Shown in pieces: positions 1 to 64,000 of a DNA stretch of 64,000 nt. Origin of the DNA: Verrucomicrobiia bacterium (GTDB taxonomy: Bacteria; Verrucomicrobiota; Verrucomicrobiia; Limisphaerales; UBA11358). The DNA is taken from positions 5,312 through 69,311 of the forward strand of contig DASZAB010000050.1 of assembly GCA_035945675.1 (NCBI GenBank). The letters are read 5' to 3'. A program made the position numbers and the translations under genes. The notes under the pieces were generated by a model. The model did not search any database, had not been told where the DNA came from, and saw nothing but the letters and a program-made list of their open reading frames with translations. Position 1 is the stretch's first letter. Each line of letters starts with the position of its first letter.

Positions 1-833
1 CTGCCGCTGACCTGATTGTCCTCGATGCGATTATTATACCCATTCACATAAATGCCCGCGTCAGCCGTGCTGCCGCTGCTGTTGTTTCCGACGCAGGTAT
101 TGCCGATGATTTCGCTGCCCGCTGAAATCAGGTAAATGCCGCTGTTGATGTTGTTCTGGATCCAGCAGCCGGACACCGTTCCCGGAGTGACATAAATCCC
201 ATAATGCCCGTTGTTGGCGGCGCTGCAATTTCGCACGGTACCGTCGGCTGCGATAATGCCACTGTTTCCATTATAGCTGGCATCGCAATCCGTTATCTGA
301 CCGCCACCGAAGACGTAGATGCCGGCGTATTGATTGCTGATGCTCAGGCAATTCCGCACCAACGCCGGCGAGGAGGAAAAAATGCCATATTGTCCACAGC
401 TTGAAACAGCCAGGCGCTCCAGGACGATGCCGCGCGAAGTGTTCGGCAACACCACGACGCCATTCTGCCACCCGCTGATCGAGCCGTTGCGCACCGTGAC
501 GTTGATCTGGCTGGCCGGCATATAAATTCCATTGGCGGAGCTTGGTCCACCCGCCAGAGCGAAGCCGTTCAAATCCACCGTCACGTTGTTGTTGGAAATG
601 GTGATGCCGTTGCCGGTGGCGGCGGAGAGATTGGTGCCGAGATAATACGAGCCGGACGCCGTAATGGTGAACGGCAGGGACGAAATTGGCGTGCGCGGCT
701 CGACCTGGTCGAGCGACTTCATCGTCGGCGCGGGCGGGCCGGACGGCGTGAGGCTGCCTTGCGCGGGCAAGGCTGAAGGCTGAAGGCTAAAGGCCGAAAG
801 GAGCGCGATGAGGATTAAATTCCGAGTTTTCAT
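1..833 (-). CDS. secreted right-handed parallel beta-helix repeat protein, paralogue 1 (3' end outside window)
   Basis: ATG at 833-831. My own minus-strand translation stays open to position 1; it is absent from the ORF track because it is open-ended. It reads MKTRNLILIALLSAFSLQPSALPAQGSLTPSGPPAPTMKSLDQVEPRTPISSLPFTITASGSYYLGTNL... and has the same signal peptide, N-terminal module and beta-helix rungs as 852-1862. Confidence 0.8.
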   Translation of the reverse strand, partial: MKTRNLILIALLSAFSLQPSALPAQGSLTPSGPPAPTMKSLDQVEPRTPISSLPFTITASGSYYLGTNLSAATGNGITISNNNVTVDLNGFALAGGPSSANGIYMPASQINVTVRNGSISGWQNGVVVLPNTSRGIVLERLAVSSCGQYGIFSSSPALVRNCLSISNQYAGIYVFGGGQITDCDASYNGNSGIIAADGTVRNCSAANNGHYGIYVTPGTVSGCWIQNNINSGIYLISAGSEIIGNTCVGNNSSGSTADAGIYVNGYNNRIEDNQVSG

Positions 834-851
834 GGAATTACTGGTTGCCGA

Positions 852-1862
852 TTAAAACGAAAAGTTCGCCCACGGATTCGAGTTGGTGATGGTTCCGGCG
901 GTCGTGATCAACGGCCCGATAATTTGGGAGGCGGGGATAACGTAGTTATTGGCGCCGTTGCCGGTGACCGAGTTCCTGATGATGAGATTATTGGATGCGC
1001 CGGCGGCCGCGACCTGGATACCGGCATGGCCGCTGCCGATCACGTGATTATCTTCAACGCGGTTGTTGCCGGTCGCCAGGTAGATGCCCGCGTCGTTGGC
1101 GCCGGCGTTCTGATTATTACCCAGGCAGGTGTTGCCCGTGAGTTGACAGCCGGACGCGCCCGCGTAAATGCCGCTGAAAGTGTTGGTTTCGATGACGCAG
1201 TCGGAGACTTTGCCGGGTGCGGCAAAGATGCCGTAGAGGTTGAACTCCAGCACGCAACCGCTCACCTGGGAGTCGAAGGTGTCGATGCCGTCGAAGCCGC
1301 AGTTTTCCACCACGCAATGGCGGATTTCCGAGACGTCGGCGGCGATGCCGGTGTTGCCGCTCCCGTCCACCTGACAGTCACGGATGACGCTGCCGTAGGC
1401 GTCGATGCCAAAGCCGCCCACATCCGAGACGGTGAGCCGTTCAAAAATCGTGTTTTCACCATTGAACGCCTCCACGCCGCTGCCGTTCCAGCCGCGCACC
1501 GTGCCGTTACGCACGGTGAGGTTGAGGTAAAGGGCATTGGTGGGGACGAAGATGCCGTCCAGGGAACCGGGCACGCCCAAAAGCCGGAAGCCGTTCAGGT
1601 CAAGCGTCACGTCGCCGCTGGCGATGGTGATACCGTTGGCGCCGCTGACGCCGGTGAGGTTGGTGGTCAGGTAATAGGAGCCGGGGTTGGTGATGGTGTA
1701 GGGCAGCAACGAGACCGGTGTGCGGGCTTCGATCTGGTTCAGCGACTTCATCGTCGGGGCGGGCGGCCCGGGCGGCGTGAGGCTGCCTTGCGCGCGCAAG
1801 GCTGAAGGTTGAAGGCTGAAGGCCGAAATGAGCGCGATGACGATTGAATTCCGAATTTTCAT
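852..1862 (-). CDS. secreted right-handed parallel beta-helix repeat protein, paralogue 2
   Basis: 336-aa ORF with a signal peptide (ALISAFSLQPSALRAQG). It carries the conserved module SLTPPGPPAPTMKSLNQIEARTP..PGSYYLTTNL..VTLDLNGF and repeated G-I/C-x-N rungs typical of NosD/pectate-lyase-like beta-helices. C-terminus is PWANFSF. Confidence 0.85.
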   Translation of the reverse strand: MKIRNSIVIALISAFSLQPSALRAQGSLTPPGPPAPTMKSLNQIEARTPVSLLPYTITNPGSYYLTTNLTGVSGANGITIASGDVTLDLNGFRLLGVPGSLDGIFVPTNALYLNLTVRNGTVRGWNGSGVEAFNGENTIFERLTVSDVGGFGIDAYGSVIRDCQVDGSGNTGIAADVSEIRHCVVENCGFDGIDTFDSQVSGCVLEFNLYGIFAAPGKVSDCVIETNTFSGIYAGASGCQLTGNTCLGNNQNAGANDAGIYLATGNNRVEDNHVIGSGHAGIQVAAAGASNNLIIRNSVTGNGANNYVIPASQIIGPLITTAGTITNSNPWANFSF

Positions 1863-1880
1863 AGAATTATTGGTGGACGG

Positions 1881-2876
1881 TTAATGTGAAATGTTCGCCC
1901 ACGGACTGGTGGCCGTGGCGGCGGTGCCGATGGGGCCGAAATCATTGTTGCCCGGGTTCTGATAATTACCCGAGCCATTGCCGGTCACGGTGTTGCGGAT
2001 GACCACATTATTAGTGTATCCGGAACCGGTGATTTCAATGCCTGCAACGCCGGCGGCCGTCACCACGTGGTTGTTCTCAATCCGGTTGTTGCTGCTGCTG
2101 ATCAACAGGTTGACCGATCGATTGGTAATGCAACTGTTGCCGATGATCTCCCAGCCGGAAGCGGTCAAGGAAATGCCATAAACGGTGTTGCCGGCCACCA
2201 GACACCCCGACAGAGTGCCGTAGGCCAGCGGGCTGCCATAGCCGTTTATGTTGATGCCCGCGTCGCCATTGTTGTTGATGACCACGCAGTCGGAAACCAG
2301 CCCGCCGGAAATCGTGATCGCCGAGTAACCCGCTCCGGATCCGTCATTCTCACACAAACAATCGCGGATTATCGAAGGCGCGGCGGTGGAAAAATTAAAG
2401 ATGGCATCGCCGGTGCAGTTTAAAACCTTGATGTGCTCCACACAGGTGTTGGGCGCGGACGAAACCACGCCGTCACCCCAACCGCTGATTGTGCCATTGC
2501 GCACCGTGACATCGTTGGCGCCCGCATCAATGTTAATCCCGATCGAGCCCACACCGCCTCCCAGGAGGGTGAAACCATTCAGGTCAATCGTGACGTGATT
2601 GGTCATGACTTCGATGCCGTCTTTGCCGCTGACGCCCGGAACATTGGCGGTCAGATAATAGGAACCTGGATTGGTGATCGCGAATTCGCCAAATCCCCCA
2701 GCCGGTGTGTGGACCACGTCCACCGGCGTCCGCGGCTCGACCTGGTCGAGCGTCTTCATCAGCGGCGCCGGCGGGCCGGGCGGCGTCAGCGCGCCCTGGG
2801 CACAAAGGGATGAAGGACAAAGGATGAAGAATGAAAGCAGCACCGCCGCGAAGACAACGAAAATGCTGGTTTTCAT
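1881..2876 (-). CDS. secreted right-handed parallel beta-helix repeat protein, paralogue 3
   Basis: ORF 1881-2903. The likely start is the internal ATG at 2876 (MKTSIFVVFAAVLLSFF..., signal peptide). Same N-terminal module (ALTPPGPPAPLMKTLDQVEPRTP, PGSYYLTANV, VTIDLNGF); C-terminus is PWANISH. Confidence 0.8.
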   Translation of the reverse strand: MKTSIFVVFAAVLLSFFILCPSSLCAQGALTPPGPPAPLMKTLDQVEPRTPVDVVHTPAGGFGEFAITNPGSYYLTANVPGVSGKDGIEVMTNHVTIDLNGFTLLGGGVGSIGINIDAGANDVTVRNGTISGWGDGVVSSAPNTCVEHIKVLNCTGDAIFNFSTAAPSIIRDCLCENDGSGAGYSAITISGGLVSDCVVINNNGDAGININGYGSPLAYGTLSGCLVAGNTVYGISLTASGWEIIGNSCITNRSVNLLISSSNNRIENNHVVTAAGVAGIEITGSGYTNNVVIRNTVTGNGSGNYQNPGNNDFGPIGTAATATSPWANISH

Positions 2877-3082
2877 AGGGGATTCAAGGTTATCTCCACT
2901 CACTTTAAAAAGATTTCGAGCTGATATTACTCTTACGCCTCGTCCTCCTTAAATGCAAACGAAAAACCGGTGGTCGGGACATTTTTGCAGCTGTCAGCCT
3001 GGCAGGTTTTAACCGGTGCGAATTGGCGCAATTCGCGTCAAGGCCTCTGAGTTCCTTCGTTGGCAGTGTCCGAATTTCGCTC

Positions 3083-3129
3083 GGAGTTCCGCCTTCAGGC
3101 GGCTCGGAACCGCGTAAACGCGGAACTCC
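3083..3129. repeat. palindromic element, family CCGCCTTCAGGCGG / GCGGAACTCC
   Basis: GGAGTTCCGC (3083-3092) pairs with GCGGAACTCC (3120-3129). An inner CCGCC-TTCAG-GCGG hairpin is present. A second copy with the same architecture lies at 32936-32981. Confidence 0.7.
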
Positions 3130-3233
3130 AAACTTCAAATCAGGATACTGCCCCTTCGTTCGCAAAGTTGACAGCTTTGCCCCTGCCGACCATGCTGGCC
3201 GTCGGCCATGCTTGACCAAACCCGCAGCGTCCT

Positions 3234-4397
3234 GTGAAAGGCATTCCCCATGACAGATGGTTCGGCTGGTTAAGTCTCCTGATTGTGGCGGGTTACTTCG
3301 TGGTCGGCCTGTGGCCGTTTGATTTCCACCCTGCCAATCGCGTCAGTTGGCTGGCAGACCGTCCCGGGCTGGATTTTCAACCCTACGGAATTGCCTATGA
3401 CGCCGCGTCGCTGCCGCGGCCTGCGCCAAGTGACGGCGCCGGACCGTCCGCCGCCTTTACCGTAGAACTGTGGATCGAAACGGACCAGGAACCGGCCAAC
3501 AACGTGTTTAACATCCTGACCGTCCACAATCCCCAATTGCCGTTTGATTTTGTGCTTGGCCAATGGAAGCGGGATTTTTTGCTGCGGGCCACAACCCAGC
3601 ACCGGCCGCCAACAGCCAAAATTCCCGAGACAGGCGTGGACGAGGCGTTGACGGAAGGAAAGCCACAATGTTTCACCGTCCGCAGTGACGGAGCAGGAAC
3701 TGATTTTTATCTGGGTGGAACCATGGCCGGACATTTCCCTCAATTCGTCTTGAACGAGGAAGCGTTGGATGGACGGTTGATTCTCGGCAACAGCGCTTCG
3801 GGAAAACATCCATGGACCGGGCGACTGTTCGGATTCGCCCTCTACCACCGCGCACTGGCAGCGACGGAAATTGCCGGACATTCTGCGCTCTGGACGCAAG
3901 GCCGGGCCGGGCAGCTCACGAATGCTTCCGGGCTGACGGCGCTCTACCTGTTCGACGAAGGTCGTGGGCGGTCGGCGGCGGATTCTTCGGCCAACCACCA
4001 TCATGTCATCATTCCCGCGATCTTTGAACCGGTCCATCGGAATTTGTTGATACCGCCCTGGAGCGACCTGTCTTACCGCGAGCCGGATTATCCGGACATT
4101 GCTGTCAACATTCTTGGTTTCGTGCCGTTCGGATTCTGCTTTTTCCTCCATCGCCGCTCGCTCAAGCCGGTGCAAAAAATCACCAACTCTTTGCGGGTGG
4201 TTCTCAGCGGTGCGGCGGTCAGTCTGGCAATTGAAATCATCCAGGCCTGGCTGCCCGACCGGACATCCTCCGTGACCGACTTGTTAACGAATACCACCGG
4301 CACGCTGCTGGGCGTGGTCCTGGCCCTGGCGCTCCGACGCAACATCACAAAAGCCGAACCTGCAACGAGGCCCGGCGGGAGTAGCGCAGATTGGTAA
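3234..4397 (+). CDS. membrane protein with LamG/concanavalin-like central domain and VanZ-like C-terminal membrane domain
   Basis: 387-aa ORF. It has an N-terminal TM (WLSLLIVAGYFVVGLWPF) and a central LamG-like stretch (LILGNSASGKHPWTGRLFGFALYHRAL). The C-terminal VanZ-like helices are NILGFVPFGFCFFL and VTDLLTNTTGTLLGVVLALAL. Confidence 0.65.
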   Translation: MKGIPHDRWFGWLSLLIVAGYFVVGLWPFDFHPANRVSWLADRPGLDFQPYGIAYDAASLPRPAPSDGAGPSAAFTVELWIETDQEPANNVFNILTVHNPQLPFDFVLGQWKRDFLLRATTQHRPPTAKIPETGVDEALTEGKPQCFTVRSDGAGTDFYLGGTMAGHFPQFVLNEEALDGRLILGNSASGKHPWTGRLFGFALYHRALAATEIAGHSALWTQGRAGQLTNASGLTALYLFDEGRGRSAADSSANHHHVIIPAIFEPVHRNLLIPPWSDLSYREPDYPDIAVNILGFVPFGFCFFLHRRSLKPVQKITNSLRVVLSGAAVSLAIEIIQAWLPDRTSSVTDLLTNTTGTLLGVVLALALRRNITKAEPATRPGGSSADW

Positions 4398-4477
4398 TCT
4401 GCCGTTTCGCCGACTGAAAGTCGGCAGGCATTGCGGATTGCCAAGCCACGACACGGCAGACTGACAGTCTGCGCTAT
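4381..4477. repeat. REP-like element (GTAGC...GCTAC family, variant)
   Basis: Three short hairpins (GCAGAT-tggta-ATCTGC, GCCGAC-tgaaa-GTCGGC, GCAGAC-tgac-GTCTGC) are bracketed by GTAGCGCAGA...TCTGCGCTAT. The stop codon of the upstream gene (4395-4397) lies inside the element. Confidence 0.65.
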
Positions 4478-4873
4478 AGTGATTGGTCCGCATGAGCCGG
4501 TAATGCCCGCCACCGCCATGTCAGTGACGATTGCCACGCCACTCCGACATGCCAGCCGCGGCACGGACCCCACCCCACCGCCACCGCGGGCCGACGCCAG
4601 CCGCCTTTTAACAAGGTGCCGGGAACGTACCGGGACTTTCAGGTGGCCGCCGGAGCGGAATATCGGTTCTGCGCGGTCTTACGTTTGACGTGGAAGGCGG
4701 TTATTCCGTGGGGCACGAGATTGGTTACATGGACATTGACCAGGCCGTTTTGTTCGGCAGCGCCCCTTACTTCCAGGCGGCTTGAGATACCGGTTTTGAC
4801 GACCGGTAACCAGGCGGAGCGCGGACAGCCATGTTGCTTTGTAGAAATGATCGTCCGGCCTCAAGAGTTCATT

Positions 4874-4986
4874 TCCCGCTCCCCGCAGCGAAGCGCGGGG
4901 AGAGGGGCAGGGAGAGGGGCCGTTCAACAAAAAACCACCTCTCCCCGACCCTCTCCCCCAACTTCGTTGGCGGAGAGGGAGATAAG
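4874..4986. repeat. CTCTCCCC/GGGGAGAG palindromic element cluster
   Basis: CTCCCCGC...GCGGGGAG, GGGGCAGGGAGAGGGG...CCTCTCCCCGACCCTCTCCCCC and CTCTCC...GGAGAG inverted repeats. A related copy lies at 29240-29300. Confidence 0.6.
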
Positions 4987-5218
4987 ATGGAGGTGTCGTT
5001 TCCGGGTTTGATGTTTTCTACAAACCAACAGCCATGTCCGCGTGCATCCATCCTCTGCAGGTCGTCCAGCGCATTCATCAGCATCAACAGCCAATCCGCG
5101 GACTCTGCCGTCCGCGCCCCTTTTCCGTCGGGCAATATGTCTTCGAGTTGCATCGGCCGGCGGCCGGGAATTTGAAAATTCTTTCGCCGGGGGGATTTAA
5201 CCCTTAGCCTTCCGGCGG

Positions 5219-6091
5219 ATGCTTGAGCAAACCGTCCAGATTGTCTCTAACGAGCGCGATACCGACTCTTATTTTCGCCTTGTCCTGCGCGCGCCGCAAA
5301 TCGCGCCGCTCATCCAGCCCGGCCAATTTGCCCACGTCCGCGTGCAGCCGCTCAAAGATGCCCTGCTCCGCCGGCCGTTCAGCATCTTCCAGGTTTCCGG
5401 CGACACTTTTTCCATCCTCTATAAAACGGTCGGCAAAGGCACCGACGCGCTCGCCCGAATGGGTGCCGGCGAGGAATTGAGCGTGATTGCGCCGCTCGGC
5501 CACGGATTTACCGTGCCCCAACGCGGGGGCGAAACTCCCCTCCTCGTCGCCGGTGGCTATGGCATGGCGGCGATGTATCTGCTGGCCCAACGGTCGCCCC
5601 GGAAGGGCATCGTCTTCGTCGGCGGCCGGCGGCGTGTGGACATTTTGTGTGAAAAGGAATTTCAGGCGCTGGGCTGGGACGTACGGGTGACTACCGAGGA
5701 CGGCAGTCACGGCGAAAAGGGATTGGTTACGCAACCGTTGCTGGCGGAATTGCGCAGGAGCCGAGGCGACGAGGCTCAAACTAAAGAATCGGAAAGCGGA
5801 CGACGGAAATCGGAAATCAGCCAGAGCCTCCTGACGTCGGCTGCTACCCGCCAGAAGGTGAAGATTTACGCGTGTGGCCCGACACCAATGCTCAAGGCGG
5901 TTGGCAAAATCGCTAGGGATTCCAGTGTCCCGGCGGAACTTTCGATGGATGAACATATGTGTTGCGGCGTCGGCGTCTGCCTGACATGCGTGATTCCCAT
6001 CAAGACCGGTGACACCTGGGAATACCAGCGCACCTGCACCGAGGGACCGGTGTTTGACGCGCGTGACATCGTTTGGGAAGTGACAAAATGA
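5219..6091 (+). CDS. pyrK: dihydroorotate dehydrogenase (class 1B) electron-transfer subunit
   Basis: 290 aa. FAD/NAD-binding fold ([17 protein letters not shown]) and a C-terminal 2Fe-2S motif [11 protein letters not shown]...C. It lies directly upstream of pyrD. About 30 aa longer than typical PyrK (see findings). Confidence 0.9.
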   Translation: [290 protein letters not shown]

Positions 6092-6126
6092 TTTTTTGAA
6101 AATGGAACATCGAACATCCAACATTC

Positions 6127-6204
6127 AACATCCAACATCCAACGGCACCGACAGTAGCGTGGCATCTCTGGAGGTTCGGCGTTGGGCGTTGGATGTTGGA
6201 TGTT
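6127..6204. repeat. intercistronic low-complexity hairpin (AACATCC words)
   Basis: Perfect 18-nt inverted repeat: AACATCCAACATCCAACG (6127-6144) and CGTTGGATGTTGGATGTT (6187-6204). It sits between the pyrK stop (6091) and the pyrD start (6233). Confidence 0.8.
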
Positions 6205-6232
6205 TTCTTCCATCCCGCTTGGAAGCGCATTC

Positions 6233-7147
6233 ATGAATCTCTCCGTCCAAATCGGCAAACTAAAGCTGCGAAACCCAGTGATGGTCGCTTCCGGAACGTT
6301 TGGTTATGGCGTCGAATACGCCCAGCTCCTTGACTTGAACCAGCTCGGCGCGGTGGTGGTCAAAGGCATCCGGCTCGGCCCGGTCCGCGGCAACGCCACG
6401 CCGCGCACGGTCGAGGTGGCGAGCGGGCTTATCAACGCCATTGGCTTGCAGGGACCGGGCGTGGACGGGTTCATCAAGAAGTACTGGCCTTTTCTCAAAA
6501 CCCTGAAGGTTCCGACCATCATCAATATCTGGGGCACCACCGTCGAGGAATATGCCGAAGTCGCGGAAAGCTTCGACGCGCTCGGCGGCGTCGGCGCGCT
6601 GGAACTCAATGTCTCCTGCCCCAACATCAAGAAGGGCGGCGCGCAATTCGGTACCGACTTGAAATTGCTGGCACAAGTCGTTGCGGCCTGCCGCAAAGTG
6701 ACAAAGCTGCCGCTGATTACCAAGATGAGTCCGAACGTGGTGTGCCTCGCGCCTTTCGCTCAAGCGGCGGAGGACGCCGGCAGTGATGCGTTGTCCATCA
6801 TGAACAGTTACCCAGCCATGGCGATTGACATCGAGACACGCCGGCCGAAGCTGGCCAACGTGACCGGCGGCCTGACCGGGCCGTGCATCAAGCCGATTGC
6901 CATCAAGCTCGTCTGGGAGGCGGCGAAAGCCGTGAAAATTCCCATCATCGGCATGGGTGGCATTCAAAACGCGGCGGACGCAATTGAATTCATGGTGGCC
7001 GGCGCGACCGCGGTGGCGGTCGGCACGGCCAATTTCTACGAACCCCAGACGCCGTTGCAGGTGATTGCCGGCATCCGCGAGTTCATGGAAAAACACAATC
7101 TGAACAATGTGAAAGAAATAATCGGCAGTGTGGCAGTAGAAAGATAA
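6233..7147 (+). CDS. pyrD: dihydroorotate dehydrogenase catalytic subunit, class 1B
   Basis: ORF 6182-7147. The likely start is the ATG at 6233 (MNLSVQIGKLKLRNPVMVASGTFGYG). Active-site NVSCPN is present and the C-terminal FMN-binding motifs are intact. Confidence 0.9.
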   Translation: MNLSVQIGKLKLRNPVMVASGTFGYGVEYAQLLDLNQLGAVVVKGIRLGPVRGNATPRTVEVASGLINAIGLQGPGVDGFIKKYWPFLKTLKVPTIINIWGTTVEEYAEVAESFDALGGVGALELNVSCPNIKKGGAQFGTDLKLLAQVVAACRKVTKLPLITKMSPNVVCLAPFAQAAEDAGSDALSIMNSYPAMAIDIETRRPKLANVTGGLTGPCIKPIAIKLVWEAAKAVKIPIIGMGGIQNAADAIEFMVAGATAVAVGTANFYEPQTPLQVIAGIREFMEKHNLNNVKEIIGSVAVER

Positions 7148-7222
7148 TTTACGATTTGCGATATACGATTTGCGCGCCGCCTCCCGATTTCCGGTCACGC
7201 GTAAAGGGAGCTCTCTGATAAC

Positions 7223-7301
7223 GTAGCAGCGGACGGGAGTCCGATCACTTTTGATTCAAACGGCCAGGGAAAAGATGGAGCCGACTCACGTCGGCTGCTA
7301 C
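7223..7301. repeat. REP-like element GTAGCAGC...GCTGCTAC
   Basis: GTAGCAGCGGACGGGAGTCCG ... GCCGACTCACGTCGGCTGCTAC. It is nested between low-complexity arms ATATACGATTT (7161-7171) and AAATCGTATAT (7330-7340). Confidence 0.75.
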
Positions 7302-7352
7302 TAAATCGCAGATCGTGGCGTAAAATCGTAAATCGTATATTGTATATCGAAC

Positions 7353-7715
7353 ATGTTCGAGCATCGTTCAAAACCGCTGCTGCCGCGCAAGGAGTATTAC
7401 CGGCGCATTGCGCGCCACGCGGCGCTTGGTTTTTCGATCATCGTGGTTGCCCTCGGCATCGGCATGACCGGCTATCACGTTTTCGAAAAATTGCCGTGGG
7501 TTGACGCGTTCGTGAACGCGGCCATGATTCTTTCCGGCATGGGCCCGGTCGCCACCCTGCAAACCAATGCCGGAAAAATGTTCGCCGGCTGCTACGCGCT
7601 GTTCAGCGGCCTCGCCTTGATTGCCATCCTGGGCATCATCTTCGCACCCGTCGTCCACCGCTCGCTGCACAAATTTCATCTGGAGGATGAAGGCCGTCTT
7701 AAAAGGGACAAATAA
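7353..7715 (+). CDS. small 2-TM ion-channel-like membrane protein with non-canonical pore loop
   Basis: 120 aa with the layout TM1 - pore-helix-like segment - TM2. WVDAFVNAAMILSGMGPVATLQTNAGKMFAGCYALFSGLALIA resembles a KcsA-type pore, but the TVGYGD filter position reads LSGMGP. Confidence 0.55.
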   Translation: MFEHRSKPLLPRKEYYRRIARHAALGFSIIVVALGIGMTGYHVFEKLPWVDAFVNAAMILSGMGPVATLQTNAGKMFAGCYALFSGLALIAILGIIFAPVVHRSLHKFHLEDEGRLKRDK

Positions 7716-7762
7716 ACCTGAAACTGTTTTACGCTTCACTGCCAAATCGATATGCTGGATTC

Positions 7763-8620
7763 ATGCTGTGGGCCTTTACCAAATATCACGGGTTGGGCAA
7801 TGATTACATCATCATTGACCCGAAGAACCTGCCGTCACCGCTGACGGCCGCGCAGGTCAAGACGATTTGCCATCGCAATTACGGCATTGGTTCGGATGGC
7901 ATCCTGCTCGGTCCCCTGCCCTCCAAAATGGCGAAGTTTGCGGTTCGCATTTACAATCCCGACGGCAGCGAGGCGGAAAAGAGCGGCAACGGCCTGCGGA
8001 TTTTTTCGCGTTACCTGTGGGACAAGAAACTGGTCGGCAAGGACGAGTTCGCGGTCGAAACCGCCGGCGGGCTGGTGAGGGCCACGGTCACGGAACGCGG
8101 CAAGGTGGTGCGCGTGGAGATGGGCAAGGTCAGTTTCTGGAGCGACGAAATTCCCGTCGCCGGTCCGCGCCGCGAAGTCATCAACGAACCGATTCATCTG
8201 CGCGGCGAACGATTCAACTTCTGCGCGGCCACCGTGGGCAACCCGCATTGCGTGCTGCCGATGCCCAGGATCAGCCCGGAAATTGCGAAGCAGATGGGCC
8301 CGCTGCTGGAAACGCACCTGCGTTTCCCCAACCGCACCAATGTGCAATTCATGCGGGTGATGGACCGCAACAACATCCAGATTGAAATCTGGGAGCGCGG
8401 CGCCGGTTACACCCTGGCGAGCGGCAGCAGCAGCAGCGCCGCGGCGGCGGTGGCGCACCGGCTCGGCCTGTGCGATCGCGAGATTTCCGTGCACATGCCC
8501 GGCGGCATCATTGAAATCGAGATCGGCGAGGATTACGCAATCCGCATGACCGGCGCGGTGGCCAAAGTGGCCGACGGCGTCATCGCCAAAGAAATGTTCA
8601 CCTCGTCAATCGTGGGTTAA
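7763..8620 (+). CDS. dapF: diaminopimelate epimerase homologue (catalytic Cys positions both Ser)
   Basis: 285 aa. FTKYHGLGNDYIIID, YNPDGSEAEKSGNG, VGNPHCV and ERGAGYTLASGSSSS align colinearly with E. coli DapF as I recall it. Confidence 0.8.
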   Translation: MLWAFTKYHGLGNDYIIIDPKNLPSPLTAAQVKTICHRNYGIGSDGILLGPLPSKMAKFAVRIYNPDGSEAEKSGNGLRIFSRYLWDKKLVGKDEFAVETAGGLVRATVTERGKVVRVEMGKVSFWSDEIPVAGPRREVINEPIHLRGERFNFCAATVGNPHCVLPMPRISPEIAKQMGPLLETHLRFPNRTNVQFMRVMDRNNIQIEIWERGAGYTLASGSSSSAAAAVAHRLGLCDREISVHMPGGIIEIEIGEDYAIRMTGAVAKVADGVIAKEMFTSSIVG

Positions 8621-8766
8621 AAAAGCTAATTGGCAACGGCCGTGAGATGCCAGTGCAGCACCAGCAATAGCCTCCCTGATTTGCATGAGATGGCTTAAAT
8701 ACACCGAACTTGCAGGGCGATGTTCGGGCGTGCAGGAGTTAACTTCAAGAAACGCAGCAACTGTAT

Positions 8767-9441
8767 TCACCACCGGCGGACGCGATAGAAGCGCTGCGAA
8801 CTGTTAGTGGTGGGATCGGTAAGCGTGAGCAGGCCGCCGTTGCCGGCCGTCAATGGCAACGGTGTCCAATTTGCGTCGGAGAGCGAGTTCTTGTATTCCA
8901 ACTGATATACCCGCCCGCTCTGCGATGGCAGGAAAACGCTGAAGCCTTTGGCGGTCCAAGAAGGATTTGACAAAAAAGTTTGCGGGATTGGTTGGCCCTC
9001 TCCCGCAATCGCAAGAGCATAATCAAATCCTCCTGAAATTCCGACTACGTTGGTCAGACCCGACGGCACGTTCGTCGCTCCGGAACTGCTGTCGCCCCAA
9101 GCGACCACAGCCCACTGATCTGTCAAGGCGTAACTGTCATAATTTCCAGCGGCGATCGCCACCACATTGGAGAGTGTTGCTGGCACCGTTGTTGCGCCGT
9201 CGGCATTGTAGCCCCACGCTGCCACGGTTCCATTCGTGAGGCCGGAAGGAATATTTGTCTGGCCATAAGAATCATCCCCCCAAGTGAACAATTGTCCGTC
9301 GGCCCGCAGAGCCATGCTGTAATTGCCGCCACAAGCAATGGCGACAACATTCGTGAGACCTGCCGGCAGATTGAGTTGTAGATTGTAATTCGCGCCCCAC
9401 GTCACCAGGCTGCCGTCAGCTCGTAATGCCAAATTTAACAT
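8767..9441 (-). CDS. RCC1-repeat (beta-propeller blade) protein, probably 5'-truncated
   Basis: Degenerate repeats A(L/I)xxDGxxxxWGxNxxGQxxxPxGLTNVVAIA. There is no signal peptide or N-terminal domain, and the first residues already lie inside a repeat. The C-terminal domain ends RFYRVRRW. Confidence 0.55.
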   Translation of the reverse strand: MLNLALRADGSLVTWGANYNLQLNLPAGLTNVVAIACGGNYSMALRADGQLFTWGDDSYGQTNIPSGLTNGTVAAWGYNADGATTVPATLSNVVAIAAGNYDSYALTDQWAVVAWGDSSSGATNVPSGLTNVVGISGGFDYALAIAGEGQPIPQTFLSNPSWTAKGFSVFLPSQSGRVYQLEYKNSLSDANWTPLPLTAGNGGLLTLTDPTTNSSQRFYRVRRW

Positions 9442-9662
9442 TATAGTTAGCTGCGAATGGGGCGGTTTTCGCAGCCTATCTCCCGGATTTCGCAGCCTAT
9501 TATGGCAAGGGGGCTGTGGTTTGAGGCTGGAGACAGGGGAAAAAGCTGCCGCACATGCAGCGCTATTGGATGCTCCATTGGACCTCTACCCGCTCCGCTT
9601 TTCACTTGCGTGCAAGATAGCACCATTTTAAAGCCGGTTTCAAGCCAATTCCGGGTGCCCTT

Positions 9663-9865
9663 ATGCCCAATGCAACGACTTTTGGCCGTCCGGTGCGGGA
9701 GCGGTTGGTGCCCAATCCCAAGGCGCGGTTGCGGGAACAGTTCCGAGTGGTGGCGCACTTCAAGTTTTTGTCGTATCGGACGGAGGAGGCGTATTGGGAT
9801 TGGGTGGTGCGGTCCTCGGAACAAATTGGCGGTTGGCAGTTTGGCGATGGGGAAAATCAGAGCCG
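9663..9865 (+). pseudogene. truncated tyrosine recombinase (integron-integrase-like N-terminal SAM-like domain only)
   Basis: PNPKARLREQFRVVAHFKFLSYRTEEAYWDWVVR matches the N-terminal core-binding motif of IntI-like integrases (xRxRHYSxRTExAYxxWIxRF). The frame then degenerates and runs into a REP half-site (9862-9883). No catalytic domain is present. Confidence 0.5.
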
Positions 9866-10035
9866 GCTGACGCCGGCTGCTACCATAATTAAAGGATCGG
9901 CTTGGAGAACAAAGTTTTGACAGAAGGAACAGAATTCCCCGGCTTGGTGGTTAAATCCAAGCCCTCCTTCATCGTGACTTTCTTTCCCGAGGGGAAAGAA
10001 ACCGTATCAGGCCGGCTCGACGGAGCCGAATGATT

Positions 10036-11220
10036 TTAGTTCGCCGGCTGGAGCCGGGCGCGCAGGACGTGGATGAGGGCCTTGACGGTGAGTTCGATAA
10101 AGAGAAACGGCTTGGCGATGAAATCATTGCCGCCGGCCATCATGGAACTGGTGCGGCTGTCAAAGTCACTGAGCGCGGTGACAAAGACGACGGGAGTTTT
10201 TTTGTACTGCGGCATGGCGCGCAGCCTGGTGCAGAGTTCAAAACCGGTCATGCCGGGCATGTCCACGTCCAGGAAAACGAGGTCGAACCTTGTCTCCGTC
10301 AGTAAATTCAGGGCGGCGTTGGGGTCGGCGGTGCTGGTGGAAGGCAACTGCGCCTTTTCCAGGGCGTAAACCACGGCGCGTTGGGAAATCGGCTCGTCGT
10401 CCACCACGAGAATGTTGACGGCGGGCGGGTCCGGATTATCCGGCTTTTTGCCGCGTTCGAAGAGAAAGCCGAGAAAATCCACGGCCGCGGCCACGGTGCG
10501 CAGGGTGGAGGTATTGATGCTCTTTGGTTTTTCGTAAAGCTCCTTGAGCAGCGCCTCCACGGCGGCGGACATTTGCGAGACATAGATGAATCCAGCGAGG
10601 CCGGCGTTGCCGGCGAGCGCATGGGTACGGCGGTAAAGCTCGTGGATGTACTTGAGCTGATTGATTTCGTCATCCGCCTTGATGAGGCTCTGCAAATGGC
10701 TGCGCAACGCCGCCAGGGTGGCCGGTTCGCTTTCAATGAACGACGTCCGCAGTTCGTTCAGAAATTTTGTGTCCCCCTCGGTATCGGTGAAATTGGGCCG
10801 GGCGGAAGGGGTCGCGGTCGTCCGCACCGCGGGGCCGCGCGGGATGGAGCCGCTGTCGCCGATGGCCTGGCGGACGACGTCCAGCACGTCCTTGGGCGTG
10901 CAATTGGTCTTGGACAGGCATTTGCTGGCGCCTGCCTTCCAGGCTTCCTGGATCAGGTTGGTCAGGTAGGTGTTGGAAAAAACAATGATGGGCAATTTGG
11001 CAAAATCCGCCTCGCTGCGGACCCTTTTGATGAGATCAACCCCCGACATCTGGGGCAGAACGAGATCCAGGAGCATGATGTCGGGCTGAAACGTCCGCAT
11101 GGTTTTCAGGCCGCTTTCGCCGTCAAACGCCACCTCGGCCTGATAACCTTCGATTGCGAATTTATTCCGGTAGATGTTCGCAATGATTTGATCGTCTTCG
11201 ATGATGAGAACTTTTTTCAT
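10036..11220 (-). CDS. phosphorelay protein REC-Hpt-REC
   Basis: 394 aa. The N-terminal receiver is KKVLIIEDD...MLLDLVLPQMSG. The central Hpt-like helix bundle has YRRTHALAGNAGLAG. The C-terminal receiver is ILVVDDE...VFLDVDMPGMTG. The start overlaps the kinase stop (ATGA at 11217-11220). Confidence 0.85.
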   Translation of the reverse strand: MKKVLIIEDDQIIANIYRNKFAIEGYQAEVAFDGESGLKTMRTFQPDIMLLDLVLPQMSGVDLIKRVRSEADFAKLPIIVFSNTYLTNLIQEAWKAGASKCLSKTNCTPKDVLDVVRQAIGDSGSIPRGPAVRTTATPSARPNFTDTEGDTKFLNELRTSFIESEPATLAALRSHLQSLIKADDEINQLKYIHELYRRTHALAGNAGLAGFIYVSQMSAAVEALLKELYEKPKSINTSTLRTVAAAVDFLGFLFERGKKPDNPDPPAVNILVVDDEPISQRAVVYALEKAQLPSTSTADPNAALNLLTETRFDLVFLDVDMPGMTGFELCTRLRAMPQYKKTPVVFVTALSDFDSRTSSMMAGGNDFIAKPFLFIELTVKALIHVLRARLQPAN

Positions 11221-13664
11221 GAATGAACCGTGGTCGCCACCGTCCCGCTCAGGGCCGGATGCTTCACCAGGAAATCCTGGGTGCGTCTGAATTCGCGCCG
11301 GGCATCAGCGCACAGTTGTTGCGCGTTGGTCAACCGGCCGGCCTTGCCCTGCCGCTCCAATTCCCGTAACAACGGCACCAGGCGCCTCATGCCCAGGGTG
11401 GCGCTGGCGCCGGCGCAACTGTGCGCCACCTGGCGCACTTCCTCGGCTTTGTTCGCGTGAACCGCCGTTTCCAATTGCGCGAGCTGCCCGGTCGTCTGGG
11501 TGAAGTAAAGTTCCACCAGCTCGCGAAGGCTTTCCGCGTTCCCGCCGCCCAAATCCGACAGCCGATCCATTTCCACCGGCGGTTCTTCCGCCTCCGGCGG
11601 GTCCGCGACGGGCGGGAGCGCGGGTTGGGGGGAGGCCGACGAACCCATCTGCGAACTCCAGCGCTCAATAATGGCACGGACATCCTTCGGGCGGACGGGC
11701 TTGGCCAGGTAATCGTCCATGCCCGCAGCGATGCATTTCTCCCGGTCGCCCTGCATCGCCTGCGCCGTCATGGCCACGATGACAATGCGGGAGCTGTAAT
11801 TGGCCTTCCCGCCGGCTTTTTGAAACTCGCGAATCGCGCGGGCCGCTTCCAAGCCGTCCATTTCCGGCATCATCACGTCCATAAAAATCAAATCATAGGG
11901 CTTCCGGTCAAGCGCGTCGAGTGCTTCCCGCCCGTTGGCGGCCAGGTCCGGCTGGTAACCCAACTGCTGCAGAATGCGTACGGCAACCTTCTGATTGATG
12001 GCGTTGTCGTCGCACAATAATACGCGCAACGGCTGGCGGCTGGCAAAGGTTTCTTTTCCCTGAACCGGTGTCGACGTGGGCTGCGGCAACGGCGCAGCTT
12101 TGATGCCGGAAAAAGCGCGGGTGACGGTCTCAAAAAATTGCACTGGTTTGACGGGCTTGACGGTGAAAGCGACGCACGGGATGGGCGCCGTGGCGGGGGC
12201 TTCCAGGCGCGCACCGAGCGGCGTCAGCAATATCAGGGGCAGTGTCGTCGCATCCGGCAATTGATGGATTTCGGCGGCCAGAGTGAAACCATCCATGCCC
12301 GGCAACTGCGCGTCGAGAATCACCAGGTCAAACGAGTTGCCTCCGCGAAAGAAATTCATTGCCTGCTGCGCATCCCCGGCATCGCGGGGAATCATTCCCC
12401 AGCGGGTCGCCTGCTCGGCCAGCACCCGGCGGCAGGTGGCGTTGTCGTCCACAATCAACACCCGCCGACCCGCCAATTGATCCTGCAGTCCCGCCAGCGG
12501 GTGCGGGGCGGTTTGCGGTTGGACCAGAACATTGATGGTGAAGTGGAAGGTTGAGCCTTCACCCGCCACGCTCTCCGCCCACATTTTGCCGCCCATCAAT
12601 TCGACCAGTTGTTTGCTGATGGCCAGGCCTAGTCCCGTGCCGCCATAACGATGCGCCGTGGAGGGGTCAGCCTGGGTGAAGGGTTTGAACAAACGCGCCA
12701 GGCGGTCCGGCGGAATGCCAATCCCCGTGTCCCGCACGGAAAAATGGAGGTGCAACAGGGAGCGATTTTGTTTTTCCTCCGCCTTGGCTGAAAGCAATTT
12801 GATTTGCACCAGGATCTCGCCGGACTTGGTGAACTTGATACCATTGCTCAAAAGATTCACCAGGACCTGGCGCAGGCGCAAGGCGTCGCCTTCCACCAGG
12901 GAAACAATCTCGTCGTCCATCTGATAAACCAGGTCAAGATTCTTTTCGAATGCCTTCGCGGCCATCAAGTCCAGCGTTTCCTCCACGCACGCGCGCAGGT
13001 CGAACGGCCGCGAATCCAGTTCCAGTTTGCCGGCTTCAATTTTGGAGAAATCGAGGATGTCATTGATGATGGTGAGCAAAGCCTCGCTGCTCGCATGGAT
13101 CGTTTCCAGATAACCCCGCTGCTCGGCGGTCAACTGCGTTTCGAGCAGCAGACCCACCATCGCCACCACGCCGTTCATCGGCGTGCGGATTTCATGGCTC
13201 ATGGCCGCCAGAAAATCCGCTTTCGCGCGCGCGGCGGATTCGGCGGCGATCCGGGCGGACATCAACTCGCGCTGACGGTGGAGCAAGTCGCCAAATTGCC
13301 GCTTGATTTTCAACGCGGCGGAGAGGCGGGCACGGAGTTCGGTGACCTCAAACGGCCGGCTCACACAGTCGTGCGCGCCCAGTTCAAACGCACGGATCTT
13401 CTCCGCCGGTGCATCCGCGGCGGTGAACACAATGACGGGAACGGTTTGGGTCGCCGGGACCTCCTTGAGTTCCTGCAGCAATTCCATTTCCGCGACATCC
13501 AGCAGAATCAGTTCGGGAGGCTGGTCGCGAAGCAGTTCAAAGATCCCGTCACCGGACGGCGCCAGCCGGATGGCGATATCGTCCGCCCGCAGCAATTCGG
13601 ACAACGTCGCCAGCAATTCCGGATTGTTGCCAACCAGAAAAATTTGGGCTGCGGCTTGTCTCAT
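11217..13664 (-). CDS. hybrid histidine kinase: pseudo-receiver - HisKA - HATPase - REC - REC - Hpt
   Basis: 815 aa. H-box AAMSHEIRTPMNGV, G-boxes DTGIGI and GGTGLGLAIS. Two receivers (LIVDDNAT..VILDAQLPGMDG and LLCDDNAINQ..IFMDVMMPEMDG). C-terminal Hpt is HSCAGASATLGM. No TM or sensor domain is visible. Confidence 0.85.
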   Translation of the reverse strand: MRQAAAQIFLVGNNPELLATLSELLRADDIAIRLAPSGDGIFELLRDQPPELILLDVAEMELLQELKEVPATQTVPVIVFTAADAPAEKIRAFELGAHDCVSRPFEVTELRARLSAALKIKRQFGDLLHRQRELMSARIAAESAARAKADFLAAMSHEIRTPMNGVVAMVGLLLETQLTAEQRGYLETIHASSEALLTIINDILDFSKIEAGKLELDSRPFDLRACVEETLDLMAAKAFEKNLDLVYQMDDEIVSLVEGDALRLRQVLVNLLSNGIKFTKSGEILVQIKLLSAKAEEKQNRSLLHLHFSVRDTGIGIPPDRLARLFKPFTQADPSTAHRYGGTGLGLAISKQLVELMGGKMWAESVAGEGSTFHFTINVLVQPQTAPHPLAGLQDQLAGRRVLIVDDNATCRRVLAEQATRWGMIPRDAGDAQQAMNFFRGGNSFDLVILDAQLPGMDGFTLAAEIHQLPDATTLPLILLTPLGARLEAPATAPIPCVAFTVKPVKPVQFFETVTRAFSGIKAAPLPQPTSTPVQGKETFASRQPLRVLLCDDNAINQKVAVRILQQLGYQPDLAANGREALDALDRKPYDLIFMDVMMPEMDGLEAARAIREFQKAGGKANYSSRIVIVAMTAQAMQGDREKCIAAGMDDYLAKPVRPKDVRAIIERWSSQMGSSASPQPALPPVADPPEAEEPPVEMDRLSDLGGGNAESLRELVELYFTQTTGQLAQLETAVHANKAEEVRQVAHSCAGASATLGMRRLVPLLRELERQGKAGRLTNAQQLCADARREFRRTQDFLVKHPALSGTVATTVHS

Positions 13665-13831
13665 GACGACGACTTGAATTGATTTGTGATGTCTATTTTA
13701 AGGACGTTTTGTCCCAGGCCGCCTATTCAATATCAGTTTTGCCGTTTTGGCCAACCCGTTTTTTAGTTTACTGCATTTCCAATGCCGAAAGAAACGTTGC
13801 TGGCACGGGGTTTTGGCGGTAAAATCGACCC

Positions 13832-14872
13832 ATGCTGCAAACGGTGCTTGAGCCCGGCACGGCGGAAAACACGGCCTTGTTTCGAGAAACGTATCTGGCC
13901 GCCTACCGCTTCATGTTGCTGGCGCGGTTGTTGGATGACAAATTCGCCGCGCTTTGGCGCTCCGGCAGAATCCATGGCGGCGTCTTCCTGGGACGCGGCC
14001 AGGAAGCCTTGAGTGCGGCGACCGGTGTCTCCCTGAAGAAGGGCGACGTGTTTGCGCCATTAATCCGGGACGCCGCGGGACGGCTGGCCTTTGGCGAAAC
14101 GGTCCTGGACGCCGCGCGCACCTATCTGGGCTCGGCGCTGGGGCCAATGCGGGGACGTGATGGCAACGTCCACCGCGGAAAACCGAAGGAAGGTTATTTG
14201 CCGATGATCAGCCATCTCGGCGCGATGATTTCCGTCGTCAACGGCATCCTGCTGGCGCGCCGGTTTAAAAAAATCCCCGGCACGGTCGGCGTCGCCAGCG
14301 TCGGCGACGGCGCGACCTCCACCGGGGCATTCCACGAAGCGCTCAATCAGGCGGCGGTGGAAAAATTGCCGCTCGTATTGATCGTGGCCGACAACCAATA
14401 CGCCTATTCCACGCCGACCTCGCGCCAGTTCGCCTGCCGCGACCTCGCGGACAAGGCGGCTGGCTACGGCGTCGAGGTGGAGTCCGCCGATGGCACTGAT
14501 TTGGACGCGTGTTTGAAAACCGTCGGCCGGGCGATTGCCCAGGCTCGGGCGGACCGCGGACCGCAAATGGTCGTGGCCACGTTGCTGCGGCTGTGCGGCC
14601 ATGGCGAGCACGACGATGCCGGGTACATTGATCCCAAGTTGAAAAAATCGCCGTTGGGACGCGACTGCCTGAAGGTGGCCGAGGAATATCTGATGCGGCA
14701 AAAATGGGCGGCTGCCGCGACGCTGACCGCCTGGCGCAGCGAGGCCGTTCATGAAATAGAGCAAGTCATCGCCCAGGTCCAGCGTGAGCCTGCGCCCGAC
14801 CCATTTGCCGAGGATTGGCGCGCGATTTCGGCAAAACAACTGAGCGAAACCCACGACGAAAGCGAAAATTGA
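13832..14872 (+). CDS. 2-oxoacid dehydrogenase E1 component, alpha subunit (TPP-dependent)
   Basis: 346 aa with TPP motif GDGATSTGAFHEALNQAAVEKLPLVLIVADNQYA. Followed by the E1-beta and E2 genes. Confidence 0.85.
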   Translation: MLQTVLEPGTAENTALFRETYLAAYRFMLLARLLDDKFAALWRSGRIHGGVFLGRGQEALSAATGVSLKKGDVFAPLIRDAAGRLAFGETVLDAARTYLGSALGPMRGRDGNVHRGKPKEGYLPMISHLGAMISVVNGILLARRFKKIPGTVGVASVGDGATSTGAFHEALNQAAVEKLPLVLIVADNQYAYSTPTSRQFACRDLADKAAGYGVEVESADGTDLDACLKTVGRAIAQARADRGPQMVVATLLRLCGHGEHDDAGYIDPKLKKSPLGRDCLKVAEEYLMRQKWAAAATLTAWRSEAVHEIEQVIAQVQREPAPDPFAEDWRAISAKQLSETHDESEN

Positions 14873-14878
14873 TCCGGC

Positions 14879-15844
14879 ATGAGCGTCACCTACCTCGAAG
14901 CCATCCGTGAAGCGCAGGCACATGCCCTGCGCGACGATCCGCGGGTATTCATTTATGGACAGGATGTCGGCGCGTTCGGGGGCGCTCACAAGGCCACGAA
15001 AAATCTGGCCAGGGAATTTCCCGGTCGGGTCCTGGATTCACCCATCAGCGAGGATGCCATTATGGGCCTGGCCGTCGGCGCGGCGATTGAAGGCATGCGG
15101 CCGATTGTGGAAATGCAATTCGCGGATTTCTCCACCGTCGGTTTCAACCAGATCGTCAACCAGGCAGCGACCCTTTTCTGGCGGACGAACGTGCCCTGTC
15201 CGGTCACGGTGCGCCTGCCGTTTGGCGGAACGTCGGGCAGCGGCCCGTTTCACAGCCAGTGCATGGAAACGGTTTATGCGCATTACCCGGGACTGATCGT
15301 GCTGACGCCCGCCACGGTCGAGGACGCCTACAGCATGTTGCTGGAAGCGGTGGCGATTGACGACCCGGTGATTTTCTGCGAGCACAAATTTCTTTATTAC
15401 CATCTTAAGGCCGAAAAATTGCCAAGCGAAGCCCTGCCCGTCGGCAAGGCCCGCATCGCACGTGAAGGCCGGGACATGACCGTCGTCGCCTACAGCGCCA
15501 TGGTGCACGAGGCGCTCGAAGCGGCGAAGGAACTCGCGCCCGAAGGCTGGGAGGTGGAAGTGGTGGACTTGCGTTCCGTGAAGCCGATTGACACCGATAC
15601 GGTGATGGCCAGCGTGGCGCGCACGGGGCGATTGCTCTGCGTCGGTGAGGCCTGGTCCTGGGGCGGAGTGACGGCGGAAATCATCGCGCGGGTGACGAGC
15701 GAAGGCTATGGCTTGCTCGACGCGCCGCCGCAACGACTTAACGCCAAGGACACCCCCGTGCCGTACCACCCGAATTTGTGGGCGGCCCATCGCCCGACGG
15801 CACGCGCCATTGCCGCCGCCGCCAGAAAACTCCTGAGGCTTTGA
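14879..15844 (+). CDS. 2-oxoacid dehydrogenase E1 component, beta subunit
   Basis: 321 aa with transketolase-like pyrimidine-binding and C-terminal domains (DSPISEDAIMGLAVGAA, EMQFADF). Confidence 0.85.
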   Translation: MSVTYLEAIREAQAHALRDDPRVFIYGQDVGAFGGAHKATKNLAREFPGRVLDSPISEDAIMGLAVGAAIEGMRPIVEMQFADFSTVGFNQIVNQAATLFWRTNVPCPVTVRLPFGGTSGSGPFHSQCMETVYAHYPGLIVLTPATVEDAYSMLLEAVAIDDPVIFCEHKFLYYHLKAEKLPSEALPVGKARIAREGRDMTVVAYSAMVHEALEAAKELAPEGWEVEVVDLRSVKPIDTDTVMASVARTGRLLCVGEAWSWGGVTAEIIARVTSEGYGLLDAPPQRLNAKDTPVPYHPNLWAAHRPTARAIAAAARKLLRL

Positions 15845-15850
15845 ACGATT

Positions 15851-17044
15851 ATGCCACAGATTCCCATCATCATGCCGCAGCTCGGTGAATCCATCGCCGA
15901 GGCAAATATCATTGGCTTTCTCGTCAAGCCGGGCGACACCATCGAGGCCGGCCAGGATTTGATCGAAGTGGAAACCAACAAGGCCAGCATGACGGTGACG
16001 TCGCCCTGCGGCGGACGCATCGAGAACTTCACGGCGCAACTGAATGAAAGTTACGCCGTCGGCGCCACGCTGGGCCGCATTGAAACCACCCAGGAAGAAG
16101 CCGCGCGGCTGGGTTTGGATGTTCCCGCGCCCACCAAACCGGGCGACACCGACCGCGTTGTCCGGGGGGGTGGGAACGGCAGTTGGAGCCGGGTGCAGCC
16201 GACCGTGCGCGGCCTGCCCGTGCCGGCGAACGCCGCCGGCGCCAGCTTTCTTTCCCCAAGGCTCAAGGCGCGCATGACGGAACTGGGCTTGAGCGCCGCC
16301 GATCTCGCGGGCGTGGCCGGCAGCGGCGCAGCGGGACGCGTGACCGTTGAAGATTTCGAAAAATTCATCGCCCATCTCGAGCAACAAAAAATGAGCCAGG
16401 CTTCGACGATGCGCGTGGCCGTGGCCGACGCCATGCGGCGCAGTTGGACGCGACCCATCGCGCACGTCGGCATGCCGGTTCGTCTCGACCCGCTTTTTGC
16501 CTACCGCAAGGTGACCCGGCCCAAACCCGGTCCGGCCCTCTGCGCCTTGCGTGCGCTGGCGGTGGCCCTGGCGGAAAACAGCGCTCCGGCGGGCCGCCTG
16601 GTGGGAAACAAGATTGTCCATCCCTCTTCAATCGACATTGCTTTTGCGGTCGAGGCCGAAGAAGGCGTGCTGGTTCCCGTCATTCGCAACGCGGACAAGC
16701 GGCTCTTGAAGGACTTGATTGCGCCATACGATGAACTGGTCAAGCTGGCGCGGGACCGCAAATTGCCGCCGGATGCCACCGGCGGTTCCATCGCCACGGT
16801 CACCAATTTTGGCACGTTCGGCCTGGAATGGGCGACGCCGATTCCGCTGCCGGAACAAACGCTCGTGTTGGGCATGGGCGCGGCCCGCCACGCGCCCAGT
16901 TGGGATTCCGTGAAAGGCCAGTTCGTGCCGATCATGGAGGCAAACATGACGTTGAGCTTCGATCATCGCGTGATTGACGGCGGCGCGGCGGGCCGGTTGC
17001 TGCAACACGTCGCGGATTTGATGTCAAAACCGGAGCAGCTTTAA
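15851..17044 (+). CDS. dihydrolipoamide acyltransferase (E2) component
   Basis: 397 aa. Lipoyl domain (IEVETNKASMTVTSP), peripheral subunit-binding segment (LSPRLKARMTELGLSAADLAGVAGSGAAGRVT) and catalytic SFDHRVIDG. Confidence 0.85.
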   Translation: MPQIPIIMPQLGESIAEANIIGFLVKPGDTIEAGQDLIEVETNKASMTVTSPCGGRIENFTAQLNESYAVGATLGRIETTQEEAARLGLDVPAPTKPGDTDRVVRGGGNGSWSRVQPTVRGLPVPANAAGASFLSPRLKARMTELGLSAADLAGVAGSGAAGRVTVEDFEKFIAHLEQQKMSQASTMRVAVADAMRRSWTRPIAHVGMPVRLDPLFAYRKVTRPKPGPALCALRALAVALAENSAPAGRLVGNKIVHPSSIDIAFAVEAEEGVLVPVIRNADKRLLKDLIAPYDELVKLARDRKLPPDATGGSIATVTNFGTFGLEWATPIPLPEQTLVLGMGAARHAPSWDSVKGQFVPIMEANMTLSFDHRVIDGGAAGRLLQHVADLMSKPEQL

Positions 17045-17206
17045 CCTCGTGCACCGCGAGCCGGCCGCAAATCGCATCGCCGTGATTGCAGGCGTTCGCC
17101 TGGAAAGGTGATTCTGGTTTGCCTCGACGCCGGGTCGCTGGACCGCGTTGCGGGAAGTTTGCATTTGCCATGGTTACAAGGCGTCTGCTAATGCTGGTTC
17201 GGCAAA

Positions 17207-17725
17207 ATGAACGACCAGCACGACGGCGGCGCGGCTTATCGTGCCGTGGTGGACAATCTCGTGGACACCTGCGCGGCCGCCCAGGTTTACATTGATTTGG
17301 ATTTGCACTGGTCGGACTGCGGCAATTGGGTCAACGAAGGCGGATGTCTCGGCCAGCACAACATGCCGGATCAAATTTCCGTGGTTTTCTGGCACGACGT
17401 GGCCACGCGCTATAAAACCCATCCCTATCCCAACAAAAAGGATTGGGACAAAAACTTTGGCGAGATCAGCCAGAAACATCCGGTGTATGTTGGAGAATGG
17501 GGTTTTGGCGGACAGGCCTTCAGCCACACGAATGGACCTGCATACGGACAACGGTTGATGGGTTACCTGCAGGGACATGACATCCGGATGTGGACCGCCT
17601 GGAATTTCAGCGCCACGGCAGGACCGACCATGTTTAAAAATTGGTTGTATGAGCCGACGGTGTTCGGGGAATTCGTTGAAAAACAACTGGCCGAGGCAGC
17701 CACGGTACGAGGTTCAGCCAAATAG
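17207..17725 (+). pseudogene. glycoside hydrolase family 5-like remnant
   Basis: 172-aa ORF that retains GH5-like blocks VYIDLDLHW, VVFWHDVATRYK, PVYVGEWGF (nucleophile Glu) and AWNF. It lacks a signal peptide, the N-terminal strands and the NEP acid/base block. Confidence 0.45.
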
Positions 17726-17768
17726 ATATTTGTGAAGTGCGAACCGTTTGCGCGTTTTTAGAAAAGGT

Positions 17769-17842
17769 GTAGCCACCGACGTCAGTCGGCGCTATTTAAA
17801 CAAACGGGGAATGATATGGCGCGAACTGACGTTCGCGGCCAC
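17769..17842. repeat. REP-like element (GTAGC family)
   Basis: GTAGCCACCGAC-gtca-GTCGGCGCTAT ... GGCGCGAAC-tgac-GTTCGCGGCCAC. Two short hairpins with the same tGAc/gtca loops as the other copies. Confidence 0.6.
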
Positions 17843-17860
17843 GAGGTTAATTGAATGGCT

Positions 17861-18286
17861 CTAATCGTTCAAACCCTCGAGAACCAGGAGGACGAAAGCA
17901 CTTCGATCGTACGTGAACGGTTGGCAACTCACCCGCAATTCCACATTGACGGGCCGGCCGCGCCGAACCAGTTCCATTTCCGCCCACTGACGCGTCACCG
18001 ATTGGCCCTGGGAAGCTGCGCGTACCGCTGCGCGTAATCCGCAATCGGAACAGGCCGCTGCGCCACCGCACCCTTTCGGCGATTCCGTCGTATGCAGACA
18101 ATGCAATACGTCGCCTGCCTTGCGTTGCCGGGTGGTTTGCCGGCCCGGTTTGAACAGCCGGGCGGCGGCAGCATTGCATTCCAGGACGTTGACGTCTTTG
18201 TCCACGACGAATACCGGCAGTGGCATGGCATCGAACAAGGCGCGGTGCAACCCTTGATCCAGGAATTGAACGGCGAGCCTGCTCAT
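17861..18286 (-). CDS. stand-alone PAS-like domain protein with Cys/His-rich insert
   Basis: 141 aa. The PAS N-cap is LFDAMPLPVFVVDKDVNVLECNAAAARLF. The insert is HCLHTTESPKGCGGAAACSDCG. No output domain is present. Confidence 0.6.
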   Translation of the reverse strand: MSRLAVQFLDQGLHRALFDAMPLPVFVVDKDVNVLECNAAAARLFKPGRQTTRQRKAGDVLHCLHTTESPKGCGGAAACSDCGLRAAVRAASQGQSVTRQWAEMELVRRGRPVNVELRVSCQPFTYDRSAFVLLVLEGLND

Positions 18287-18390
18287 AACCCCGCCAGTTT
18301 AGCCAGACCCGTTGGAAATTAAAGCAAAAAAAGCAATGCTAATCTACCGCGCGACCGTCCGCGAACGTCGCTGCACCCTTTTGCCGAAGC

Positions 18391-18801
18391 TCACTTCGTT
18401 TTCGGCTCCGCGGCGGCTTTTTCTTCCTTTTCGCGCACGAGGGTCGCGCCCTTGCCCAGACGTTTGCGCAGATAAGTGAGCTTGGCGCGGCGGACTTCGC
18501 CTTTGCGCTCAACTTCAATCTTATCCACGCGCGGCGAGTGCAGCGGAAATACGCGCTCGACGCCTTCGCCATAGCTGATGCGGCGGACGGTGAAAGTCTC
18601 ATTCAAACCGTGCCCGCGTTTGCCAATGACCACCCCGGAGAAAATCTGGATGCGCTCCTTGTCACCTTCGACGACCTTGGTGTGCACGCGCACGCTGTCG
18701 CCGACGGCGAATTTCGCGTCGTCCTTGCGATACTGCTCCGATTCAATTTTTTCCTGCAATGCCTGGTTCATAAAATCAATCTTCGTAGGAGTCGAGGTCA
18801 C
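18391..18801 (-). CDS. rplS: 50S ribosomal protein L19
   Basis: 136 aa with the conserved L19 core ([29 protein letters not shown]...[18 protein letters not shown]) and a lysine/glutamate-rich C-terminal tail. Confidence 0.9.
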
Positions 18802-18850
18802 GAGACTCTGACTTCCATTTTCCCAGAGACTCCTTACGTCGTCTCTTACT

Positions 18851-19525
18851 TTATTCCATCAAATCCGGTCTTCGCTCCTGGGTCCGCCGTCTTGCTTGTT
18901 CCCGCCGCCATTTTTCAATCTCGGCGTGATTGCCGGACAACAACGTCTCCGGAACTTTCATTCCGCGAAATTCTGCCGGCCGCGTGTATTGCGGGTATTC
19001 CAGTCCCGGCATGCCGGAACTGAACGATTCATCCTGCGAACTTTCGTCATCGCCCAAAACCCCGGGCAGCAACCGGGCCACCGCATCAATCACCACCATG
19101 GCCGGCAGCGCACCGTTCGTCAGCACGTAGTCGCCGATCGACAACTCATCATCCGCCAATTTTTCCCGCACGCGCTCGTCAAAACCTTCGTAATGGCCGG
19201 TGACCAGCAACAGATGTTTCTGCCCGGCCAGGTCGCGCGCGGCGGCCTGGTCAAATTTCCGGCCGGCCGGCGACAACAAAATCACGCGCGTGCTTTTGCG
19301 CCGCAAATCTTCAATCGCTTCAAAGAGCGGTTCCGGCTTCAGCAACATTCCCGGACCGCCGCCAAAGGGCCGGTCGTCCACCGTTTTATGCCGGTCATGC
19401 GCCCAGTCACGGAGATTGTGAATCTTCACATCCAGCAATCCGGCGACCCGCGCGCGCTTGATGATGCTTTCATCGAGCGGCCCGGCGAACATCGCCGGAA
19501 ACAAAGTGAGCACGTCAATCTTCAT
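18851..19525 (-). CDS. trmD: tRNA (guanine37-N1)-methyltransferase
   Basis: 224 aa: [13 protein letters not shown]..., RPFGGGPGM and [10 protein letters not shown] motifs. Position in the rpsP-trmD-rplS operon supports the call. Confidence 0.9.
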
Positions 19526-19592
19526 CGGTCCGTAGTCAGTAATAAGCCGTCAGGAGCAGCCGGCGCACGAGTGTTTTGCTGCGGACGACTAA

Positions 19593-19847
19593 CTACTGAC
19601 TACTGACCACCGGCTGGTCTTCCACAATCTCCACCGAGCAGCGCAATCCCTTCCGGGCGCTGCCGGCCAGCAACAAGGACCGGATGGCATTAATCGTCAC
19701 CCCATGCCGCCCGATAATCTTGCCGACGTCCTGCTGATCCAGGCGCAGTTCGTAAACCGTCATGCCTTCGCGTTCGACCGGCGTAATGGAAACCGCTTCG
19801 GGATGTTGCACCAGTCCCTTGACGACGTATTCCAAAAAGGCCTGCAT
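19593..19847 (-). CDS. KH-domain RNA-binding protein (UPF0109/YlqC-like)
   Basis: ORF 19593-19961. The likely start is the ATG at 19847 (MQAFLEYVVKGLVQHPEAVSI...). GxxG motif is IIGRHGVTINAIR. Confidence 0.75.
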   Translation of the reverse strand: MQAFLEYVVKGLVQHPEAVSITPVEREGMTVYELRLDQQDVGKIIGRHGVTINAIRSLLLAGSARKGLRCSVEIVEDQPVVSSQ

Positions 19848-19863
19848 GGCGGAAAAAATCAGG

Positions 19864-20118
19864 TCAGGCCGCGACCGTGGCCTTGCCGGCCTTCTTGATA
19901 AAACTGGCGACGGTTTCACTCGGCTGGGCGCCCTTGCCCAGCCAGTACCTGGCGCGGTCAAGGTCCAGCGAAAAATTGTCGCCCTTCTTCAACGGCTGAT
20001 AGGTGCCGATTTCCTCGATGAACTTGCCATCGCGCGGACTCCGGCCGTCGGCCACCACAATGCGAAACACGGGGGCATTCTTGGTCCCGACACGTTTCAT
20101 GCGAATTTTTACTGCCAT
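19864..20118 (-). CDS. rpsP: 30S ribosomal protein S16
   Basis: 84 aa: [42 protein letters not shown]. Confidence 0.9.
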
Positions 20119-20274
20119 AAAATATTCAAAAGAGCACGGAGATTAGCGGTGCGCGGCAGGGTTGGCAAGTCCTGTTTTAGAGGAAAAGACCTGAACCCCC
20201 CAGCCTTCGGTAACATTTACCCGTGAGTCAACTCGTGCTTGCCGACCTGGCCAATCACTGGTTTGCTTGGCGGA

Positions 20275-20760
20275 ATGAGCCGGCCCTATGAAGAAATTTT
20301 GAACGGCGAAACCCTTCCCCGTTCCGCGCCGGGTGCGCGGCACGAAGCGATTTGCGAACGCCTGCACACCTTGATGACCGCCAGCGTTGCGAATCTTCCT
20401 GCCACGCAATTGCTTGCTCCACGCACCAGGGTCCGTGTTTCGCCGTCCGTGACGATCTGTCCCGACCTGGCCCTGGTCACCGTGGCCACCGGCAAACTCT
20501 GGCTCGCAGTGGAGATCATCAGCCGGGAGGATCATCAGGCCGACACGGTCATTAAAAAGCAGCTTTACGAGGATATCCGCGTGCCGCGGCTATGGATGAT
20601 CGACCCGCGCTATGACAACGTGGAGATTTACCATTGCACCGAATGGGGGCTGGCGCTGAAGGGCATCCTGGCGGGAAGTGAGGTGCTGGCAGAAGCGCTG
20701 ATTCCTGAATTCCAGATTGTTATCGCCGAACTGTTCGCGGCGCAGCCGAAGGCAGATTAA
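20275..20760 (+). CDS. Uma2-family (DUF820) putative endonuclease
   Basis: ORF 20239-20760 with likely start at 20275. PD-(D/E)xK-like blocks are PDLALV, LAVEIISREDHQADTVIKKQLYEDIRVPRLWMIDP and VEIYH. Confidence 0.7.
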   Translation: MSRPYEEILNGETLPRSAPGARHEAICERLHTLMTASVANLPATQLLAPRTRVRVSPSVTICPDLALVTVATGKLWLAVEIISREDHQADTVIKKQLYEDIRVPRLWMIDPRYDNVEIYHCTEWGLALKGILAGSEVLAEALIPEFQIVIAELFAAQPKAD

Positions 20761-20834
20761 TTTCCTGATTTTTGCTTGAATGAAAGCCCGGGTTAAGCTG
20801 TCTTAATTCCGACAACCACAAATCTAAATAACCT

Positions 20835-21176
20835 ATGAAAAGAACCTCTCTGACATTGACTCTGGCGACAGGCTGGCTGCTGGCGTTTGGTGCGGCGCGC
20901 CTGCTGGCCAGCGACGCCAGCACGGAAACCACACTGACCGGCACGATGGTCTGCGGCAAATGCAAATTGCACGACACGTCCAAGTGCCAGAACGTCTTGC
21001 AGGTCGAGAAGGACGGCAAGAGCGTCAACTACTACCTGGCCCAAAACAAGGTCAGCAAGGACTTCCACTCCAACATTTGCCAGAATGACGGCGAAAAGGC
21101 GACGGTGACCGGCAAGGTCACCAAAAAGAATGGCAAGGAAATGCTGGTGCCCACCAAAATTGAAGCGGCCAAATAG
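20835..21176 (+). CDS. small secreted Cys-containing protein of unknown function
   Basis: 113 aa with a signal peptide (LATGWLLAFGAARLLA), a CGKCKLHDTSKC motif and a later C. It is followed by a strong terminator. Confidence 0.6.
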   Translation: MKRTSLTLTLATGWLLAFGAARLLASDASTETTLTGTMVCGKCKLHDTSKCQNVLQVEKDGKSVNYYLAQNKVSKDFHSNICQNDGEKATVTGKVTKKNGKEMLVPTKIEAAK

Positions 21177-21200
21177 CAAAACGAGAATTGAAGATGGAGG

Positions 21201-21240
21201 ATGGAGGATGGCGTTTGTCCATCCTCCATTTTCTATTTTC
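21201..21240. terminator. intrinsic (possibly bidirectional) terminator built from GGAGGATGG words
   Basis: ATGGAGGATGG (21201-21211) pairs with CCATCCTCCAT (21219-21229) across a 7-nt loop, followed by TTTCTATTTT. It lies between convergent genes. Confidence 0.75.
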
Positions 21241-22009
21241 CATCATCGAGTTTCGCTGAATGGCGGCGGTTGAATTTCAGGCAGTCGTCGTATCTCACGC
21301 CGCTGCCGCCAAAGAGGTCCAGGGCCGAACCGATGGTCAGATCGACTTTCCCCTGCCCCAACTGCGTGACTGCTTCCAGATCGCTCAGCGAATTCGCGCC
21401 GCCCGCATACGTCGTCGGGATGGGCGTCCAGCGGCCGAGTTTCCCGACCAGCTCGCGGTCAATGCCGCGACACAAACCTTCCACGTCCACCGCGTGAACC
21501 AAAAATTCCGCGCAACTCCCGGCAAGGTTTTGCAGTGTTTGCGGGGAGATGGCCAGTTCGGTGAACTTTTGCCAGCGATCGGTGACCACAAAATAATCCT
21601 CCCCGCGCCGACGGCAGCTTAAATCCAGCACGAGCCGCGCGGTGCCGACCGCCTTGACCAATTTGGCGAGCCGTTCCCCATCCGCGCGACCCTCGCGGAA
21701 GACCCAACTGGTCACAATGACGTGTGAGGCGCCGGCATCAAGCCAGCCCCGCGCGTTTTGCGCGTTAATACCGCCGCCGATCTGCAAGCCACCCGGAAAC
21801 GCCGCCAGCGCCGAGCGGGCTTCAGGCTCATTGCCGGGACCGAGCATAATGACGTGGCCGCCGGCCAGTCCGTCGCGCTTATAAAGTTCGGCAAACCACG
21901 CGGCAGGTTTTTCGGCGATGAAATTCGTCCGCACGCCCGAGCCGCCAAGCGAGCCGCCGACGATTTGTTTCACTTTGCCTTCGTGCAGGTCAATACAGGG
22001 CCGAAACAT
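21233..22009 (-). CDS. hisA: ProFAR isomerase, eukaryotic HIS6-type HisA
   Basis: 258 aa: MFRPCIDLHEGKVKQIVGGSL..., VIVTSWVF, DLSCR, FLVHAVDVEGLC.GID and GKVDLT.GSALD.FGG. It is colinear with yeast His6 as I recall it, rather than with the bacterial HisA pattern. Confidence 0.8.
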   Translation of the reverse strand: MFRPCIDLHEGKVKQIVGGSLGGSGVRTNFIAEKPAAWFAELYKRDGLAGGHVIMLGPGNEPEARSALAAFPGGLQIGGGINAQNARGWLDAGASHVIVTSWVFREGRADGERLAKLVKAVGTARLVLDLSCRRRGEDYFVVTDRWQKFTELAISPQTLQNLAGSCAEFLVHAVDVEGLCRGIDRELVGKLGRWTPIPTTYAGGANSLSDLEAVTQLGQGKVDLTIGSALDLFGGSGVRYDDCLKFNRRHSAKLDDGK

Positions 22010-22195
22010 GGTGTAAACCTAAAATCGCCGCGCACCGGTTCCAAGCGCCAATTTTAATCAGGGTTCGAGTCGAGACCGGCTGAAATTCGCTTACCCAGGG
22101 GGAATCTGACAGAAAACAAACCGGCGGACCGACTTCCTGTTCGATCCGCCGTGCTCTATTTTTACGGCTCTTTCTGAAAAGTGCCGGATGACCTG

Positions 22196-22918
22196 TTAAT
22201 TGCGCCCGGCCTGGCGCCGCGATCTCAGCAACAACAGCAATCCGCTGCCCAGGCCCCCGAGCAAGATCGTGCCCGGCTCGGGAACTTGATGGAACGATTG
22301 GGAAACCTGGGAAATCGTTACCAGAGATCCGGCCGGAGCAATCGCGGCCAGGGCAATATCTTTGGTGACATAGAGCAGCGTTTCCGGAGGGATAATGTTG
22401 AGAACATCATTTATTTCCGCCGGCGGATCGCTGACATCCAAAGCCGTTAGATGACTCACACCGACAACCATCCCGCCAAAAGACCCAAGGGCCGCGGTTT
22501 CGTCCACCGCGAGCAATCCGCCGTTCTGGGCGCTGCCGGTATAGGCTTGATCAATCATCGCAATCGAACCGGCACTGGCTGACACGATGTAGTTGAGTTT
22601 AAGATCTGCCACCGTGGTATCAAAAGTCGCCAAGGCTATGTTTCCCGACCAGGTGAGATAATAAATCCCGTCGGAGCCTATACCTGCGGTAACAGTGATC
22701 TGGTTGGGATCAAAAGAAGTCAAATCACTGCTGGCGACATAGCCGAATCCGCTGAAAGTCTTGTCGCCAACGGTGAGAGATCCGCCGGTGGCAGCCAGGT
22801 CGGCCAACGTGCCAGTGTACACCTGGGCGAACAGTGGACTTACCCCAATTATGGAAGCGAAACCGCACCACAACGCTGTTCTCACCAGGCCTTTTATCGG
22901 GTTTCCAAAGAACTTCAT
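22196..22918 (-). CDS. PEP-CTERM sorting-domain protein
   Basis: ORF 22196-22951 with likely start at 22918 (MKFFGNPIKGLVRTALWCGFASIIGVSPLFAQ, signal peptide). The C-terminus VPEPGTILLGGLGSGLLLLLRSRRQ is PEP motif + TM + basic tail. Confidence 0.8.
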   Translation of the reverse strand: MKFFGNPIKGLVRTALWCGFASIIGVSPLFAQVYTGTLADLAATGGSLTVGDKTFSGFGYVASSDLTSFDPNQITVTAGIGSDGIYYLTWSGNIALATFDTTVADLKLNYIVSASAGSIAMIDQAYTGSAQNGGLLAVDETAALGSFGGMVVGVSHLTALDVSDPPAEINDVLNIIPPETLLYVTKDIALAAIAPAGSLVTISQVSQSFHQVPEPGTILLGGLGSGLLLLLRSRRQAGRN

Positions 22919-23171
22919 AAGTCTTATTAGTTCGGATTTAATACAGGCCAATCAAAACAACCTAACTGATATTGCAGGCTCCATGTAACATCAACCGCAC
23001 TAACATGTCAAGGAAATACTTTAGCACATTTAATGTATTCGGCCTCATCCGGTTGCATGTCGGGCAGAAAGATCTCCATCAACGGTTGAACTGAACGGAT
23101 TCCATTCAGCCTGGTCCGGCATTGGATTTGACACTCTGGCAGAAGTAGGCAAGTCTGGTAAGGTCGTCTGG

Positions 23172-26099
23172 ATGAACATACCGGCAATGGGGAAGGCAAA
23201 TTCCACGCAAGGTTCGTTTGTATTTGCAGATCTTAAAGGCAGGCGAATTTTACTTCTGCTTTGCCTTTTGGGCGCTGGGGTTCCGCTGGTCCGTGGAAAC
23301 CCTTACGGCCTCGATTCACGCCCGGCCATCGGCGCTTTTTTGAATGGTGCCGTGCCGGAAACCGCGCCGGCCATTTCGGGCGACTGGTCGGCAGTGGTTG
23401 CGTTTCCGAACCTGCTTTTCACCAACGCCGTCGGCCTCACGTCCGTGCCGGGGACGAATGAATTATGCGTCTGGGAACGCGAAGGCCGCGTCTGGATGTT
23501 TAAAAATAATCCGGCCGTGGGAGAAAAGAAACTCGTGCTCGACGTTCACCACCAATGCCAGGGCTGGGACGATTCCGGTTTGCTGGGCGTGGCGTTTCAT
23601 CCGGGCTTTGCAACCAACCATTATATTTTTGTTTACTACACCTGGTGCCCGCCCGGCGCGGTGGCCGGCAGCCCGACGACCCGTCCGCCGCCGACCGGGA
23701 ATTACCATGACCGGCTCGAACGCTACACGCTCGACGCGAAAGGTGTGGCGATTCCGGGTTCTCAAACCGTTTTGATCGATCTCGCCGACCAGACCGTCTG
23801 GCATCACGGCGGCGGCATGTTTTTTCACCCGACGAACGGATTTCTTTATCTGACCATCGGTGATAATTCCGTCGGCGACAACGACCAGGTCATCAACAAA
23901 AGTTTATTCGGCGGCGTGCTGCGGCTGGACGTGGATTGCCGTGGTGGCGCCGTCAGCCATCCGATACCGCGCCAGCCGCTCAACGGACACACGACGAATT
24001 ATTTCATCCCCAACGACAATCCCTTTGTCGGTCAATCCAACGTGTTGGAGGAATTTTTCTGCCTCGGCCTGCGCAGCCCGCATCGCATGACCTATGACCC
24101 GGCCACCGGCCGGATTTTCATCGGCGACGTCGGTGAAAGCGCGCGCGAAGAGGTGGACGTGATTGAGCCGGGCGAATCGGGCCTGAATTTCCAGTGGCCT
24201 TACTGTGAAGGCACGCTCGGCCACATGAAGTCGCCTTGCCTGGGCATCAGCCGCGGACCGGTTTTGGATTATCCGCACAGCGACGGGCGCGCGGTCATCG
24301 GCGGTTACGTTTATCGCGGCCAAAAATTCGCCGCCGATCTGGGTGGCAAATACGTCTTCGGCGACAATGTCATGCGGATCATCTGGGCCATGGACGAAAC
24401 AACCACACCGAGGAAAAAAATCATCCTCTGCGTCCTCCCCAGGGGCACCGGGCCCAATTCCGGCTCCGATTACACCGGGCTTTCGTCGTTCGGCACGGAT
24501 GCCCATGGCGAAATTTACATGTGCCAGATGAGCAGTATTGGTGGGCTCATTTATACCCTGGCCCGCGGCGGGCCGCCGCCGCCGAGCCACGCCTTTCCCA
24601 AATTGCTTTCGCAAACCGGCGTGTTTCGTGACCTGCAATCGATGCAGCCGGCCGAGGGCCTCATCCCCTACGCTGTTAACACGCCGCTCTGGTCTGACGG
24701 CGCGGTCAAATCGCGCTGGATGGCGCTGCCCACCGGCACGACCATTCATTTTGCGCCGGATGGCGAATGGCAATTTCCCGCCGGCACGGTCTTCGTCAAA
24801 ACTTTTCAACTGTCCGTGGACGATTCGAACCCGCAAATCCTGCGCCGGCTCGAAACGCGCCTGCTCGTGCGCGATACCAACGGCACGGTTTATGGCGCGA
24901 GCTACAAATGGCGCGCCAACCACCGCGACGCCGATTTGGTCACTGCCGGCATCACCGAGCCGATTGAAATCAAAACCGCGACCGGCGAGCGCACGCAAAA
25001 CTGGTTTTATCCCGGACGACAGGATTGCCTGACCTGCCACACGCCCGTGTCCGGCGGCGTGCTCGGCGTCAAAACCCTTCAGCTCAACGGCGATTTCGCG
25101 TATCCGAACGGCGTGACGGACAATCAAATTCGCGCCTGGAATCACATCGGTCTTTTCGACACCAAACTCGACGAAAATGATATTTCACGTTTCGCCAAAC
25201 TGGTTGCTGTCAACGATACCGTCGCGCCGCTCGAAGTCCGTGCCCGCTCCTATCTCGATGCCAACTGCGCGCAATGCCACCGCCCCGGCGGTGTCGAGGC
25301 ATTCTTTGACACCCGGTTTGACACGCCACTCGAAAAGCAGGGACTCATCAATGGTCCCATCGCCAATCCGCTCGGCATTTCCGGTGCGAAAATCATCGTG
25401 CCCGGCCACATCTCCAAATCCGTGCTCTTCCATCGCGTCAACAGCGTCGGGGACGGACAGATGCCGCCGCTGGCCCGCAACGTGACCGATACCAACGCCG
25501 TTGCCGTCCTCGCGGCGTGGATCAATTCGTTGCCGCGCGTCGTGCCGACGTTGCCGCCGGGCTGGGTGCACCGGGACATCGGCAGTCCCGGCGTTCCGGG
25601 TGACGCCGGCTACGCGAATGGGCGTTTTAACCTGGTCGCGTCCGGCGCCGATATTTGGGATAAGGCCGACGGCTGTCACTTCGCCGGCACACCGCTGACC
25701 GGTGACGGACAAATCACGGCGCATATCCTATCGATGCAATACACCGATCCGTGGGCGAAGGCAGGTGTCATGTTCCGGGAGAATTTCTCCGCCGGCTCGA
25801 AGGACGCGATGATGATCATCACTGCCGGGGGAGACTCGGTTTACCAACGGCGCGTGAAGACCGACGGACGCACCTGGAACACCGACGGCCCGGCCGTCAA
25901 TGTATCGTGCTGGGTGCGCCTGGTCCGCACCGGCGACGTGTTTACCGGCTACGTCTCGACGAACGGGACGGACTGGCAACGCGTGGACAGCATCGCTGTG
26001 CCAATGGGCAGGACCGTTTACGTCGGGCTCGCCCTCACGGCGCACAACAATACGGAACTCAACTCCACGCTGTTCGATAATGTGACCGTTTCAAAGTAG
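23172..26099 (+). CDS. large secreted multidomain protein: SGDH/PQQ-type beta-propeller + CxxCH heme-binding region + C-terminal concanavalin-like (DUF1349-like) domain
   Basis: 975 aa. Signal/TM is ILLLLCLLGAGVPLVRG. Propeller blocks are GLLGVAFHPGF, GGGMFFHP, LGLRSPHRM and AVIGGYVYRG. CLTCH and CAQCH motifs and DGQMPP are present. The C-terminal segment is WVHRDIGSPGVPGDAGY...GTDWQRVDS. Confidence 0.75.
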   Translation: MNIPAMGKANSTQGSFVFADLKGRRILLLLCLLGAGVPLVRGNPYGLDSRPAIGAFLNGAVPETAPAISGDWSAVVAFPNLLFTNAVGLTSVPGTNELCVWEREGRVWMFKNNPAVGEKKLVLDVHHQCQGWDDSGLLGVAFHPGFATNHYIFVYYTWCPPGAVAGSPTTRPPPTGNYHDRLERYTLDAKGVAIPGSQTVLIDLADQTVWHHGGGMFFHPTNGFLYLTIGDNSVGDNDQVINKSLFGGVLRLDVDCRGGAVSHPIPRQPLNGHTTNYFIPNDNPFVGQSNVLEEFFCLGLRSPHRMTYDPATGRIFIGDVGESAREEVDVIEPGESGLNFQWPYCEGTLGHMKSPCLGISRGPVLDYPHSDGRAVIGGYVYRGQKFAADLGGKYVFGDNVMRIIWAMDETTTPRKKIILCVLPRGTGPNSGSDYTGLSSFGTDAHGEIYMCQMSSIGGLIYTLARGGPPPPSHAFPKLLSQTGVFRDLQSMQPAEGLIPYAVNTPLWSDGAVKSRWMALPTGTTIHFAPDGEWQFPAGTVFVKTFQLSVDDSNPQILRRLETRLLVRDTNGTVYGASYKWRANHRDADLVTAGITEPIEIKTATGERTQNWFYPGRQDCLTCHTPVSGGVLGVKTLQLNGDFAYPNGVTDNQIRAWNHIGLFDTKLDENDISRFAKLVAVNDTVAPLEVRARSYLDANCAQCHRPGGVEAFFDTRFDTPLEKQGLINGPIANPLGISGAKIIVPGHISKSVLFHRVNSVGDGQMPPLARNVTDTNAVAVLAAWINSLPRVVPTLPPGWVHRDIGSPGVPGDAGYANGRFNLVASGADIWDKADGCHFAGTPLTGDGQITAHILSMQYTDPWAKAGVMFRENFSAGSKDAMMIITAGGDSVYQRRVKTDGRTWNTDGPAVNVSCWVRLVRTGDVFTGYVSTNGTDWQRVDSIAVPMGRTVYVGLALTAHNNTELNSTLFDNVTVSK

Positions 26100-26156
26100 C
26101 AGCGGACGTGAGTCCGCTCATTTTTTAAGATGGAGCCGACTCACGTCGGCTGCTAC
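26096..26156. repeat. REP-like element GTAGCAGC...GCTGCTAC
   Basis: GTAGCAGCGGAC-gtga-GTCCGCT ... GCCGAC-tcac-GTCGGCTGCTAC. The TAG stop of the upstream gene (26097-26099) lies inside the element. A further hairpin, AACCGCGG-ttttcat-CCGCGGTT, follows at 26158-26180. Confidence 0.8.
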
Positions 26157-26232
26157 AAACCGCGGTTTTCATCCGCGGTTGATAATCCCCTTCCCGTCTC
26201 GACAATGGCGGTTTTTTTCTTAAATTGTTGGA

Positions 26233-27021
26233 ATGTCGTTGGCCAACCAACCGTTGATTATCGCGGGCAGAATAATCCGGTCGCGCCTGATTCTGGGAAC
26301 GGGCAAGTTCTCGTCGCCGGAAGCCATGCGCGACGCGCTCGACGCCAGCGGCGCGGAACTGGTCACCGTCGCCCTGCGCCGCGCCGATTTAAGCGGCCGG
26401 CACGACCCGTTCGCGAATATCCTGGAGTTCATTGATCCGAAAAAATATCTCCTGTTGCCCAACACCAGCGGTGCGATGAATGCCGAAGAAGCCGTCCGGC
26501 TCGCGCGCCTCGCCGCCGCCGCCGGTTTGCCGAAATGGGTCAAACTCGAAATCCATCCCGACCCGCGTTATCTGCTGCCCGATCCGGTGGAAACGTTCAA
26601 GGCCGCCGAGGTGCTGGTTAAGGAAGGGTTCACTGTATTGCCTTACATTAACGCCGATCCGGTGCTGGCCAAGCGGTTGCAGGACGCCGGTTGCGCGACG
26701 GTGATGCCGCTTGGCTCGCCCATCGGTTCGAATCGCGGCATCCAGACGCGCGACCAGATCCGCATCATCATCGAGCAGGCGACGGTGCCGGTGGTGGTGG
26801 ATGCCGGCCTTGGCGCGCCGAGCCACGCGGCGGAAGCCATGGAAATGGGTGCCGACGCGGTGCTCGTCAACACGGCCATCGCCGTTTCGAGCGATCCGAA
26901 CCGGATAGCGATCGCCTTCAAAAACGCGGTCGAAGCCGGGCGCGCCGCTTACGAAACCGGTCTCGCGGCACAACAGGAAACCGCCAGCGCCACGAGTCCG
27001 CTGACGGCCTTTCTGGACTAG
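26233..27021 (+). CDS. thiG: thiazole synthase
   Basis: 262 aa: [36 protein letters not shown] and [31 protein letters not shown]. Confidence 0.9.
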
Positions 27022-27266
27022 ACGGTCTATCTTCAGAACGGGATCGGGCGAATTTTACAGGACAGACAAACGAAATTTTAGGCACAGGCTGGCCCTTCCG
27101 CAAAGAGGAAAAGCCGTTCTGACCCGGGCTATCAAGGATTTACAAGACTGTCCCTCCCAACTGCATATTCCCGGATTCCAAACCGGATTTTCCTGTCGCC
27201 GGCTTCTCGGAAACATTCGGACGTGAACGCCATGGCATTAGAGTTGCTATTCGTCGCAAAATAGAA

Positions 27267-28061
27267 ATGAACATTCGTTCAATCACAATCGTCGTTGCTG
27301 TTCTCGTCATGTCCACTGTGGCTGGATCTGCACAGGATTGGACCCAAGGTTCACAAGGTTCAACCGTTTGGACCCTCCCCGGTTCCCACGCCCGAACGCA
27401 AGACCCGCAAAGCCGAACCGCGGACCCGGAGTTTTTTCTGGCCCGACATCTGTATGTTCACGTTGACGGCGGTCTGGCGTACCAACAAGATGCAACCCTG
27501 GAAGAGACAATTTCCTCAAGCAGTCCGCCACCAATCTTTACCAGCGGTACGGTGACGTACCAGCCGGGTGTCCGGGGAAACGTGGCCTTGGGCTACAATA
27601 TCAACCGGTCCTGGGCAGCGGAATTTGACACGGGCGTGATTTGGAATTCTATAGATAACTTCGACGGCACCTCATTAAATTCCGTGGGTGCGAGCTTCGA
27701 CACCTACACCATTCCGCTGCTGGCGAACATCGTTTATCGCATTCCCATCAAAGGTCCCTGGGCTGCCTATCTGGGCGCAGGCGCCGGCGGGGCCGCCAGC
27801 ATTCTCTCGTACTCGCAAACGTACCTCGGGACCAGATACAGCTGGGGCGGCTCCAGCTTTGTATTCGGCTATCAGGCGAAAGCGGGTCTGCAATACAAAT
27901 TAAGCAGGAACGCTGCCCTTGACGTCGCCTATGAATTCTTCGGCACAACCGATCCCAGCTGGAGTTCCACCCAAAGCTTCGGGACCCCGGCCGATTATCA
28001 ATTCAAAGAAAAAGGCTTTTACACCCACTCCCTGGTCATCGGTTTTACCTGGAGCTTCTGA
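27267..28061 (+). CDS. outer-membrane beta-barrel protein
   Basis: 264 aa with a signal peptide (VAVLVMSTVAGSAQ), alternating amphipathic strands and a terminal aromatic residue (FTWSF). Confidence 0.65.
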   Translation: MNIRSITIVVAVLVMSTVAGSAQDWTQGSQGSTVWTLPGSHARTQDPQSRTADPEFFLARHLYVHVDGGLAYQQDATLEETISSSSPPPIFTSGTVTYQPGVRGNVALGYNINRSWAAEFDTGVIWNSIDNFDGTSLNSVGASFDTYTIPLLANIVYRIPIKGPWAAYLGAGAGGAASILSYSQTYLGTRYSWGGSSFVFGYQAKAGLQYKLSRNAALDVAYEFFGTTDPSWSSTQSFGTPADYQFKEKGFYTHSLVIGFTWSF

Positions 28062-28081
28062 CCCCGCCCCCAAATCAGATC

Positions 28082-28127
28082 GCGCCTCCGTGACTGAAGC
28101 TGTGACCGGAGGCGCGGAACTTTTTGT
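28082..28127 (+). terminator. intrinsic terminator
   Basis: GCGCCTCCG (28082-28090) pairs with CGGAGGCGC (28107-28115), followed by GGAACTTTTTG. Confidence 0.6.
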
Positions 28128-28181
28128 CACCGGCCGGCCCTCAATTCTTTGTTTCCTTCCCCGGCCAATACGGGTTAAAAG

Positions 28182-29204
28182 ATGGTCGTGAATTACACCA
28201 CATTACCGGTGGCGCGCGTCCGGAAATTGCTAACCGCCGCGCGCCAGGCCCGCGTGCTGGTCATCGGCGACGTGATGCTCGACCAGTTCATCTGGGGCGG
28301 GGTCTCGCGCATTTCGCCCGAAGCACCGGTGCCGGTTGTGGAATTCGCGCGGGAAAGCTTCATGCCGGGCGGCGCGGCCAACGTGGCGCGCAATCTGGCC
28401 GCGCTCAACGCCTTCACGGAAATTTTTGGCATGGTGGGCCGGGATGAAAACGGCCGCCGTTTGAAACACCTGCTCTGCGGACAAAACATCCACTGCGGCG
28501 GCCTGCTGGCCAACGCCGCCCGCCTGACCAGTGTCAAAACCCGCATCGTCGCCCACCAGCAACAGGTCGTCCGCATTGACCGCGAAACGCGCGACGGTCT
28601 GGACGCGCGCCTCACCGGGCGTTTGCTGGCGGAAATCAAATCAAAACTCCCGAAGGCCGATGCCGTCATTGTCGGCGATTACGGCAAGGGTGTCATCACC
28701 CAGCCGTTGCTCAACGAACTTAAATCGCTTTGCCGCGCGCGTGGCGTCTGGTTGAGCTTTGACCCGAAACCGGTCCACCATTTGAACCTGGCCGGCCTGT
28801 CGCTCATCACGCCTAATCGCAAGGAGGCCTTTGAACTGGCGGCCCTGCTGGACGAAACGCGCTGCCCGAATCCGCTTGCCGATAACAATCTCATGCTCGC
28901 CGCCGAACGCTTGCTCAACGAGCTTCGGCCGGCCGTCCTGCTCATCACGCTCGGCGAGCTGGGTATGTTGCTCTGCCAGCGCGGGCAAAAGCCAGTCCAC
29001 ATCCCCACCGTGGCGCAGGAAGTGTTCGATGTTTCCGGCGCGGGCGACACCGTCATCGCCACGTTTACGCTGGGGATTGCCGCCGGTGCGTCGCCGCTGG
29101 AGGCGGCACTCCTGTCGAATCACGCGGCGGGCCTCGTCGTCGGCAAGGTCGGCACCGCCACAACCTCACCGGAGGAATTGCTGGAAAGTTTTAACCGCGG
29201 ATGA
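28182..29204 (+). CDS. hldA: D-glycero-beta-D-manno-heptose-7-phosphate kinase (RfaE domain I / PfkB family)
   Basis: 340 aa: VLVIGDVMLDQFIWG.V.RISPEAPVPVV, PGGAANVA and DVSGAGDTVIA. Confidence 0.75.
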   Translation: MVVNYTTLPVARVRKLLTAARQARVLVIGDVMLDQFIWGGVSRISPEAPVPVVEFARESFMPGGAANVARNLAALNAFTEIFGMVGRDENGRRLKHLLCGQNIHCGGLLANAARLTSVKTRIVAHQQQVVRIDRETRDGLDARLTGRLLAEIKSKLPKADAVIVGDYGKGVITQPLLNELKSLCRARGVWLSFDPKPVHHLNLAGLSLITPNRKEAFELAALLDETRCPNPLADNNLMLAAERLLNELRPAVLLITLGELGMLLCQRGQKPVHIPTVAQEVFDVSGAGDTVIATFTLGIAAGASPLEAALLSNHAAGLVVGKVGTATTSPEELLESFNRG

Positions 29205-29239
29205 ACGGAAGACGTGGATTGAACATAAGAAGTGACGAA

Positions 29240-29300
29240 CCCTCGCCCCTTCCCTCTCCCCGCCGGGCGGGCAGAGGGTGACCGGAGGTCGGGTGCGGGG
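29240..29300. repeat. CTCTCCCC/GGGGAGAG-type palindromic element
   Basis: CCCTCTCCCCGCC...GGGCGGGCAGAGGG and GACCGGAGGTCGGGTGCGGGG. It is related to 4874-4986 and lies just upstream of the panB start. Confidence 0.5.
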
Positions 29301-29336
29301 ATTTTAGTCCGCGCCAGTTCCTCAGTTCACAAAACC

Positions 29337-30104
29337 ATGACGAATCAAACAAAGATCACAAGTGAAACGATTCGTGCGATGAAAAGTCGCGGCGAGAAAA
29401 TTGCCGCGCTGACGGCCTATGATTTTCCCCTGGCGAAACTGCTCGACGAGGCGGGCATTCCGCTCATTCATGTCGGCGATTCACTGGGCATGGTGGTGCT
29501 CGGTTATCCCGACACCACGCACGTGACCATGGCCGAAATGGAGCATCACGTGCGTGCCGCCGCTCGCGCGAAGCCAAAGGCCCTGCTCGGCGCCGATTTG
29601 CCGTTCAAAAGTTACGAGACGCCGGAACTGGCGGTTGAGAACTCAAAGCGCCTCGCTGCCGCGGGCGCGGAGTTCGTGAAGGCGGAAGGCGGACACGAAA
29701 TCCTTGACCAGGTGCGCGCGATTATTTCCGCCGGCATCCCGTTTTGCGGACATCTGGGCATGTTGCCGCAACACGCCGTCGAAGAAGGCGGTTATCACGT
29801 CAAAGGCAAAAAGGACGCGGAACACCAGGCGCTGCTCGAGGACGCGCAGGCCCTGGCAACCGCGGGCGCATTTGCCATTGTCCTGGAACTGGTGACGCCC
29901 CCGGTGGCACAGGAATTGACCAAAGCGCTTCCGATTCCGACCATTGGCATCGGCAGCGGCCCTGATTGCGATGGGCAGATTCTGGTCACCTCGGATTTGA
30001 TCGGCATGTTCCCGTGGTTCACACCGCGTTTTGTCAAACCGCGCGCGAACTGCGCGGCGGAGATCCAGGCCGCCGTGGCCGCCTGGAAAAATTCCCTCGT
30101 TTAA
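29337..30104 (+). CDS. panB: 3-methyl-2-oxobutanoate hydroxymethyltransferase
   Basis: ORF 29232-30104. The likely start is 29337 (MTNQTKITSETIRAMKSRGEKIAALTAYD). GDSLGMVVLGY and VKAEGG motifs are present. The upstream part of the ORF is the repeat element. Confidence 0.9.
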   Translation: MTNQTKITSETIRAMKSRGEKIAALTAYDFPLAKLLDEAGIPLIHVGDSLGMVVLGYPDTTHVTMAEMEHHVRAAARAKPKALLGADLPFKSYETPELAVENSKRLAAAGAEFVKAEGGHEILDQVRAIISAGIPFCGHLGMLPQHAVEEGGYHVKGKKDAEHQALLEDAQALATAGAFAIVLELVTPPVAQELTKALPIPTIGIGSGPDCDGQILVTSDLIGMFPWFTPRFVKPRANCAAEIQAAVAAWKNSLV

Positions 30105-30155
30105 TCCTGGAACTTTTCATTGGCCCAAGTGTTGCTTTAGACAGACCGAAATCGC

Positions 30156-31340
30156 ATGGAATTGGAATCATTGATTGAATCGGCGGCGGCCAACGGCGCC
30201 AGCGACCTGCATTTGGAAGCCGGGATGCCGGCGGCACTGCGCATCCGCGGCGCCTTACGGGTGGCGGGCGAACCGATTGCGCCGAAAACCTTGCTGGACA
30301 TGGCACGGACACTCATCGGCGAAAGCCAGTGGCCGGCCTTTCTGGAGCGGCGCTCGTATGACCTGTCCAAAACCGTCCGTGGCATTCGTTGCCGCATCAA
30401 CGTGCTGCAATCCTCGCGCGGCGTTGGCATGGCGATCCGCCTGCTCGCAGCCTTTCAAGCCACGGTGGAAAAGCTCAACCTGCTGCCGGACCTGAAAAAG
30501 CTGGTCAAGAACACCCACGGCCTGATTCTGATTTGCGGCCCGACCGGCAGCGGCAAATCCTCGACGCTGGCTGCCTTGATTCAGGAAATCAATCTCTCCG
30601 AAACGCGCCACATTGTAACGGTCGAAAGCCCCATCGAATACACCTTCCGCCCGCGCCGGGCCTACATCCGCCAGCGCGAAGTCGGACGCGACACGCCGAG
30701 TTTCGAACAGGCCCTGCTGGACGCCCTGCGCGAGGACCCCGACGTGCTGATGGTCGGTGAAATGCGCGACCCGGAAACGATGCGCCTCACCTTGAGCGCC
30801 TCGGAAACCGGCCATCTCGTCCTGGCCACCGTGCATTCCTCGACCTGCGCCGAGGCGATCCAGCGCGTGGCTTCGGCGTTCCCGGCGGAAATTCAGAGCG
30901 CCGTCTGCTCGCAACTGGCTGATTGCCTCGTCGCGGTCATTTCCCAGCGGCTCCGGTTCCGGCAGGACTTGAACATCCTGTTGCCCGAGTGTGAAATCCT
31001 GATGGCGACCCACGCCGTGAAAAACTTCATCCGCACCCGCGAATTTTTCAAAGTCATCACGGCGATTGAGACCGGCGCCGATCACGGCATGTGGACGTTC
31101 CAGCGTTACGCCAAATGGCTGGAAACCCGGGAAAACTTCTTCATCCCCGGCCAGAACGCCGAACCGCCCGACAGCGAACCGGCCGAATCCGCCTTGCCGG
31201 CCCCGGTGCTGCCAGCCATGACCAGCAGTGCGCCGAAAGCGGTGGAAAAGAAAGCCAGGCCGCTCTCCCATCATGAAAGTGGCCGGATTGAAATCGAGCC
31301 CGTTGAAGGCGAGTTTGGCAAAATCCTCAAGAAACCGTAA
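30156..31340 (+). CDS. PilT-like type IV pilus retraction-family ATPase with C-terminal extension
   Basis: 394 aa. Walker A is GPTGSGKSST, Walker B is DVLMVGEMRD and the His box is TGHLVLATVHS. An extra Pro/Ala-rich tail of about 50 aa follows. No other pilus genes are nearby. Confidence 0.8.
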   Translation: MELESLIESAAANGASDLHLEAGMPAALRIRGALRVAGEPIAPKTLLDMARTLIGESQWPAFLERRSYDLSKTVRGIRCRINVLQSSRGVGMAIRLLAAFQATVEKLNLLPDLKKLVKNTHGLILICGPTGSGKSSTLAALIQEINLSETRHIVTVESPIEYTFRPRRAYIRQREVGRDTPSFEQALLDALREDPDVLMVGEMRDPETMRLTLSASETGHLVLATVHSSTCAEAIQRVASAFPAEIQSAVCSQLADCLVAVISQRLRFRQDLNILLPECEILMATHAVKNFIRTREFFKVITAIETGADHGMWTFQRYAKWLETRENFFIPGQNAEPPDSEPAESALPAPVLPAMTSSAPKAVEKKARPLSHHESGRIEIEPVEGEFGKILKKP

Positions 31341-31497
31341 TCAGGCAGGCTGTTACCGCCCGGCAAGATCATCACCATCGGCGACTCCCGACGTTTCAGG
31401 GGCCGAAGCGTCAAGTCCATACTCCCGTTTTTCTTTTGGCTTGGACAGCCTTTGTCCAACCCCACCCGCTAGGATGCCACGAAAAGAAAGGTTAAAT

Positions 31498-31710
31498 ATG
31501 AACAATGAACAACTCGAACTTGGCATCAACCCCGGCCTCCGATACCGGGGCGCCACGCCGGCACGGCGTGGGGGACGCATCGCTCGGGCAAGCTGGTGGT
31601 TCACCCAGATGCGGAACATGGTGAGCCGCGCGATGGATTGGGAAACTGCCGGCCAACCGCGCCCGGAACAGATCTGGATTCCTGGCGCCCACCGCGAAGT
31701 CAAGGTTTAG
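31498..31710 (+). CDS. small basic hypothetical protein
   Basis: The ATG at 31498 is preceded by GAAAGGTTAAAT. The 70-aa product reads MNNEQLELGINPGLRYRGATPARRGGRIARASWWFTQMRNMV.... There is no homology I can name, and the coding status is uncertain. Confidence 0.35.
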   Translation: MNNEQLELGINPGLRYRGATPARRGGRIARASWWFTQMRNMVSRAMDWETAGQPRPEQIWIPGAHREVKV

Positions 31711-31726
31711 CCCCGCTGAAGCCAGG

Positions 31727-31766
31727 GCGCGCCGGCTACTTCCCCACAACAGAATAGCCGGCGCGC
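31727..31766. terminator. 12-bp perfect hairpin straddling the esterase stop codon (possible bidirectional terminator)
   Basis: GCGCGCCGGCTA (31727-31738) pairs with TAGCCGGCGCGC (31755-31766). There is no T-run. It lies between convergent genes. Confidence 0.4.
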
Positions 31767-32362
31767 ACAAAATCCCGGATCCCCACGATTTCCTCTTCGA
31801 TCATCGTGTGCACCTTGGCGAATTCGCGCCATTCAAGATTGAGGCCCGCGGATTTGAGCAGCGGAATTTGCGTGCGGACCTGATCAATCGGCAACAATGG
31901 GTCGGCGGTGCCGTGGGTCAGGAGCAGCCGTTGTTGTCTGGCAACCGGCGAGAGTTCCTGCATCAGTTTCTCCGGCTCGCACACCCAGCCGCTGATGCAA
32001 ACCACACCGGCAAACCGGTGCGGATAACGCAAACCAACTTCCACGGCCATCAAACTGCCCTGCGAAAAGCCGCCGAATGTGATTTGTTCCGCCGGAAATC
32101 CGCGGGCGCGCAAATCGTCGAGCAGTTCAAAAAGCAGTTTCCGGCTCCGCTGCACACCGGGCACGAGGTCGTTCAAATCGAACCACGCATAGCCGCCGTA
32201 ATAATCGTCCGGCGCATTGACCAGCAGGTAGTTCAGCCACGGCAGGTTCATGGCCTCCGGCAGCCAGCGGTAGCCTTCGATGCTGTCGCCCAGACCGTGC
32301 AGCATCACCATCAGCCGTCGGGAATTTTTCTCCTGCGCCGGGATCAGTTCGCTTTGGAGCAT
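31736..32362 (-). CDS. alpha/beta hydrolase, phospholipase/carboxylesterase family
   Basis: 208 aa: VMLHGLGDS and nucleophile elbow GFSQGS. Confidence 0.8.
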   Translation of the reverse strand: MLQSELIPAQEKNSRRLMVMLHGLGDSIEGYRWLPEAMNLPWLNYLLVNAPDDYYGGYAWFDLNDLVPGVQRSRKLLFELLDDLRARGFPAEQITFGGFSQGSLMAVEVGLRYPHRFAGVVCISGWVCEPEKLMQELSPVARQQRLLLTHGTADPLLPIDQVRTQIPLLKSAGLNLEWREFAKVHTMIEEEIVGIRDFVRAGYSVVGK

Positions 32363-32365
32363 GAA

Positions 32366-32839
32366 CTATTTTCCCGAAGCCGCCACCGTTTTCAAGCGTT
32401 TAGCCTCCTGATCGAGCCACTGAATCAATTGCTGGCGTTGGTCGGCGGTGAGCCGGGATGCCGGATGGATCACCTGATATTTGGCCGGCGGCATTTCCTT
32501 GTAGCCCAACTCTTCGCTGGCGTTTTCCAGCCGCTTGGCGGCGCGTTCCGGATCGTCCACCGGCCAGTCGGAAAGATTCAAATGCCGTCGCCCGCCCTGC
32601 ACGTCGTCGGCAATCAACCATGACACCGGCGCGATGTGACTGTACCACGGCCATTGGGTTTCGTAGGAATGACAATCGTAACACGCGCCGCGGAACAGGG
32701 TGGCGAGAGGCGGCGGCGGGTTTTCGGCCGCCAAAAAATCATGAACGACCGTCGGGTTCGTGCGCGCCGGATTCGTGAATTGCAGCAGCACAAAAACCAC
32801 TGCCAGCACCCCGAGAATCCATGTCAATTTTTTCTTCAT
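32366..32839 (-). CDS. heme-binding-domain protein (secreted/membrane-anchored)
   Basis: ORF 32366-32932 with likely start at 32839 (MKKKLTWILGVLAVVFVLLQF). CYDCHSYETQWPWYSHIAPVSWLI is typical of the 'haem-binding domain' family. Confidence 0.7.
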   Translation of the reverse strand: MKKKLTWILGVLAVVFVLLQFTNPARTNPTVVHDFLAAENPPPPLATLFRGACYDCHSYETQWPWYSHIAPVSWLIADDVQGGRRHLNLSDWPVDDPERAAKRLENASEELGYKEMPPAKYQVIHPASRLTADQRQQLIQWLDQEAKRLKTVAASGK

Positions 32840-32935
32840 CTCACTAGTCGGATGCCCCAACAATGGGAAAAGTTCCCGCCCGAAGCAAACCCGAAAATGA
32901 TATCCGCACCTGGCAATGGGCTGCTTTGCCAAATG

Positions 32936-32981
32936 TTTGGGGTCCCGCCTTCAGGCGGCCGCATAAAGGCGGAACCCCAAA
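32936..32981. repeat. palindromic element, family CCGCCTTCAGGCGG / GCGGAACCCC
   Basis: TTTGGGGTCCCGCCTTCAGGCGGCCGCATAAAGGCGGAACCCCAAA. Same architecture as 3083-3129. Confidence 0.7.
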
Positions 32982-33083
32982 CCAAAATGACTGCTCCCCG
33001 CCACCATCCAGACTTGTTCAGCACCCTGCCCCACTTTAGTCTTCATCCGATTTAACCACATCCACCAATACCAGAGGCATTTT

Positions 33084-33632
33084 ATGCGCAGACTGATTCA
33101 AATTCTGGGTTTTCTGGCCATCCTTGACCTGGCTGCGGCCCAACCCATCCGCACCGAATTGACCAACGCCGCCACTCCAGCCGAGGACGCCAAATCAAAC
33201 AGCGACCAGGTGCCGGACGTGTATGCGCTCACCGGCCAGTTCGACCACGTCCTCATTTTGCGGTTTAAAAACCAGGCCGATCTGCTGGCCGGTTTGGAAC
33301 GCATGGCCAAGAAGTGCAAAATCCGCAACGCCGTTATCCTGTCCGGCATCGGCTCGGTGAAAAGTTATCATTACCATACGGTGAGCAACGGCGTCTTTCC
33401 CTCGAAAAATATCTTTGTGAAGAATCCCGCCGGCCCGGCCGACATCATCGGCATGAGCGGTTACGTCATCGACGGCCGGGTCCATGCCCACATCACCTTC
33501 GCCGATCCCGACCAGGCATTCGGCGGGCATCTCGAAGCCGGAACGACTGTGTTCACCTTTGCCATCGTGACCGTGGGCGTATTCAAAGACGGCATGGATC
33601 TCAATCGGGTGGATGACAAGAACTATCGGTAG
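33084..33632 (+). CDS. secreted PPC/DUF296-domain protein
   Basis: 182 aa with a signal peptide (ILGFLAILDLAAAQ) and a PCC-like core SGIGSVKSYHYH...GMSGYVIDGRVHAHITFADPDQAFGGHLEAGTTVF. Confidence 0.65.
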   Translation: MRRLIQILGFLAILDLAAAQPIRTELTNAATPAEDAKSNSDQVPDVYALTGQFDHVLILRFKNQADLLAGLERMAKKCKIRNAVILSGIGSVKSYHYHTVSNGVFPSKNIFVKNPAGPADIIGMSGYVIDGRVHAHITFADPDQAFGGHLEAGTTVFTFAIVTVGVFKDGMDLNRVDDKNYR

Positions 33633-33697
33633 TCGCCCGCCAATAAGCACTTGACCAGCCACAGCCGTGCTATCTCATTTGAAATACTTCGCGACCC

Positions 33698-33799
33698 TCA
33701 TGGCACTCGACAAAACAGCCGCAACGCCAGCCCGGCGACGATGCATTCGTCGTCCGGATGCGGCGAGAAAATCATGGCCTCAGGCGGGTCTGCCGACAT
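33698..33799 (-). pseudogene. remnant of a PIG-L/LmbE-family deacetylase N-terminus
   Basis: My own minus-strand translation reads MSADPPEAMIFSPHPDDECIVAGLALRLFCRVP*. SPHPDDE is the family signature. Only about 30 codons survive. Confidence 0.35.
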
Positions 33800-34010
33800 C
33801 CCGGGCCGCTCGTGGATTTTCTGCGAACGGCCCAACGGCAGCTCTACCCCCGCGGCGCAGAAGCCGCACTGGTTCGGAAACAGATTTTTGGAAAGGATTC
33901 ACAAATTCAACCGGCATTGATTAAACTCAGTCAAATGTGGTTGAACCGAAAAGTTTTGGCGTCTGCACACGAGAGCACCTGTTTTATATGTTTTGCATCC
34001 TTCAATTGGG

Positions 34011-34084
34011 GATGGCAGCCGCGGACGTTAGTCCGCGCTGACTTAAGGCGATGGAGAATGGCGCCGACTGACGTCGGCGGCTAC
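34011..34084. repeat. REP-like element (GTAGC family)
   Basis: GCAGCCGCGGAC-gtta-GTCCGCGCTG ... GCGCCGAC-tgac-GTCGGCGGCTAC. Confidence 0.65.
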
Positions 34085-34148
34085 AGGGTTCCAAGCGAAA
34101 ATCGCAGCTTTTCCATCTGTGTTCATCCGGGTGAATCTGTGGTTAAGA

Positions 34149-36491
34149 TCACTTTTCTTTTACTGTTGTGCCGCCAAACAACAATCGCAAACTGTTCATC
34201 ACCACGACGACGGTGCTGCCTTCGTGGCCGACCACGCCGATGGGCAGCGGAATCTTTCCGAGCATAGCGAACGACACCAACACCACCACCGTGCCGAGCG
34301 AAATAAACAGATTCTGCCGGATGATGCGCCGCGCCCGCTGGCTCAGGCGAAATGCGGCCAGAAAATTTTCCAGCCGGTCGTTCATCAACACCACGTCTGC
34401 CTGTTCGAGCGCGGCATCGGCGCCGCGGGCGCCCATCGCCACGCCGATATGGGCGGCCGCCAAACTCGGCGCATCGTTCACGCCATCGCCGATCATCGCC
34501 ACGCGGCGGTTAGATTCGCTCAACGCGCGGACCGCCTCGACCTTTTGCTCCGGCTTCAACTCCGCCCGCACGTCGTCGAGATTCAATTTTGTGCGCAGAT
34601 GTTCCGCCGTCGCCTTGCGATCGCCGGTCAGCACCACCGTGCGCAAACCTTCGTCCCGCAATTCCTGAATGACGGCGGCCGATTCGGGGCGGATGTCGTC
34701 GCGCAAAATGACGCGGCCCAGCAAATCATGTTCTTCAATCCAGACTTCGGAAAACCCGGCATCCGTGGCCGGCGCACGGGCGATGGCATCCGCGTGACGG
34801 CCTTCCGCAATCCAATCGCGCCCGCCGAGCGAACAAACGCCACCGTTGCGATTCGCGCGCAGGCCCTGCCCCGTCACCGACTCAAAATGTTCGAATTCGA
34901 TTGGCTCCAGTTTCTGCTGCTTGCCGTAGCGCGTGATGGCCCGGGCAAGCGGATGCGTCGATAGCCGTTCCAGCGAGAATGCCAGCCGCGCGATTTCCGA
35001 TTCGCGGCCGGGCGGGAAACTTTCAATTGTTTCGACGCGCAATTCGCCGGTGGTGAGGGTTCCGGTCTTATCGAGCGCCACGGTGTTCGTCTCGGCCAGT
35101 TTTTCCACCGCCGCGCCGCCGCGAAACAGAATGCCATGCCGTGCGCCCCACGCGATGGCGGCCAGCACTGCCGACGGAATCGAAAGCACCAGCGCACACG
35201 GCGACGACACGACCAGCAGCGTCATGGTGCGGTAAAAGGCGCTGTGCTCTTCGGTCACGCCCGGGGCAACGGAAAACGGCGCCAGACGAAATCCCAGCCA
35301 CCAGACGAAAAACATCGCAAACGAAAGCCCGATGACGGCGTAAGTGTAGATCGAACTGAACTTGTCGGTGAACTGCTGCGCGGGCGCCTTCTGCTGCTGT
35401 GCGTCCTTGATGAGCGTAATGATTTTCTGCAATGCGCTCTCGGCGGCGGGTCGCGCGACGACCACTTCGACCGCGCCCCAGAGATTGATGGTACCCGCCA
35501 GCGCGGTGTCACCGACGGCTTTTTTCACCGGCGTGGCTTCGCCGGTCAGATTTGACTCGTCCGCGGCGGTGTTGCCTTTGGCGATTTCGCCGTCCACGGG
35601 AAATTGCGCGCCCGGCTTGATCAGCAGGCGCATGCCCTTTTGGAGCAGCTCGACCTTGACCTCGCGTTCCTTGCCGTGGGCGTCCATCACCGTGGCGACT
35701 TTGGGCGCGTCGCGAAAGAGCGAGCGGATTTCCTTTTGCGTGCGGCCCAGCGCGTAATGTTCGAGCGCGCCGGACAGTGAGAACAGGAACAGCAAGGTGG
35801 CGCCTTCCGCCCAGGCGCCAATGGAAGCGGCGCCGATGGCCACGAAGAGCATCAGAAAATGCACGTCAATCGTGCGCTTCCGCAGCCGTTCCCAGACTTC
35901 CACCGCGGGATAAAAACCGCCGGCCAGATAGGCCACGATGAAACCGAGCACCGACAGGGTGGGCTGGCCAAACCGGCCGAGGAAAAAGCCGGCCAATCCG
36001 AAAACACCGCACAAAATCGCGGCGGCGAGTTGGGTCTTCCATTCGTCAATCTCCCCGACATGTTCGAGAAACTCGACGTCGCGCGGCACGAGTTTCGGAA
36101 ACGGCATGTCGCGCCAGCGCCAGAAGGTCGGCGCGGTCGGGCACGTGACGCGCGCAATGGTGGTCGTGGGACCGTCGTTGTGGATCGTGATTCGCTTGCG
36201 CTCGTCCTCGGACAAGGGCGTGTCGCACGAAAAGCAGTCGCCCTCGCCGCTCAGCAAGGAACAGGTGTGACCGGCATCGGCGGCGTGGGCCGCTTGAAAC
36301 TGGCTGGTGATGCGCTCCGTCAATTTGACCACGTCGGCGCGGCCCAGCGTGGCCACGGAAATTTTCCGCCGGGCGCGGTCAATGGTCACCGCTTCCAGCG
36401 TCGGCTCCTCGGCCAGCGTATCCACCACCGAGCGCGCGAGGCAGGCATTGGCCTCGGGCGGTTCGACGCGATGGGCGGACGACGGATTCAT
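34149..36491 (-). CDS. heavy-metal P1B-type ATPase (SPC / HEGST type, Co/Zn/Cd-like)
   Basis: 780 aa: TM motif SSPCALV, DKTGTLT, GDGVNDAP and HEGSTVVVVMNSLRLL. The N-terminus has a Cys-rich stretch (CSLLSGEGDCFSCD) instead of a classical HMA fold. Confidence 0.85.
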   Translation of the reverse strand: MNPSSAHRVEPPEANACLARSVVDTLAEEPTLEAVTIDRARRKISVATLGRADVVKLTERITSQFQAAHAADAGHTCSLLSGEGDCFSCDTPLSEDERKRITIHNDGPTTTIARVTCPTAPTFWRWRDMPFPKLVPRDVEFLEHVGEIDEWKTQLAAAILCGVFGLAGFFLGRFGQPTLSVLGFIVAYLAGGFYPAVEVWERLRKRTIDVHFLMLFVAIGAASIGAWAEGATLLFLFSLSGALEHYALGRTQKEIRSLFRDAPKVATVMDAHGKEREVKVELLQKGMRLLIKPGAQFPVDGEIAKGNTAADESNLTGEATPVKKAVGDTALAGTINLWGAVEVVVARPAAESALQKIITLIKDAQQQKAPAQQFTDKFSSIYTYAVIGLSFAMFFVWWLGFRLAPFSVAPGVTEEHSAFYRTMTLLVVSSPCALVLSIPSAVLAAIAWGARHGILFRGGAAVEKLAETNTVALDKTGTLTTGELRVETIESFPPGRESEIARLAFSLERLSTHPLARAITRYGKQQKLEPIEFEHFESVTGQGLRANRNGGVCSLGGRDWIAEGRHADAIARAPATDAGFSEVWIEEHDLLGRVILRDDIRPESAAVIQELRDEGLRTVVLTGDRKATAEHLRTKLNLDDVRAELKPEQKVEAVRALSESNRRVAMIGDGVNDAPSLAAAHIGVAMGARGADAALEQADVVLMNDRLENFLAAFRLSQRARRIIRQNLFISLGTVVVLVSFAMLGKIPLPIGVVGHEGSTVVVVMNSLRLLFGGTTVKEK

Positions 36492-36765
36492 TCAATTCAC
36501 CTTTAGCATATCCCCAAGCCTGGCGCGACGCAAAAGTGTCCTGTAACGGCATCCCGGTAGAGCGCCGCAAACTTCAGAAAATTGAACAAAGGGACATGAT
36601 CTTCACGCGGCAAGCCTGACCGGTCCCGGTTTACAAAAGCAGGACGGTCATTGTTTTCCAACGTCAGCCTCTTGAAATTTTTTCAATTTGGACTGTTCAT
36701 GCCGTGCCGGGTCTGGCAATTTAGCCGGACATCTTTTGCAGAAAATGCACGGACAGGAAAAGCGC

Positions 36766-38568
36766 ATGGACAAAGCAAACACGAAGAATCAAAAGCTGAT
36801 TGCATGGGTGAACGAAATGGCAGAACTCTGCCAGCCCAAGGATATTCATTGGTGTGACGGATCGGCGGCCGAAGACCAGAAGTTGTGCGAATTGATGGTG
36901 AAGAGCGGCACGTTCACCCGGCTGAACGAAAACAAGCGTCCCGGCTCCTATCTGGCGCGGTCGCATCCCAGCGACGTGGCGCGCGTGGAAGACCGGACGT
37001 TCATCTGCTCCCGGACGAAGGAGGAAGCCGGGCCGACGAATCATTGGGCCGACCCCGTCGAGATGAAGCAAAAGCTCCTCGGCTTGTTCAAGGGCAGCAT
37101 GAAAGGCCGGACGATGTATGTGATTCCGTTCGCGATGGGTCCGCTCGGTTCGCCCATATGCAAAATCGGCATTGAAATCAGCGATTCACCCTACGTGGTG
37201 ACCAACATGCGCATCATGACGCGCATGGGCCAGGCCGTGCTGGACAAGCTGGGTGCCAACGGCACGTTCATTCCCTGCCTGCACTCGGTCGGTGCGCCGC
37301 TGGCGCCCGGTCAAAAGGACGTTTCCTGGCCGTGCGAAGGCGATCCGAAAAACAAGTATATTGTCCACTTCCCGGAGGAACCCTCGATCTGGTCGTACGG
37401 TTCCGGTTACGGCGGCAACGCGTTGTTGGGCAAGAAATGCCTCGCCCTGCGCATCGCCTCCACCGTGGCGAAGAAGGAAGGCTGGATGGCCGAGCACATG
37501 CTCATCCTGTGCCTGACTTCGCCGCAGCACAAAAAATATTATATCGCCGCGGCCTTTCCGAGCGCCTGCGGAAAGACGAACCTGGCCATGATGCAGCCGA
37601 CGGTGCCGGGCTGGAAGGTTACCACCCTGGGCGACGACATCGCCTGGATTCGCATCGGCAGGGACGGGCGGCTTTACGCGGTGAATCCGGAGACGGGCTT
37701 TTTCGGCGTCGCGCCGGGCACTTCCGCAAAATCGAATCCCAACGCGCTGGCGGCTTGCGCCAGGAACACCATTTTCACCAACGTCGTGCTGACACCGGAC
37801 AACGATGTCTGGTGGGAAGACATGGGCGTGCCCGCGCCGGCCAAGGGCATTGACTGGCAGGGCAACGAATGGACGCCCGGCAATGGCAAGAAGGGCGCGC
37901 ACCCGAACTCACGCTTTACCGCACCGGCAACCCAATGCCCGGTCATTGATCCCGACTGGCAGAATCCCGAAGGTGTGCCGCTCTCGGCGATTCTTTTCGG
38001 CGGACGCCGGCCTCACACCATTCCGTTGGTAAACGAGGCATTCGATTGGGAGCATGGCGTATTCATGGGTTCCGCCTGCGGTTCGGAAACCACGGCCGCC
38101 GCGCTCGGCCAGGCCGGGGTGCTCCGCCGCGACCCGTTCGCCATGCTGCCCTTCTGCGGCTACAACATGGCTGATTATTTCGCACACTGGCTTTCCTTTG
38201 CCCAACGCACCGACCGCGCCAAACTGCCCAAGGTTTACTTTGTGAACTGGTTTCGCAAGGACGCGACCGGCAAATGGCTCTGGCCCGGTTACGGCGAAAA
38301 CAGCCGCGTGCTCAAGTGGATTTGCGAAAGGGTCGAAGGCACCGGCAAGGCGCAGAAGACGCCGATCGGGAACCTGCCGGCGCCGGACGCAATCGACGTG
38401 GCCGGCCTGAATCTGCCCGCCAACGACATGCAACAACTGCTGGCCGTGGACGTGGCGGGTTGGAAAAAAGAGGTGGAAGCCGTGGCGGTGGATTACGCGA
38501 AATTTGACGGCAAATTGCCGTCGGCCTTGCGCGAACAACTTGAGGGATTGCGAAAGCGACTGGGTTGA
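36766..38568 (+). CDS. pckG: phosphoenolpyruvate carboxykinase (GTP)
   Basis: ORF 36688-38568 with likely start at 36766 ([17 protein letters not shown]). FPSACGKTN kinase-1a loop and GDDIAW are present. Confidence 0.9.
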
Positions 38569-38776
38569 CCGCACACCACTTTTTACCACCGAACATATCA
38601 GGCAGGGTTTGATCACAGGCGGCTTGCCGGTGGAAAATTCGGTTGAAGAGGCGATTTAACCATCAAGGCGACAATAAGTTGCCCGGTCCCGGTCCAGGCC
38701 GATTCCTGATCAGATTCAGCGGGCGGGAGCTTCTCCCATCGCCTTTTTTGGCATTTCAATTGCAGCGGAACGAGGC

Positions 38777-41623
<2,847 letters not shown>

Positions 41624-41671
41624 TTTGCCGACCAGGCATTTGATCGGATTTGCCGGCCGGCACCCTGCCCA

Positions 41672-42214
41672 TCAGTGAACTTTGCCATTCCGATGCCCGT
41701 TTCTGCGTCCGAGTCGTTTGGGATGTTCATCCAGATTTCGCGACAGATACACGTGCCGGGTTTCCTGGCCGAAGCCGGTCTGACGCAGGAACGCCAGGGC
41801 ATCGGCATTTTCCTCGTCGGTGTCCACCAGCATGATGCGCGCTTCGCGATCAATGAAGAGTTGCGTTAATTGGTTCAGCAACCGCCGGGCGATGCCATGC
41901 CGTTTGTAACGGGGCGCCACCCCGAGCCATTCCAGCCAGCCATATCGCCAGGCGCTGCGCGGTTTATCCATCATGCAGCCCAACGCAAACCCGATGATCT
42001 TCTCATCGTCCTCGGCCACCAGACAGGTTTCCTCGTCCGAACGAAATAATTCCAGAATCTCGTATTCGTCCCAACTGCGATACAACGTCGGCAGGTCTTC
42101 AGCCGTAAAAAGCCTTTGTCCCAGTCGAAATACCGCAGGCAGGTCCTTCAGTTGCATCTGCCTCAATACAATATTGCCATTTGGGGCCTTGCTTGGCCCC
42201 CGATTACGTTTCAT
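41672..42214 (-). CDS. GNAT-family N-acetyltransferase
   Basis: 180 aa with acetyl-CoA motif LGVAPRYKRHGIARRLL. Confidence 0.75.
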   Translation of the reverse strand: MKRNRGPSKAPNGNIVLRQMQLKDLPAVFRLGQRLFTAEDLPTLYRSWDEYEILELFRSDEETCLVAEDDEKIIGFALGCMMDKPRSAWRYGWLEWLGVAPRYKRHGIARRLLNQLTQLFIDREARIMLVDTDEENADALAFLRQTGFGQETRHVYLSRNLDEHPKRLGRRNGHRNGKVH

Positions 42215-42395
42215 ACCGGCTGAATTTTACGGGGAGGGCTTATGCGGAAACAGGGAAAAAGGAAAAAAGTTTCATAAGAACTTAATAATCAACACAATAA
42301 TATACTGTTGATAGTAGAATGCCGAGTTTTGGCAAAATCGGTAAAAGGCAGCCGCAAAAGCTCCGAACGACACATTAAACAGCCGGTTTTGACCT

Positions 42396-45206
42396 TCAAC
42401 GCAGCAACGTTTTGACCATGGCCAGCGCCTCGTCCAGTTTGCCGGCATCTTTGCCGCCACCGCGCGCGTTGTCCGGTTTGCCGCCGCCCTTGCCTCCCAC
42501 GATCGGCGCGATCTGCTGAATGATTTTGCCGGCCTGCACCTTCCAAACGAAATCAGGTGTGACCGCCGCGACCAGCGCCACGCTTCCAGCATGCGAACCG
42601 CCACCCAGAACAATAACTCCCTTGAAGCGCTCCTTCAATGAATCGGCGACAGCCTGGAGGAAGTCGCCGTCCACCGCGCCCAGGTTGTGGAGGATGACTG
42701 GTATTTCGTTTATTTTGTGAATCTCCTCCAGTAAACGGCTGGCGGCATTTGAAGCTTCGCGCTGTTGCGACGACTTGAGTTGCTTTTCAACTATTTTTTG
42801 GTGTTCGAGCAGCGCCTCGATTTTCTTCTCCAACTCGTGTACGGGCGAATTCACCTTGTCGGAGAGTGATTGGATCAGCGTGACTTCGTCGGCGGCCCGG
42901 CGATAAGCCTCCAGTCCGGCCACCGCTTCAATACGCCGTACCCCGGCGGCAATCGCGCCCTCACCGATGATGCGGAACAAACCAATCTCGCCCGTGGCCC
43001 GCGTATGGGTGCCGCCGCACAGTTCCATCGAATAACCGTCCAGCTTTTTAGGCCGCCCGCCGATTTGCACCACGCGGACAACGTCGCCGTATTTGTCGCC
43101 AAAGAATTGCATCACGTCCTTGCGCGACCTCACGTCGGCGTAAGGAACTTCCGCCCACGTCACGCCGGCGTTTTCCAGGATGCGTTCGTTCACGAGTTTT
43201 TCGATGTCCGCCGCCTGCTGCGGCGAGAGCGGCCCGCTGTTGAAATCGAAGGTCAGCTTGTCCGGTCCGACGAACGAGCCTTTCTGCGAAGCGTCGCCGC
43301 TCACGACCTCGTGCAACGCCCAGTGCAGCAGATGCGTGACGGTGTGGTGGCGCTCGATGGCATTCCGACGGTTCTTGTCCACCGCGAGCGTGACGCTGGA
43401 ACCGGCCGCCGGCAGGTCATCGCCTTCAATAAAGTGCATCCACGTGTTGCCGGATTTCTGCGTGTTCGTGATCCGCCAGAGCCTGCCGCCGCCGGCCAGT
43501 TCGCCGGTGTCGCCGACCTGGCCGCCCATTTCGGCGTAGCAAGCGCTGGCGTCGAGAACGATGGCGGTCTTGTTTTTCAGCGACACCACCTCCAAAACTC
43601 TGGCCTCCACGGCCAGCTGATCATAGCCGACAAATTTTGTCGGCGTGGTCGTCTCCACTTGCGAAAGCGAAATGACCTCTTTCTTTTGCGCGGCCCGGGC
43701 GCGGGTGCGCTGCTCCTCCATCAACTGTTCAAACACGTCCCGGTCCACCGTCATGCCGCGTTCGCGGGCCATCAATTCGGTGAGATCCAACGGGAATCCG
43801 TAGGTATCGTAGAGTTTGAAGGCAAATTCGCCCGGAATCACCTTGCTGCCAAAATCGGTGATCTCGACAATCGGACCGCCCTTGGGCACGGGAAACTCGA
43901 CGAGGTTCGTGGAAACCCGGCGGGCCTCTTCGGCAAAGAGTTCAATCCCCCGATCCAGCGTTTTATTGAACATCTCCTCTTCCCCGCGAATGACTTCCTG
44001 AACATGCTTTCTACGGGCGCGGATTTCGGGAAATACATCACCCATCGTGTCGGCCAGCACGGTCACGAGTTTGTAGAAGAACGGCCCCTTGAAACCGAGC
44101 GACCGGCCGTAGCGCACGGCGCGCCGCAGGACGCGGCGCAGAACATAGCCACGCCCCTCATTGCCGGGCTGAATGCCGTCGGCAATCGCAAACCCCAGCG
44201 TGCGGATATGATCAGCAATGACGCGGAAAGCAACGTCGGTTGACTGTTGGGGACTGAGGGTGGAGAGATCCAGGGGCGGAAGGGTGCTGCCGTATTTTTT
44301 CCCGCTCAATTTTTCCAGCGCGTCGAAAATCGGACGGAAGATGTCGGTCTCGTAATTGGAAATTTTCGCGCTGGCGAAATCCTTGAAATTCTTCGTGCCC
44401 TGGATGATGGAGGTAACGCGCTCGAAACCCATGCCGGTGTCCACGTGCCGGGCCGGCAGCGGGCTGAAGGTGCCGTCGGGGTTGGCATTGAACTGGATGA
44501 AAACGAGGTTCCAGATTTCAATGCACCGGGCGTCGCCTTTGTTCACCAGACTGCCGTTGGTGTTGCCGCCGGGCGTGAGGTCCACGTGCAATTCGGAGCA
44601 CGGGCCGCACGGACCGGTGTCGCCCATCATCCAGAAATTGTCCTGCTTGCCGCCATAGACAATGTGGACGGCTGGATCGAGTCCGGCGGCGCGGAATTTT
44701 TCAGCCCAACAGTTCCAGGCCTCTTCGTCGCGTTCGGAAGGATCGCCCAGCGACTTGTCCGGGTTGTAAATCGTCGCGTAAAGGCGTTCCGGCGGGAATT
44801 TCCAGACTTCGGTGACCAGTTCCCACGCCCAGCCAATCGCCTCCTTTTTGAAGTAGCCTGCCCCGACGCCGTCTTTTGAGCCGGGGTCGCCGAAGCTCCA
44901 GTTGCCGAGCATCTCGAAGAAGGTGTGGTGATAGGTGTCGAGGCCGACGTCTTCAAGGTCGTTGTGTTTGCCGCCGGCGCGGATGCATTTCTGGGTGTCG
45001 GCCGCCCGGCCGGGCCGGTAGGGGCATTGCGTCCGCCCCAGGAAAATGGGCACGAACTGGTTCCTGCCGGCGGTCGTGAACAGGAGGTTTGGTGAATCGG
45101 GCAACAGACTCGAAGACGGCACAATGGTGTGCTGCTTCGACTTGAAGAAGTCGAGGAAGTCTTGGCGGATCCGGCTGCTGGGACGAATCTGGGTGGACAT
45201 CGTCAT
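42396..45206 (-). CDS. alaS: alanine--tRNA ligase
   Basis: 936 aa: RAGGKHNDLEDVG, HHTFFEMLGNWSFGD, editing-domain HHTVTHLL and CGGTH, and a C-terminal DHHA1-like domain. Confidence 0.9.
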   Translation of the reverse strand: MTMSTQIRPSSRIRQDFLDFFKSKQHTIVPSSSLLPDSPNLLFTTAGRNQFVPIFLGRTQCPYRPGRAADTQKCIRAGGKHNDLEDVGLDTYHHTFFEMLGNWSFGDPGSKDGVGAGYFKKEAIGWAWELVTEVWKFPPERLYATIYNPDKSLGDPSERDEEAWNCWAEKFRAAGLDPAVHIVYGGKQDNFWMMGDTGPCGPCSELHVDLTPGGNTNGSLVNKGDARCIEIWNLVFIQFNANPDGTFSPLPARHVDTGMGFERVTSIIQGTKNFKDFASAKISNYETDIFRPIFDALEKLSGKKYGSTLPPLDLSTLSPQQSTDVAFRVIADHIRTLGFAIADGIQPGNEGRGYVLRRVLRRAVRYGRSLGFKGPFFYKLVTVLADTMGDVFPEIRARRKHVQEVIRGEEEMFNKTLDRGIELFAEEARRVSTNLVEFPVPKGGPIVEITDFGSKVIPGEFAFKLYDTYGFPLDLTELMARERGMTVDRDVFEQLMEEQRTRARAAQKKEVISLSQVETTTPTKFVGYDQLAVEARVLEVVSLKNKTAIVLDASACYAEMGGQVGDTGELAGGGRLWRITNTQKSGNTWMHFIEGDDLPAAGSSVTLAVDKNRRNAIERHHTVTHLLHWALHEVVSGDASQKGSFVGPDKLTFDFNSGPLSPQQAADIEKLVNERILENAGVTWAEVPYADVRSRKDVMQFFGDKYGDVVRVVQIGGRPKKLDGYSMELCGGTHTRATGEIGLFRIIGEGAIAAGVRRIEAVAGLEAYRRAADEVTLIQSLSDKVNSPVHELEKKIEALLEHQKIVEKQLKSSQQREASNAASRLLEEIHKINEIPVILHNLGAVDGDFLQAVADSLKERFKGVIVLGGGSHAGSVALVAAVTPDFVWKVQAGKIIQQIAPIVGGKGGGKPDNARGGGKDAGKLDEALAMVKTLLR

Positions 45207-45500
45207 GGCAAATAATCAGGCGAGAGATTAGGCCAATCGTCGAAGCAAGGCGAGCTGGAAGTTTGCTCGGCCAGGAAGAAATATTGGACGAGGGCTGTCA
45301 CCGGGCTTGTCTGCTTTTTCCTGGCAGAGAAGCAGTTGTGAACAAAAAAGATATGGGATGACGTGCCTGATTTGCGGAAAACGGCAGAAATCCTGCTGTC
45401 TTGGGTGAAACTGAAAATATCAGCGCAGGAGAGTGTTCGAACCTGGCGCGACAAAAATGAATTTCATTATGGCAAATGAGTATTTAACGGCACCCAAAAC

Positions 45501-47969
45501 GTGCCGCAACGTTCCAGAACCTTGCCCCGGATGAACCTCCAATTTACCAAATTTGCCTCGCGCATCAGTCTGATTTACACGGCAGTGGGGGGCATCTGGA
45601 TATTGCTTTCCGGTCAGGTATTGTCCGCCCTGGTTTCCGATCCGGAAGTCCGTGACCAATGGGAAATCTTCAAGGGCTGGGCGTTCGTGGCGGTTACCGC
45701 GTTGCTGCTCTACACCTTGTTGCGCGGCCAATTGGGACGATGGGAGCATGAAGTGGCGGCGCGCAAACGCGCTGAAGAAGACTTGAAGGAAAGCAACCAG
45801 CGTTTGCAGCAGATCGCTTTGTCTCTGCATGAGGCCGTTTACCTGCGGGATGTAAAAACGCGGCAGATTTTATATGTCAATCCGGCTTTCGAAGAAACCT
45901 GCGGCATCAGTTGCGAAAGCTTCCTGAAGGATTCGGAGGTGTTTACGGAAATCGTCCATCCTGATGACAAACAACGCGTGTTGGAGAGCCGCCAGGAAGC
46001 CTTTTCCGCCGGTGAAACCCATGAGGTCGAGCACCGCATTATCCATCCGCACAAAAATATCCGATGGGTGCGTGGACAAATGTTTCCGGTCAAAAATGAA
46101 AAAGGCGAAATCTACCGTCTGGCCCGCACGCTGGAAGACATTACCGACCGAAAGCGGGCTGAAGAGGAGTTACGCAGGCTCAATCGCTCGCTCCAAACCC
46201 TCAGCAAATGCAACGAGGCACTGGTGCGGGCCACCGACGAAATGGAGTTGCTGACGAAAATTTGCCAAATCATAACGGAGATTGGCGGATTTCCTCTGGT
46301 CTGGGTGGGCTATTCGGAGCAGGACGAATCCAAATCCGTACGCCCCATCGCGTGGGCCGGGGCAAAAGCCCGTTATCTGGAAAATCTGCAAATCTCCTGG
46401 GCGGACACGGAACGCGGCTGCGGCCCGACCGGCGTGTCCATTCGTACCGGTCAACCAGCCACTTTCTCGAATCTGGCCGAGAACCCGAAGTTTGCGCCGT
46501 GGCGGGAGGAGGCTTTGCGTCATGGTTTCAGCTCCAGTATCGGCCTGCCGCTCAAGGCGGATGAAAAAATATTCGGGGCTCTGACGGTTTACTCCTCACA
46601 GGCGGATGCCTTCCACGCCAAGGAAACGGCACTGTTGGTGGAGCTCGCCGATGACCTGGCCTTCGGCATTGCCACTCTGCGAAACCGGGTTCAACGCAAG
46701 CACCTGGAGGAACAACTCCGACAGTCGCAAAAAATGGAAGCCGTGGGCCAGCTGGCAGGCGGCGTGGCGCATGATTTCAACAACATTCTCACCGTCATCC
46801 AGGGCAATGCTTCGCTGCTGTTGAATCCGCAGCTTGACCCCGCGGAGAGGTCCGGTTGTTCGCGCCAGATTGTTCAAGCCGCCGAACGGGCCGCCGGCCT
46901 GACCCGGCAGTTGCTCATTTTCAGCCGCAAGCAGGTCATGCGACCGGCCCACGTGGACTTGAACGAGGTGGTGGCCAACCTGACCAAAATGCTGCGGCGA
47001 ATTTTGGGTGAGGACATCGTGCTGCAAACCAACTATGCGCCCGAGCTGGCCCTCATTCACGCCGACGCCGGGATGATCGAACAGGTGCTTATGAATCTCC
47101 TGGTCAACGCGCGCGACGCGATGCCCGCCGGCGGGCAGTTGAGCATCAGCACCGCCAAGGAGAAATTCACCAAGGCGCAAGTGGAAAAAAATCCCGACGC
47201 GGTCGCCGGGACGCACGTGCGTCTCACCGTCAGAGATACCGGCTGCGGCATTCCCCGGGAAAATCTACCGCACATCTTTGAGCCGTTTTTCACCACCAAG
47301 GCCGTGGGCAAGGGCACGGGGCTGGGACTGGCCACCGTTTACAGCATTGTCCAGCAACATCACGGCTGGATCACGGCGTCGAGCGAAGTCAACCAGGGCA
47401 GCACCTTTAACATCTATTTCCCAGCCGTGGAAGGCAAGCGGGAGGAAACGGAGGCCGCCCTGGCCGCCGCCAAAATGCCCCACGGCACGGGCACCATTCT
47501 GGTGGTAGAAGATGAACTGGCGGTGCGGGTGCTGGTTTCCAATCTGCTCCAGCGCTGCGGTTACACCGTCCTGGCGGCGGAATCCGGTGTGGCCGCCATG
47601 AAAGTCTGGCAGGAACATCAGGACCGGATCCAACTTTTGCTGACTGATATCATCATGCCCGACGGCATGAACGGCTATGAACTGTCCCGACAATTGCAGG
47701 CCGCCCGACCCGGGCTCAAGGTCGTTTATACCAGCGGTTACAGCGGCGAGGTGGTTGGTAAAAGCCTCAATTTGGCTGACGGCGTGAATTTTCTCCAAAA
47801 ACCGTATCCGCCTCAAAAGCTCCTGCAAATCTTGCAGGACCATCTCGGTCATAACCAGGAAGGGCATTATCCGCCGGAAACACCTTCCCTTTTCGGGGGT
47901 GGCCAGAAGAAGAGCGCGAGCGCAGCCGCCGAAATCAAGGCCAACGTCAACGGCACCAGGAACAGGTGA
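45501..47969 (+). CDS. membrane hybrid sensor histidine kinase (2 TM - PAS - GAF - HisKA - HATPase - REC)
   Basis: 822 aa. The kinase core is nearly colinear with 38777-41623 ([31 protein letters not shown]). The receiver is ILVVEDE...[13 protein letters not shown]. The start could be the internal Met at 45531. Confidence 0.85.
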
Positions 47970-49177
47970 TGGAAATCGGTCGCACCGTTCCGCCAGAATG
48001 TCTCCTGCGCCAGCCGCGGGCAGATGCTGTTCGCCACCAGCACACCGATGCCCAGAATCATCACGTTGAATAGTCCCTGCGCGCTGGCCCGGGCGTCCTT
48101 GGGGAAATATTCCTCCGCAAAAATGTAAACGGCCGCGAAGAAGAAGGCGTAACAGATGCCGTGGAGAATTTGCACCAGAATGATCAGCGTCTGGTTCTGC
48201 GGGAAAAACGCCCAGACGGCGAAACGCACCGGATACGCCAGAATGCCTAGAATCATGGTCGCGCGGTAACCGAGGCGCTTCAAGGTCGCGCCGAGGATGA
48301 ACATCGTGAGCAGTTCGGCGATTTGGCCGACGCTCATCACCGGCATGATCCAGTTGCCGGGGATGCCGACCCCGCCCGCGTCCCGGCCGGCGCCGAGAAA
48401 CGAACCCGCCCAGTTGAAATAGCAATTGTGCACCACCGCATCGAGAAAGGTGACCCCCCACAGCACCAGCACAAACGGATGGCGCAGCAGTTTCATCGCC
48501 TCGGCCCAGGCCAGTTTCTCCGCGCCCCCTTCACCCGCTTTCCTCGGCGGCGTGTGCGGCAACGTCAGGCTGAACGCCGCCAACAGCAGTGACGCCACGC
48601 CGGCGACCACATAAGTCCACCGGGTCGCGTTCTGCAAAGCGGGGCCGGTCAATCCATTGGCCAGCGCCGTCCCGACCCAGCCGGCGATGCCGTGCGGATG
48701 GGCCGCGTGCACTTTGTCCCAGTCCACCAGAATAAACGTGAACGGCCAGGCGGCCAGAATCCAGCCAAGCGTGCCGCCCATGCGGACGAAACCGAATTCC
48801 TTGGCGTCCTTCAAGTGCGCGAACGCAATCTGGTTTGCAATCGAAAGGGTCGGCACGTAAAGCAGGCAATAGACCAGCATCAAGCCAAAGAATGGCCAGA
48901 ATGTCTTCGTCGCCGCCAGGCCGAGCAGTGCGATTCCGCCCACGAGATGGCTGAACGCCATGAATTTTTCCGCCGCAAAATTCCGGTCGGCGAACTGATT
49001 GCTGAAGAACAGGCCGATGATGGCGGCGACGGGAAAAGCGTTCAGGATCAGGGATTGCTGCAACGGGGTAAAATTCAAGCCGGGCAGATAGCTGAAAATG
49101 AGCGGCAGCCAGGCGCCCCAGATGAAAAATTCCAGAACCATCATGCCGAACAGCCGGATGCGGAGAGTCTGGTTCAT
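47867..49177 (-). CDS. MFS transporter, nucleoside:H+ symporter (NupG/XapB-like) family
   Basis: ORF 47867-49219 with likely start at 49177 (MNQTLRIRLFGMMVLEFFIWGAWLPL). There are 12 predicted hydrophobic segments. Confidence 0.75.
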   Translation of the reverse strand: MNQTLRIRLFGMMVLEFFIWGAWLPLIFSYLPGLNFTPLQQSLILNAFPVAAIIGLFFSNQFADRNFAAEKFMAFSHLVGGIALLGLAATKTFWPFFGLMLVYCLLYVPTLSIANQIAFAHLKDAKEFGFVRMGGTLGWILAAWPFTFILVDWDKVHAAHPHGIAGWVGTALANGLTGPALQNATRWTYVVAGVASLLLAAFSLTLPHTPPRKAGEGGAEKLAWAEAMKLLRHPFVLVLWGVTFLDAVVHNCYFNWAGSFLGAGRDAGGVGIPGNWIMPVMSVGQIAELLTMFILGATLKRLGYRATMILGILAYPVRFAVWAFFPQNQTLIILVQILHGICYAFFFAAVYIFAEEYFPKDARASAQGLFNVMILGIGVLVANSICPRLAQETFWRNGATDFHHLFLVPLTLALISAAALALFFWPPPKREGVSGG

Positions 49178-49524
49178 GAACGGGCACGAGTTTGCAAGCG
49201 GTTTCCCGGGGTGCAACAAAAAATTTACACGAATTTTTCTTGAGAAAATTCCGGATCAAAGCGATATTGGATCCGTCAGAAAGATGAATTGCTCTTTGAT
49301 TGAAACTTGAATTTACCCTGCCCTGTTCGTGATTAGGCAACTAATCCTTGAACCGTAATGATACGATCCCGGGACCCAAGCCGGGGCTGCGGCCGACACG
49401 CCTTCGCTGGAAGTCGAAAGCAGTCCAGCCCGTCCCACATGTTGCAAAACATGTTCAAAGGAACAGTTACACACGGCAAGGGCGGGGTTTTTATTTTATC
49501 GTCCAACCGCTTCACCTTCTGATT

Positions 49525-50124
49525 CTATGGCGCCCACCGATCGAGCCGGCAAACCGGGTCCGGCAGCACCTCGGCCGGCGTGTTCCAACTGACGAAGTGG
49601 CGGGCGTCAACGTCAGCCATATCCTGAAATTCCGCCAGACCGAACCGCACGCAGTGTTCGGCAAAGGCGGTTGCCGCTCGCACCTCAGCCGTCAATTGCG
49701 CCGTCGCCAGGCTCCCTGCCCCTCTCGGATAAATCGCCGCCAGGGGTTGCATCCGGCCGCCAATCCTGGGAATCACGCCGGTGACGCCCCGGCTGCGTTC
49801 AATCAGTCGCTGTAAAATGTCCGGCGTCAGGTTGGGCATGTCCACCGCCACGACCAGGAGCCAGGGCCACGCCGCCGCTGCCAACGCCCGTTCAATACCG
49901 GCCAGGGGACCGGCTTCCGCAAACCGGTCGGTCAACACCGGACAGCCGAATTCGGCGTCATCCCGGTCCGCCCGGCCCGAAACAAAAATCTCCCCCACCC
50001 CGATCATCCGCACGAGCTGAATCTGGCGCGCCAGCAACGACTGACCGCCGATTTCCAGCCGCGCCTTGTCCCGGCCCATGCGCGAGGATTTTCCCCCAGC
50101 CAGGATGACCGCGCTCATATTCAT
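49525..50124 (-). CDS. mobA: molybdenum cofactor guanylyltransferase
   Basis: The likely start at 50124 (MNMSAVILAGGKSSRMGRDKA) overlaps the MOSC stop as ATGA. The upstream part of ORF 49525-50241 overlaps the MOSC gene. Confidence 0.8.
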   Translation of the reverse strand: MNMSAVILAGGKSSRMGRDKARLEIGGQSLLARQIQLVRMIGVGEIFVSGRADRDDAEFGCPVLTDRFAEAGPLAGIERALAAAAWPWLLVVAVDMPNLTPDILQRLIERSRGVTGVIPRIGGRMQPLAAIYPRGAGSLATAQLTAEVRAATAFAEHCVRFGLAEFQDMADVDARHFVSWNTPAEVLPDPVCRLDRWAP

Positions 50125-50591
50125 ACGCCGGCACACAATCGGCCGCTGGTGAGAATCTTTGCGCGCAAACCGCCACGGCCGTGGAGGGCAGCTTCGGCTC
50201 CCGGCGCAATGGCCTGGTTCATCCAGTGGCAAGGGCTGCACTCACTCACGCCTTCAAAGGCAACACCCTGCACTTCGAATTTCTTCCCGATCAGCCTGTT
50301 TAAATCCACACCGCAGGTGATGACATTGCGGCGCGTCACACCGGGCGATTTGTCACTCACCCCCAGGCGGCGGCAAAGGTCATCAAAAACCTCTTTCGCA
50401 AAGAAAGTAATCTGGCCCTGGTAATCGTTCTTGAAATTGAAAAAACGGTCGCCGGCCAGCCCCCGGCTGGCCACACATTCAACTTCGCGCACTTCGACCG
50501 CCGGCTGTTCCCCGGCCGGCCGGCCATGGTGGCCGAAAAAATTATGTCCCGGCGAAATGAACAGGCCGACGACTTGAATTTGTCCATTCAT
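50121..50591 (-). CDS. MOSC-domain protein
   Basis: 156 aa: GLAGDRF and ECSPCHWM are typical of the MOSC beta-barrel with conserved Cys. The start overlaps the nirA stop as ATGA (50588-50591). Confidence 0.75.
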   Translation of the reverse strand: MNGQIQVVGLFISPGHNFFGHHGRPAGEQPAVEVREVECVASRGLAGDRFFNFKNDYQGQITFFAKEVFDDLCRRLGVSDKSPGVTRRNVITCGVDLNRLIGKKFEVQGVAFEGVSECSPCHWMNQAIAPGAEAALHGRGGLRAKILTSGRLCAGV

Positions 50592-52378
50592 GTTTCCGCA
50601 CCAAACATCTCCTGTAAACGCCCGACGTCAAGCCGGCTCGTAAATTGTTGAAAGGTTTCCCTGCCCTGCCGGCGCCGGAGATAGGCGCGCAACATGCGTT
50701 CCACCGTGCGCGGCAATTCGGTCGCGGTGATGCCGGCAAAGACCTGGCGTCCGACGGCCTGGTTTCTGCCGAACCCGCCGCCGACGAACACATGATACCC
50801 GTCCACGCTCTCACCGCCGACTCTGGCTTTCACACCGAGACAGCCGATATCGCCCATGTAGTGTTGCGCGCAGGAATTCGGGCAGCCGGTCAGATGAATA
50901 TTCACCGGTTGGTCAAGCTCGAGCCGCTTCTCCAGATATATCGTCAGTTCCAACGCGTGGGCTTTGGTGTTCGATTGCGCATACTTGCAGTAACGATTGC
51001 CGGTGCAGGCAATGATGCCGCCGGCCGCGTTTGATTGTTTGGTGGCAAAACCAATTTTTTCAAGTGCCCGCTTGAGCGTGGGAACAAAGGCGTCCGGCAC
51101 ATTCGGGATGATGAAATTTTGCCAGACGGTGAGGCGGATCTCGCCGCTGCCGTAGCTGTCGGCCAGGTCGGCGACGCGCAGCATTTGCTTCGGCGTAATC
51201 TGGCCGGCGGGCAACGCGACGCCCACGTAATTCAATTCGCGTTGTTTCTGCGGAAAATCGCCAATGTGCGAATGCGGCAGTTCCTGGCTGGCCCAGCGCA
51301 TTCGGGCCGGATCGTAAGGTGCGCGACGGAGCGGTTTCCCCAGTTTCTTTTCCACTTCGGCGAGATATTCATCAAGTGACATCTTCTCCAGCAGATGCTT
51401 GAGCCGCGCCTTCTTGCGGTCGGTCCGGCAGCCGCGCTCGAGATAGACGCGCAGGATGGCAACGATGACCTTGTTGATTTCACCCGGAGGAACCACCACG
51501 CCCAGATCACGCGCAAACGTCTTGTGGCCCGTCGCACCGCCAAGGGCGATGCGGAAAACCACGCCACCCGGCAACGCATCGGGAGCGCCGGTCTCCGACC
51601 CGGCGCGTTCCGCAGGCGATTCGCGACGTGCCGGGTCGGAGACCGGCGCTCCCATCAATACAGCCTTCACGCCAATGTCGTTCGTGTCCTCGACCGAACC
51701 AATCAGCCCGCCGCCATCAAAGGCGATATTGAATTTGCGCGGCAGATCGTAGAACGAACGGTCATTGATGATGATTTGCGCCAGCTCATGGACGAAGGGC
51801 AGCACGTTAATGAGTTCAACCGGATCAATCCCCGCCGTGGGATTCGCGGTGAGATTGCGGATGTTGTCCGCCCCGGCGCCGCGTGCATGCAGGCCGACGC
51901 TTTGAATGCGGCGCAGGACTTCCGGCGCGTCCTTCGGCTGGATCAGGCGCATCTGAAAATTGGCCCGCGTGGTGATTTGCACATAACCGGTGGTAAGTGC
52001 CTGCGCAACGCGGGCCAGTTCGCGCAGTTGATGCGTGGTCACCACCCCGCCAGGAATCCGCAACCGCGCCATGAAGGCATCTTTGACCGGCGTGAGAAAA
52101 AACAAACCGTTCCATTTAAACCGAAAAATGTCTTCTTTGTCCGGCGCTTGGTTGTTGGCGGCATTCTCAACAATCTGCGAATACGCGTCCAGCGGATGCA
52201 ACTCACGCTTTACCCGTTCTTCCCAAATAAGATCCTCGTTTGTCGCGGCCGGGGCCGGTTCGACATCGCTGAATCGCTGTCCCCGGGCGGCGATGCCCGC
52301 AAACAAACCCGTGATATATTCCTTTTGCTCCGGCGTGAAACCGGTGCCGGCGGGCAGTTCGGGCAAAGCTGTGTTCAT
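50588..52378 (-). CDS. nirA: siroheme/4Fe-4S nitrite (sulfite)-reductase, NirA-like
   Basis: 596 aa with duplicated NiR/SiR ferredoxin-like halves. Cluster/siroheme Cys residues are CTGNRYCKYA and LTGCPNSCAQH. The nitrate-assimilation context favours nitrite reductase. Confidence 0.85.
   Translation of the reverse strand: MNTALPELPAGTGFTPEQKEYITGLFAGIAARGQRFSDVEPAPAATNEDLIWEERVKRELHPLDAYSQIVENAANNQAPDKEDIFRFKWNGLFFLTPVKDAFMARLRIPGGVVTTHQLRELARVAQALTTGYVQITTRANFQMRLIQPKDAPEVLRRIQSVGLHARGAGADNIRNLTANPTAGIDPVELINVLPFVHELAQIIINDRSFYDLPRKFNIAFDGGGLIGSVEDTNDIGVKAVLMGAPVSDPARRESPAERAGSETGAPDALPGGVVFRIALGGATGHKTFARDLGVVVPPGEINKVIVAILRVYLERGCRTDRKKARLKHLLEKMSLDEYLAEVEKKLGKPLRRAPYDPARMRWASQELPHSHIGDFPQKQRELNYVGVALPAGQITPKQMLRVADLADSYGSGEIRLTVWQNFIIPNVPDAFVPTLKRALEKIGFATKQSNAAGGIIACTGNRYCKYAQSNTKAHALELTIYLEKRLELDQPVNIHLTGCPNSCAQHYMGDIGCLGVKARVGGESVDGYHVFVGGGFGRNQAVGRQVFAGITATELPRTVERMLRAYLRRRQGRETFQQFTSRLDVGRLQEMFGAET
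51581..51653. repeat. perfect 24-bp inverted repeat element inside the nirA reading frame
   Basis: GGGAGCGCCGGTCTCCGACCCGGC (51581-51604) and its exact reverse complement GCCGGGTCGGAGACCGGCGCTCCC (51630-51653), separated by a 25-nt spacer. Confidence 0.9.
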
Positions 52379-52394
52379 ACCAATTGAAGCAATT

Positions 52395-53245
52395 AATCGG
52401 AGCTCCGAAGGAGCTTGGGCTGGTGGCCACGGGTGGAGTGCAACGGAACCCGTGGAAATAGAAGAGAATACAAATCTTCCGTCCCGAAGGGGCGACAGAC
52501 TAAACTCATCTCATGCCCGGAACCTACCATAATCTCAAATTCCACCTCATTTTCAGCACGAAACATCGTGAACCGTGGCTGAAGAACGATATCCGTCCAC
52601 GAATTCACGATTATCTGGGAGGAATCATCCGCGGAGAAAAAGGGGTGTTGCTTGAAATTGGCGGCGTCGCCGACCACGTTCATATCCTGTTTGGGTGGCG
52701 GACCGATGAGAGCATCGCCACCCTGGTCCGGAATCTGAAGGCAAATTCGTCGCGCTGGATCCATGAAACGTTTCCGGCGCTGCGTGATTTTGCGTGGCAG
52801 GAGGGTTATGGCATTTTTTCCGTCAGTCAATCGCAGGTTCCGGTGGTACAAAATTACATCCAACGGCAGGAGCAACATCATCAGATAAAAACGTTCCGCG
52901 AAGAATTGTTGGCCTTTCTCCGGACGCACAACATCGAATTTGAAGAGAAATACGTTTTTGACTAGTGAGCAATCAAGCTCCGCAAGAGCGTCAGCCGGGA
53001 GCCATGGGTGAAACGCTGCGCTACCCGTGGGTTCGAACGCCAAACAATTATTCCGCCCCATTGTGGCGGAGGATTCCTGCACCCCGTTGGGGCGCAAATG
53101 ATTCTCCCTCCCTGCTCTCCACGGGTTTTCACCCGTGGCCACCGGCCGCCGCTCCTTTCGAGCCGAACAATCCGCACGCATCCTGAACGGATGCAGGCCG
53201 GTGGCCACAGGTGGAGCGGAACGCAACCCGTGGAACCCGTGGACG
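52395..53245. mobile_element. RAYT-like unit: Y1 transposase gene flanked by arrays of CCAYGGGT-N-ACCCGTGG hairpins
   Basis: Hairpins at 52427-52455, 53002-53030, 53119-53138 and 53205-53232. Segments of about 38 nt at 52421-52458 and 53199-53236 are direct near-copies (GGTGGCCACgGGTGGAG...AACCCGTGGAA). No tnpB is present. Confidence 0.7.
52513..52965 (+). CDS. IS200/IS605-family Y1 (HUH) transposase, REP-associated (RAYT-like)
   Basis: 150 aa: YHNLKFHLIFSTKHR, HUH motif DHVHIL and catalytic-Tyr region WQEGYG. Confidence 0.85.
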   Translation: MPGTYHNLKFHLIFSTKHREPWLKNDIRPRIHDYLGGIIRGEKGVLLEIGGVADHVHILFGWRTDESIATLVRNLKANSSRWIHETFPALRDFAWQEGYGIFSVSQSQVPVVQNYIQRQEQHHQIKTFREELLAFLRTHNIEFEEKYVFD

Positions 53246-53299
53246 AAGAAACTTCCCCATTCATTTTTACGCCTTAACGGGAGGTGGGATTTTTTTTGT

Positions 53300-56200
53300 T
53301 CAATACACATCACGTTGATATCGCTTTTCCGACCTCAATGTTTCAACGTAGGTCTTTGCCTCGTCGGTCATTTTGCCTCCCGCTTTTTCAATAATCGTGT
53401 GCAACGCCGCCTCCACATCCTTCGCCATCCGCGACGCGTCGCCGCAAACGTAGAAATGCGCGCCGGTTTCCAGCCAGGACCAGATTTCGGCAGCGTGCTC
53501 CAGCATCCGATGCTGCACGTAGATTTTTTCCGCCTGATCCCGCGAAAACGCCAGGTCGAGCCGCGTCAGCAGGCCATCCCGGTGCCACGCTGCGAGCTGT
53601 TCCTCGTAAAGAAAGTCGCTGGCCCGGCACCGGTCGCCGAAAAACAGCCAGTTCCTGCCTTTCGCCCCGGTCGCCTGCCGCTCCTCCAGAAACGCGCGGA
53701 ACGGTGCGATCCCGGTGCCCGGTCCTACCAGGATCATCGGCGTGTCGCCGCTGGCCGGCGGCTTGAACCCACGCGAGGGTTGCACATAGACCCTCACGCA
53801 ATCACTGCCTCCCACCCGGTCGGCCAGAAAGGTCGAAGCCACTCCTTTGCGCCCCCGCCCAAAACTTTCGTAACGCACGGCGCTGACCGTGAGATGCACT
53901 TCACCGGGATGCGCCTTTGGGCTGGAGGCGATGCTGTAAAGCCTCGGCGACAGTTTGCGGAGCAACGGCAGCAATTCGCCCGGAGTCATCGGCGCCGGTA
54001 GTATTTGCAGGACATCAATCACTTCCCGACCCCAAAGCCATTGTTTCAAATCCGCCGCCCGATCCGGCGCCAGCAACAGTGCCAATTCACTGTCCGGGAC
54101 GTTCCGGGAAATGGCAGCGAGCAATTCCCGGGTCGGCTTCGTGATGTCGAACTGCTGGGCCAATGCCTCCCGCAAGGGAACGGTCAAATCACCGGCCCCG
54201 ATCGTTTCCTCGCCTTTGCAGCTCAACCATTCAAGCAAATGATTGACCAGTTCGGGACAATTCCTCGGCATGACGCCCAGCGCGTCGCCGGCCTCGTAAG
54301 TTAGACCGCTGCCGTTGAGGTCGAGTTCGTAGTGGCGGACTTCCTTGGCCGAACCGGGTTTGTTGAGCAGGACGTTTTTGATCAGGTGCGCCGGGAACGG
54401 ATGGGATTTGCCGTAGGCGGAATTGTCAGTAGCCAATAGTTGGTGGTCAGTAGCAATAGTCTGGCGACCATTCGTGGCAGTTACGGACATCTGACTGCCA
54501 ACTGCTGACGGGCTGAGTTTTTCCCAGAGGCCAGCCATCCACTCCTTGGTCGCCGCCTCGTATTCCACGTCGCACTCACCGCGCGGGATGAGACGTTGGG
54601 CGCCCAGAGCTTCGAATCGCGCGTCGAACTTCTTAGACGCGCCGCAAAAATCGGAATAATTCCGGTCACCGAGGCCAAGCACGGCAAACTGCAGGTTTCC
54701 CAGCTGCGGCGCATTTTCGGCATTGAGCCAGGACCAGAATTTCACGGCGTTGTCCGGCGGGTCGCCATCGCCCCAGGTGCTCGAAATGATGACGGCCTTC
54801 GATGCCTGCCCGAGCAGGGTCGGCTCACAATCATTCAACGGCAGGATTTTCGGCCCAAAGCCGCGCGACTGCGCCTCTTTTGCCAGCTTTTTTGCCAGCC
54901 CTTCCGCCGTGCCGGTCTGTGAACCGTATAACACCAGCAATGGCTCGCCGGTTGGTTGCGAAATGCCGTTGCGTTGTCCCGGTAAAGCCTCTCCGGGCGG
55001 CGATGGTGAAAGCAACCCGGCGAGAAAGCCGTTGAGCCAGGCGCGTTGTTCGGTTGTGAACGGGGCAGTCTCAGGAATAAAAGGAATCTGGTTCATTTTC
55101 TTAAGGGACTGGCGAACCGGACACTTTTCCAGACGCACCGCGCTGAACTTCAACTCCGGTTCCCGCGAAATCGGATCGTTCGCGCTGTGGGTCACGACAT
55201 TCACGCAGCCATCGGCGTCGTGGGATTGTCCCCAGTGGAACGGCATAAACACCGTGCCGGGGCGGAGGCCGGCGTCGAACTTCAATGTCGTTCGCATCGA
55301 GCCGCGCGACGATGTCAAACGCACCGCGTCGCCTTCGGCCAGGCCGAGCGTGTCGGCGTCAGCCGGATGTGCCGCCACAAACGGCGCCGGGCTGAGCCGG
55401 TTGAGTTTGGGCACGTGGCCGGTCTTGGTGCGCGTATGCCAGTGGCCGGCCACGCGGCCGGTATTGAGCACCAACGGAAACTCCGGCGAAAGCGCGTCAG
55501 CCGGCGGCAGGCAATCCACCGGATGAAACCGCGCCCGGCCGGTCGGTGTGGGGAAATTTTTATTACGATATCGCCGCGCGACGCCACGGCTGGTTGCCGT
55601 CGGGCACGGCCATTGTAGCGCGTGATGTTTCAGCCGGTCATAGGTGATGCCGTTCATCTGCAGCGAATACACTTCAGCGCAGCACCGTTTGTGTTCCTCA
55701 AAAACATCGCTCGCGCCGCCGTAGGAAAAAGGTTCCGGATAGCCGAGCGCCGCGGCAAAGCGAGCGGCAATCTCCCAATCCGGCCGCGCCTCGCCCGGTG
55801 GCGGCAAACAGGGCTGCAACAGACCGAGGCAACGCTCGGAATTGGTCATCGTGCCTTCGACTTCCAGACTCATGGCGGCGGGGAGAAGCACGTGCGCCAG
55901 CGAGGACGTTTCGGTGGGGTGATAACAATCCTGCACCACCACCAACCGGGCGCGGTCCAGTGCGCGGCGGACGCGTTGCGCCTCGGGCATCGTGGCCAGC
56001 GGATTGGTACCGGCGATCCAGATGGCCTTCACCCGGCCGTCTGCCAACGCCTCAAACATCCGCACCGCATCCAGGCCGGGTTGCGATTGAATCCGCTCCG
56101 CCGGCACGCCCCAGAGACGCGCAGTTTCCTCGCGATGCTGCGGATTGGTCACGTCGCGGTAGCCGGGCAACTGGCCGGACAAATAACCGACTTCGCGGCC

Positions 56201-57214
56201 GCCCATGGCATTGGGCTGGCCGGTGAGCGAAAACGGACCGCTGCCGGGCCGGCCGATTTTGCCGGTGGCGAGGTGGAGATTGATCAGGGCCAGGTTTTTC
56301 GCCACGCCGCTGGTGCTTTGATTGACGCCCATGGTCCACAAGCTCAGCGCCTCGGCGGACTGGCCGAACCAGAATGCGGCGCGATGAATGTCGTGCTCGG
56401 CAACGCCGCATTCGCGGGCCGCGCGCCCCGGCGGCCAGGCCTCGGCGGCTTCGCGCACCGCCTCCCAATTTTCCGTGTGCGCCCGGATGAACCGTTCATT
56501 GATCCAGCCCTGGGCGATCATGACGTGCAGCATGGCGTTGAGCAGCGCGATGTCCGTCCCTGGTTTGATGGCCAGGTGCAAATGCGCGCCCTCGGCTGTC
56601 GCGGTCCGGCGCGGGTCCACGACGATGGCGCGGACGCGTTTGCGGGACAACCGGCGTTTGACGCGCTGCCAGAGCACTGGATGACAATCCGCCATGTTCG
56701 CGCCCACAATCAGAAAGCATTCGGCGCGATCGACGTCGTCGTAGCACGTCGGCGGGCCGTCGCTGCCAAAGGCCATTTTATAGGCGCTCGCGGCGCTGGC
56801 CATGCACAGGCGGGAATTGGCGTCCACGTTGTTGGTGCCGATGTATCCCTTGGCGAGCTTGTTGAAAACGTACTGCGCCTCGGTCGTGAGCTGGCCGGAA
56901 ATGTAGAAAGCGACGGCATCCGGACCGTGGGCCTGGATGATATCGCGAAATTCCGCGGCGGTGTGCGCCAAGGCCCGATCCAAACCAACCGACTCAAAAG
57001 ATCCGGCGCGATCGGTGCGGACTTGCGCCGTGGTCAGCCGGTTTGACGTAGTGACAATCTCACCGGCGTGCGCGCCTTTTACACAAATACCACCCAGGGT
57101 GGACGGATGCGTCTTGTCGCCTTTGACCTCGACAATCTTACCGTCACAAACCTTCACCGCCAGGCCGCAGCCAACACCGCAGTAAGGGCAAATGGTTCGG
57201 ACGACATTTTCCAT
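53300..57214 (-). CDS. nasA: assimilatory nitrate reductase (molybdopterin, NasA/NarB-like) fused to a CysJ-like flavodoxin + FAD/NADPH reductase module
   Basis: 1304 aa. N-terminal 4Fe-4S CPYCGVGCG, Mo-ligand region SRLCMASAA and MGD-binding domains. Next come flavodoxin (LVLYGSQTGTAEG, FAVLGLGDRNY), FAD domain (RLYSIASS) and NADPH domain (MILVGPGTGIAPFRAF, YVCGD), ending RYQRDVY. Confidence 0.85.
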   Translation of the reverse strand: MENVVRTICPYCGVGCGLAVKVCDGKIVEVKGDKTHPSTLGGICVKGAHAGEIVTTSNRLTTAQVRTDRAGSFESVGLDRALAHTAAEFRDIIQAHGPDAVAFYISGQLTTEAQYVFNKLAKGYIGTNNVDANSRLCMASAASAYKMAFGSDGPPTCYDDVDRAECFLIVGANMADCHPVLWQRVKRRLSRKRVRAIVVDPRRTATAEGAHLHLAIKPGTDIALLNAMLHVMIAQGWINERFIRAHTENWEAVREAAEAWPPGRAARECGVAEHDIHRAAFWFGQSAEALSLWTMGVNQSTSGVAKNLALINLHLATGKIGRPGSGPFSLTGQPNAMGGREVGYLSGQLPGYRDVTNPQHREETARLWGVPAERIQSQPGLDAVRMFEALADGRVKAIWIAGTNPLATMPEAQRVRRALDRARLVVVQDCYHPTETSSLAHVLLPAAMSLEVEGTMTNSERCLGLLQPCLPPPGEARPDWEIAARFAAALGYPEPFSYGGASDVFEEHKRCCAEVYSLQMNGITYDRLKHHALQWPCPTATSRGVARRYRNKNFPTPTGRARFHPVDCLPPADALSPEFPLVLNTGRVAGHWHTRTKTGHVPKLNRLSPAPFVAAHPADADTLGLAEGDAVRLTSSRGSMRTTLKFDAGLRPGTVFMPFHWGQSHDADGCVNVVTHSANDPISREPELKFSAVRLEKCPVRQSLKKMNQIPFIPETAPFTTEQRAWLNGFLAGLLSPSPPGEALPGQRNGISQPTGEPLLVLYGSQTGTAEGLAKKLAKEAQSRGFGPKILPLNDCEPTLLGQASKAVIISSTWGDGDPPDNAVKFWSWLNAENAPQLGNLQFAVLGLGDRNYSDFCGASKKFDARFEALGAQRLIPRGECDVEYEAATKEWMAGLWEKLSPSAVGSQMSVTATNGRQTIATDHQLLATDNSAYGKSHPFPAHLIKNVLLNKPGSAKEVRHYELDLNGSGLTYEAGDALGVMPRNCPELVNHLLEWLSCKGEETIGAGDLTVPLREALAQQFDITKPTRELLAAISRNVPDSELALLLAPDRAADLKQWLWGREVIDVLQILPAPMTPGELLPLLRKLSPRLYSIASSPKAHPGEVHLTVSAVRYESFGRGRKGVASTFLADRVGGSDCVRVYVQPSRGFKPPASGDTPMILVGPGTGIAPFRAFLEERQATGAKGRNWLFFGDRCRASDFLYEEQLAAWHRDGLLTRLDLAFSRDQAEKIYVQHRMLEHAAEIWSWLETGAHFYVCGDASRMAKDVEAALHTIIEKAGGKMTDEAKTYVETLRSEKRYQRDVY

Positions 57215-57220
57215 GGCTTC

Positions 57221-58660
57221 TTAAAAATTGAATTCGACCTGGGCCCAGACCCTTTGGATGCGAACGTTGGGCACGGCCAGCGAGGGAGCGGGAGCGTCTT
57301 CACCTTCGTAGTCGGCGAACTTGGCCAGTACGGTCCAGTTCTTGCCGAATTTTTTTGAGGCCACCACGTCGTATTCCTGGCCGTAGTTGCCGCTCCCGTA
57401 GTCCGGGTTGTACTGGTGGAAGACAAAACGCACCGGAATTTGCGCCGGCAGGGTCAGCTGGAAATACGCATAAAGGTCGCGCAAACCATTGGCCGGGGTC
57501 GTCAAGAACACGTCCGCCCAGCCGTTGAACGGATGGAGTGTCGCCAGCGGTGTGCGGAATGAGGCGCGCCCGCCACCGCTGCCGGAGTTGACACCACTGC
57601 CCAAATCTTCGCAGCCCGCACCGAACGCGACCGGTTTGATGCTGGCGCCCGCTTCCAGATTGTAATAATCGGCACTGTATCTGAGCGGACTGTCGGCGTA
57701 CTCATCCTGCCAGGCGAATTCAGCCCGATAATCCACCGACAGCCAGTCGGTGACCGGCGCCGCCCCGGCGAAATAACCGCCGTAGGTGGCGCAGGAATTG
57801 GCGTCGCCACTGGCATTGTGAAGGTCCAGGAGATAGGCGTAACCGGCGAACCGCCCGTATTTCCAGCCCGAATAGGAAACATTGATCAGGTGCGAACGCG
57901 AATCAAAATCGGTATTGGCGGCGGGCAGACCGGACACATCGCCGTACACCCGGTGCACATCCCAGATATAACCGTAATAAAGGTCCACCCCCGCGACGGG
58001 TTCGCTGGTGACGCTGGCGGCGTCAAACGTCTGCATGTTCTGTCGCCAGGCCGAGTCACCGATGAACCGCTGGTTGTCGAGGACGATGCGTTGCTGGCCG
58101 GCCTTGGCGGAAATCCAGTTGGTGTAACGGTAAGCCAGCCAGGCCTGGTCGAGCCGGGTCAGTGGCGGATCTCCCACCACCGGCCGGGCACCCTGCCCGT
58201 TCGAGCCGGCGGCGTTGTAGTTGTGCCCGGGGCCCAGCACCGAGACGTTGACACCTTCCAACCTCGCCTGAAATCCGTATAACGGCGCGGTGGTGTAGCC
58301 AAATCGCGTCCGGATGGTGGGCGCGTAGGAATTTTTGGTGACGGCGGCGACACCATCTTCATCCGCCTGCTCATAACGCAACCGGACGTTGAGGTTGAAT
58401 TTTCCCTGCGCAATCACGTTGGGGATCTGGTGATTGAAGAATTTGTCGAGGGGGTTTGGTTCGGGCGCAACCACGGCGTTGGTCTCCGTCCCGGCCGACG
58501 CCGGCGCAGTCACTCGGGACAACGGTGGGGGTGGCTGGGCGGTACCCGCTTCCATAAAAGGTTTCTGCTGGGCAAAAACCGGGGTCGCAGCGGCGGGGAA
58601 GAGAAACAGTGCGTTTAAAGCGTGTCGGTTGGCAAAGTAGTGGTGTTTTTTTCGTTTCAT
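57221..58660 (-). CDS. outer-membrane porin (alginate-export/putative-porin-like beta-barrel)
   Basis: ORF 57221-58684 with likely start at 58660 (MKRKKHHYFANRHALNALFLFPAAATPVFAQ, signal peptide). Beta-strand periodicity is present and the C-terminus is VWAQVEFNF. Confidence 0.7.
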   Translation of the reverse strand: MKRKKHHYFANRHALNALFLFPAAATPVFAQQKPFMEAGTAQPPPPLSRVTAPASAGTETNAVVAPEPNPLDKFFNHQIPNVIAQGKFNLNVRLRYEQADEDGVAAVTKNSYAPTIRTRFGYTTAPLYGFQARLEGVNVSVLGPGHNYNAAGSNGQGARPVVGDPPLTRLDQAWLAYRYTNWISAKAGQQRIVLDNQRFIGDSAWRQNMQTFDAASVTSEPVAGVDLYYGYIWDVHRVYGDVSGLPAANTDFDSRSHLINVSYSGWKYGRFAGYAYLLDLHNASGDANSCATYGGYFAGAAPVTDWLSVDYRAEFAWQDEYADSPLRYSADYYNLEAGASIKPVAFGAGCEDLGSGVNSGSGGGRASFRTPLATLHPFNGWADVFLTTPANGLRDLYAYFQLTLPAQIPVRFVFHQYNPDYGSGNYGQEYDVVASKKFGKNWTVLAKFADYEGEDAPAPSLAVPNVRIQRVWAQVEFNF

Positions 58661-58727
58661 GCAGTCAGGGAATTCAGGTCTCACTTCAATGATTTACGTT
58701 TTCTCCGAAGTTGGCAACAGCCGTGCC

Positions 58728-59975
58728 TCAAGCCGGTTCCGCATTGGTGGGAGGTGACATATCAGCCGGCACCACCGCCCGGCCATGCTGTGCAATCCAT
58801 ACGCCGGTCCAGCCGGATTGGACTACCGCCAGAATCACCAGCGCCACAACCGCCAGTCCGGCCAGCACCATCAGCCCGGCGGCGAAACTGCCGGTGACTT
58901 GCTTGAGCGAACCCACCAGGGTGGGCAGGAAAAATCCGCCCACACCGCCCGCCGCACCGAGGATGCCGGTCGCCACGCCGACGTGGCGGCCAAAGCGTTG
59001 CGGCACGAGCTGGAAAACCGAGCCGTTGCCGATGCCGAGGCAGGCCATCAAGAAAAAGAGCAATACCGTCGCCACACCGAGCGTGGGCAGTTGCGCCACG
59101 CCCAAGGCCAACAGCGACACCACGCCATACACCACCACCAACACCCGGATGCCTCCCACCCGGTCAGCGAGAAACCCGCCCACCGGCCGCAATACGCTTC
59201 CAGCCATCACGCACAACGCCGTCAGGTTCCCGGCCATGACCTTCGAGACGGTGTACTGATCGTGCAGCAAGATGGAAAGAAAACTGGCCAGGCCCACGAA
59301 CCCACCAAATGTCACCGCGTAAAAGATGCTGAACAGCCAGGTATCGCGTTCCTTGAGCATGGCGAGGAATTCCGCGCCTTTAGTTTTCTTGACGGTACCC
59401 GGCGCTTCCTTTGCCAGGGTAACGAATACAGCGGCAGCGGCCAGCAACGGCAAAATCGCCAGGCCGAACACGGCGTGCCAGCCCCAGGCTTCCGCCAACC
59501 GCGGCGCGAAGAACGTGGCGAACACCGTTCCCGAGTTGCCGGCGCCGGCAATGCCCATCGCCAGACCCTGATGTTCCGGCGGATACCAGCGGCTGGCCAG
59601 CGGTAGCGCCGCTGCGAAACTCGCGCCGGCCACGCCAAGCAACAGCCCGATACAATAAACCTTGTCGATGGAATCCGCCCACCACCACCCGCCCAGCAAC
59701 GGCAGGAGCGTGGCCGCCAGTCCGATGCAGCCGGTTTTCCTGGGACCGATCCGGTCGGTCAATTGGCCAAACACAAGCCGGAGAATCGATCCCCCCAGCA
59801 ACGGGATCGCAGTCATCAGGCCTTTCTGCGCCGGATTCAGATTCAGATCGCTGGCAATGTAATTGCCCAGCGCGCCCAGCATGACCCAGATCATGAAGCT
59901 GACGTCGAAGTAAAGAAAAGCGCTGAACAGCGTGGGCAGGTGGCCTGATTTCCAGAATGAGGTATTGGTTTTCAT
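58728..59975 (-). CDS. narK: MFS nitrate/nitrite transporter
   Basis: 415 aa. NarK/NrtP-like signature GxxxNxGxR-type segments are GGSILRLVFGQLTDRIGPRK and GIAGAGNSG. Nitrate-cluster context supports the call. Confidence 0.8.
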   Translation of the reverse strand: MKTNTSFWKSGHLPTLFSAFLYFDVSFMIWVMLGALGNYIASDLNLNPAQKGLMTAIPLLGGSILRLVFGQLTDRIGPRKTGCIGLAATLLPLLGGWWWADSIDKVYCIGLLLGVAGASFAAALPLASRWYPPEHQGLAMGIAGAGNSGTVFATFFAPRLAEAWGWHAVFGLAILPLLAAAAVFVTLAKEAPGTVKKTKGAEFLAMLKERDTWLFSIFYAVTFGGFVGLASFLSILLHDQYTVSKVMAGNLTALCVMAGSVLRPVGGFLADRVGGIRVLVVVYGVVSLLALGVAQLPTLGVATVLLFFLMACLGIGNGSVFQLVPQRFGRHVGVATGILGAAGGVGGFFLPTLVGSLKQVTGSFAAGLMVLAGLAVVALVILAVVQSGWTGVWIAQHGRAVVPADMSPPTNAEPA

Positions 59976-59991
59976 TTATAGCGAATTTTCA

Positions 59992-61146
59992 TCAGTGAAT
60001 TCCAGCCGGGACCGGTTGGGATTGGGTTTGAACTTGAAAATGGCGGCGGCCGGAACCGCGAAAACGAACCGCCTGTTCAAAAATATCGGCCCGGAACACG
60101 CTCCGGCCGAGCGCAAAGTTCAGGGCCGCCGGCTCCCGGCACAGCCCGCGGTCACGCAGATGCTGAAGCACCCATGCCGCCTTGTCGCTGGAGGGTTCGT
60201 TGGCATCGGTGTGGTAAAAGACGTTGAAATCCTTCACCGTCCGGAGGCGGCCGTGGCCGAAATCAAATTCGCCGTCAAATCCGCCGCGCAATAAGGCGGC
60301 AGACACGCCGATGTATTCCGGTCGGGAAAGCGTGGCGACGATTTCGTCGTGATTCTCGGGGTCGGCGCAAAATTTACAGGCCTCCAACAACGCGGCAACG
60401 AGGGCCAGGTGCTCCGGGGCGCGCTTTTCGGCAAATTCGCGACGCACCATCAGTACCTTTTCCGGATGGCCCGGGTCCAGTTCCGCGCTGGTGGCGACGC
60501 ACCAGCCGGCGCGCGATTGCACCGCCACGGAATTCCAGGGTTCGCCCGCACAAAAGCCATCGAGATGGCCGGCCTTCAGGTTGGCCACCATTTGGGGCGG
60601 CGGCACGACGACCAGGCGCACATCGCCTTCGGGGTTGATCCCTGATGCCGCCAGCCAGCTGCGGAGCAAAAAATTATGCGAGGAAAACGGATAAACGACG
60701 CCGAAGGTGAGCATTCGTTCACTGCGGGACCGGACGATCTCCCCCCTTAGCGACGCCCCGTCGCGGACGCCGCGCCTCCAGAGATCGTTCGAAAGCGTGA
60801 TGGCATTGCCGTGCAGATTCAGCACGAGCGCGGCCAGGCAATCGCACCGGATGGAACCCAGGCCCAACGTGGCGGCGAACGGCATGCCGGCAACCGCGTG
60901 CGCTGCATCGAGTTCACGGTAAATAATCTTGTCGCGAATCGTCGCCCAACCCAATTCGCGGCTGAGGGTCACGTTGACGCCGTATTTGCGAAACCAACCC
61001 AGTTCACGCGCCATGACCAGCGGCGCGCAATCCGTCAGCGGCACAAATCCCAGCCGCAATCCAGCGCGCAGCGGAGCCACATTGATGGTCTGTATTTTTT
61101 TTATCACAAAACGGCGATTTTCGCCGCCGCCGTCACCTTGAGCCAT
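59992..61146 (-). CDS. NrtA/NasS-like nitrate-binding protein without signal peptide
   Basis: ORF 59992-61383 with likely start at 61146 (MAQGDGGGENRRF...). LRLGFVPLTDCAPLVMARELGWFRKYGVNVTLSRELGWATIRDK is typical of the NrtA/CmpA/NasS periplasmic-binding fold. No ABC permease or ATPase is nearby. Confidence 0.7.
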   Translation of the reverse strand: MAQGDGGGENRRFVIKKIQTINVAPLRAGLRLGFVPLTDCAPLVMARELGWFRKYGVNVTLSRELGWATIRDKIIYRELDAAHAVAGMPFAATLGLGSIRCDCLAALVLNLHGNAITLSNDLWRRGVRDGASLRGEIVRSRSERMLTFGVVYPFSSHNFLLRSWLAASGINPEGDVRLVVVPPPQMVANLKAGHLDGFCAGEPWNSVAVQSRAGWCVATSAELDPGHPEKVLMVRREFAEKRAPEHLALVAALLEACKFCADPENHDEIVATLSRPEYIGVSAALLRGGFDGEFDFGHGRLRTVKDFNVFYHTDANEPSSDKAAWVLQHLRDRGLCREPAALNFALGRSVFRADIFEQAVRFRGSGRRHFQVQTQSQPVPAGIH

Positions 61147-61205
61147 GTCTGTGCCATCCAGGGACATTGGCGTGATGAATGCTCCGCGTAATTTGCATGG
61201 CGACG

Positions 61206-61220
61206 ATGAATGGGATTCAT
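61206..61220. promoter_or_regulatory. candidate LysR-type (T-N11-A) operator in the divergent intergenic region
   Basis: Perfect dyad ATGAAT-GGG-ATTCAT containing T-N11-A. It lies about 60-75 nt upstream of the NrtA-like start and 2 nt upstream of the LysR start. Further ATGAA half-sites lie at about 61173-61180 and 61222-61227. Confidence 0.4.
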
Positions 61221-61222
61221 GG

Positions 61223-62125
61223 ATGAACACGCCCCTCGACAGCAGGCAGCTTCGGGCGTTCTGCGCCCTGGCACGCACGGGCAGTTTCACGCAAACCGCG
61301 CGGGAATTGCATCTCACCCAATCGGCGGTCAGCCACTCGATGAAGGCCCTGGAACGCGATGTCAGCTGTCGCCTTTTGCACAAGCTGGGTAAAAAAGTTG
61401 CGCTGACCCAGGCGGGTGAGCAGTTGTTGCATCACGCAACAAAAATTTTGCTGGAAATGGAACATGCGCGGGAATCGCTCGGCCATCTGGGCAAATGGGG
61501 TCGCGGCCGGTTGCGGCTGGGTGTAAGCACGACCGCCTGCCAGCACATCCTTCCGCCCGTGCTGCGCGAGTTCAAGGAAAGCTTTGCCGAACACGCCATC
61601 ACCATCGAACCCGGTGACACGCCGGAACTGGTGTCCGCCTTGTTGCGTCAGAGAATTGACCTCGCGCTCACCCTGGAGCCGGACCGGGAACCCCAATTGG
61701 ATTTTCACCCCTTGTTCACGGACGAATTGCAGTTCCTCGTCGGCGCCCTGCACCCGTGGGCGCAGGCCGGCCGCGTCGAACGCGGGGAAATTCCGCGCCA
61801 GAATTACATCCTTTACCAGAAGAAAAGCCTGACGTTCCGGTTGATCGAGGAATATTTCCGGCGCGAGGACATGGTCCTGAACACCGTTATCGAACTGGGC
61901 ACGATGGAAGGCATCAAGGAACTGGTGAAACTCGGCCTGGGCGTGAGCATTCTCGCCCCCTGGATTGCGCGGAAGGAAATTGAGGAGCGCTCGATCGTCG
62001 CCCTGCCCCTGGGCCGGCGGAATCTGCAGCGGCGCTGGGGCATTCTTCACCAGCGCGGCAAACGGCTGACGCTCGCGGAGGAGACGTTCGTCGGCCTGTG
62101 CCAGACCGCCTGCACTTCACTGTAA
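61223..62125 (+). CDS. LysR-family transcriptional regulator
   Basis: ORF 61145-62125 with likely start at 61223 (MNTPLDSRQLRAFCALARTGSFTQTARELHLTQSAVSHSMKALE, wHTH), followed by a substrate-binding domain. Confidence 0.85.
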   Translation: MNTPLDSRQLRAFCALARTGSFTQTARELHLTQSAVSHSMKALERDVSCRLLHKLGKKVALTQAGEQLLHHATKILLEMEHARESLGHLGKWGRGRLRLGVSTTACQHILPPVLREFKESFAEHAITIEPGDTPELVSALLRQRIDLALTLEPDREPQLDFHPLFTDELQFLVGALHPWAQAGRVERGEIPRQNYILYQKKSLTFRLIEEYFRREDMVLNTVIELGTMEGIKELVKLGLGVSILAPWIARKEIEERSIVALPLGRRNLQRRWGILHQRGKRLTLAEETFVGLCQTACTSL

Positions 62126-62253
62126 AAACGTTTGTGGCCGGAGCGGTTCCAGCTTTCAGGTAGCACAGACATGCTTGTTGCCCTGTATGAAGGGGATCCC
62201 TTGAATTGTTTTTTATTTTGGGAAACCTCCTCCGGCGCTGTTATCCTGAGGTC

Positions 62254-63627
62254 ATGGCTCGCGATGACCTGTTCAGCTCTTCGGCGACGGGACCAAAGCC
62301 GGAAGCGCCGGATGCGCCGACTCCGCTCCGCAACCAGCCGCTGGCCGCGCGCATGCGCCCGCGCAACCTCGATGAGTTTGCCGGCCAGACGCACATTCTC
62401 GCTCCCGGCCAGTTGCTCCGCCGCGCCATTGAGGCCGATCGCATCCAATCGCTGATTTTCTTCGGGCCGCCCGGCACCGGCAAGACGTCGCTGGCGCAAA
62501 TCATTGCGCGCCAGACCAAAAGCAAGTTCGAACGCCTCAGCGGCGTGGAATCCAATGTGGCGGACATGCGCCGGGTCCTCGCCGCCGCCGCCAACCGCCT
62601 CGAAAATACCGGCCAGCCGACGATTCTGTTCATTGACGAAATCCATCGGTTCAACAAGGCGCAGCAGGACGTGCTGCTGCCGGATGTCGAAAGCGGCGTG
62701 GTTCGGCTCATCGGCGCCACCACGCACAATCCGTTTTTCTTCGTCAACTCGCCGCTGGTTTCGCGCTCGCAAATCTTTGAACTGCGCCCGTTGAGCGAAG
62801 AGGAATTGTTTGCGCTGCTGCAACGCGCCCTGGCCGACACTGAACGCGGCCTCGGTTACCTGAAAATTCAAGCCGACGAAAACGCCTTGCGCCACCTGGC
62901 CAAAATCGCCGACGGCGACGCACGCAAGGCGCTGAACGCGCTGGAAATCGCCGCGCTCACCACCGCGCCGGACAAAAAGGGGGTTGTTCCTGTTGACCTC
63001 GCCGCCGCCGAGCAGAGCATCCAGAAAAAGGCTGTCGTGTATGACGACGAGGACGCGCACTACGACACGATTTCCGCATTCATCAAATCCATGCGCGGCA
63101 GCGACCCGGACGCCGCGCTGTACTGGCTGGCCAAGATGATTCACGCCGGCGAAGACCCGCGTTTCATCGCGCGAAGGATTGTCATTTGCGCCGCCGAGGA
63201 TGTGGGCCTGGCCGATCCCATGGCCCTGGTCCTGGCCAACGCGGCGCTGTCGGCGTCGGAATTTGTCGGCTGGCCGGAGGCGCGCATTCCCCTGGCGGAG
63301 GCGACGGTGTACATCGCCACCGCCAATAAGAGCAACAGTGCGTATCGGGCCATTGACGCCGCGCTGGAGGACGTCAAGTCAGGCCGCACATTGCCGGTCC
63401 CGGAGTATTTGCGCGATACGCATTATAAAGGCGCGGAACGGCTCGGGCATGGCAAGGGCTACGAATACGCCCACGACCACCCGGGCCATTTCGTGGCGCA
63501 GGATTATCTTGGCACGGACAAGGTTTATTATGAGCCAACCGATCAAGGCGTGGAAAAGAAGATCAAGGAACGGGTTGAGAAATGGCGGGCGGAACTGGCC
63601 GCCGCGCGGAAGCAGAAAGAGAAATGA
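62254..63627 (+). CDS. rarA: replication-associated recombination protein A (AAA+ ATPase)
   Basis: ORF 62206-63627 with likely start at 62254 (MARDDLF...). FFGPPGTGKTSLA, ILFIDEIHRFNKAQQD and the MgsA C-terminal domain (HYDTISAFIKSMRGSDPDAALYWLA) are present. Confidence 0.9.
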   Translation: MARDDLFSSSATGPKPEAPDAPTPLRNQPLAARMRPRNLDEFAGQTHILAPGQLLRRAIEADRIQSLIFFGPPGTGKTSLAQIIARQTKSKFERLSGVESNVADMRRVLAAAANRLENTGQPTILFIDEIHRFNKAQQDVLLPDVESGVVRLIGATTHNPFFFVNSPLVSRSQIFELRPLSEEELFALLQRALADTERGLGYLKIQADENALRHLAKIADGDARKALNALEIAALTTAPDKKGVVPVDLAAAEQSIQKKAVVYDDEDAHYDTISAFIKSMRGSDPDAALYWLAKMIHAGEDPRFIARRIVICAAEDVGLADPMALVLANAALSASEFVGWPEARIPLAEATVYIATANKSNSAYRAIDAALEDVKSGRTLPVPEYLRDTHYKGAERLGHGKGYEYAHDHPGHFVAQDYLGTDKVYYEPTDQGVEKKIKERVEKWRAELAAARKQKEK

Positions 63628-64000
63628 CTGTTGATTTGAATGGACAAAAGGCCGCGCTGCGGGAGCAAATTCGCGACGCGCTGCAAAACATTTCCCCGGC
63701 GTTGCGGGCGGTGGAATCCATCGAGCTTTGCAGCCGGCTGGAACCCCAATTGCAGAGCGCCCACACGATTTTGTTCTTCGCGTCGCTGCCGGATGAACCG
63801 GATGTCTGGCCGTTGCTGGAAAAATTGCTGCCGACAAAAAAAATCTGCGCCCTGCCCGCTTTCGACTCCGCCCGCCAACTCTATTCGGCGCGACGGGTCC
63901 AAAATTTAACCACTGATCTTTCCGCCGGAAAATTTGGCGTGCGCGAGCCGTCCGCGGCTTGCGCGGAAATTCCGCTGGAGAAGTTCGATCTGGTTCTGGT
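63624..64000 (+). CDS. 5-formyltetrahydrofolate cyclo-ligase (3' end outside window)
   Basis: Own translation from the ATG at 63624, which overlaps the rarA stop as ATGA: MTVDLNGQKAALREQIRDALQNISPALRAVESIELCSRLEPQLQSAHTILFFASLPDEPDVWPLL...GKFGVREPS. This is typical MTHFS. It is absent from the ORF track because it is open-ended. Confidence 0.7.
   Translation, partial: MTVDLNGQKAALREQIRDALQNISPALRAVESIELCSRLEPQLQSAHTILFFASLPDEPDVWPLLEKLLPTKKICALPAFDSARQLYSARRVQNLTTDLSAGKFGVREPSAACAEIPLEKFDLVL

Follow-up and report, generated by a model that had tools for sequence, protein, structure and literature searches.

The locus and its neighbors

The window, a 64,000-nucleotide stretch of verrucomicrobial DNA, carries at positions 7763..8620 a gene of the diaminopimelate (DAP) epimerase family, dapF, whose 285-aa product bears serines at both positions of the catalytic cysteines (hereafter Ser/Ser). 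This gene and all other features of the window described below lie on the forward (+) strand. Its product matches PF01678 in two domains (4e-59; 198 bits against a cut-off of 34.7) and TIGR00652 over residues 4-275 (242.4 bits; cut-off 114.65), a full-length profile match above curated cut-offs that places it in the DapF/DAP_epimerase family. Congruent with this assignment, an AF2 model (pLDDT 96.6, pTM 0.92) aligns by Foldseek with the DapF structures 8QZY, 9MRO, 5HA4, and 4IJZ at TM 0.87-0.91, and reproduces the DapF architecture, two similar alpha/beta domains that enclose the active site, where helices 75-87 and 221-233 each have a catalytic position at the N-terminal end. Comparison with orthologues gave dN/dS values of 0.06-0.20. 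Purifying selection on the gene is strong and its reading frame is intact, which bears out the initial annotation's contention that it is not decayed.

The gene is preceded, 47 bp upstream, by a small predicted membrane protein of 120 aa (7353..7715), which has no match in Pfam and is syntenic, standing just ahead of the Ser/Ser gene at roughly 45 of the 80 related loci. Further upstream lie pyrD (6182..7147; PF01180, 1e-75), a class 1B dihydroorotate dehydrogenase gene that is a conserved neighbor in many loci, and a pyrK-like gene for the electron-transfer subunit of PyrD (5219..6091; PF10418 and PF00175), likewise syntenic. In other lineages, exemplified by locus L066, a different, 388-aa gene of the DHO_dh family occupies the place of pyrD. 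With pyrK, pyrD, and the membrane protein as its neighbors, the Ser/Ser gene has no DAP-pathway context within the window, where it is the only DapF-like gene and where a tblastn search seeded with LysA, Alr, M20, and S66 recovered no other DAP-pathway gene. A lysine riboswitch upstream of the Ser/Ser gene was found neither in the window nor in 11 mostly Firmicute loci, and a scan for promoters and terminators around the gene returned sites no commoner than in shuffled sequence.

Serines at the catalytic positions

The two substitutions, which the initial annotation had reported from motif readings, are genuine. Ser74 (codon AGC, 7982..7984) and Ser220 (codon AGC, 8420..8422) correspond to the catalytic Cys73 and Cys217 in E. 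coli numbering, and the motifs had been read correctly as YNPDGSEAEK-S-GNGLRIF, ERGAGYTLA-S-GSSSSAAAAV, HGLGNDY, and GNPHCV. In HMMER alignments with the Anabaena (9MRO), Pseudomonas aeruginosa (8QZY), and Arabidopsis (3EJX) enzymes, both serines face the catalytic cysteines with no gaps nearby, and aligning the protein in MAFFT to E. coli 4IJZ and to Acinetobacter baumannii 5HA4 produced the same placement. In the AF2 model they occupy the helix N-termini, the very site of the cysteines in DapF. The protein thus lacks the Cys73/Cys217 thiol-thiolate pair of the two-thiol class, having Ser74 and Ser220 instead. A third Cys-to-Ser change noted in the second motif also holds (E. coli C222 is Ser225 here), but it is a trait of this protein's own lineage only, the cysteine being kept in 49 of 73 diverse members of the Ser/Ser clade described below.

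The serines are not peculiar to this assembly. A survey of relatives for serine versus cysteine found Ser/Ser in all 120 of the closest readable proteins, in 80 of 80 related genome loci, and in 124 of the best 150 representatives of clusters formed at 50% identity. Across 84 loci, the Ser74 codon is always AGY, while Ser220 is encoded by both AGY and TCN codons. A sequencing or assembly error, or a pseudogene in decay, is therefore scarcely credible and was rejected: the same two serines recur in hundreds of independent assemblies, two serine codon families are in use at position 220, and the intact frame and low dN/dS are those of a maintained gene.

A deep clade with its own signature

The initial annotation had regarded the gene as a single oddity; it belongs instead to a very large, old, and conserved clade. 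In a rough neighbor-joining tree the Ser/Ser proteins form one branch, drawn from Verrucomicrobiota, Planctomycetota, Firmicutes, cyanobacteria, Spirochaetes, and others. Among 73 diverse members, whose mean column identity is 38%, both catalytic-position serines are invariant. Three Lachnospiraceae members carry Ser/Asn. Other combinations (Thr/Cys, Ser/Cys, Cys/Ser, and Ala/Ser) are rare and nested inside the clade. The literature searched yielded no description of a natural Ser/Ser DapF clade, and the branch is apparently undescribed so far.

Comparison of these 73 members with nine canonical sequences uncovered a set of residues that accompany the serines. Directly before Ser74 sits a clade-specific basic residue, Lys73 (7979..7981), where 62 of the 73 have Lys or Arg (K 54, R 8; M/I/L in a further 9) and none of the nine canonical enzymes does, these having Gln or Met instead. 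Ile80 (8000..8002) replaces the canonical Cys79, converting GNGxRCF to GNGLRIF (Ile in 70/73; Cys in 7/9 canonical). Gln195 (8345..8347), two positions past the DAP-binding Asn193, is present in 68/73 against a canonical Gly or Glu; Tyr216 (8408..8410), four positions ahead of Ser220, is enriched to 57/73 against canonical E/A/I/Q; and Ser223 (8429..8431), in the first helix turn after Ser220, occurs in 68/73 where all nine canonical sequences have Gly. A catalytic role for Lys73 is putative. A Schiff-base role with PLP was set aside for this lysine because position 73 is not invariant.

The predicted substrate pocket, on the other hand, matches that of canonical DapF. The DAP-binding residues, which we take to be Asn11, Asn64, Gly74-Asn75, Asn157, Asn190, Glu208-Arg209, and Gly218-Ser219 in H. 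influenzae/E. coli numbering, reappear as N13, N65, G75-N76, N160, N193, E211-R212, and G221-S222, and are invariant or nearly so in the 73 clade members, where they match the nine canonical sequences. Glu211-Arg212 (8393..8398), equivalent to the Glu208-Arg209 that recognizes the distal DAP stereocenter, is invariant in both groups. The position of Gln44, which the literature consulted lists along with Gly47, Glu208, and the distal-center Arg, is a Gly in the Ser/Ser protein, as in the Anabaena and plant enzymes. Since the residues that read both ends of DAP are invariant, the ligand is very probably DAP itself.

Genomic contexts of the clade

The DAP-pathway context that is missing from the window is found, at the DapF step, for clade members and for verrucomicrobial orthologues. 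The Ser/Ser gene heads a dapF-dapA-dapB operon in one verrucomicrobial locus (L232), belongs to a dapB-dapA-dapF-dapL-like aminotransferase cassette in Ca. Bandiella (L209), pairs with lysA in L170, adjoins dapA in five further loci (L068, L069, L076, L230, and L245), and follows ddl in Hungatella and Lacrimispora. Gene fusions tell a similar story: LysA-DapF(S/S) fusions score above the TIGR01048 cut-off, a DapF(S/S)-MurE fusion exceeds the cut-off of a DAP-adding MurE profile, and in two clade members the fusion partner is an Alr-family domain.

In Verrucomicrobiota, the conserved dapA locus was used as a proxy for the presence of a canonical dapF. Of 80 such loci, 33 have a Cys/Cys dapF upstream of dapA. 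In three the Ser/Ser gene itself fills that slot, and in two more it lies farther upstream (0.7 and 5.3 kb); the DapA tree makes the lineages with Ser/Ser and those with Cys/Cys sisters. Eight metagenome-assembled genomes (MAGs) were sampled at the dapA locus as well as at the Ser/Ser locus; a Cys/Cys gene occupied the slot in none of the eight, dapA-dapB being present in all of them. In MAGs with close orthologues of the window gene, neither type of dapF lies within 10 kb of dapA-dapB. Among canonical cluster representatives the nearest, P0250, comes from a contig that also bears genes for SpoVS and RNase Y, which is not a verrucomicrobial context.

Other members keep different company. Nostoc sp. 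FACHB-892 carries both a Ser/Ser and a canonical DapF, and a Sporomusa MAG labels its Ser/Ser copy "dapF 1". The Pseudomonas syringae copy lies in a cluster resembling those of secondary metabolism, among genes for a heme-oxygenase-like oxidase, a 2OG oxygenase, ThiF, an aminotransferase, a semialdehyde dehydrogenase, and a GNAT protein. Some members cluster with Opp-type transporters, an NlpC/P60-SH3 protein, and S66, M55, M20, and M19 peptidases; why such peptide-uptake and peptidase clusters should need an LL/meso epimerase is not obvious.

A candidate thiol-free epimerase

Judged from the conserved pocket, the modeled fold, and the operons of its relatives, the Ser/Ser gene probably encodes the organism's diaminopimelate epimerase, predicted to interconvert LL-DAP and meso-DAP for lysine and peptidoglycan synthesis, and represents a large monophyletic clade of DapF homologues. 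Among the three options that the initial annotation had left side by side, a Ser/Ser epimerase is the one best supported by genome context, a dehydratase is without direct support, and a canonical dapF may reside elsewhere in the genome; so might a meso-DAP dehydrogenase or an Alr-like DapF2. Mechanistically, such an enzyme would keep the two-base scheme, in which one acid and one base face each other across the alpha-carbon of DAP, and a Ser-OH/Ser-O(-) pair would replace the thiol/thiolate pair; the alkoxide would be formed and positioned with the aid of the helix dipoles and of the clade-specific K/R73, Y216, Q195, and S223. Being thiol-free, it would be immune to disulfide formation or thiol-reactive compounds. 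Oxidation resistance is nonetheless doubtful as the sole driver, as several of the carrier taxa (Sporomusa, Desulfosporosinus, Sedimentisphaerales, and Lachnospiraceae) are presumably strict anaerobes.

Conceivably, the Ser/Ser proteins could instead be neofunctionalized paralogues that bind DAP or a compound much like it, such as a DAP-containing peptide, hydroxy- or N-acyl-DAP, or lanthionine, and catalyze a different or one-directional reaction, epimerization being the task of another enzyme elsewhere. The coexisting canonical DapF of Nostoc, the oxidase, oxygenase, ThiF, and aminotransferase genes around the P. syringae member, the transporter and peptidase clusters, and the occurrence of Ser/Asn and other mixed forms would all suit such paralogues, and the proline-racemase superfamily, whose folds resemble the model at a Foldseek TM of ~0.73, offers a precedent in the 3-hydroxyproline dehydratases that arose by replacement of one cysteine. 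Yet every residue reading the two ends of DAP is invariant, operons and fusions assign the gene to the DapF step, with a DapL-like aminotransferase before it and LysA or MurE after it, and the Verrucomicrobiota copy takes over the operon slot of the canonical dapF instead of joining it there, so that a wholesale change of reaction is unlikely, though it deserves to be kept in view. A dehydratase in particular, which may apply to sub-branches such as the P. syringae copy, is hard to reconcile with the full set of DAP-binding residues, the absence of a PF05544 match, and operon partners that comprise dapA, dapB, lysA, murE, and a dapL-like gene.

The loss of both acid/base residues from an otherwise intact binding pocket also raises the prospect of a catalytically dead, DAP-binding pseudoenzyme, acting as a sensor, as a chaperone or substrate-delivery partner of LysA, MurE, or an Alr-type enzyme, or as a regulator of the RppH type. 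Its fusions to DAP-using enzymes and Alr-family racemases would make sense for such a partner, DAP epimerization by an Alr-like PLP enzyme, DapF2, has been proven in Staphylococcus, and E. coli DapF itself has a non-catalytic role in a complex with RppH (PDB 6D13). A dead protein in the slot of the canonical dapF would, however, call for another epimerase, and none is seen. The former catalytic positions of pseudoenzymes usually drift, whereas here both serines have stayed invariant over very deep divergence, in the company of a co-evolved active-site signature (K/R73, Q195, Y216, S223). A pseudoenzyme is accordingly rated rather improbable.

The preferred reading, a working Ser/Ser epimerase, extends to a broader proposition that we would put at about an even chance: that natural two-serine DAP epimerases are widespread, turn over at physiologically sufficient rates, and have, through horizontal transfer, repeatedly taken the place of the thiol enzyme in DAP operons. 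Against a working Ser/Ser epimerase, DapF and glutamate racemase each lose most of their activity when a single Cys is mutated to Ser. Such substitutions are described as those that "hinder catalysis" (PMC12039745, PMC11602996). Moreover, E. coli grows normally after deletion of dapF (bioRxiv 10.1101/2024.10.14.618325), and operon position is therefore no proof of high activity.

Implications

DapF is the textbook cofactor-independent two-thiol epimerase and, as an antibiotic target, is best inhibited by compounds that alkylate its catalytic cysteines. Catalysis by two serines, if true, would overturn the view of a thiol/thiolate pair as a requirement in cofactor-independent epimerases, and would mean a DapF proof against oxidation and against thiol-alkylating inhibitors of the aziridino-DAP type; thiol-directed DapF inhibitors in general would not be expected to act on Ser/Ser proteins. 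At present, annotation by TIGR00652, PGAP, and tools of the GapMind type labels these proteins DapF on no evidence. A thiol-free epimerase, if real, would also be attractive for biocatalysis. The question reaches well beyond a niche, as the clade has members in soil Verrucomicrobiota, Planctomycetota, cyanobacteria, gut Lachnospiraceae, and an endosymbiont. A single cloned gene suffices for a direct test.

Comparison with known systems

The closest relatives are the canonical DapF enzymes (EC 5.1.1.7; E. coli 4IJZ, H. influenzae 1GQZ/2GKE, Anabaena 9MRO), with which the Ser/Ser protein shares a two-domain pseudo-symmetric fold, length, 35-37% identity, and DAP-binding residues, and with which clade members share operon positions beside dapA, dapB, lysA, and murE. 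It departs from them in the conversion of both catalytic cysteines to serine, of Cys79 to Ile, and of Gly220 to Ser, in the basic residue before the first serine, and in the Gln past Asn193; the Ser/Ser proteins moreover form a separate monophyletic clade. The engineered H. influenzae variants C73S and C217S (2Q9H, 2Q9J; Foldseek TM 0.82-0.86) likewise have serine at one catalytic position. These are laboratory single mutants chosen for impaired catalysis, whereas the Ser/Ser protein is natural at both positions, has clade-specific and putatively compensating residues, and is under purifying selection.

Within the proline-racemase superfamily, 4-hydroxyproline epimerase has a Cys/Cys pair, and trans-3-hydroxy-L-proline dehydratase has one Cys changed to Thr with the other kept. 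This superfamily shares the superfold and sets a precedent for replacement of a cysteine by a hydroxyl residue with a change of reaction; in contrast, the present protein is only 12-16% identical (TM ~0.7), has serine at both positions, and retains a DAP pocket, and PF05544 (Pro_racemase) gave no match to it at E <= 0.01, which leaves it outside that family. PhzF/YddE isomerases are similarly distant (TM ~0.7 by Foldseek, 12-17% identity), and PF02567 does not match, so membership there does not hold either.

Two further systems invite comparison. The chlamydial bifunctional DapF/glutamate racemase (NF038284; PMC5885031) is also a DapF homologue of the PVC superphylum with non-standard properties, and the Ser/Ser protein, at 66.7 bits against a cut-off of 350, falls outside that family. 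The name DapF2 belongs, in the literature, to an unrelated PLP-dependent, Alr2-like DAP epimerase of Staphylococcus (PMC9026213; bioRxiv 10.1101/2024.10.14.618325). That enzyme has an alanine racemase fold, a domain that the window protein lacks; the resemblance lies in its offering an alternative route to the DapF step that is independent of the thiol pair.

Serines at both catalytic positions

The 285-aa protein encoded by the ORF at 7763–8620 (+ strand) matches the Pfam DAP_epimerase family in both of its halves (4e-59) and scores 242 bits against the NCBIfam DapF equivalog TIGR00652, whose cut-off is 115. The initial annotation had reported serine in place of both catalytic cysteines, and its motifs and coordinates prove exact: both codons are AGC, at 7982–7984 (+) for Ser74 and 8420–8422 (+) for Ser220. 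Alignments to solved DapF enzymes uphold the assignment. With HMMER, both serines fall opposite the two catalytic cysteines of the Anabaena (9MRO), P. aeruginosa (8QZY) and Arabidopsis (3EJX) proteins, with no gaps close by; with MAFFT and the sequences of E. coli 4IJZ and A. baumannii 5HA4, Ser74 equates to E. coli Cys73 and Ser220 to Cys217. An AlphaFold2 model built from 73 homologues (pLDDT 96.6) superimposes on DapF crystal structures with TM of 0.87–0.91 and places Ser74 and Ser220 at the N-terminal ends of helices 75–87 and 221–233. A third Cys-to-Ser change, at position 225, is also present as described but is lineage-specific, the cysteine being kept in 49 of 73 clade members. The original observation stands, and what lies behind it goes further than had been supposed.

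An artefact is exceedingly improbable as the source of the two serines. All 120 closest readable database proteins carry serine at both positions, as do all 80 related loci of species-representative genomes. Nor is the gene decayed: dN/dS against 13 orthologues is 0.06–0.20. AGY codons alone encode the first serine across 84 loci; the second is encoded by AGC, AGT, TCG, TCC, or TCA. Since a switch between the two serine codon families requires two substitutions, serine has long been under selection at the second position.

A conserved pocket in a widespread clade

Among 73 diverse members of the Ser/Ser clade, whose columns average 38% identity, N13, N65, D67-G68, S74-G75-N76-G77, N193, E211-R212, and S220-G221 are among the invariant residues, and N160-P161-H162 is nearly invariant; these positions are the counterparts of DapF's DAP-binding residues. 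Clade-specific differences from the canonical enzymes are few: Cys73 and Cys217 become Ser, Cys79 becomes Ile, Gly220 becomes Ser, and Gly/Glu192 becomes Gln, while the Gln/Met preceding the first catalytic residue is Lys/Arg (85%) and the E/A/I/Q four residues N-terminal of the second is Tyr (78%). Position 46 is Gly, a trait shared with Anabaena and plant DapF, in which Gly takes the place of Gln44 (PMC12039745).

At E <= 1e-30, a full HMMER search against 1.84 billion representatives of 50%-identity clusters matched 2,223 clusters. Among the best 150 of these, 124 are Ser/Ser, down to ~40% identity, and only four are Cys/Cys, at 37–38% identity. In a neighbor-joining tree the Ser/Ser proteins form a single clade apart from nine canonical enzymes, within which rare mixed forms (Thr/Cys, Ser/Cys, Cys/Ser, Ser/Thr, and Ala/Ser) are nested. 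A genome scan by clade-specific peptide patterns gave at least 600 matches; of its best 80 loci, 75 were parsable and comprise 72 Ser/Ser and three Ser/Asn. Carriers among these best 80 loci include Sporomusa, Desulfosporosinus hippei, Hungatella, Lacrimispora, Blautia, Dorea, and Faecalicatena, as well as Halanaerobiales, Spirochaetes, Bacteroidota, Pirellulales, and Sedimentisphaerales, and further Nitrospira, Desulfobacteraceae, Ktedonobacter, Okeania, Nostoc, and a Candidatus Bandiella endosymbiont. The clade members at L217, L219, and L238 (Lachnospiraceae, Faecalicatena) combine a first catalytic Ser with Asn in the second position and may mark a further functional shift.

Gene neighborhoods

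In the window, pyrK, pyrD, and a gene for a 120-aa membrane protein precede the Ser/Ser gene, with a 47-bp spacing before the latter. This order is kept in dozens of Limisphaerales MAGs, so the Ser/Ser gene is a stable core gene there; the window context alone carries little information on its function. Other lineages differ: at locus L066, for example, a 388-aa DHO_dh-family protein (4795–5961), probably a class 2 PyrD, replaces the pyrK/pyrD pair directly upstream of the Ser/Ser dapF. With nine comparable loci (L030, L036, L040, L045–L047, L056, L058, and L060), where a 24–28% PyrD match also lies upstream, this suggests that the pyrD–dapF neighborhood may persist across two non-orthologous PyrD types.

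Downstream, the 1.4 kb between 8620 and the response-regulator gene at 10036 hold no convincing gene besides a 224-aa RCC1-repeat ORF (PF13540; 8767–9441, −) that lacks a clear N-terminal part, and this stretch may be a gene fragment. Farther downstream come genes for two-component proteins and for a 2-oxoacid dehydrogenase complex. The window abounds in hybrid histidine kinases and response regulators with several receivers, at 10036–13664 (−), 38777–41623 (+), and 45501–47969 (+). Among them, a 394-aa protein carries two receiver domains plus an Hpt domain, and an 815-aa kinase has three receiver stretches, likewise with an Hpt domain. A 6S (SsrS) RNA gene lies at 49312–49492 (+; 68.8 bits for Rfam RF00013, gathering score 46.4). 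It is followed by a nitrate-assimilation-like cluster at 50588–59975 (−), composed of a ferredoxin-type nitrite/sulfite reductase (50588–52378, −), a 1304-aa protein that joins a nitrate-reductase-type molybdopterin module to flavodoxin, FAD, and NAD(P) reductase domains (53300–57214, −), a 487-aa protein outside any Pfam family (57221–58684, −), and an MFS transporter (58728–59975, −).

Elsewhere in the clade, the partners are more telling. LysA–DapF(S/S) fusions score above the TIGR01048 cut-off and a fusion with a meso-DAP-adding MurE above that of NF001126; some members are fused to alanine-racemase-family domains. At L170, lysA directly follows dapF(S/S), the Verrucomicrobiota locus L232 reads dapF(S/S)–dapA–dapB, and dapA adjoins the Ser/Ser gene in six further loci; Hungatella and Lacrimispora have ddl–dapF(S/S). 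In the 1.29-Mb endosymbiont genome of Candidatus Bandiella sp. (L209; OZ245923.1, 4927–11515), a compact cassette of dapB, dapA, dapF(S/S), and an LL-DAP-aminotransferase-like gene lies between IS3 and IS4 transposases, which suggests horizontal gain of the whole DAP module. Two clusters, L165 (8001–17470) and L162 (1–18211), bring together an Opp-type transporter, an Alr–DapF(S/S) fusion, a second Alr, and M20, M55 (DppA-type), S66 (LD-carboxypeptidase), C26, LysA-like, and M19 proteins, with a LysA–DapF(S/S) fusion beside an NlpC/P60-SH3 protein in L162; they look like systems by which murein-type peptides containing D-amino acids are taken up and degraded. In the Pseudomonas syringae group (L168/L169, 4048–10375), a Ser/Ser homologue sits beside a LuxR-type regulator in a nine-gene cluster with ferredoxin-like, heme-oxygenase-like oxidase, 2OG-Fe oxygenase, ThiF, aminotransferase, semialdehyde dehydrogenase, and GNAT proteins; this cluster may serve specialized metabolism, as an uncharacterized amino-acid-derived natural-product pathway.

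Replacement of canonical dapF

A genome scan with verrucomicrobial DapA recovered 80 dapA loci across the phylum. In 33 of them, dapA is preceded by a canonical Cys/Cys dapF, usually as its immediate neighbor; among these are loci of Chthoniobacter, Methylacidiphilales, Udaeobacter, Prosthecobacter, a Pedosphaera MAG, and some Limisphaerales. The Ser/Ser gene occupies this slot in L251, L276, and L289, and lies somewhat farther upstream in L267 and L269; dapB follows dapA in all 14 individually examined loci and in 60 of the 80 overall. In the DapA tree, Ser/Ser-slot lineages are sisters of Cys/Cys-slot ones (L276 with L305, L289 with L282), and the window's lineage falls in a clade of Ser/Ser-bearing or empty-slot loci only. 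Eight MAGs are common to the Ser/Ser and dapA lists. In six, among them CAVPSH01, whose protein shares 94% identity with that of the window, the Ser/Ser gene sits at the pyrD locus and dapA–dapB lacks both dapF types within 10 kb; in the other two it occupies the slot. A Cys/Cys gene fills the slot in none of the eight, compared with 33 of the 72 others (hypergeometric p ~0.011, hand-calculated and ignoring phylogeny), and a manual comparison of record names found no assembly common to the Cys/Cys and Ser/Ser lists. Slot Ser/Ser proteins are 66–70% identical to the window protein, whereas canonical verrucomicrobial DapFs reach only ~29–34%, so the event is gene displacement by a clade member and did not arise through local point mutation.

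The Ser/Ser member is not always the sole DapF homologue. Nostoc sp. FACHB-892 has a Ser/Ser copy (L073) and a canonical DapF (L152) that is 84% identical to the characterized Anabaena enzyme of 9MRO, a proven Cys75/Cys224 epimerase (PMC12039745), and a Ser/Ser copy is labeled "dapF 1" in a Sporomusa MAG.

Function and chemistry

The simplest account, and one we consider reasonably probable, is that the clade performs the DapF step, as argued by the invariant DAP pocket and serines, purifying selection, LysA and MurE fusions, DAP operons, and slot replacement. Ser/Ser DapF most likely still acts as a DAP epimerase. A serine alkoxide surpasses a thiolate in basicity, yet is harder to form; Lys/Arg73, Tyr216, Gln195, and Ser223, with the dipoles of the two helices, would be candidates to activate and position the serine hydroxyls. 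Several points count against a Ser/Ser epimerase: engineered Cys-to-Ser mutants are described as catalytically hindered (PMC12039745, PMC11602996), the clade contains Ser/Asn variants, and an E. coli dapF deletion grows normally (bioRxiv 10.1101/2024.10.14.618325), so that a weak activity supplied from elsewhere could be enough. A changed reaction on a DAP-like substrate is unlikely, and a DAP-binding pseudoenzyme is less likely still.

Comparison with known systems

The window protein falls outside the chlamydial bifunctional DapF group, against which it scores 66.7 bits where the cut-off is 350, and outside the proline-racemase/hydroxyproline-dehydratase and PhzF families, whose profiles it does not match. 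Nor does it belong with the PLP-dependent "DapF2", which has an unrelated fold (PMC9026213, bioRxiv 10.1101/2024.10.14.618325). A description of the Ser/Ser clade was not found in the full-text literature, whose coverage leaves out most subscription journals, and an earlier mention is possible; natural Ser/Ser members have no solved structure, the Ser-containing DapF entries being the engineered mutants 2Q9H and 2Q9J only. Ser/Ser DapF is a new, widespread variant of DapF: the window protein is homologous to the canonical enzyme by sequence and fold, but departs from it in the defining mechanistic feature, the cysteine pair.

Follow-up and report, generated by a model that had tools for sequence, protein, structure and literature searches.

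A palindrome translated within the nirA gene of a Verrucomicrobiia bacterium is probably one copy of a dispersed, hairpin-forming repeat family

The stretch of DNA analysed here (the window, 64 kb) contains an open reading frame that is predicted to encode a member of the NirA family (Table 1). Its translation matches the NCBIfam model NF007126 ('NirA family protein') at 707 bits, for a cut-off of 523, and exhibits the domain pattern expected of this family, with two stretches each of PF01077 (NIR_SIR, 4Fe-4S/sirohaem) and PF03460 (NIR_SIR_ferr, the ferredoxin-like half). The top PDB matches of the protein are the nitrite reductases 3b0g and 2akj. An IS200/IS605-type gene (52513-52965) lies next to nirA.

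In frame inside nirA we found a 73-nt palindrome made of two perfect 24-nt arms. The left arm reads GGGAGCGCCGGTCTCCGACCCGGC (51581-51604), its exact reverse complement occupies positions 51630-51653, and 25 nt separate these perfect 24-mers, which confirms the 24-bp inverted repeat reported in the original prediction. Both arms can be extended to 28 nt, of which 27 (96%) are complementary, leaving a loop of 17 nt. The in-frame reading through the element was likewise described correctly, as the reading frame continues ...KAVLM-GAPVSDPARRESPAERAGSETGAP-DALPGGVVFRIALGG... across it. Chance does not account for this inverted repeat, given that none of 100 shuffles matched it with up to three mismatches. 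No other local inverted repeat of the window is as long or as perfect, and the window holds only this one copy of the element. The RNA fold has an energy of -79.9 kcal/mol (z = -7.95), and the fold of the 73-mer as single-stranded DNA one of -43.7 kcal/mol (z = -10.3).

Table 1. Features of the nirA locus and of the palindromic element (positions in the window).
Feature	Position	Strand	Description or basis
nirA, predicted ferredoxin-nitrite/sulfite reductase family, 596 aa	50588..52378	-	Pfam, NCBIfam and PDB matches
Whole 73-nt palindromic element	51581..51653	.	Probable REP dimer (REPIN-like), family 'a', consensus arm GGAGCGCCGGTCTCCGACCCGGCGCG; arm also in at least 118 other stretches
Left arm	51581..51608	+	Perfect over 24 nt, 96% over 28 nt; 26-nt family consensus = 51582-51607
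Small bulged hairpin of left arm, CGCCGGTC-TCC-GAC(C)CGGCG	51586..51605	+	REP-like unit; covariation, ssDNA fold
Loop/spacer	51609..51625	.	17 nt enclosed by the extended stem; varies among family members
Right arm, inverted copy	51626..51653	-	26-nt consensus = reverse complement of 51627-51652; internal hairpin 51629-51648
24 codons translated through the element	51581..51652	-	NirA G243-P266, GAPVSDPARRESPAERAGSETGAP

At the protein level, the structure model puts residues 243-271 between two beta-strands (E235-242 and E272-279), with pLDDT values below 50 at residues 245-269; the model as a whole is only moderate (mean pLDDT 64.5). It places the insert at the tip of a beta-hairpin, in agreement with the surface loop that had been proposed. 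Solved nitrite reductases align on either side of the insert and skip it; the tobacco enzyme, for example, aligns to NirA residues 79-223 and 271-554. The 24-residue loop, disordered in the model, would have little effect on the enzyme, and the conservation of the reading frame suggests that NirA tolerates the insert, which is most likely harmless in this nitrite reductase. For a read-through NirA, tryptic peptides that span the junctions can be predicted, e.g. AVLMGAPVSDPAR and AGSETGAPDALPGGVVFR.

A sequence scan with the 19-nt arm core GGAGCGCCGGTCTCCGACC returned matches in at least 118 genomic stretches. Among the matches listed, approximately three quarters of the titles were Verrucomicrobiota MAGs, and copies were present on several contigs of individual MAGs (e.g. 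JACQWK01 and JAYVCM01). These listed matches comprise 143 elements, namely 90 doublets and 53 single arms, and the doublets, with a modal length of 71-72 nt, consist of two inverted arms around a spacer that differs among copies. The conserved end of the unit is GGAG(C), not GTAG or CGTC. The 73-mer is thus not unique but has related copies elsewhere, which bears out the suggestion of a repeated element of the REP/MITE type. A repeat family with this architecture exists, and the palindrome is very probably one copy of it, that is, of a dispersed, non-coding, hairpin-forming family of Verrucomicrobiota built in the manner of REP dimers.

Besides the long stem formed between the arms, each arm forms an 8-pair bulged hairpin of its own, and this small hairpin covaries. 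Across 69 distinct partner arms, 89.9% of the cells were paired, compared with 26-38% in a slid register. Both sides had changed in 27 cells versus 9.1 in shuffles, a total reached by none of 500 shuffles, and 26 of these 27 cells belong to the pairs 10-18 (GC 46, AU 11, CG 2) and 11-17 (UA 43, CG 13). Single arms fold alone as single-stranded DNA (-9 to -13 kcal/mol). In doublets with unlike arms, the small hairpins stay intact, while the long stem gains mismatches.

In the mechanism that we propose, the element would consist of two inverted units of approximately 26 nt, each with a small bulged hairpin behind its GGAGC end, around a variable spacer of approximately 20 nt. It may move as single-stranded DNA, with the small hairpin as the putative recognition site of an HUH/Y1 (RAYT-like) transposase, and would be selfish or neutral DNA that persists where it is harmless. 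We searched the sampled loci for such an enzyme by tblastn with the IS200-like protein of the window as the single query, which yielded four more genes (L005, L016, L055 and L068); these IS200/IS605-type genes, including that of the window, are flanked by other hairpins and not by the GGAG family. With this one query, no cognate transposase was found among the sampled loci. At one locus (L094), two genes lie between an inverted pair of single arms; they are unrelated, and neither encodes a transposase.

Copies within genes are frequent. We counted an element as coding if the reading frame extended for at least 80 codons on either side of it, and followed this criterion with Pfam checks. By this measure, 56 of the 143 elements among the matches listed are inside reading frames, and 17 of 20 tested insert-bearing frames are real proteins with Pfam domains around or across the insert. 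The hosts include SNF2, GH20, GDE, ValRS (two), RecQ, a protein kinase, AcrB (two), UvrB, MurB, aconitase and others, and in two MAGs the ValRS copies share one site. The coding copies are read in all three frames (8/6/5 for 19 copies in 17 verified host genes). An earlier coding measure, stop-to-stop frames over a single arm, proved uninformative, as random positions scored equally high. Mirror-like peptides in Verrucomicrobiota proteins, such as GAPVSDPA...AGSETGAP, SAGLRPG...RVGDRRS and ERRSPTR...PGRRPAL, are in this light loops that stem from the repeat, not domains or errors, and make metagenomic proteins look more diverse than they are.

We then compared 120 NirA orthologues, 28 of which carry an insert, always at one site, after residue 245, which is also the only internal indel site in the set. 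Empty-site alleles make up most of the orthologues and include the nearest backbone relatives, and in one close relative (L001) a deletion scar marks the site within an intact reading frame. Where distant NirA proteins bear the segment, their DNA is palindromic. A tblastn search with NirA against the 118 arm-scan loci revealed no further nirA copy. The idea that the insertion is recent did not hold: the insert is retained in L002, at a nirA DNA divergence of approximately 5.5%, and orthologues with only 73-76% DNA identity have a homologous insert of 24 codons, with D-A-L-P-P-G after it.

Several stem sequences and hairpin families occupy the NirA loop in different lineages. Beyond nirA, stem type a is found in many unrelated loci, and types b, c and f are likewise present. 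The nirA copy of L147, with the junction ...GAP-MDG-VFF, is accompanied by a sibling of 94% identity, which lies in frame within the adjacent gene, 1.5 kb upstream. At the site of the NirA insert, L006 and P0075 carry a different, GTAG-type element of 86 nt (GTAGG...CCTAC in L006), L141 and L205 carry hairpins of approximately 180 nt from another family, and the inserts of P0078/P0096 and P0025 likewise differ in junction, length and family. Given these differing junctions, lengths and families, at least four or five of the events were therefore independent. The NirA loop is the single internal place that tolerates a change in length and is filled by several hairpin families, one of which appears to have replaced another in some lineages.

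Alternatively, all NirA inserts might derive from one ancient insertion, their patchiness being due to repeated loss or short-patch transfer and not to repeated colonisation. This would fit types a-d, which agree exactly in length (72 nt) and in frame, are all followed by D-A-L-P-P-G and retain some similarity in the loop (AGTTCC...CAACG), but it sits poorly with the deviating inserts of L147, L006/P0075, P0078/P0096, P0025 and L141/L205. Short-patch transfer finds a weak hint in a sliding-window and flank comparison that looked for recombination near the insert. Over the 60-120 nt next to the insert, the window is equally similar to L003, L005 and L007, which bear the insert, and to L126, its nearest backbone relative, although over the whole gene L126 is the closer by 6-8 points; this flank comparison covers just those 60-120 nt. 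We consider a single origin possible, albeit on balance unlikely. The NirA loop and a CysJ-like linker each offer a series of alleles from nature, with the site empty, occupied by various families, nested or deleted, that could be used to study how REP-type elements choose their sites and how perfect long palindromes are kept up.

The arms are near-perfect in copies that look old, i.e. nirA types a-d and the same-site copies in ValRS. This is unlike simple neutral decay and requires re-insertion, conversion by other copies, hairpin self-correction or selection. We tentatively suggest, as a rather doubtful possibility, that in these Verrucomicrobiota hairpins, instead of inserting randomly with selection as a later filter, are drawn to sites already holding a hairpin, through homing, nesting, replacement or arm conversion by other copies, so that a permissive loop, once colonised, becomes a long-lived 'landing pad' whose occupants turn over. 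If true, this would explain why a single NirA loop and a single CysJ-like linker have been occupied by at least five families of hairpins, why the arms of old insertions are near-perfect, and why elements are nested in each other's loops, as is the case in L049, L112 and P0081.

We also considered whether the element might be a classical MITE, i.e. a deletion derivative of a DDE-type IS. MITEs have terminal inverted repeats that are bound by DDE transposases, and they leave target-site duplications. The element resembles them in its length of approximately 70 bp, its inverted termini, its dispersal and its lack of coding capacity. However, among the matches listed, inspection of around 140 copies revealed no recurrent flanking direct repeats, and more than one third of the elements are single arms. 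Moreover, the covarying hairpin of each arm fits recognition of a single-stranded DNA hairpin and not of terminal repeats bound as duplex, and no parental or related full-length IS was seen at any locus, all of which makes this explanation improbable.

Another possibility is that nirA itself has the hairpin as a selected RNA or DNA structure, such as a translational pause between the enzyme halves or an mRNA stability element, whose stem is maintained by compensatory evolution. Orthologues that are 70-76% identical in DNA have the hairpin in one position and frame and with one length (24 codons), which would be in line with such a role, as would the stem itself, since across eight orthologues pairing holds in 95.7% of its cells and both sides have changed in 10 of 26 pairs, which none of 500 shuffles reached. 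Yet stem types a, b, c and f are shared with many unrelated loci. The double changes therefore result from family members being exchanged, not from slow compensation, and compensatory evolution of a selected nirA stem was rejected on these grounds. Sense-strand stem mismatches in the nirA set comprise 7 G.U and 2 A.C, a ratio that is not significant (one-sided binomial, approximately 0.09), and those in the other hosts (19 copies, 17 verified genes) comprise 16 A.C, 8 G.U and 10 others; with A.C outnumbering G.U in these genes, there is therefore no wobble bias. Furthermore, most orthologues do without the insert, and L001 deleted it with its reading frame intact. A promoter and terminator scan of the region found neither a promoter nor a terminator-like tail, and an Rfam search of it gave only sub-threshold matches to miRNA precursors, which are generic hairpin noise. 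A selected effect at the mRNA level is, from sequence comparison, rather disfavoured, the nirA element is probably not a regulatory device, and we regard this explanation as very unlikely. Lastly, even though assembler errors can generate perfect palindromes, an assembly or chimera artefact is refuted by the recurrence of this insert in five assemblies that are independent and differ in source (P0001-P0005; the window protein and four others), by its presence with three substitutions in the DNA of L002 and by related inserts in dozens of metagenomes.

The family can be compared with three kinds of known elements. Bacterial MITEs such as Correia/NEMIS, ERIC and RUP are likewise small, non-autonomous, hairpin-forming, dispersed and able to be co-transcribed with genes, whereas no duplications were seen in the nirA family, which has a conserved hairpin of its own in each arm. 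Rickettsia palindromic elements (RPEs; Ogata et al. 2000, as cited in PMC3733652) resemble it in behaviour: these palindromic repeats reportedly lie in frame within functional genes, including housekeeping genes, and are translated as extra peptide segments, thought to lie in permissive surface regions. They differ in host, GC content and length, RPEs being AT-rich, approximately 100-150 bp long and confined to Rickettsia, while the nirA family has a free-living verrucomicrobium of high GC content as its host. In a phylum that is free-living and GC-rich, the tolerance of hairpin DNA in essential genes (ValRS, UvrB, MurB, aconitase) is reminiscent, in scale, of Rickettsia.

In build, the family resembles REP dimers, or REPINs, in which two inverted, imperfect palindromes of approximately 25 nt surround a short variable spacer (Bertels & Rainey 2011, PMC3116915; Di Nocera et al. 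2013, PMC3733652), as they do in the nirA family. The inverted units of a REP dimer are present in the nirA element, with its 17-nt loop, and in 90 of the 143 family elements among the matches listed. Both groups include single units, dimers with unlike arms and subfamilies with compensated stems, and both lack coding capacity. REPs are dispersed at high copy number within a genome; the nirA family, among the matches listed, has copies on several contigs of individual MAGs, and one in the window. The REP unit is a short imperfect palindrome with a stem of 6-9 bp, often bulged, to which the 8-pair bulged hairpin of the nirA family corresponds. The end tags differ, REPs having GTAG or CGTC and the nirA family GGAG(C), and since GTAG is the defining 5' tag of REPs mobilised by RAYTs, this counts against a REPIN/RAYT assignment; the REPs of Opitutus terrae, according to the text of PMC3733652, have degenerate tags such as GTGG. 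REPtrons, i.e. single-copy RAYT genes flanked by REP units, were not found for the nirA family among the sampled loci. Its stem is unlike that of any family named in the text of PMC3733652, a comparison that leaves the consensus figure of that paper aside. Classical REPs and REPINs are overwhelmingly extragenic, whereas about one third of the nirA family copies among the matches listed are within genes. Nevertheless, the text of PMC3733652 describes REP dimers inside reading frames that encode 20-30 aa, records the largest number of intragenic GTAG REPs for the verrucomicrobium O. terrae and reports different REPs at about the same recB site in two Xanthomonas species. REP dimers within reading frames are thus already known, including in Opitutus, and the nirA family is a further example of such selfish DNA, of which the repeated occupation of one NirA loop is a moderately interesting aspect.

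The palindrome in nirA is real and is best explained as one copy of a dispersed hairpin element of REP type, read through in frame within a permissive loop of the NirA protein. The perfect 24-nt inverted repeat that the original prediction had placed within the gene was recovered at exactly that position, and its in-frame read-through peptide was reproduced without change (...KAVLM GAPVSDPARRESPAERAGSETGAP DALPGGVVFRIALGG...). When extended by a repeat finder, the palindrome comprises 28-nt arms, 96% complementary, around a 17-nt loop, and the whole of it is enclosed by an ORF encoding a NirA-family nitrite/sulfite reductase (Pfam NIR_SIR and NIR_SIR_ferr; NCBIfam NF007126, 707 bits). No near-perfect local inverted repeat in the 64 kb is longer, and no second copy of the arm with up to three mismatches was found elsewhere in the window (0 in 100 shuffles). 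Folding energies are -79.9 kcal/mol for the region as RNA (z = -7.95) and -43.7 kcal/mol for the 73-mer as single-stranded DNA (z = -10.3). Two further local repeats of inverted type in the window are made of short simple motifs, and a similar motif, CAACATCGAACATC, adjoins a single arm at L113 (L-numbers denote DNA loci of other genomes or metagenomes).

Features of the window and of related loci
Feature	Sequence	Position	Strand	Remark
Left perfect arm, GGGAGCGCCGGTCTCCGACCCGGC	window	51581-51604		
Right arm	window	51630-51653		exact reverse complement of left arm
nirA	window	50588-52378	minus	596 aa
Y1 transposase gene	window	52513-52965	plus	IS200/IS605-type; 150 aa; directly beside nirA
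~55-nt repeat, four copies	window	52401-52455, 52976-53030, 53127-53163 (inverted), 53179-53233		around the transposase; unlike the nirA element
CysJ-like fusion gene	window	53300-57214	minus	1304 aa; molybdopterin nitrate-reductase part fused to flavodoxin, FAD-binding and NAD-binding parts
Simple-motif inverted repeat	window	6113-6204		AACATCCAACATCC...
Simple-motif inverted repeat	window	21183-21240		GAGAATTGAAGATGGAGGATGGA...
In-frame element of CysJ-like gene	L005	471-555		
In-frame element of CysJ-like gene	L007	965-1050		
In-frame element of CysJ-like gene	L006	1253-1385		
In-frame element of CysJ-like gene	L128	1-120		
In-frame element of CysJ-like gene	L004	1340-1385		
In-frame element of CysJ-like gene	L147	625-710		
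NirA-loop hairpin, type a	window, L002, L004, L128			
NirA-loop hairpin, type b	L003			GGAGCGCCGGCCTCTGGCACGGCTCG
NirA-loop hairpin, type c	L005, L165			GGAGCGCCGAGCACCGGYTCGGC
NirA-loop hairpin, type d	L007			GGAGCGCAGAGCTCCAGCTCTGCG
NirA-loop hairpin, type e	L147			GGAACGCCGAACTCCGATTCGGCGCG
NirA-loop hairpin, type f	L006			GTAG-tagged; GTAGGACAGGCGTCGCGCCTGT
NirA-loop hairpin, ~180 nt	L141, L205			'SPLGGERARVRG' kind

That the element is a repeated one of REP type, as had been proposed, was borne out by a scan of a species-representative genome collection, in which the 19-nt arm core GGAGCGCCGGTCTCCGACC matched at least 118 stretches. Among the matches listed, about three quarters of the titles were Verrucomicrobiota MAGs (Limisphaerales, Pedosphaera, Verrucomicrobiia), with one MAG often contributing several contigs, and 143 elements were found, namely 90 doublets and 53 single arms. 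In a doublet, the ~26-nt arm GGAGCGCCGGTCTCCGACCCGGCGCG is followed, after ~17-25 nt of spacer whose sequence varies between copies, by the inverted arm; the modal length is 71-72 nt. Within doublets, the canonical arm is often partnered by a variant (e.g., ...CCGATCTCCGATCCGG... or ...CCGGCCTCCGGCCCGG...) whose two changed positions face each other within the arm. We therefore examined covariation in 69 distinct partner arms, i.e., arms unconstrained by the search pattern. In these, 89.9% of the cells of a proposed 8-pair bulged arm hairpin were paired, compared to 26-38% with a slid register; pair 10-18 was GC 46, AU 11 and CG 2 times and pair 11-17 UA 43 and CG 13 times, and cells changed on both sides numbered 27 versus 9.1 in shuffles (0/500 reached the observed value). 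Lone arms and variants fold by themselves as single-stranded DNA (-9 to -13 kcal/mol), so in doublets of unlike arms each small hairpin is retained even as mismatches accumulate in the long stem. The conserved unit of the family is the small hairpin of each arm, and two inverted small palindromes with a variable spacer, together with singlets and subfamilies, represent the REP-dimer (REPIN) architecture.

Several composite forms were also seen. At five loci (L049, L112, L022, L058 and L078), the loops of GGAGCGC-type elements contain a nested hairpin of another, unrelated family (TTGGAGTTCAAGCTTTAGC...; peptide ...GVQASACSPDKLKLELQ...), and in the NirA orthologue P0081 such a nested pair is read in frame. 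One subfamily lies inside an extra outer inverted repeat (GACACTGCCCCC ... GGGGGCAGTGT; L008, L011, L053, L061, L072, L092 and L116), has a conserved tail and pairs an a arm with a GATC-variant arm, and so is a composite larger palindrome. Arrays with a period of ~84-118 nt (L029, L060, L091 and L120; contig CBDHFO010000017.1, Candidatus Marinacidobacterium) lie within long ORFs, and their units start with the bulge-free arm variant GGAGCGCCGGTCTCCGACCGGCATCGCGCG; as the stretches between units are alike, they look like tandem repeats rather than a CRISPR array.

Intragenic copies are frequent, 56 of the 143 elements among the matches listed lying inside ORFs that run at least 80 codons to both sides. 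When 20 of these ORFs were scanned against Pfam, 17 proved to be real proteins whose domains flank or span the insert. Among them are an SNF2 helicase, a GH20 hexosaminidase and a glycogen-debranching enzyme (each with two copies), valyl-tRNA synthetase (two MAGs, with site and frame shared), two AcrB-type pumps, RecQ (within the zinc-binding domain), a Ser/Thr kinase (within the kinase domain), UvrB, MurB, aconitase, an apiosidase and a short-chain dehydrogenase. The element is translated in each of its three frames (8, 6 and 5 coding copies), giving the peptide pairs GAPVSDPA/AGSETGAP, SAGLRPG/RVGDRRS and ERRSPTR/PGRRPAL, so that selection is not for any particular peptide. A hairpin kept for the mRNA should show mainly G.U among its sense-strand stem mismatches, yet the verified coding copies have 16 A.C, 8 G.U and 10 others, which speaks against such upkeep; nor did we see evidence for a regulatory role of the nirA palindrome.

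Most of the 120 best NirA homologues are 560-570 aa long and read KAV-K(L/V/I)GDE-(I/V)LF at the insertion point. Inserts are present in 28 of the 120, all at one place, which is the sole internal length-variable site of the alignment. Orthologue DNA, which came from contigs in 7 cases and from a metagenome scan in a further 80, revealed near-perfect hairpins with several different stem sequences at this loop (types a-f; Table). The inserts of L141 and L205 are ~60 aa long, encode ...SPLGGERARVRGEN... / ...PLPSEGRGR... and fold as RNA at -139 and -124 kcal/mol. Junction, length and family differ between L147, L006/P0075, P0078/P0096, P0025 and L141/L205 (P-numbers being orthologous NirA proteins), and the loop must therefore have been colonised independently at least four or five times. 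Types a-d may nonetheless share one origin, judging from their exact 24-codon length, their single frame, the D-A-L-P-P-G that comes after the insert and some remaining similarity between the loops; against this, a neighbour-joining tree with the insert columns left out places the insert-bearing sequences in at least eight separate places and nests the window's clade among insert-free ones. In the 60-120 nt flanking the insert, L003, L005 and L007 are as similar to the window as its nearest backbone relative, L126, which over the whole gene is 6-8 points closer than they are, a weak hint that a short gene patch might have been transferred. In eight 72-nt inserts, pairing extends to 95.7% of the stem cells, with changes on both sides at 10 of 26 pairs, which on its own would suggest a conserved structure compensated privately within nirA. 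Yet hairpins of types a, b, c and f are present at loci unrelated to nirA too, and 1.5 kb upstream of the L147 copy the adjacent CysJ-like gene contains, in frame, a sibling 94% identical to it, so that the double changes reflect exchange among family members. An assembly artefact was ruled out, as the window's insert recurs in four independently assembled proteins (P0002-P0005, 94-99% identical).

Contrary to the original claim, the window's copy is not recent: L002, whose nirA is 94.5% identical in DNA, shares the insert, which is thus older than their divergence. In old copies of the element the arms nonetheless remain highly perfect. Its three arm substitutions relative to the window all give G.U on the sense strand. 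The nirA of L001 (94.8% identical) is 75 nt shorter at the site and reads ATT GGC GCG CCG GCT GGC GTG, the product that would be expected if an L002-like allele had undergone a deletion between its two direct repeats CGCCGG. Since it retains the element-derived 'GAP', we consider it a deletion scar; the empty-site alleles that had been sought are instead those reading KxGDE. Solved plant nitrite reductases align to NirA residues 79-223 and 271-554, skipping the insert. In an AlphaFold model of moderate quality built from 45 orthologues (mean pLDDT 64.5, pTM 0.62), residues 243-271 lie between strands 235-242 and 272-279 (pLDDT <50 at 245-269), and the insert is predicted to form the tip of a beta-hairpin. 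The loop here is naturally longer in more distant NirA proteins (e.g., ETESGDIKPGVYF), which fits a permissive site. Of the tolerated surface loop initially proposed, the moderate model thus supports the position at a hairpin tip, while solvent exposure and harmlessness are what we infer.

The CysJ-like gene upstream of nirA has been entered as well. The elements found at one point of its flavodoxin-FAD linker are of a/b type in L005 and L007 and of GTAG type in L006, L128 and L004. The window's own linker (...GLWEKL-SPSAVGSQMSVTATNGRQTIATDHQLLATDNSA-YGKSHPFP...) is long exactly where other genomes have hairpin elements. The e-type copy of L147 lies at a site other than the linker, the L004 gene was called as two ORFs meeting at the element, and in L003 and L006 the nitrate-reductase and CysJ-like parts are separate neighbouring genes.

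None of the IS200/IS605-type transposase genes found (window, L005, L016, L055 and L068) is flanked by the element's units, and the hairpin repeats flanking the four related genes are, like those of the window, not of the element family; that a RAYT-like single-strand transposase mobilises the family is therefore what we infer from its architecture. The window's transposase and ~55-nt repeats (52393-53300) form a REPtron-like arrangement of a different hairpin family. A transposase gene also adjoins nirA in L005 (syntenic, 77% aa identity), and the gene start is present in L001. At L094, two genes lie between inverted single arms (322-340, plus; 1702-1720, minus), the first with a PD-(D/E)XK-like motif recognised by eye and with no transposase between the arms; with REP units at either end, this region (320-1720) may represent a small cassette.

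Elements of this kind have precedents. Di Nocera et al. 2013 (PMC3733652) described REPs tagged with GTAG or CGTC, as well as REP dimers, noting degenerate tags, and reported REPs wholly within ORFs, more than half of the intragenic inserts being dimers or groups encoding 20-30 aa and intragenic GTAG REPs being most numerous in the verrucomicrobium Opitutus terrae, together with different REPs at about one site in recB of two Xanthomonas species. Rickettsia palindromic elements, as cited in PMC3733652, are the classic in-frame palindromes of functional genes, and REPINs and their RAYTs were defined by Bertels & Rainey 2011 (PMC3116915). The nirA element family has the architecture of REP dimers, but its conserved end is GGAG(C) instead of the GTAG of REPs, no RAYT flanked by its units was found, and its high share of copies in long ORFs departs from the predominantly extragenic location of REPs and REPINs. 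It is therefore a known kind of element rather than a proven REPIN, and in nirA it works like the Rickettsia palindromic elements and REP dimers. Two aspects seem less well described so far, namely how large a fraction of GGAG elements is intragenic and that hairpins of several families have repeatedly occupied a single protein loop.
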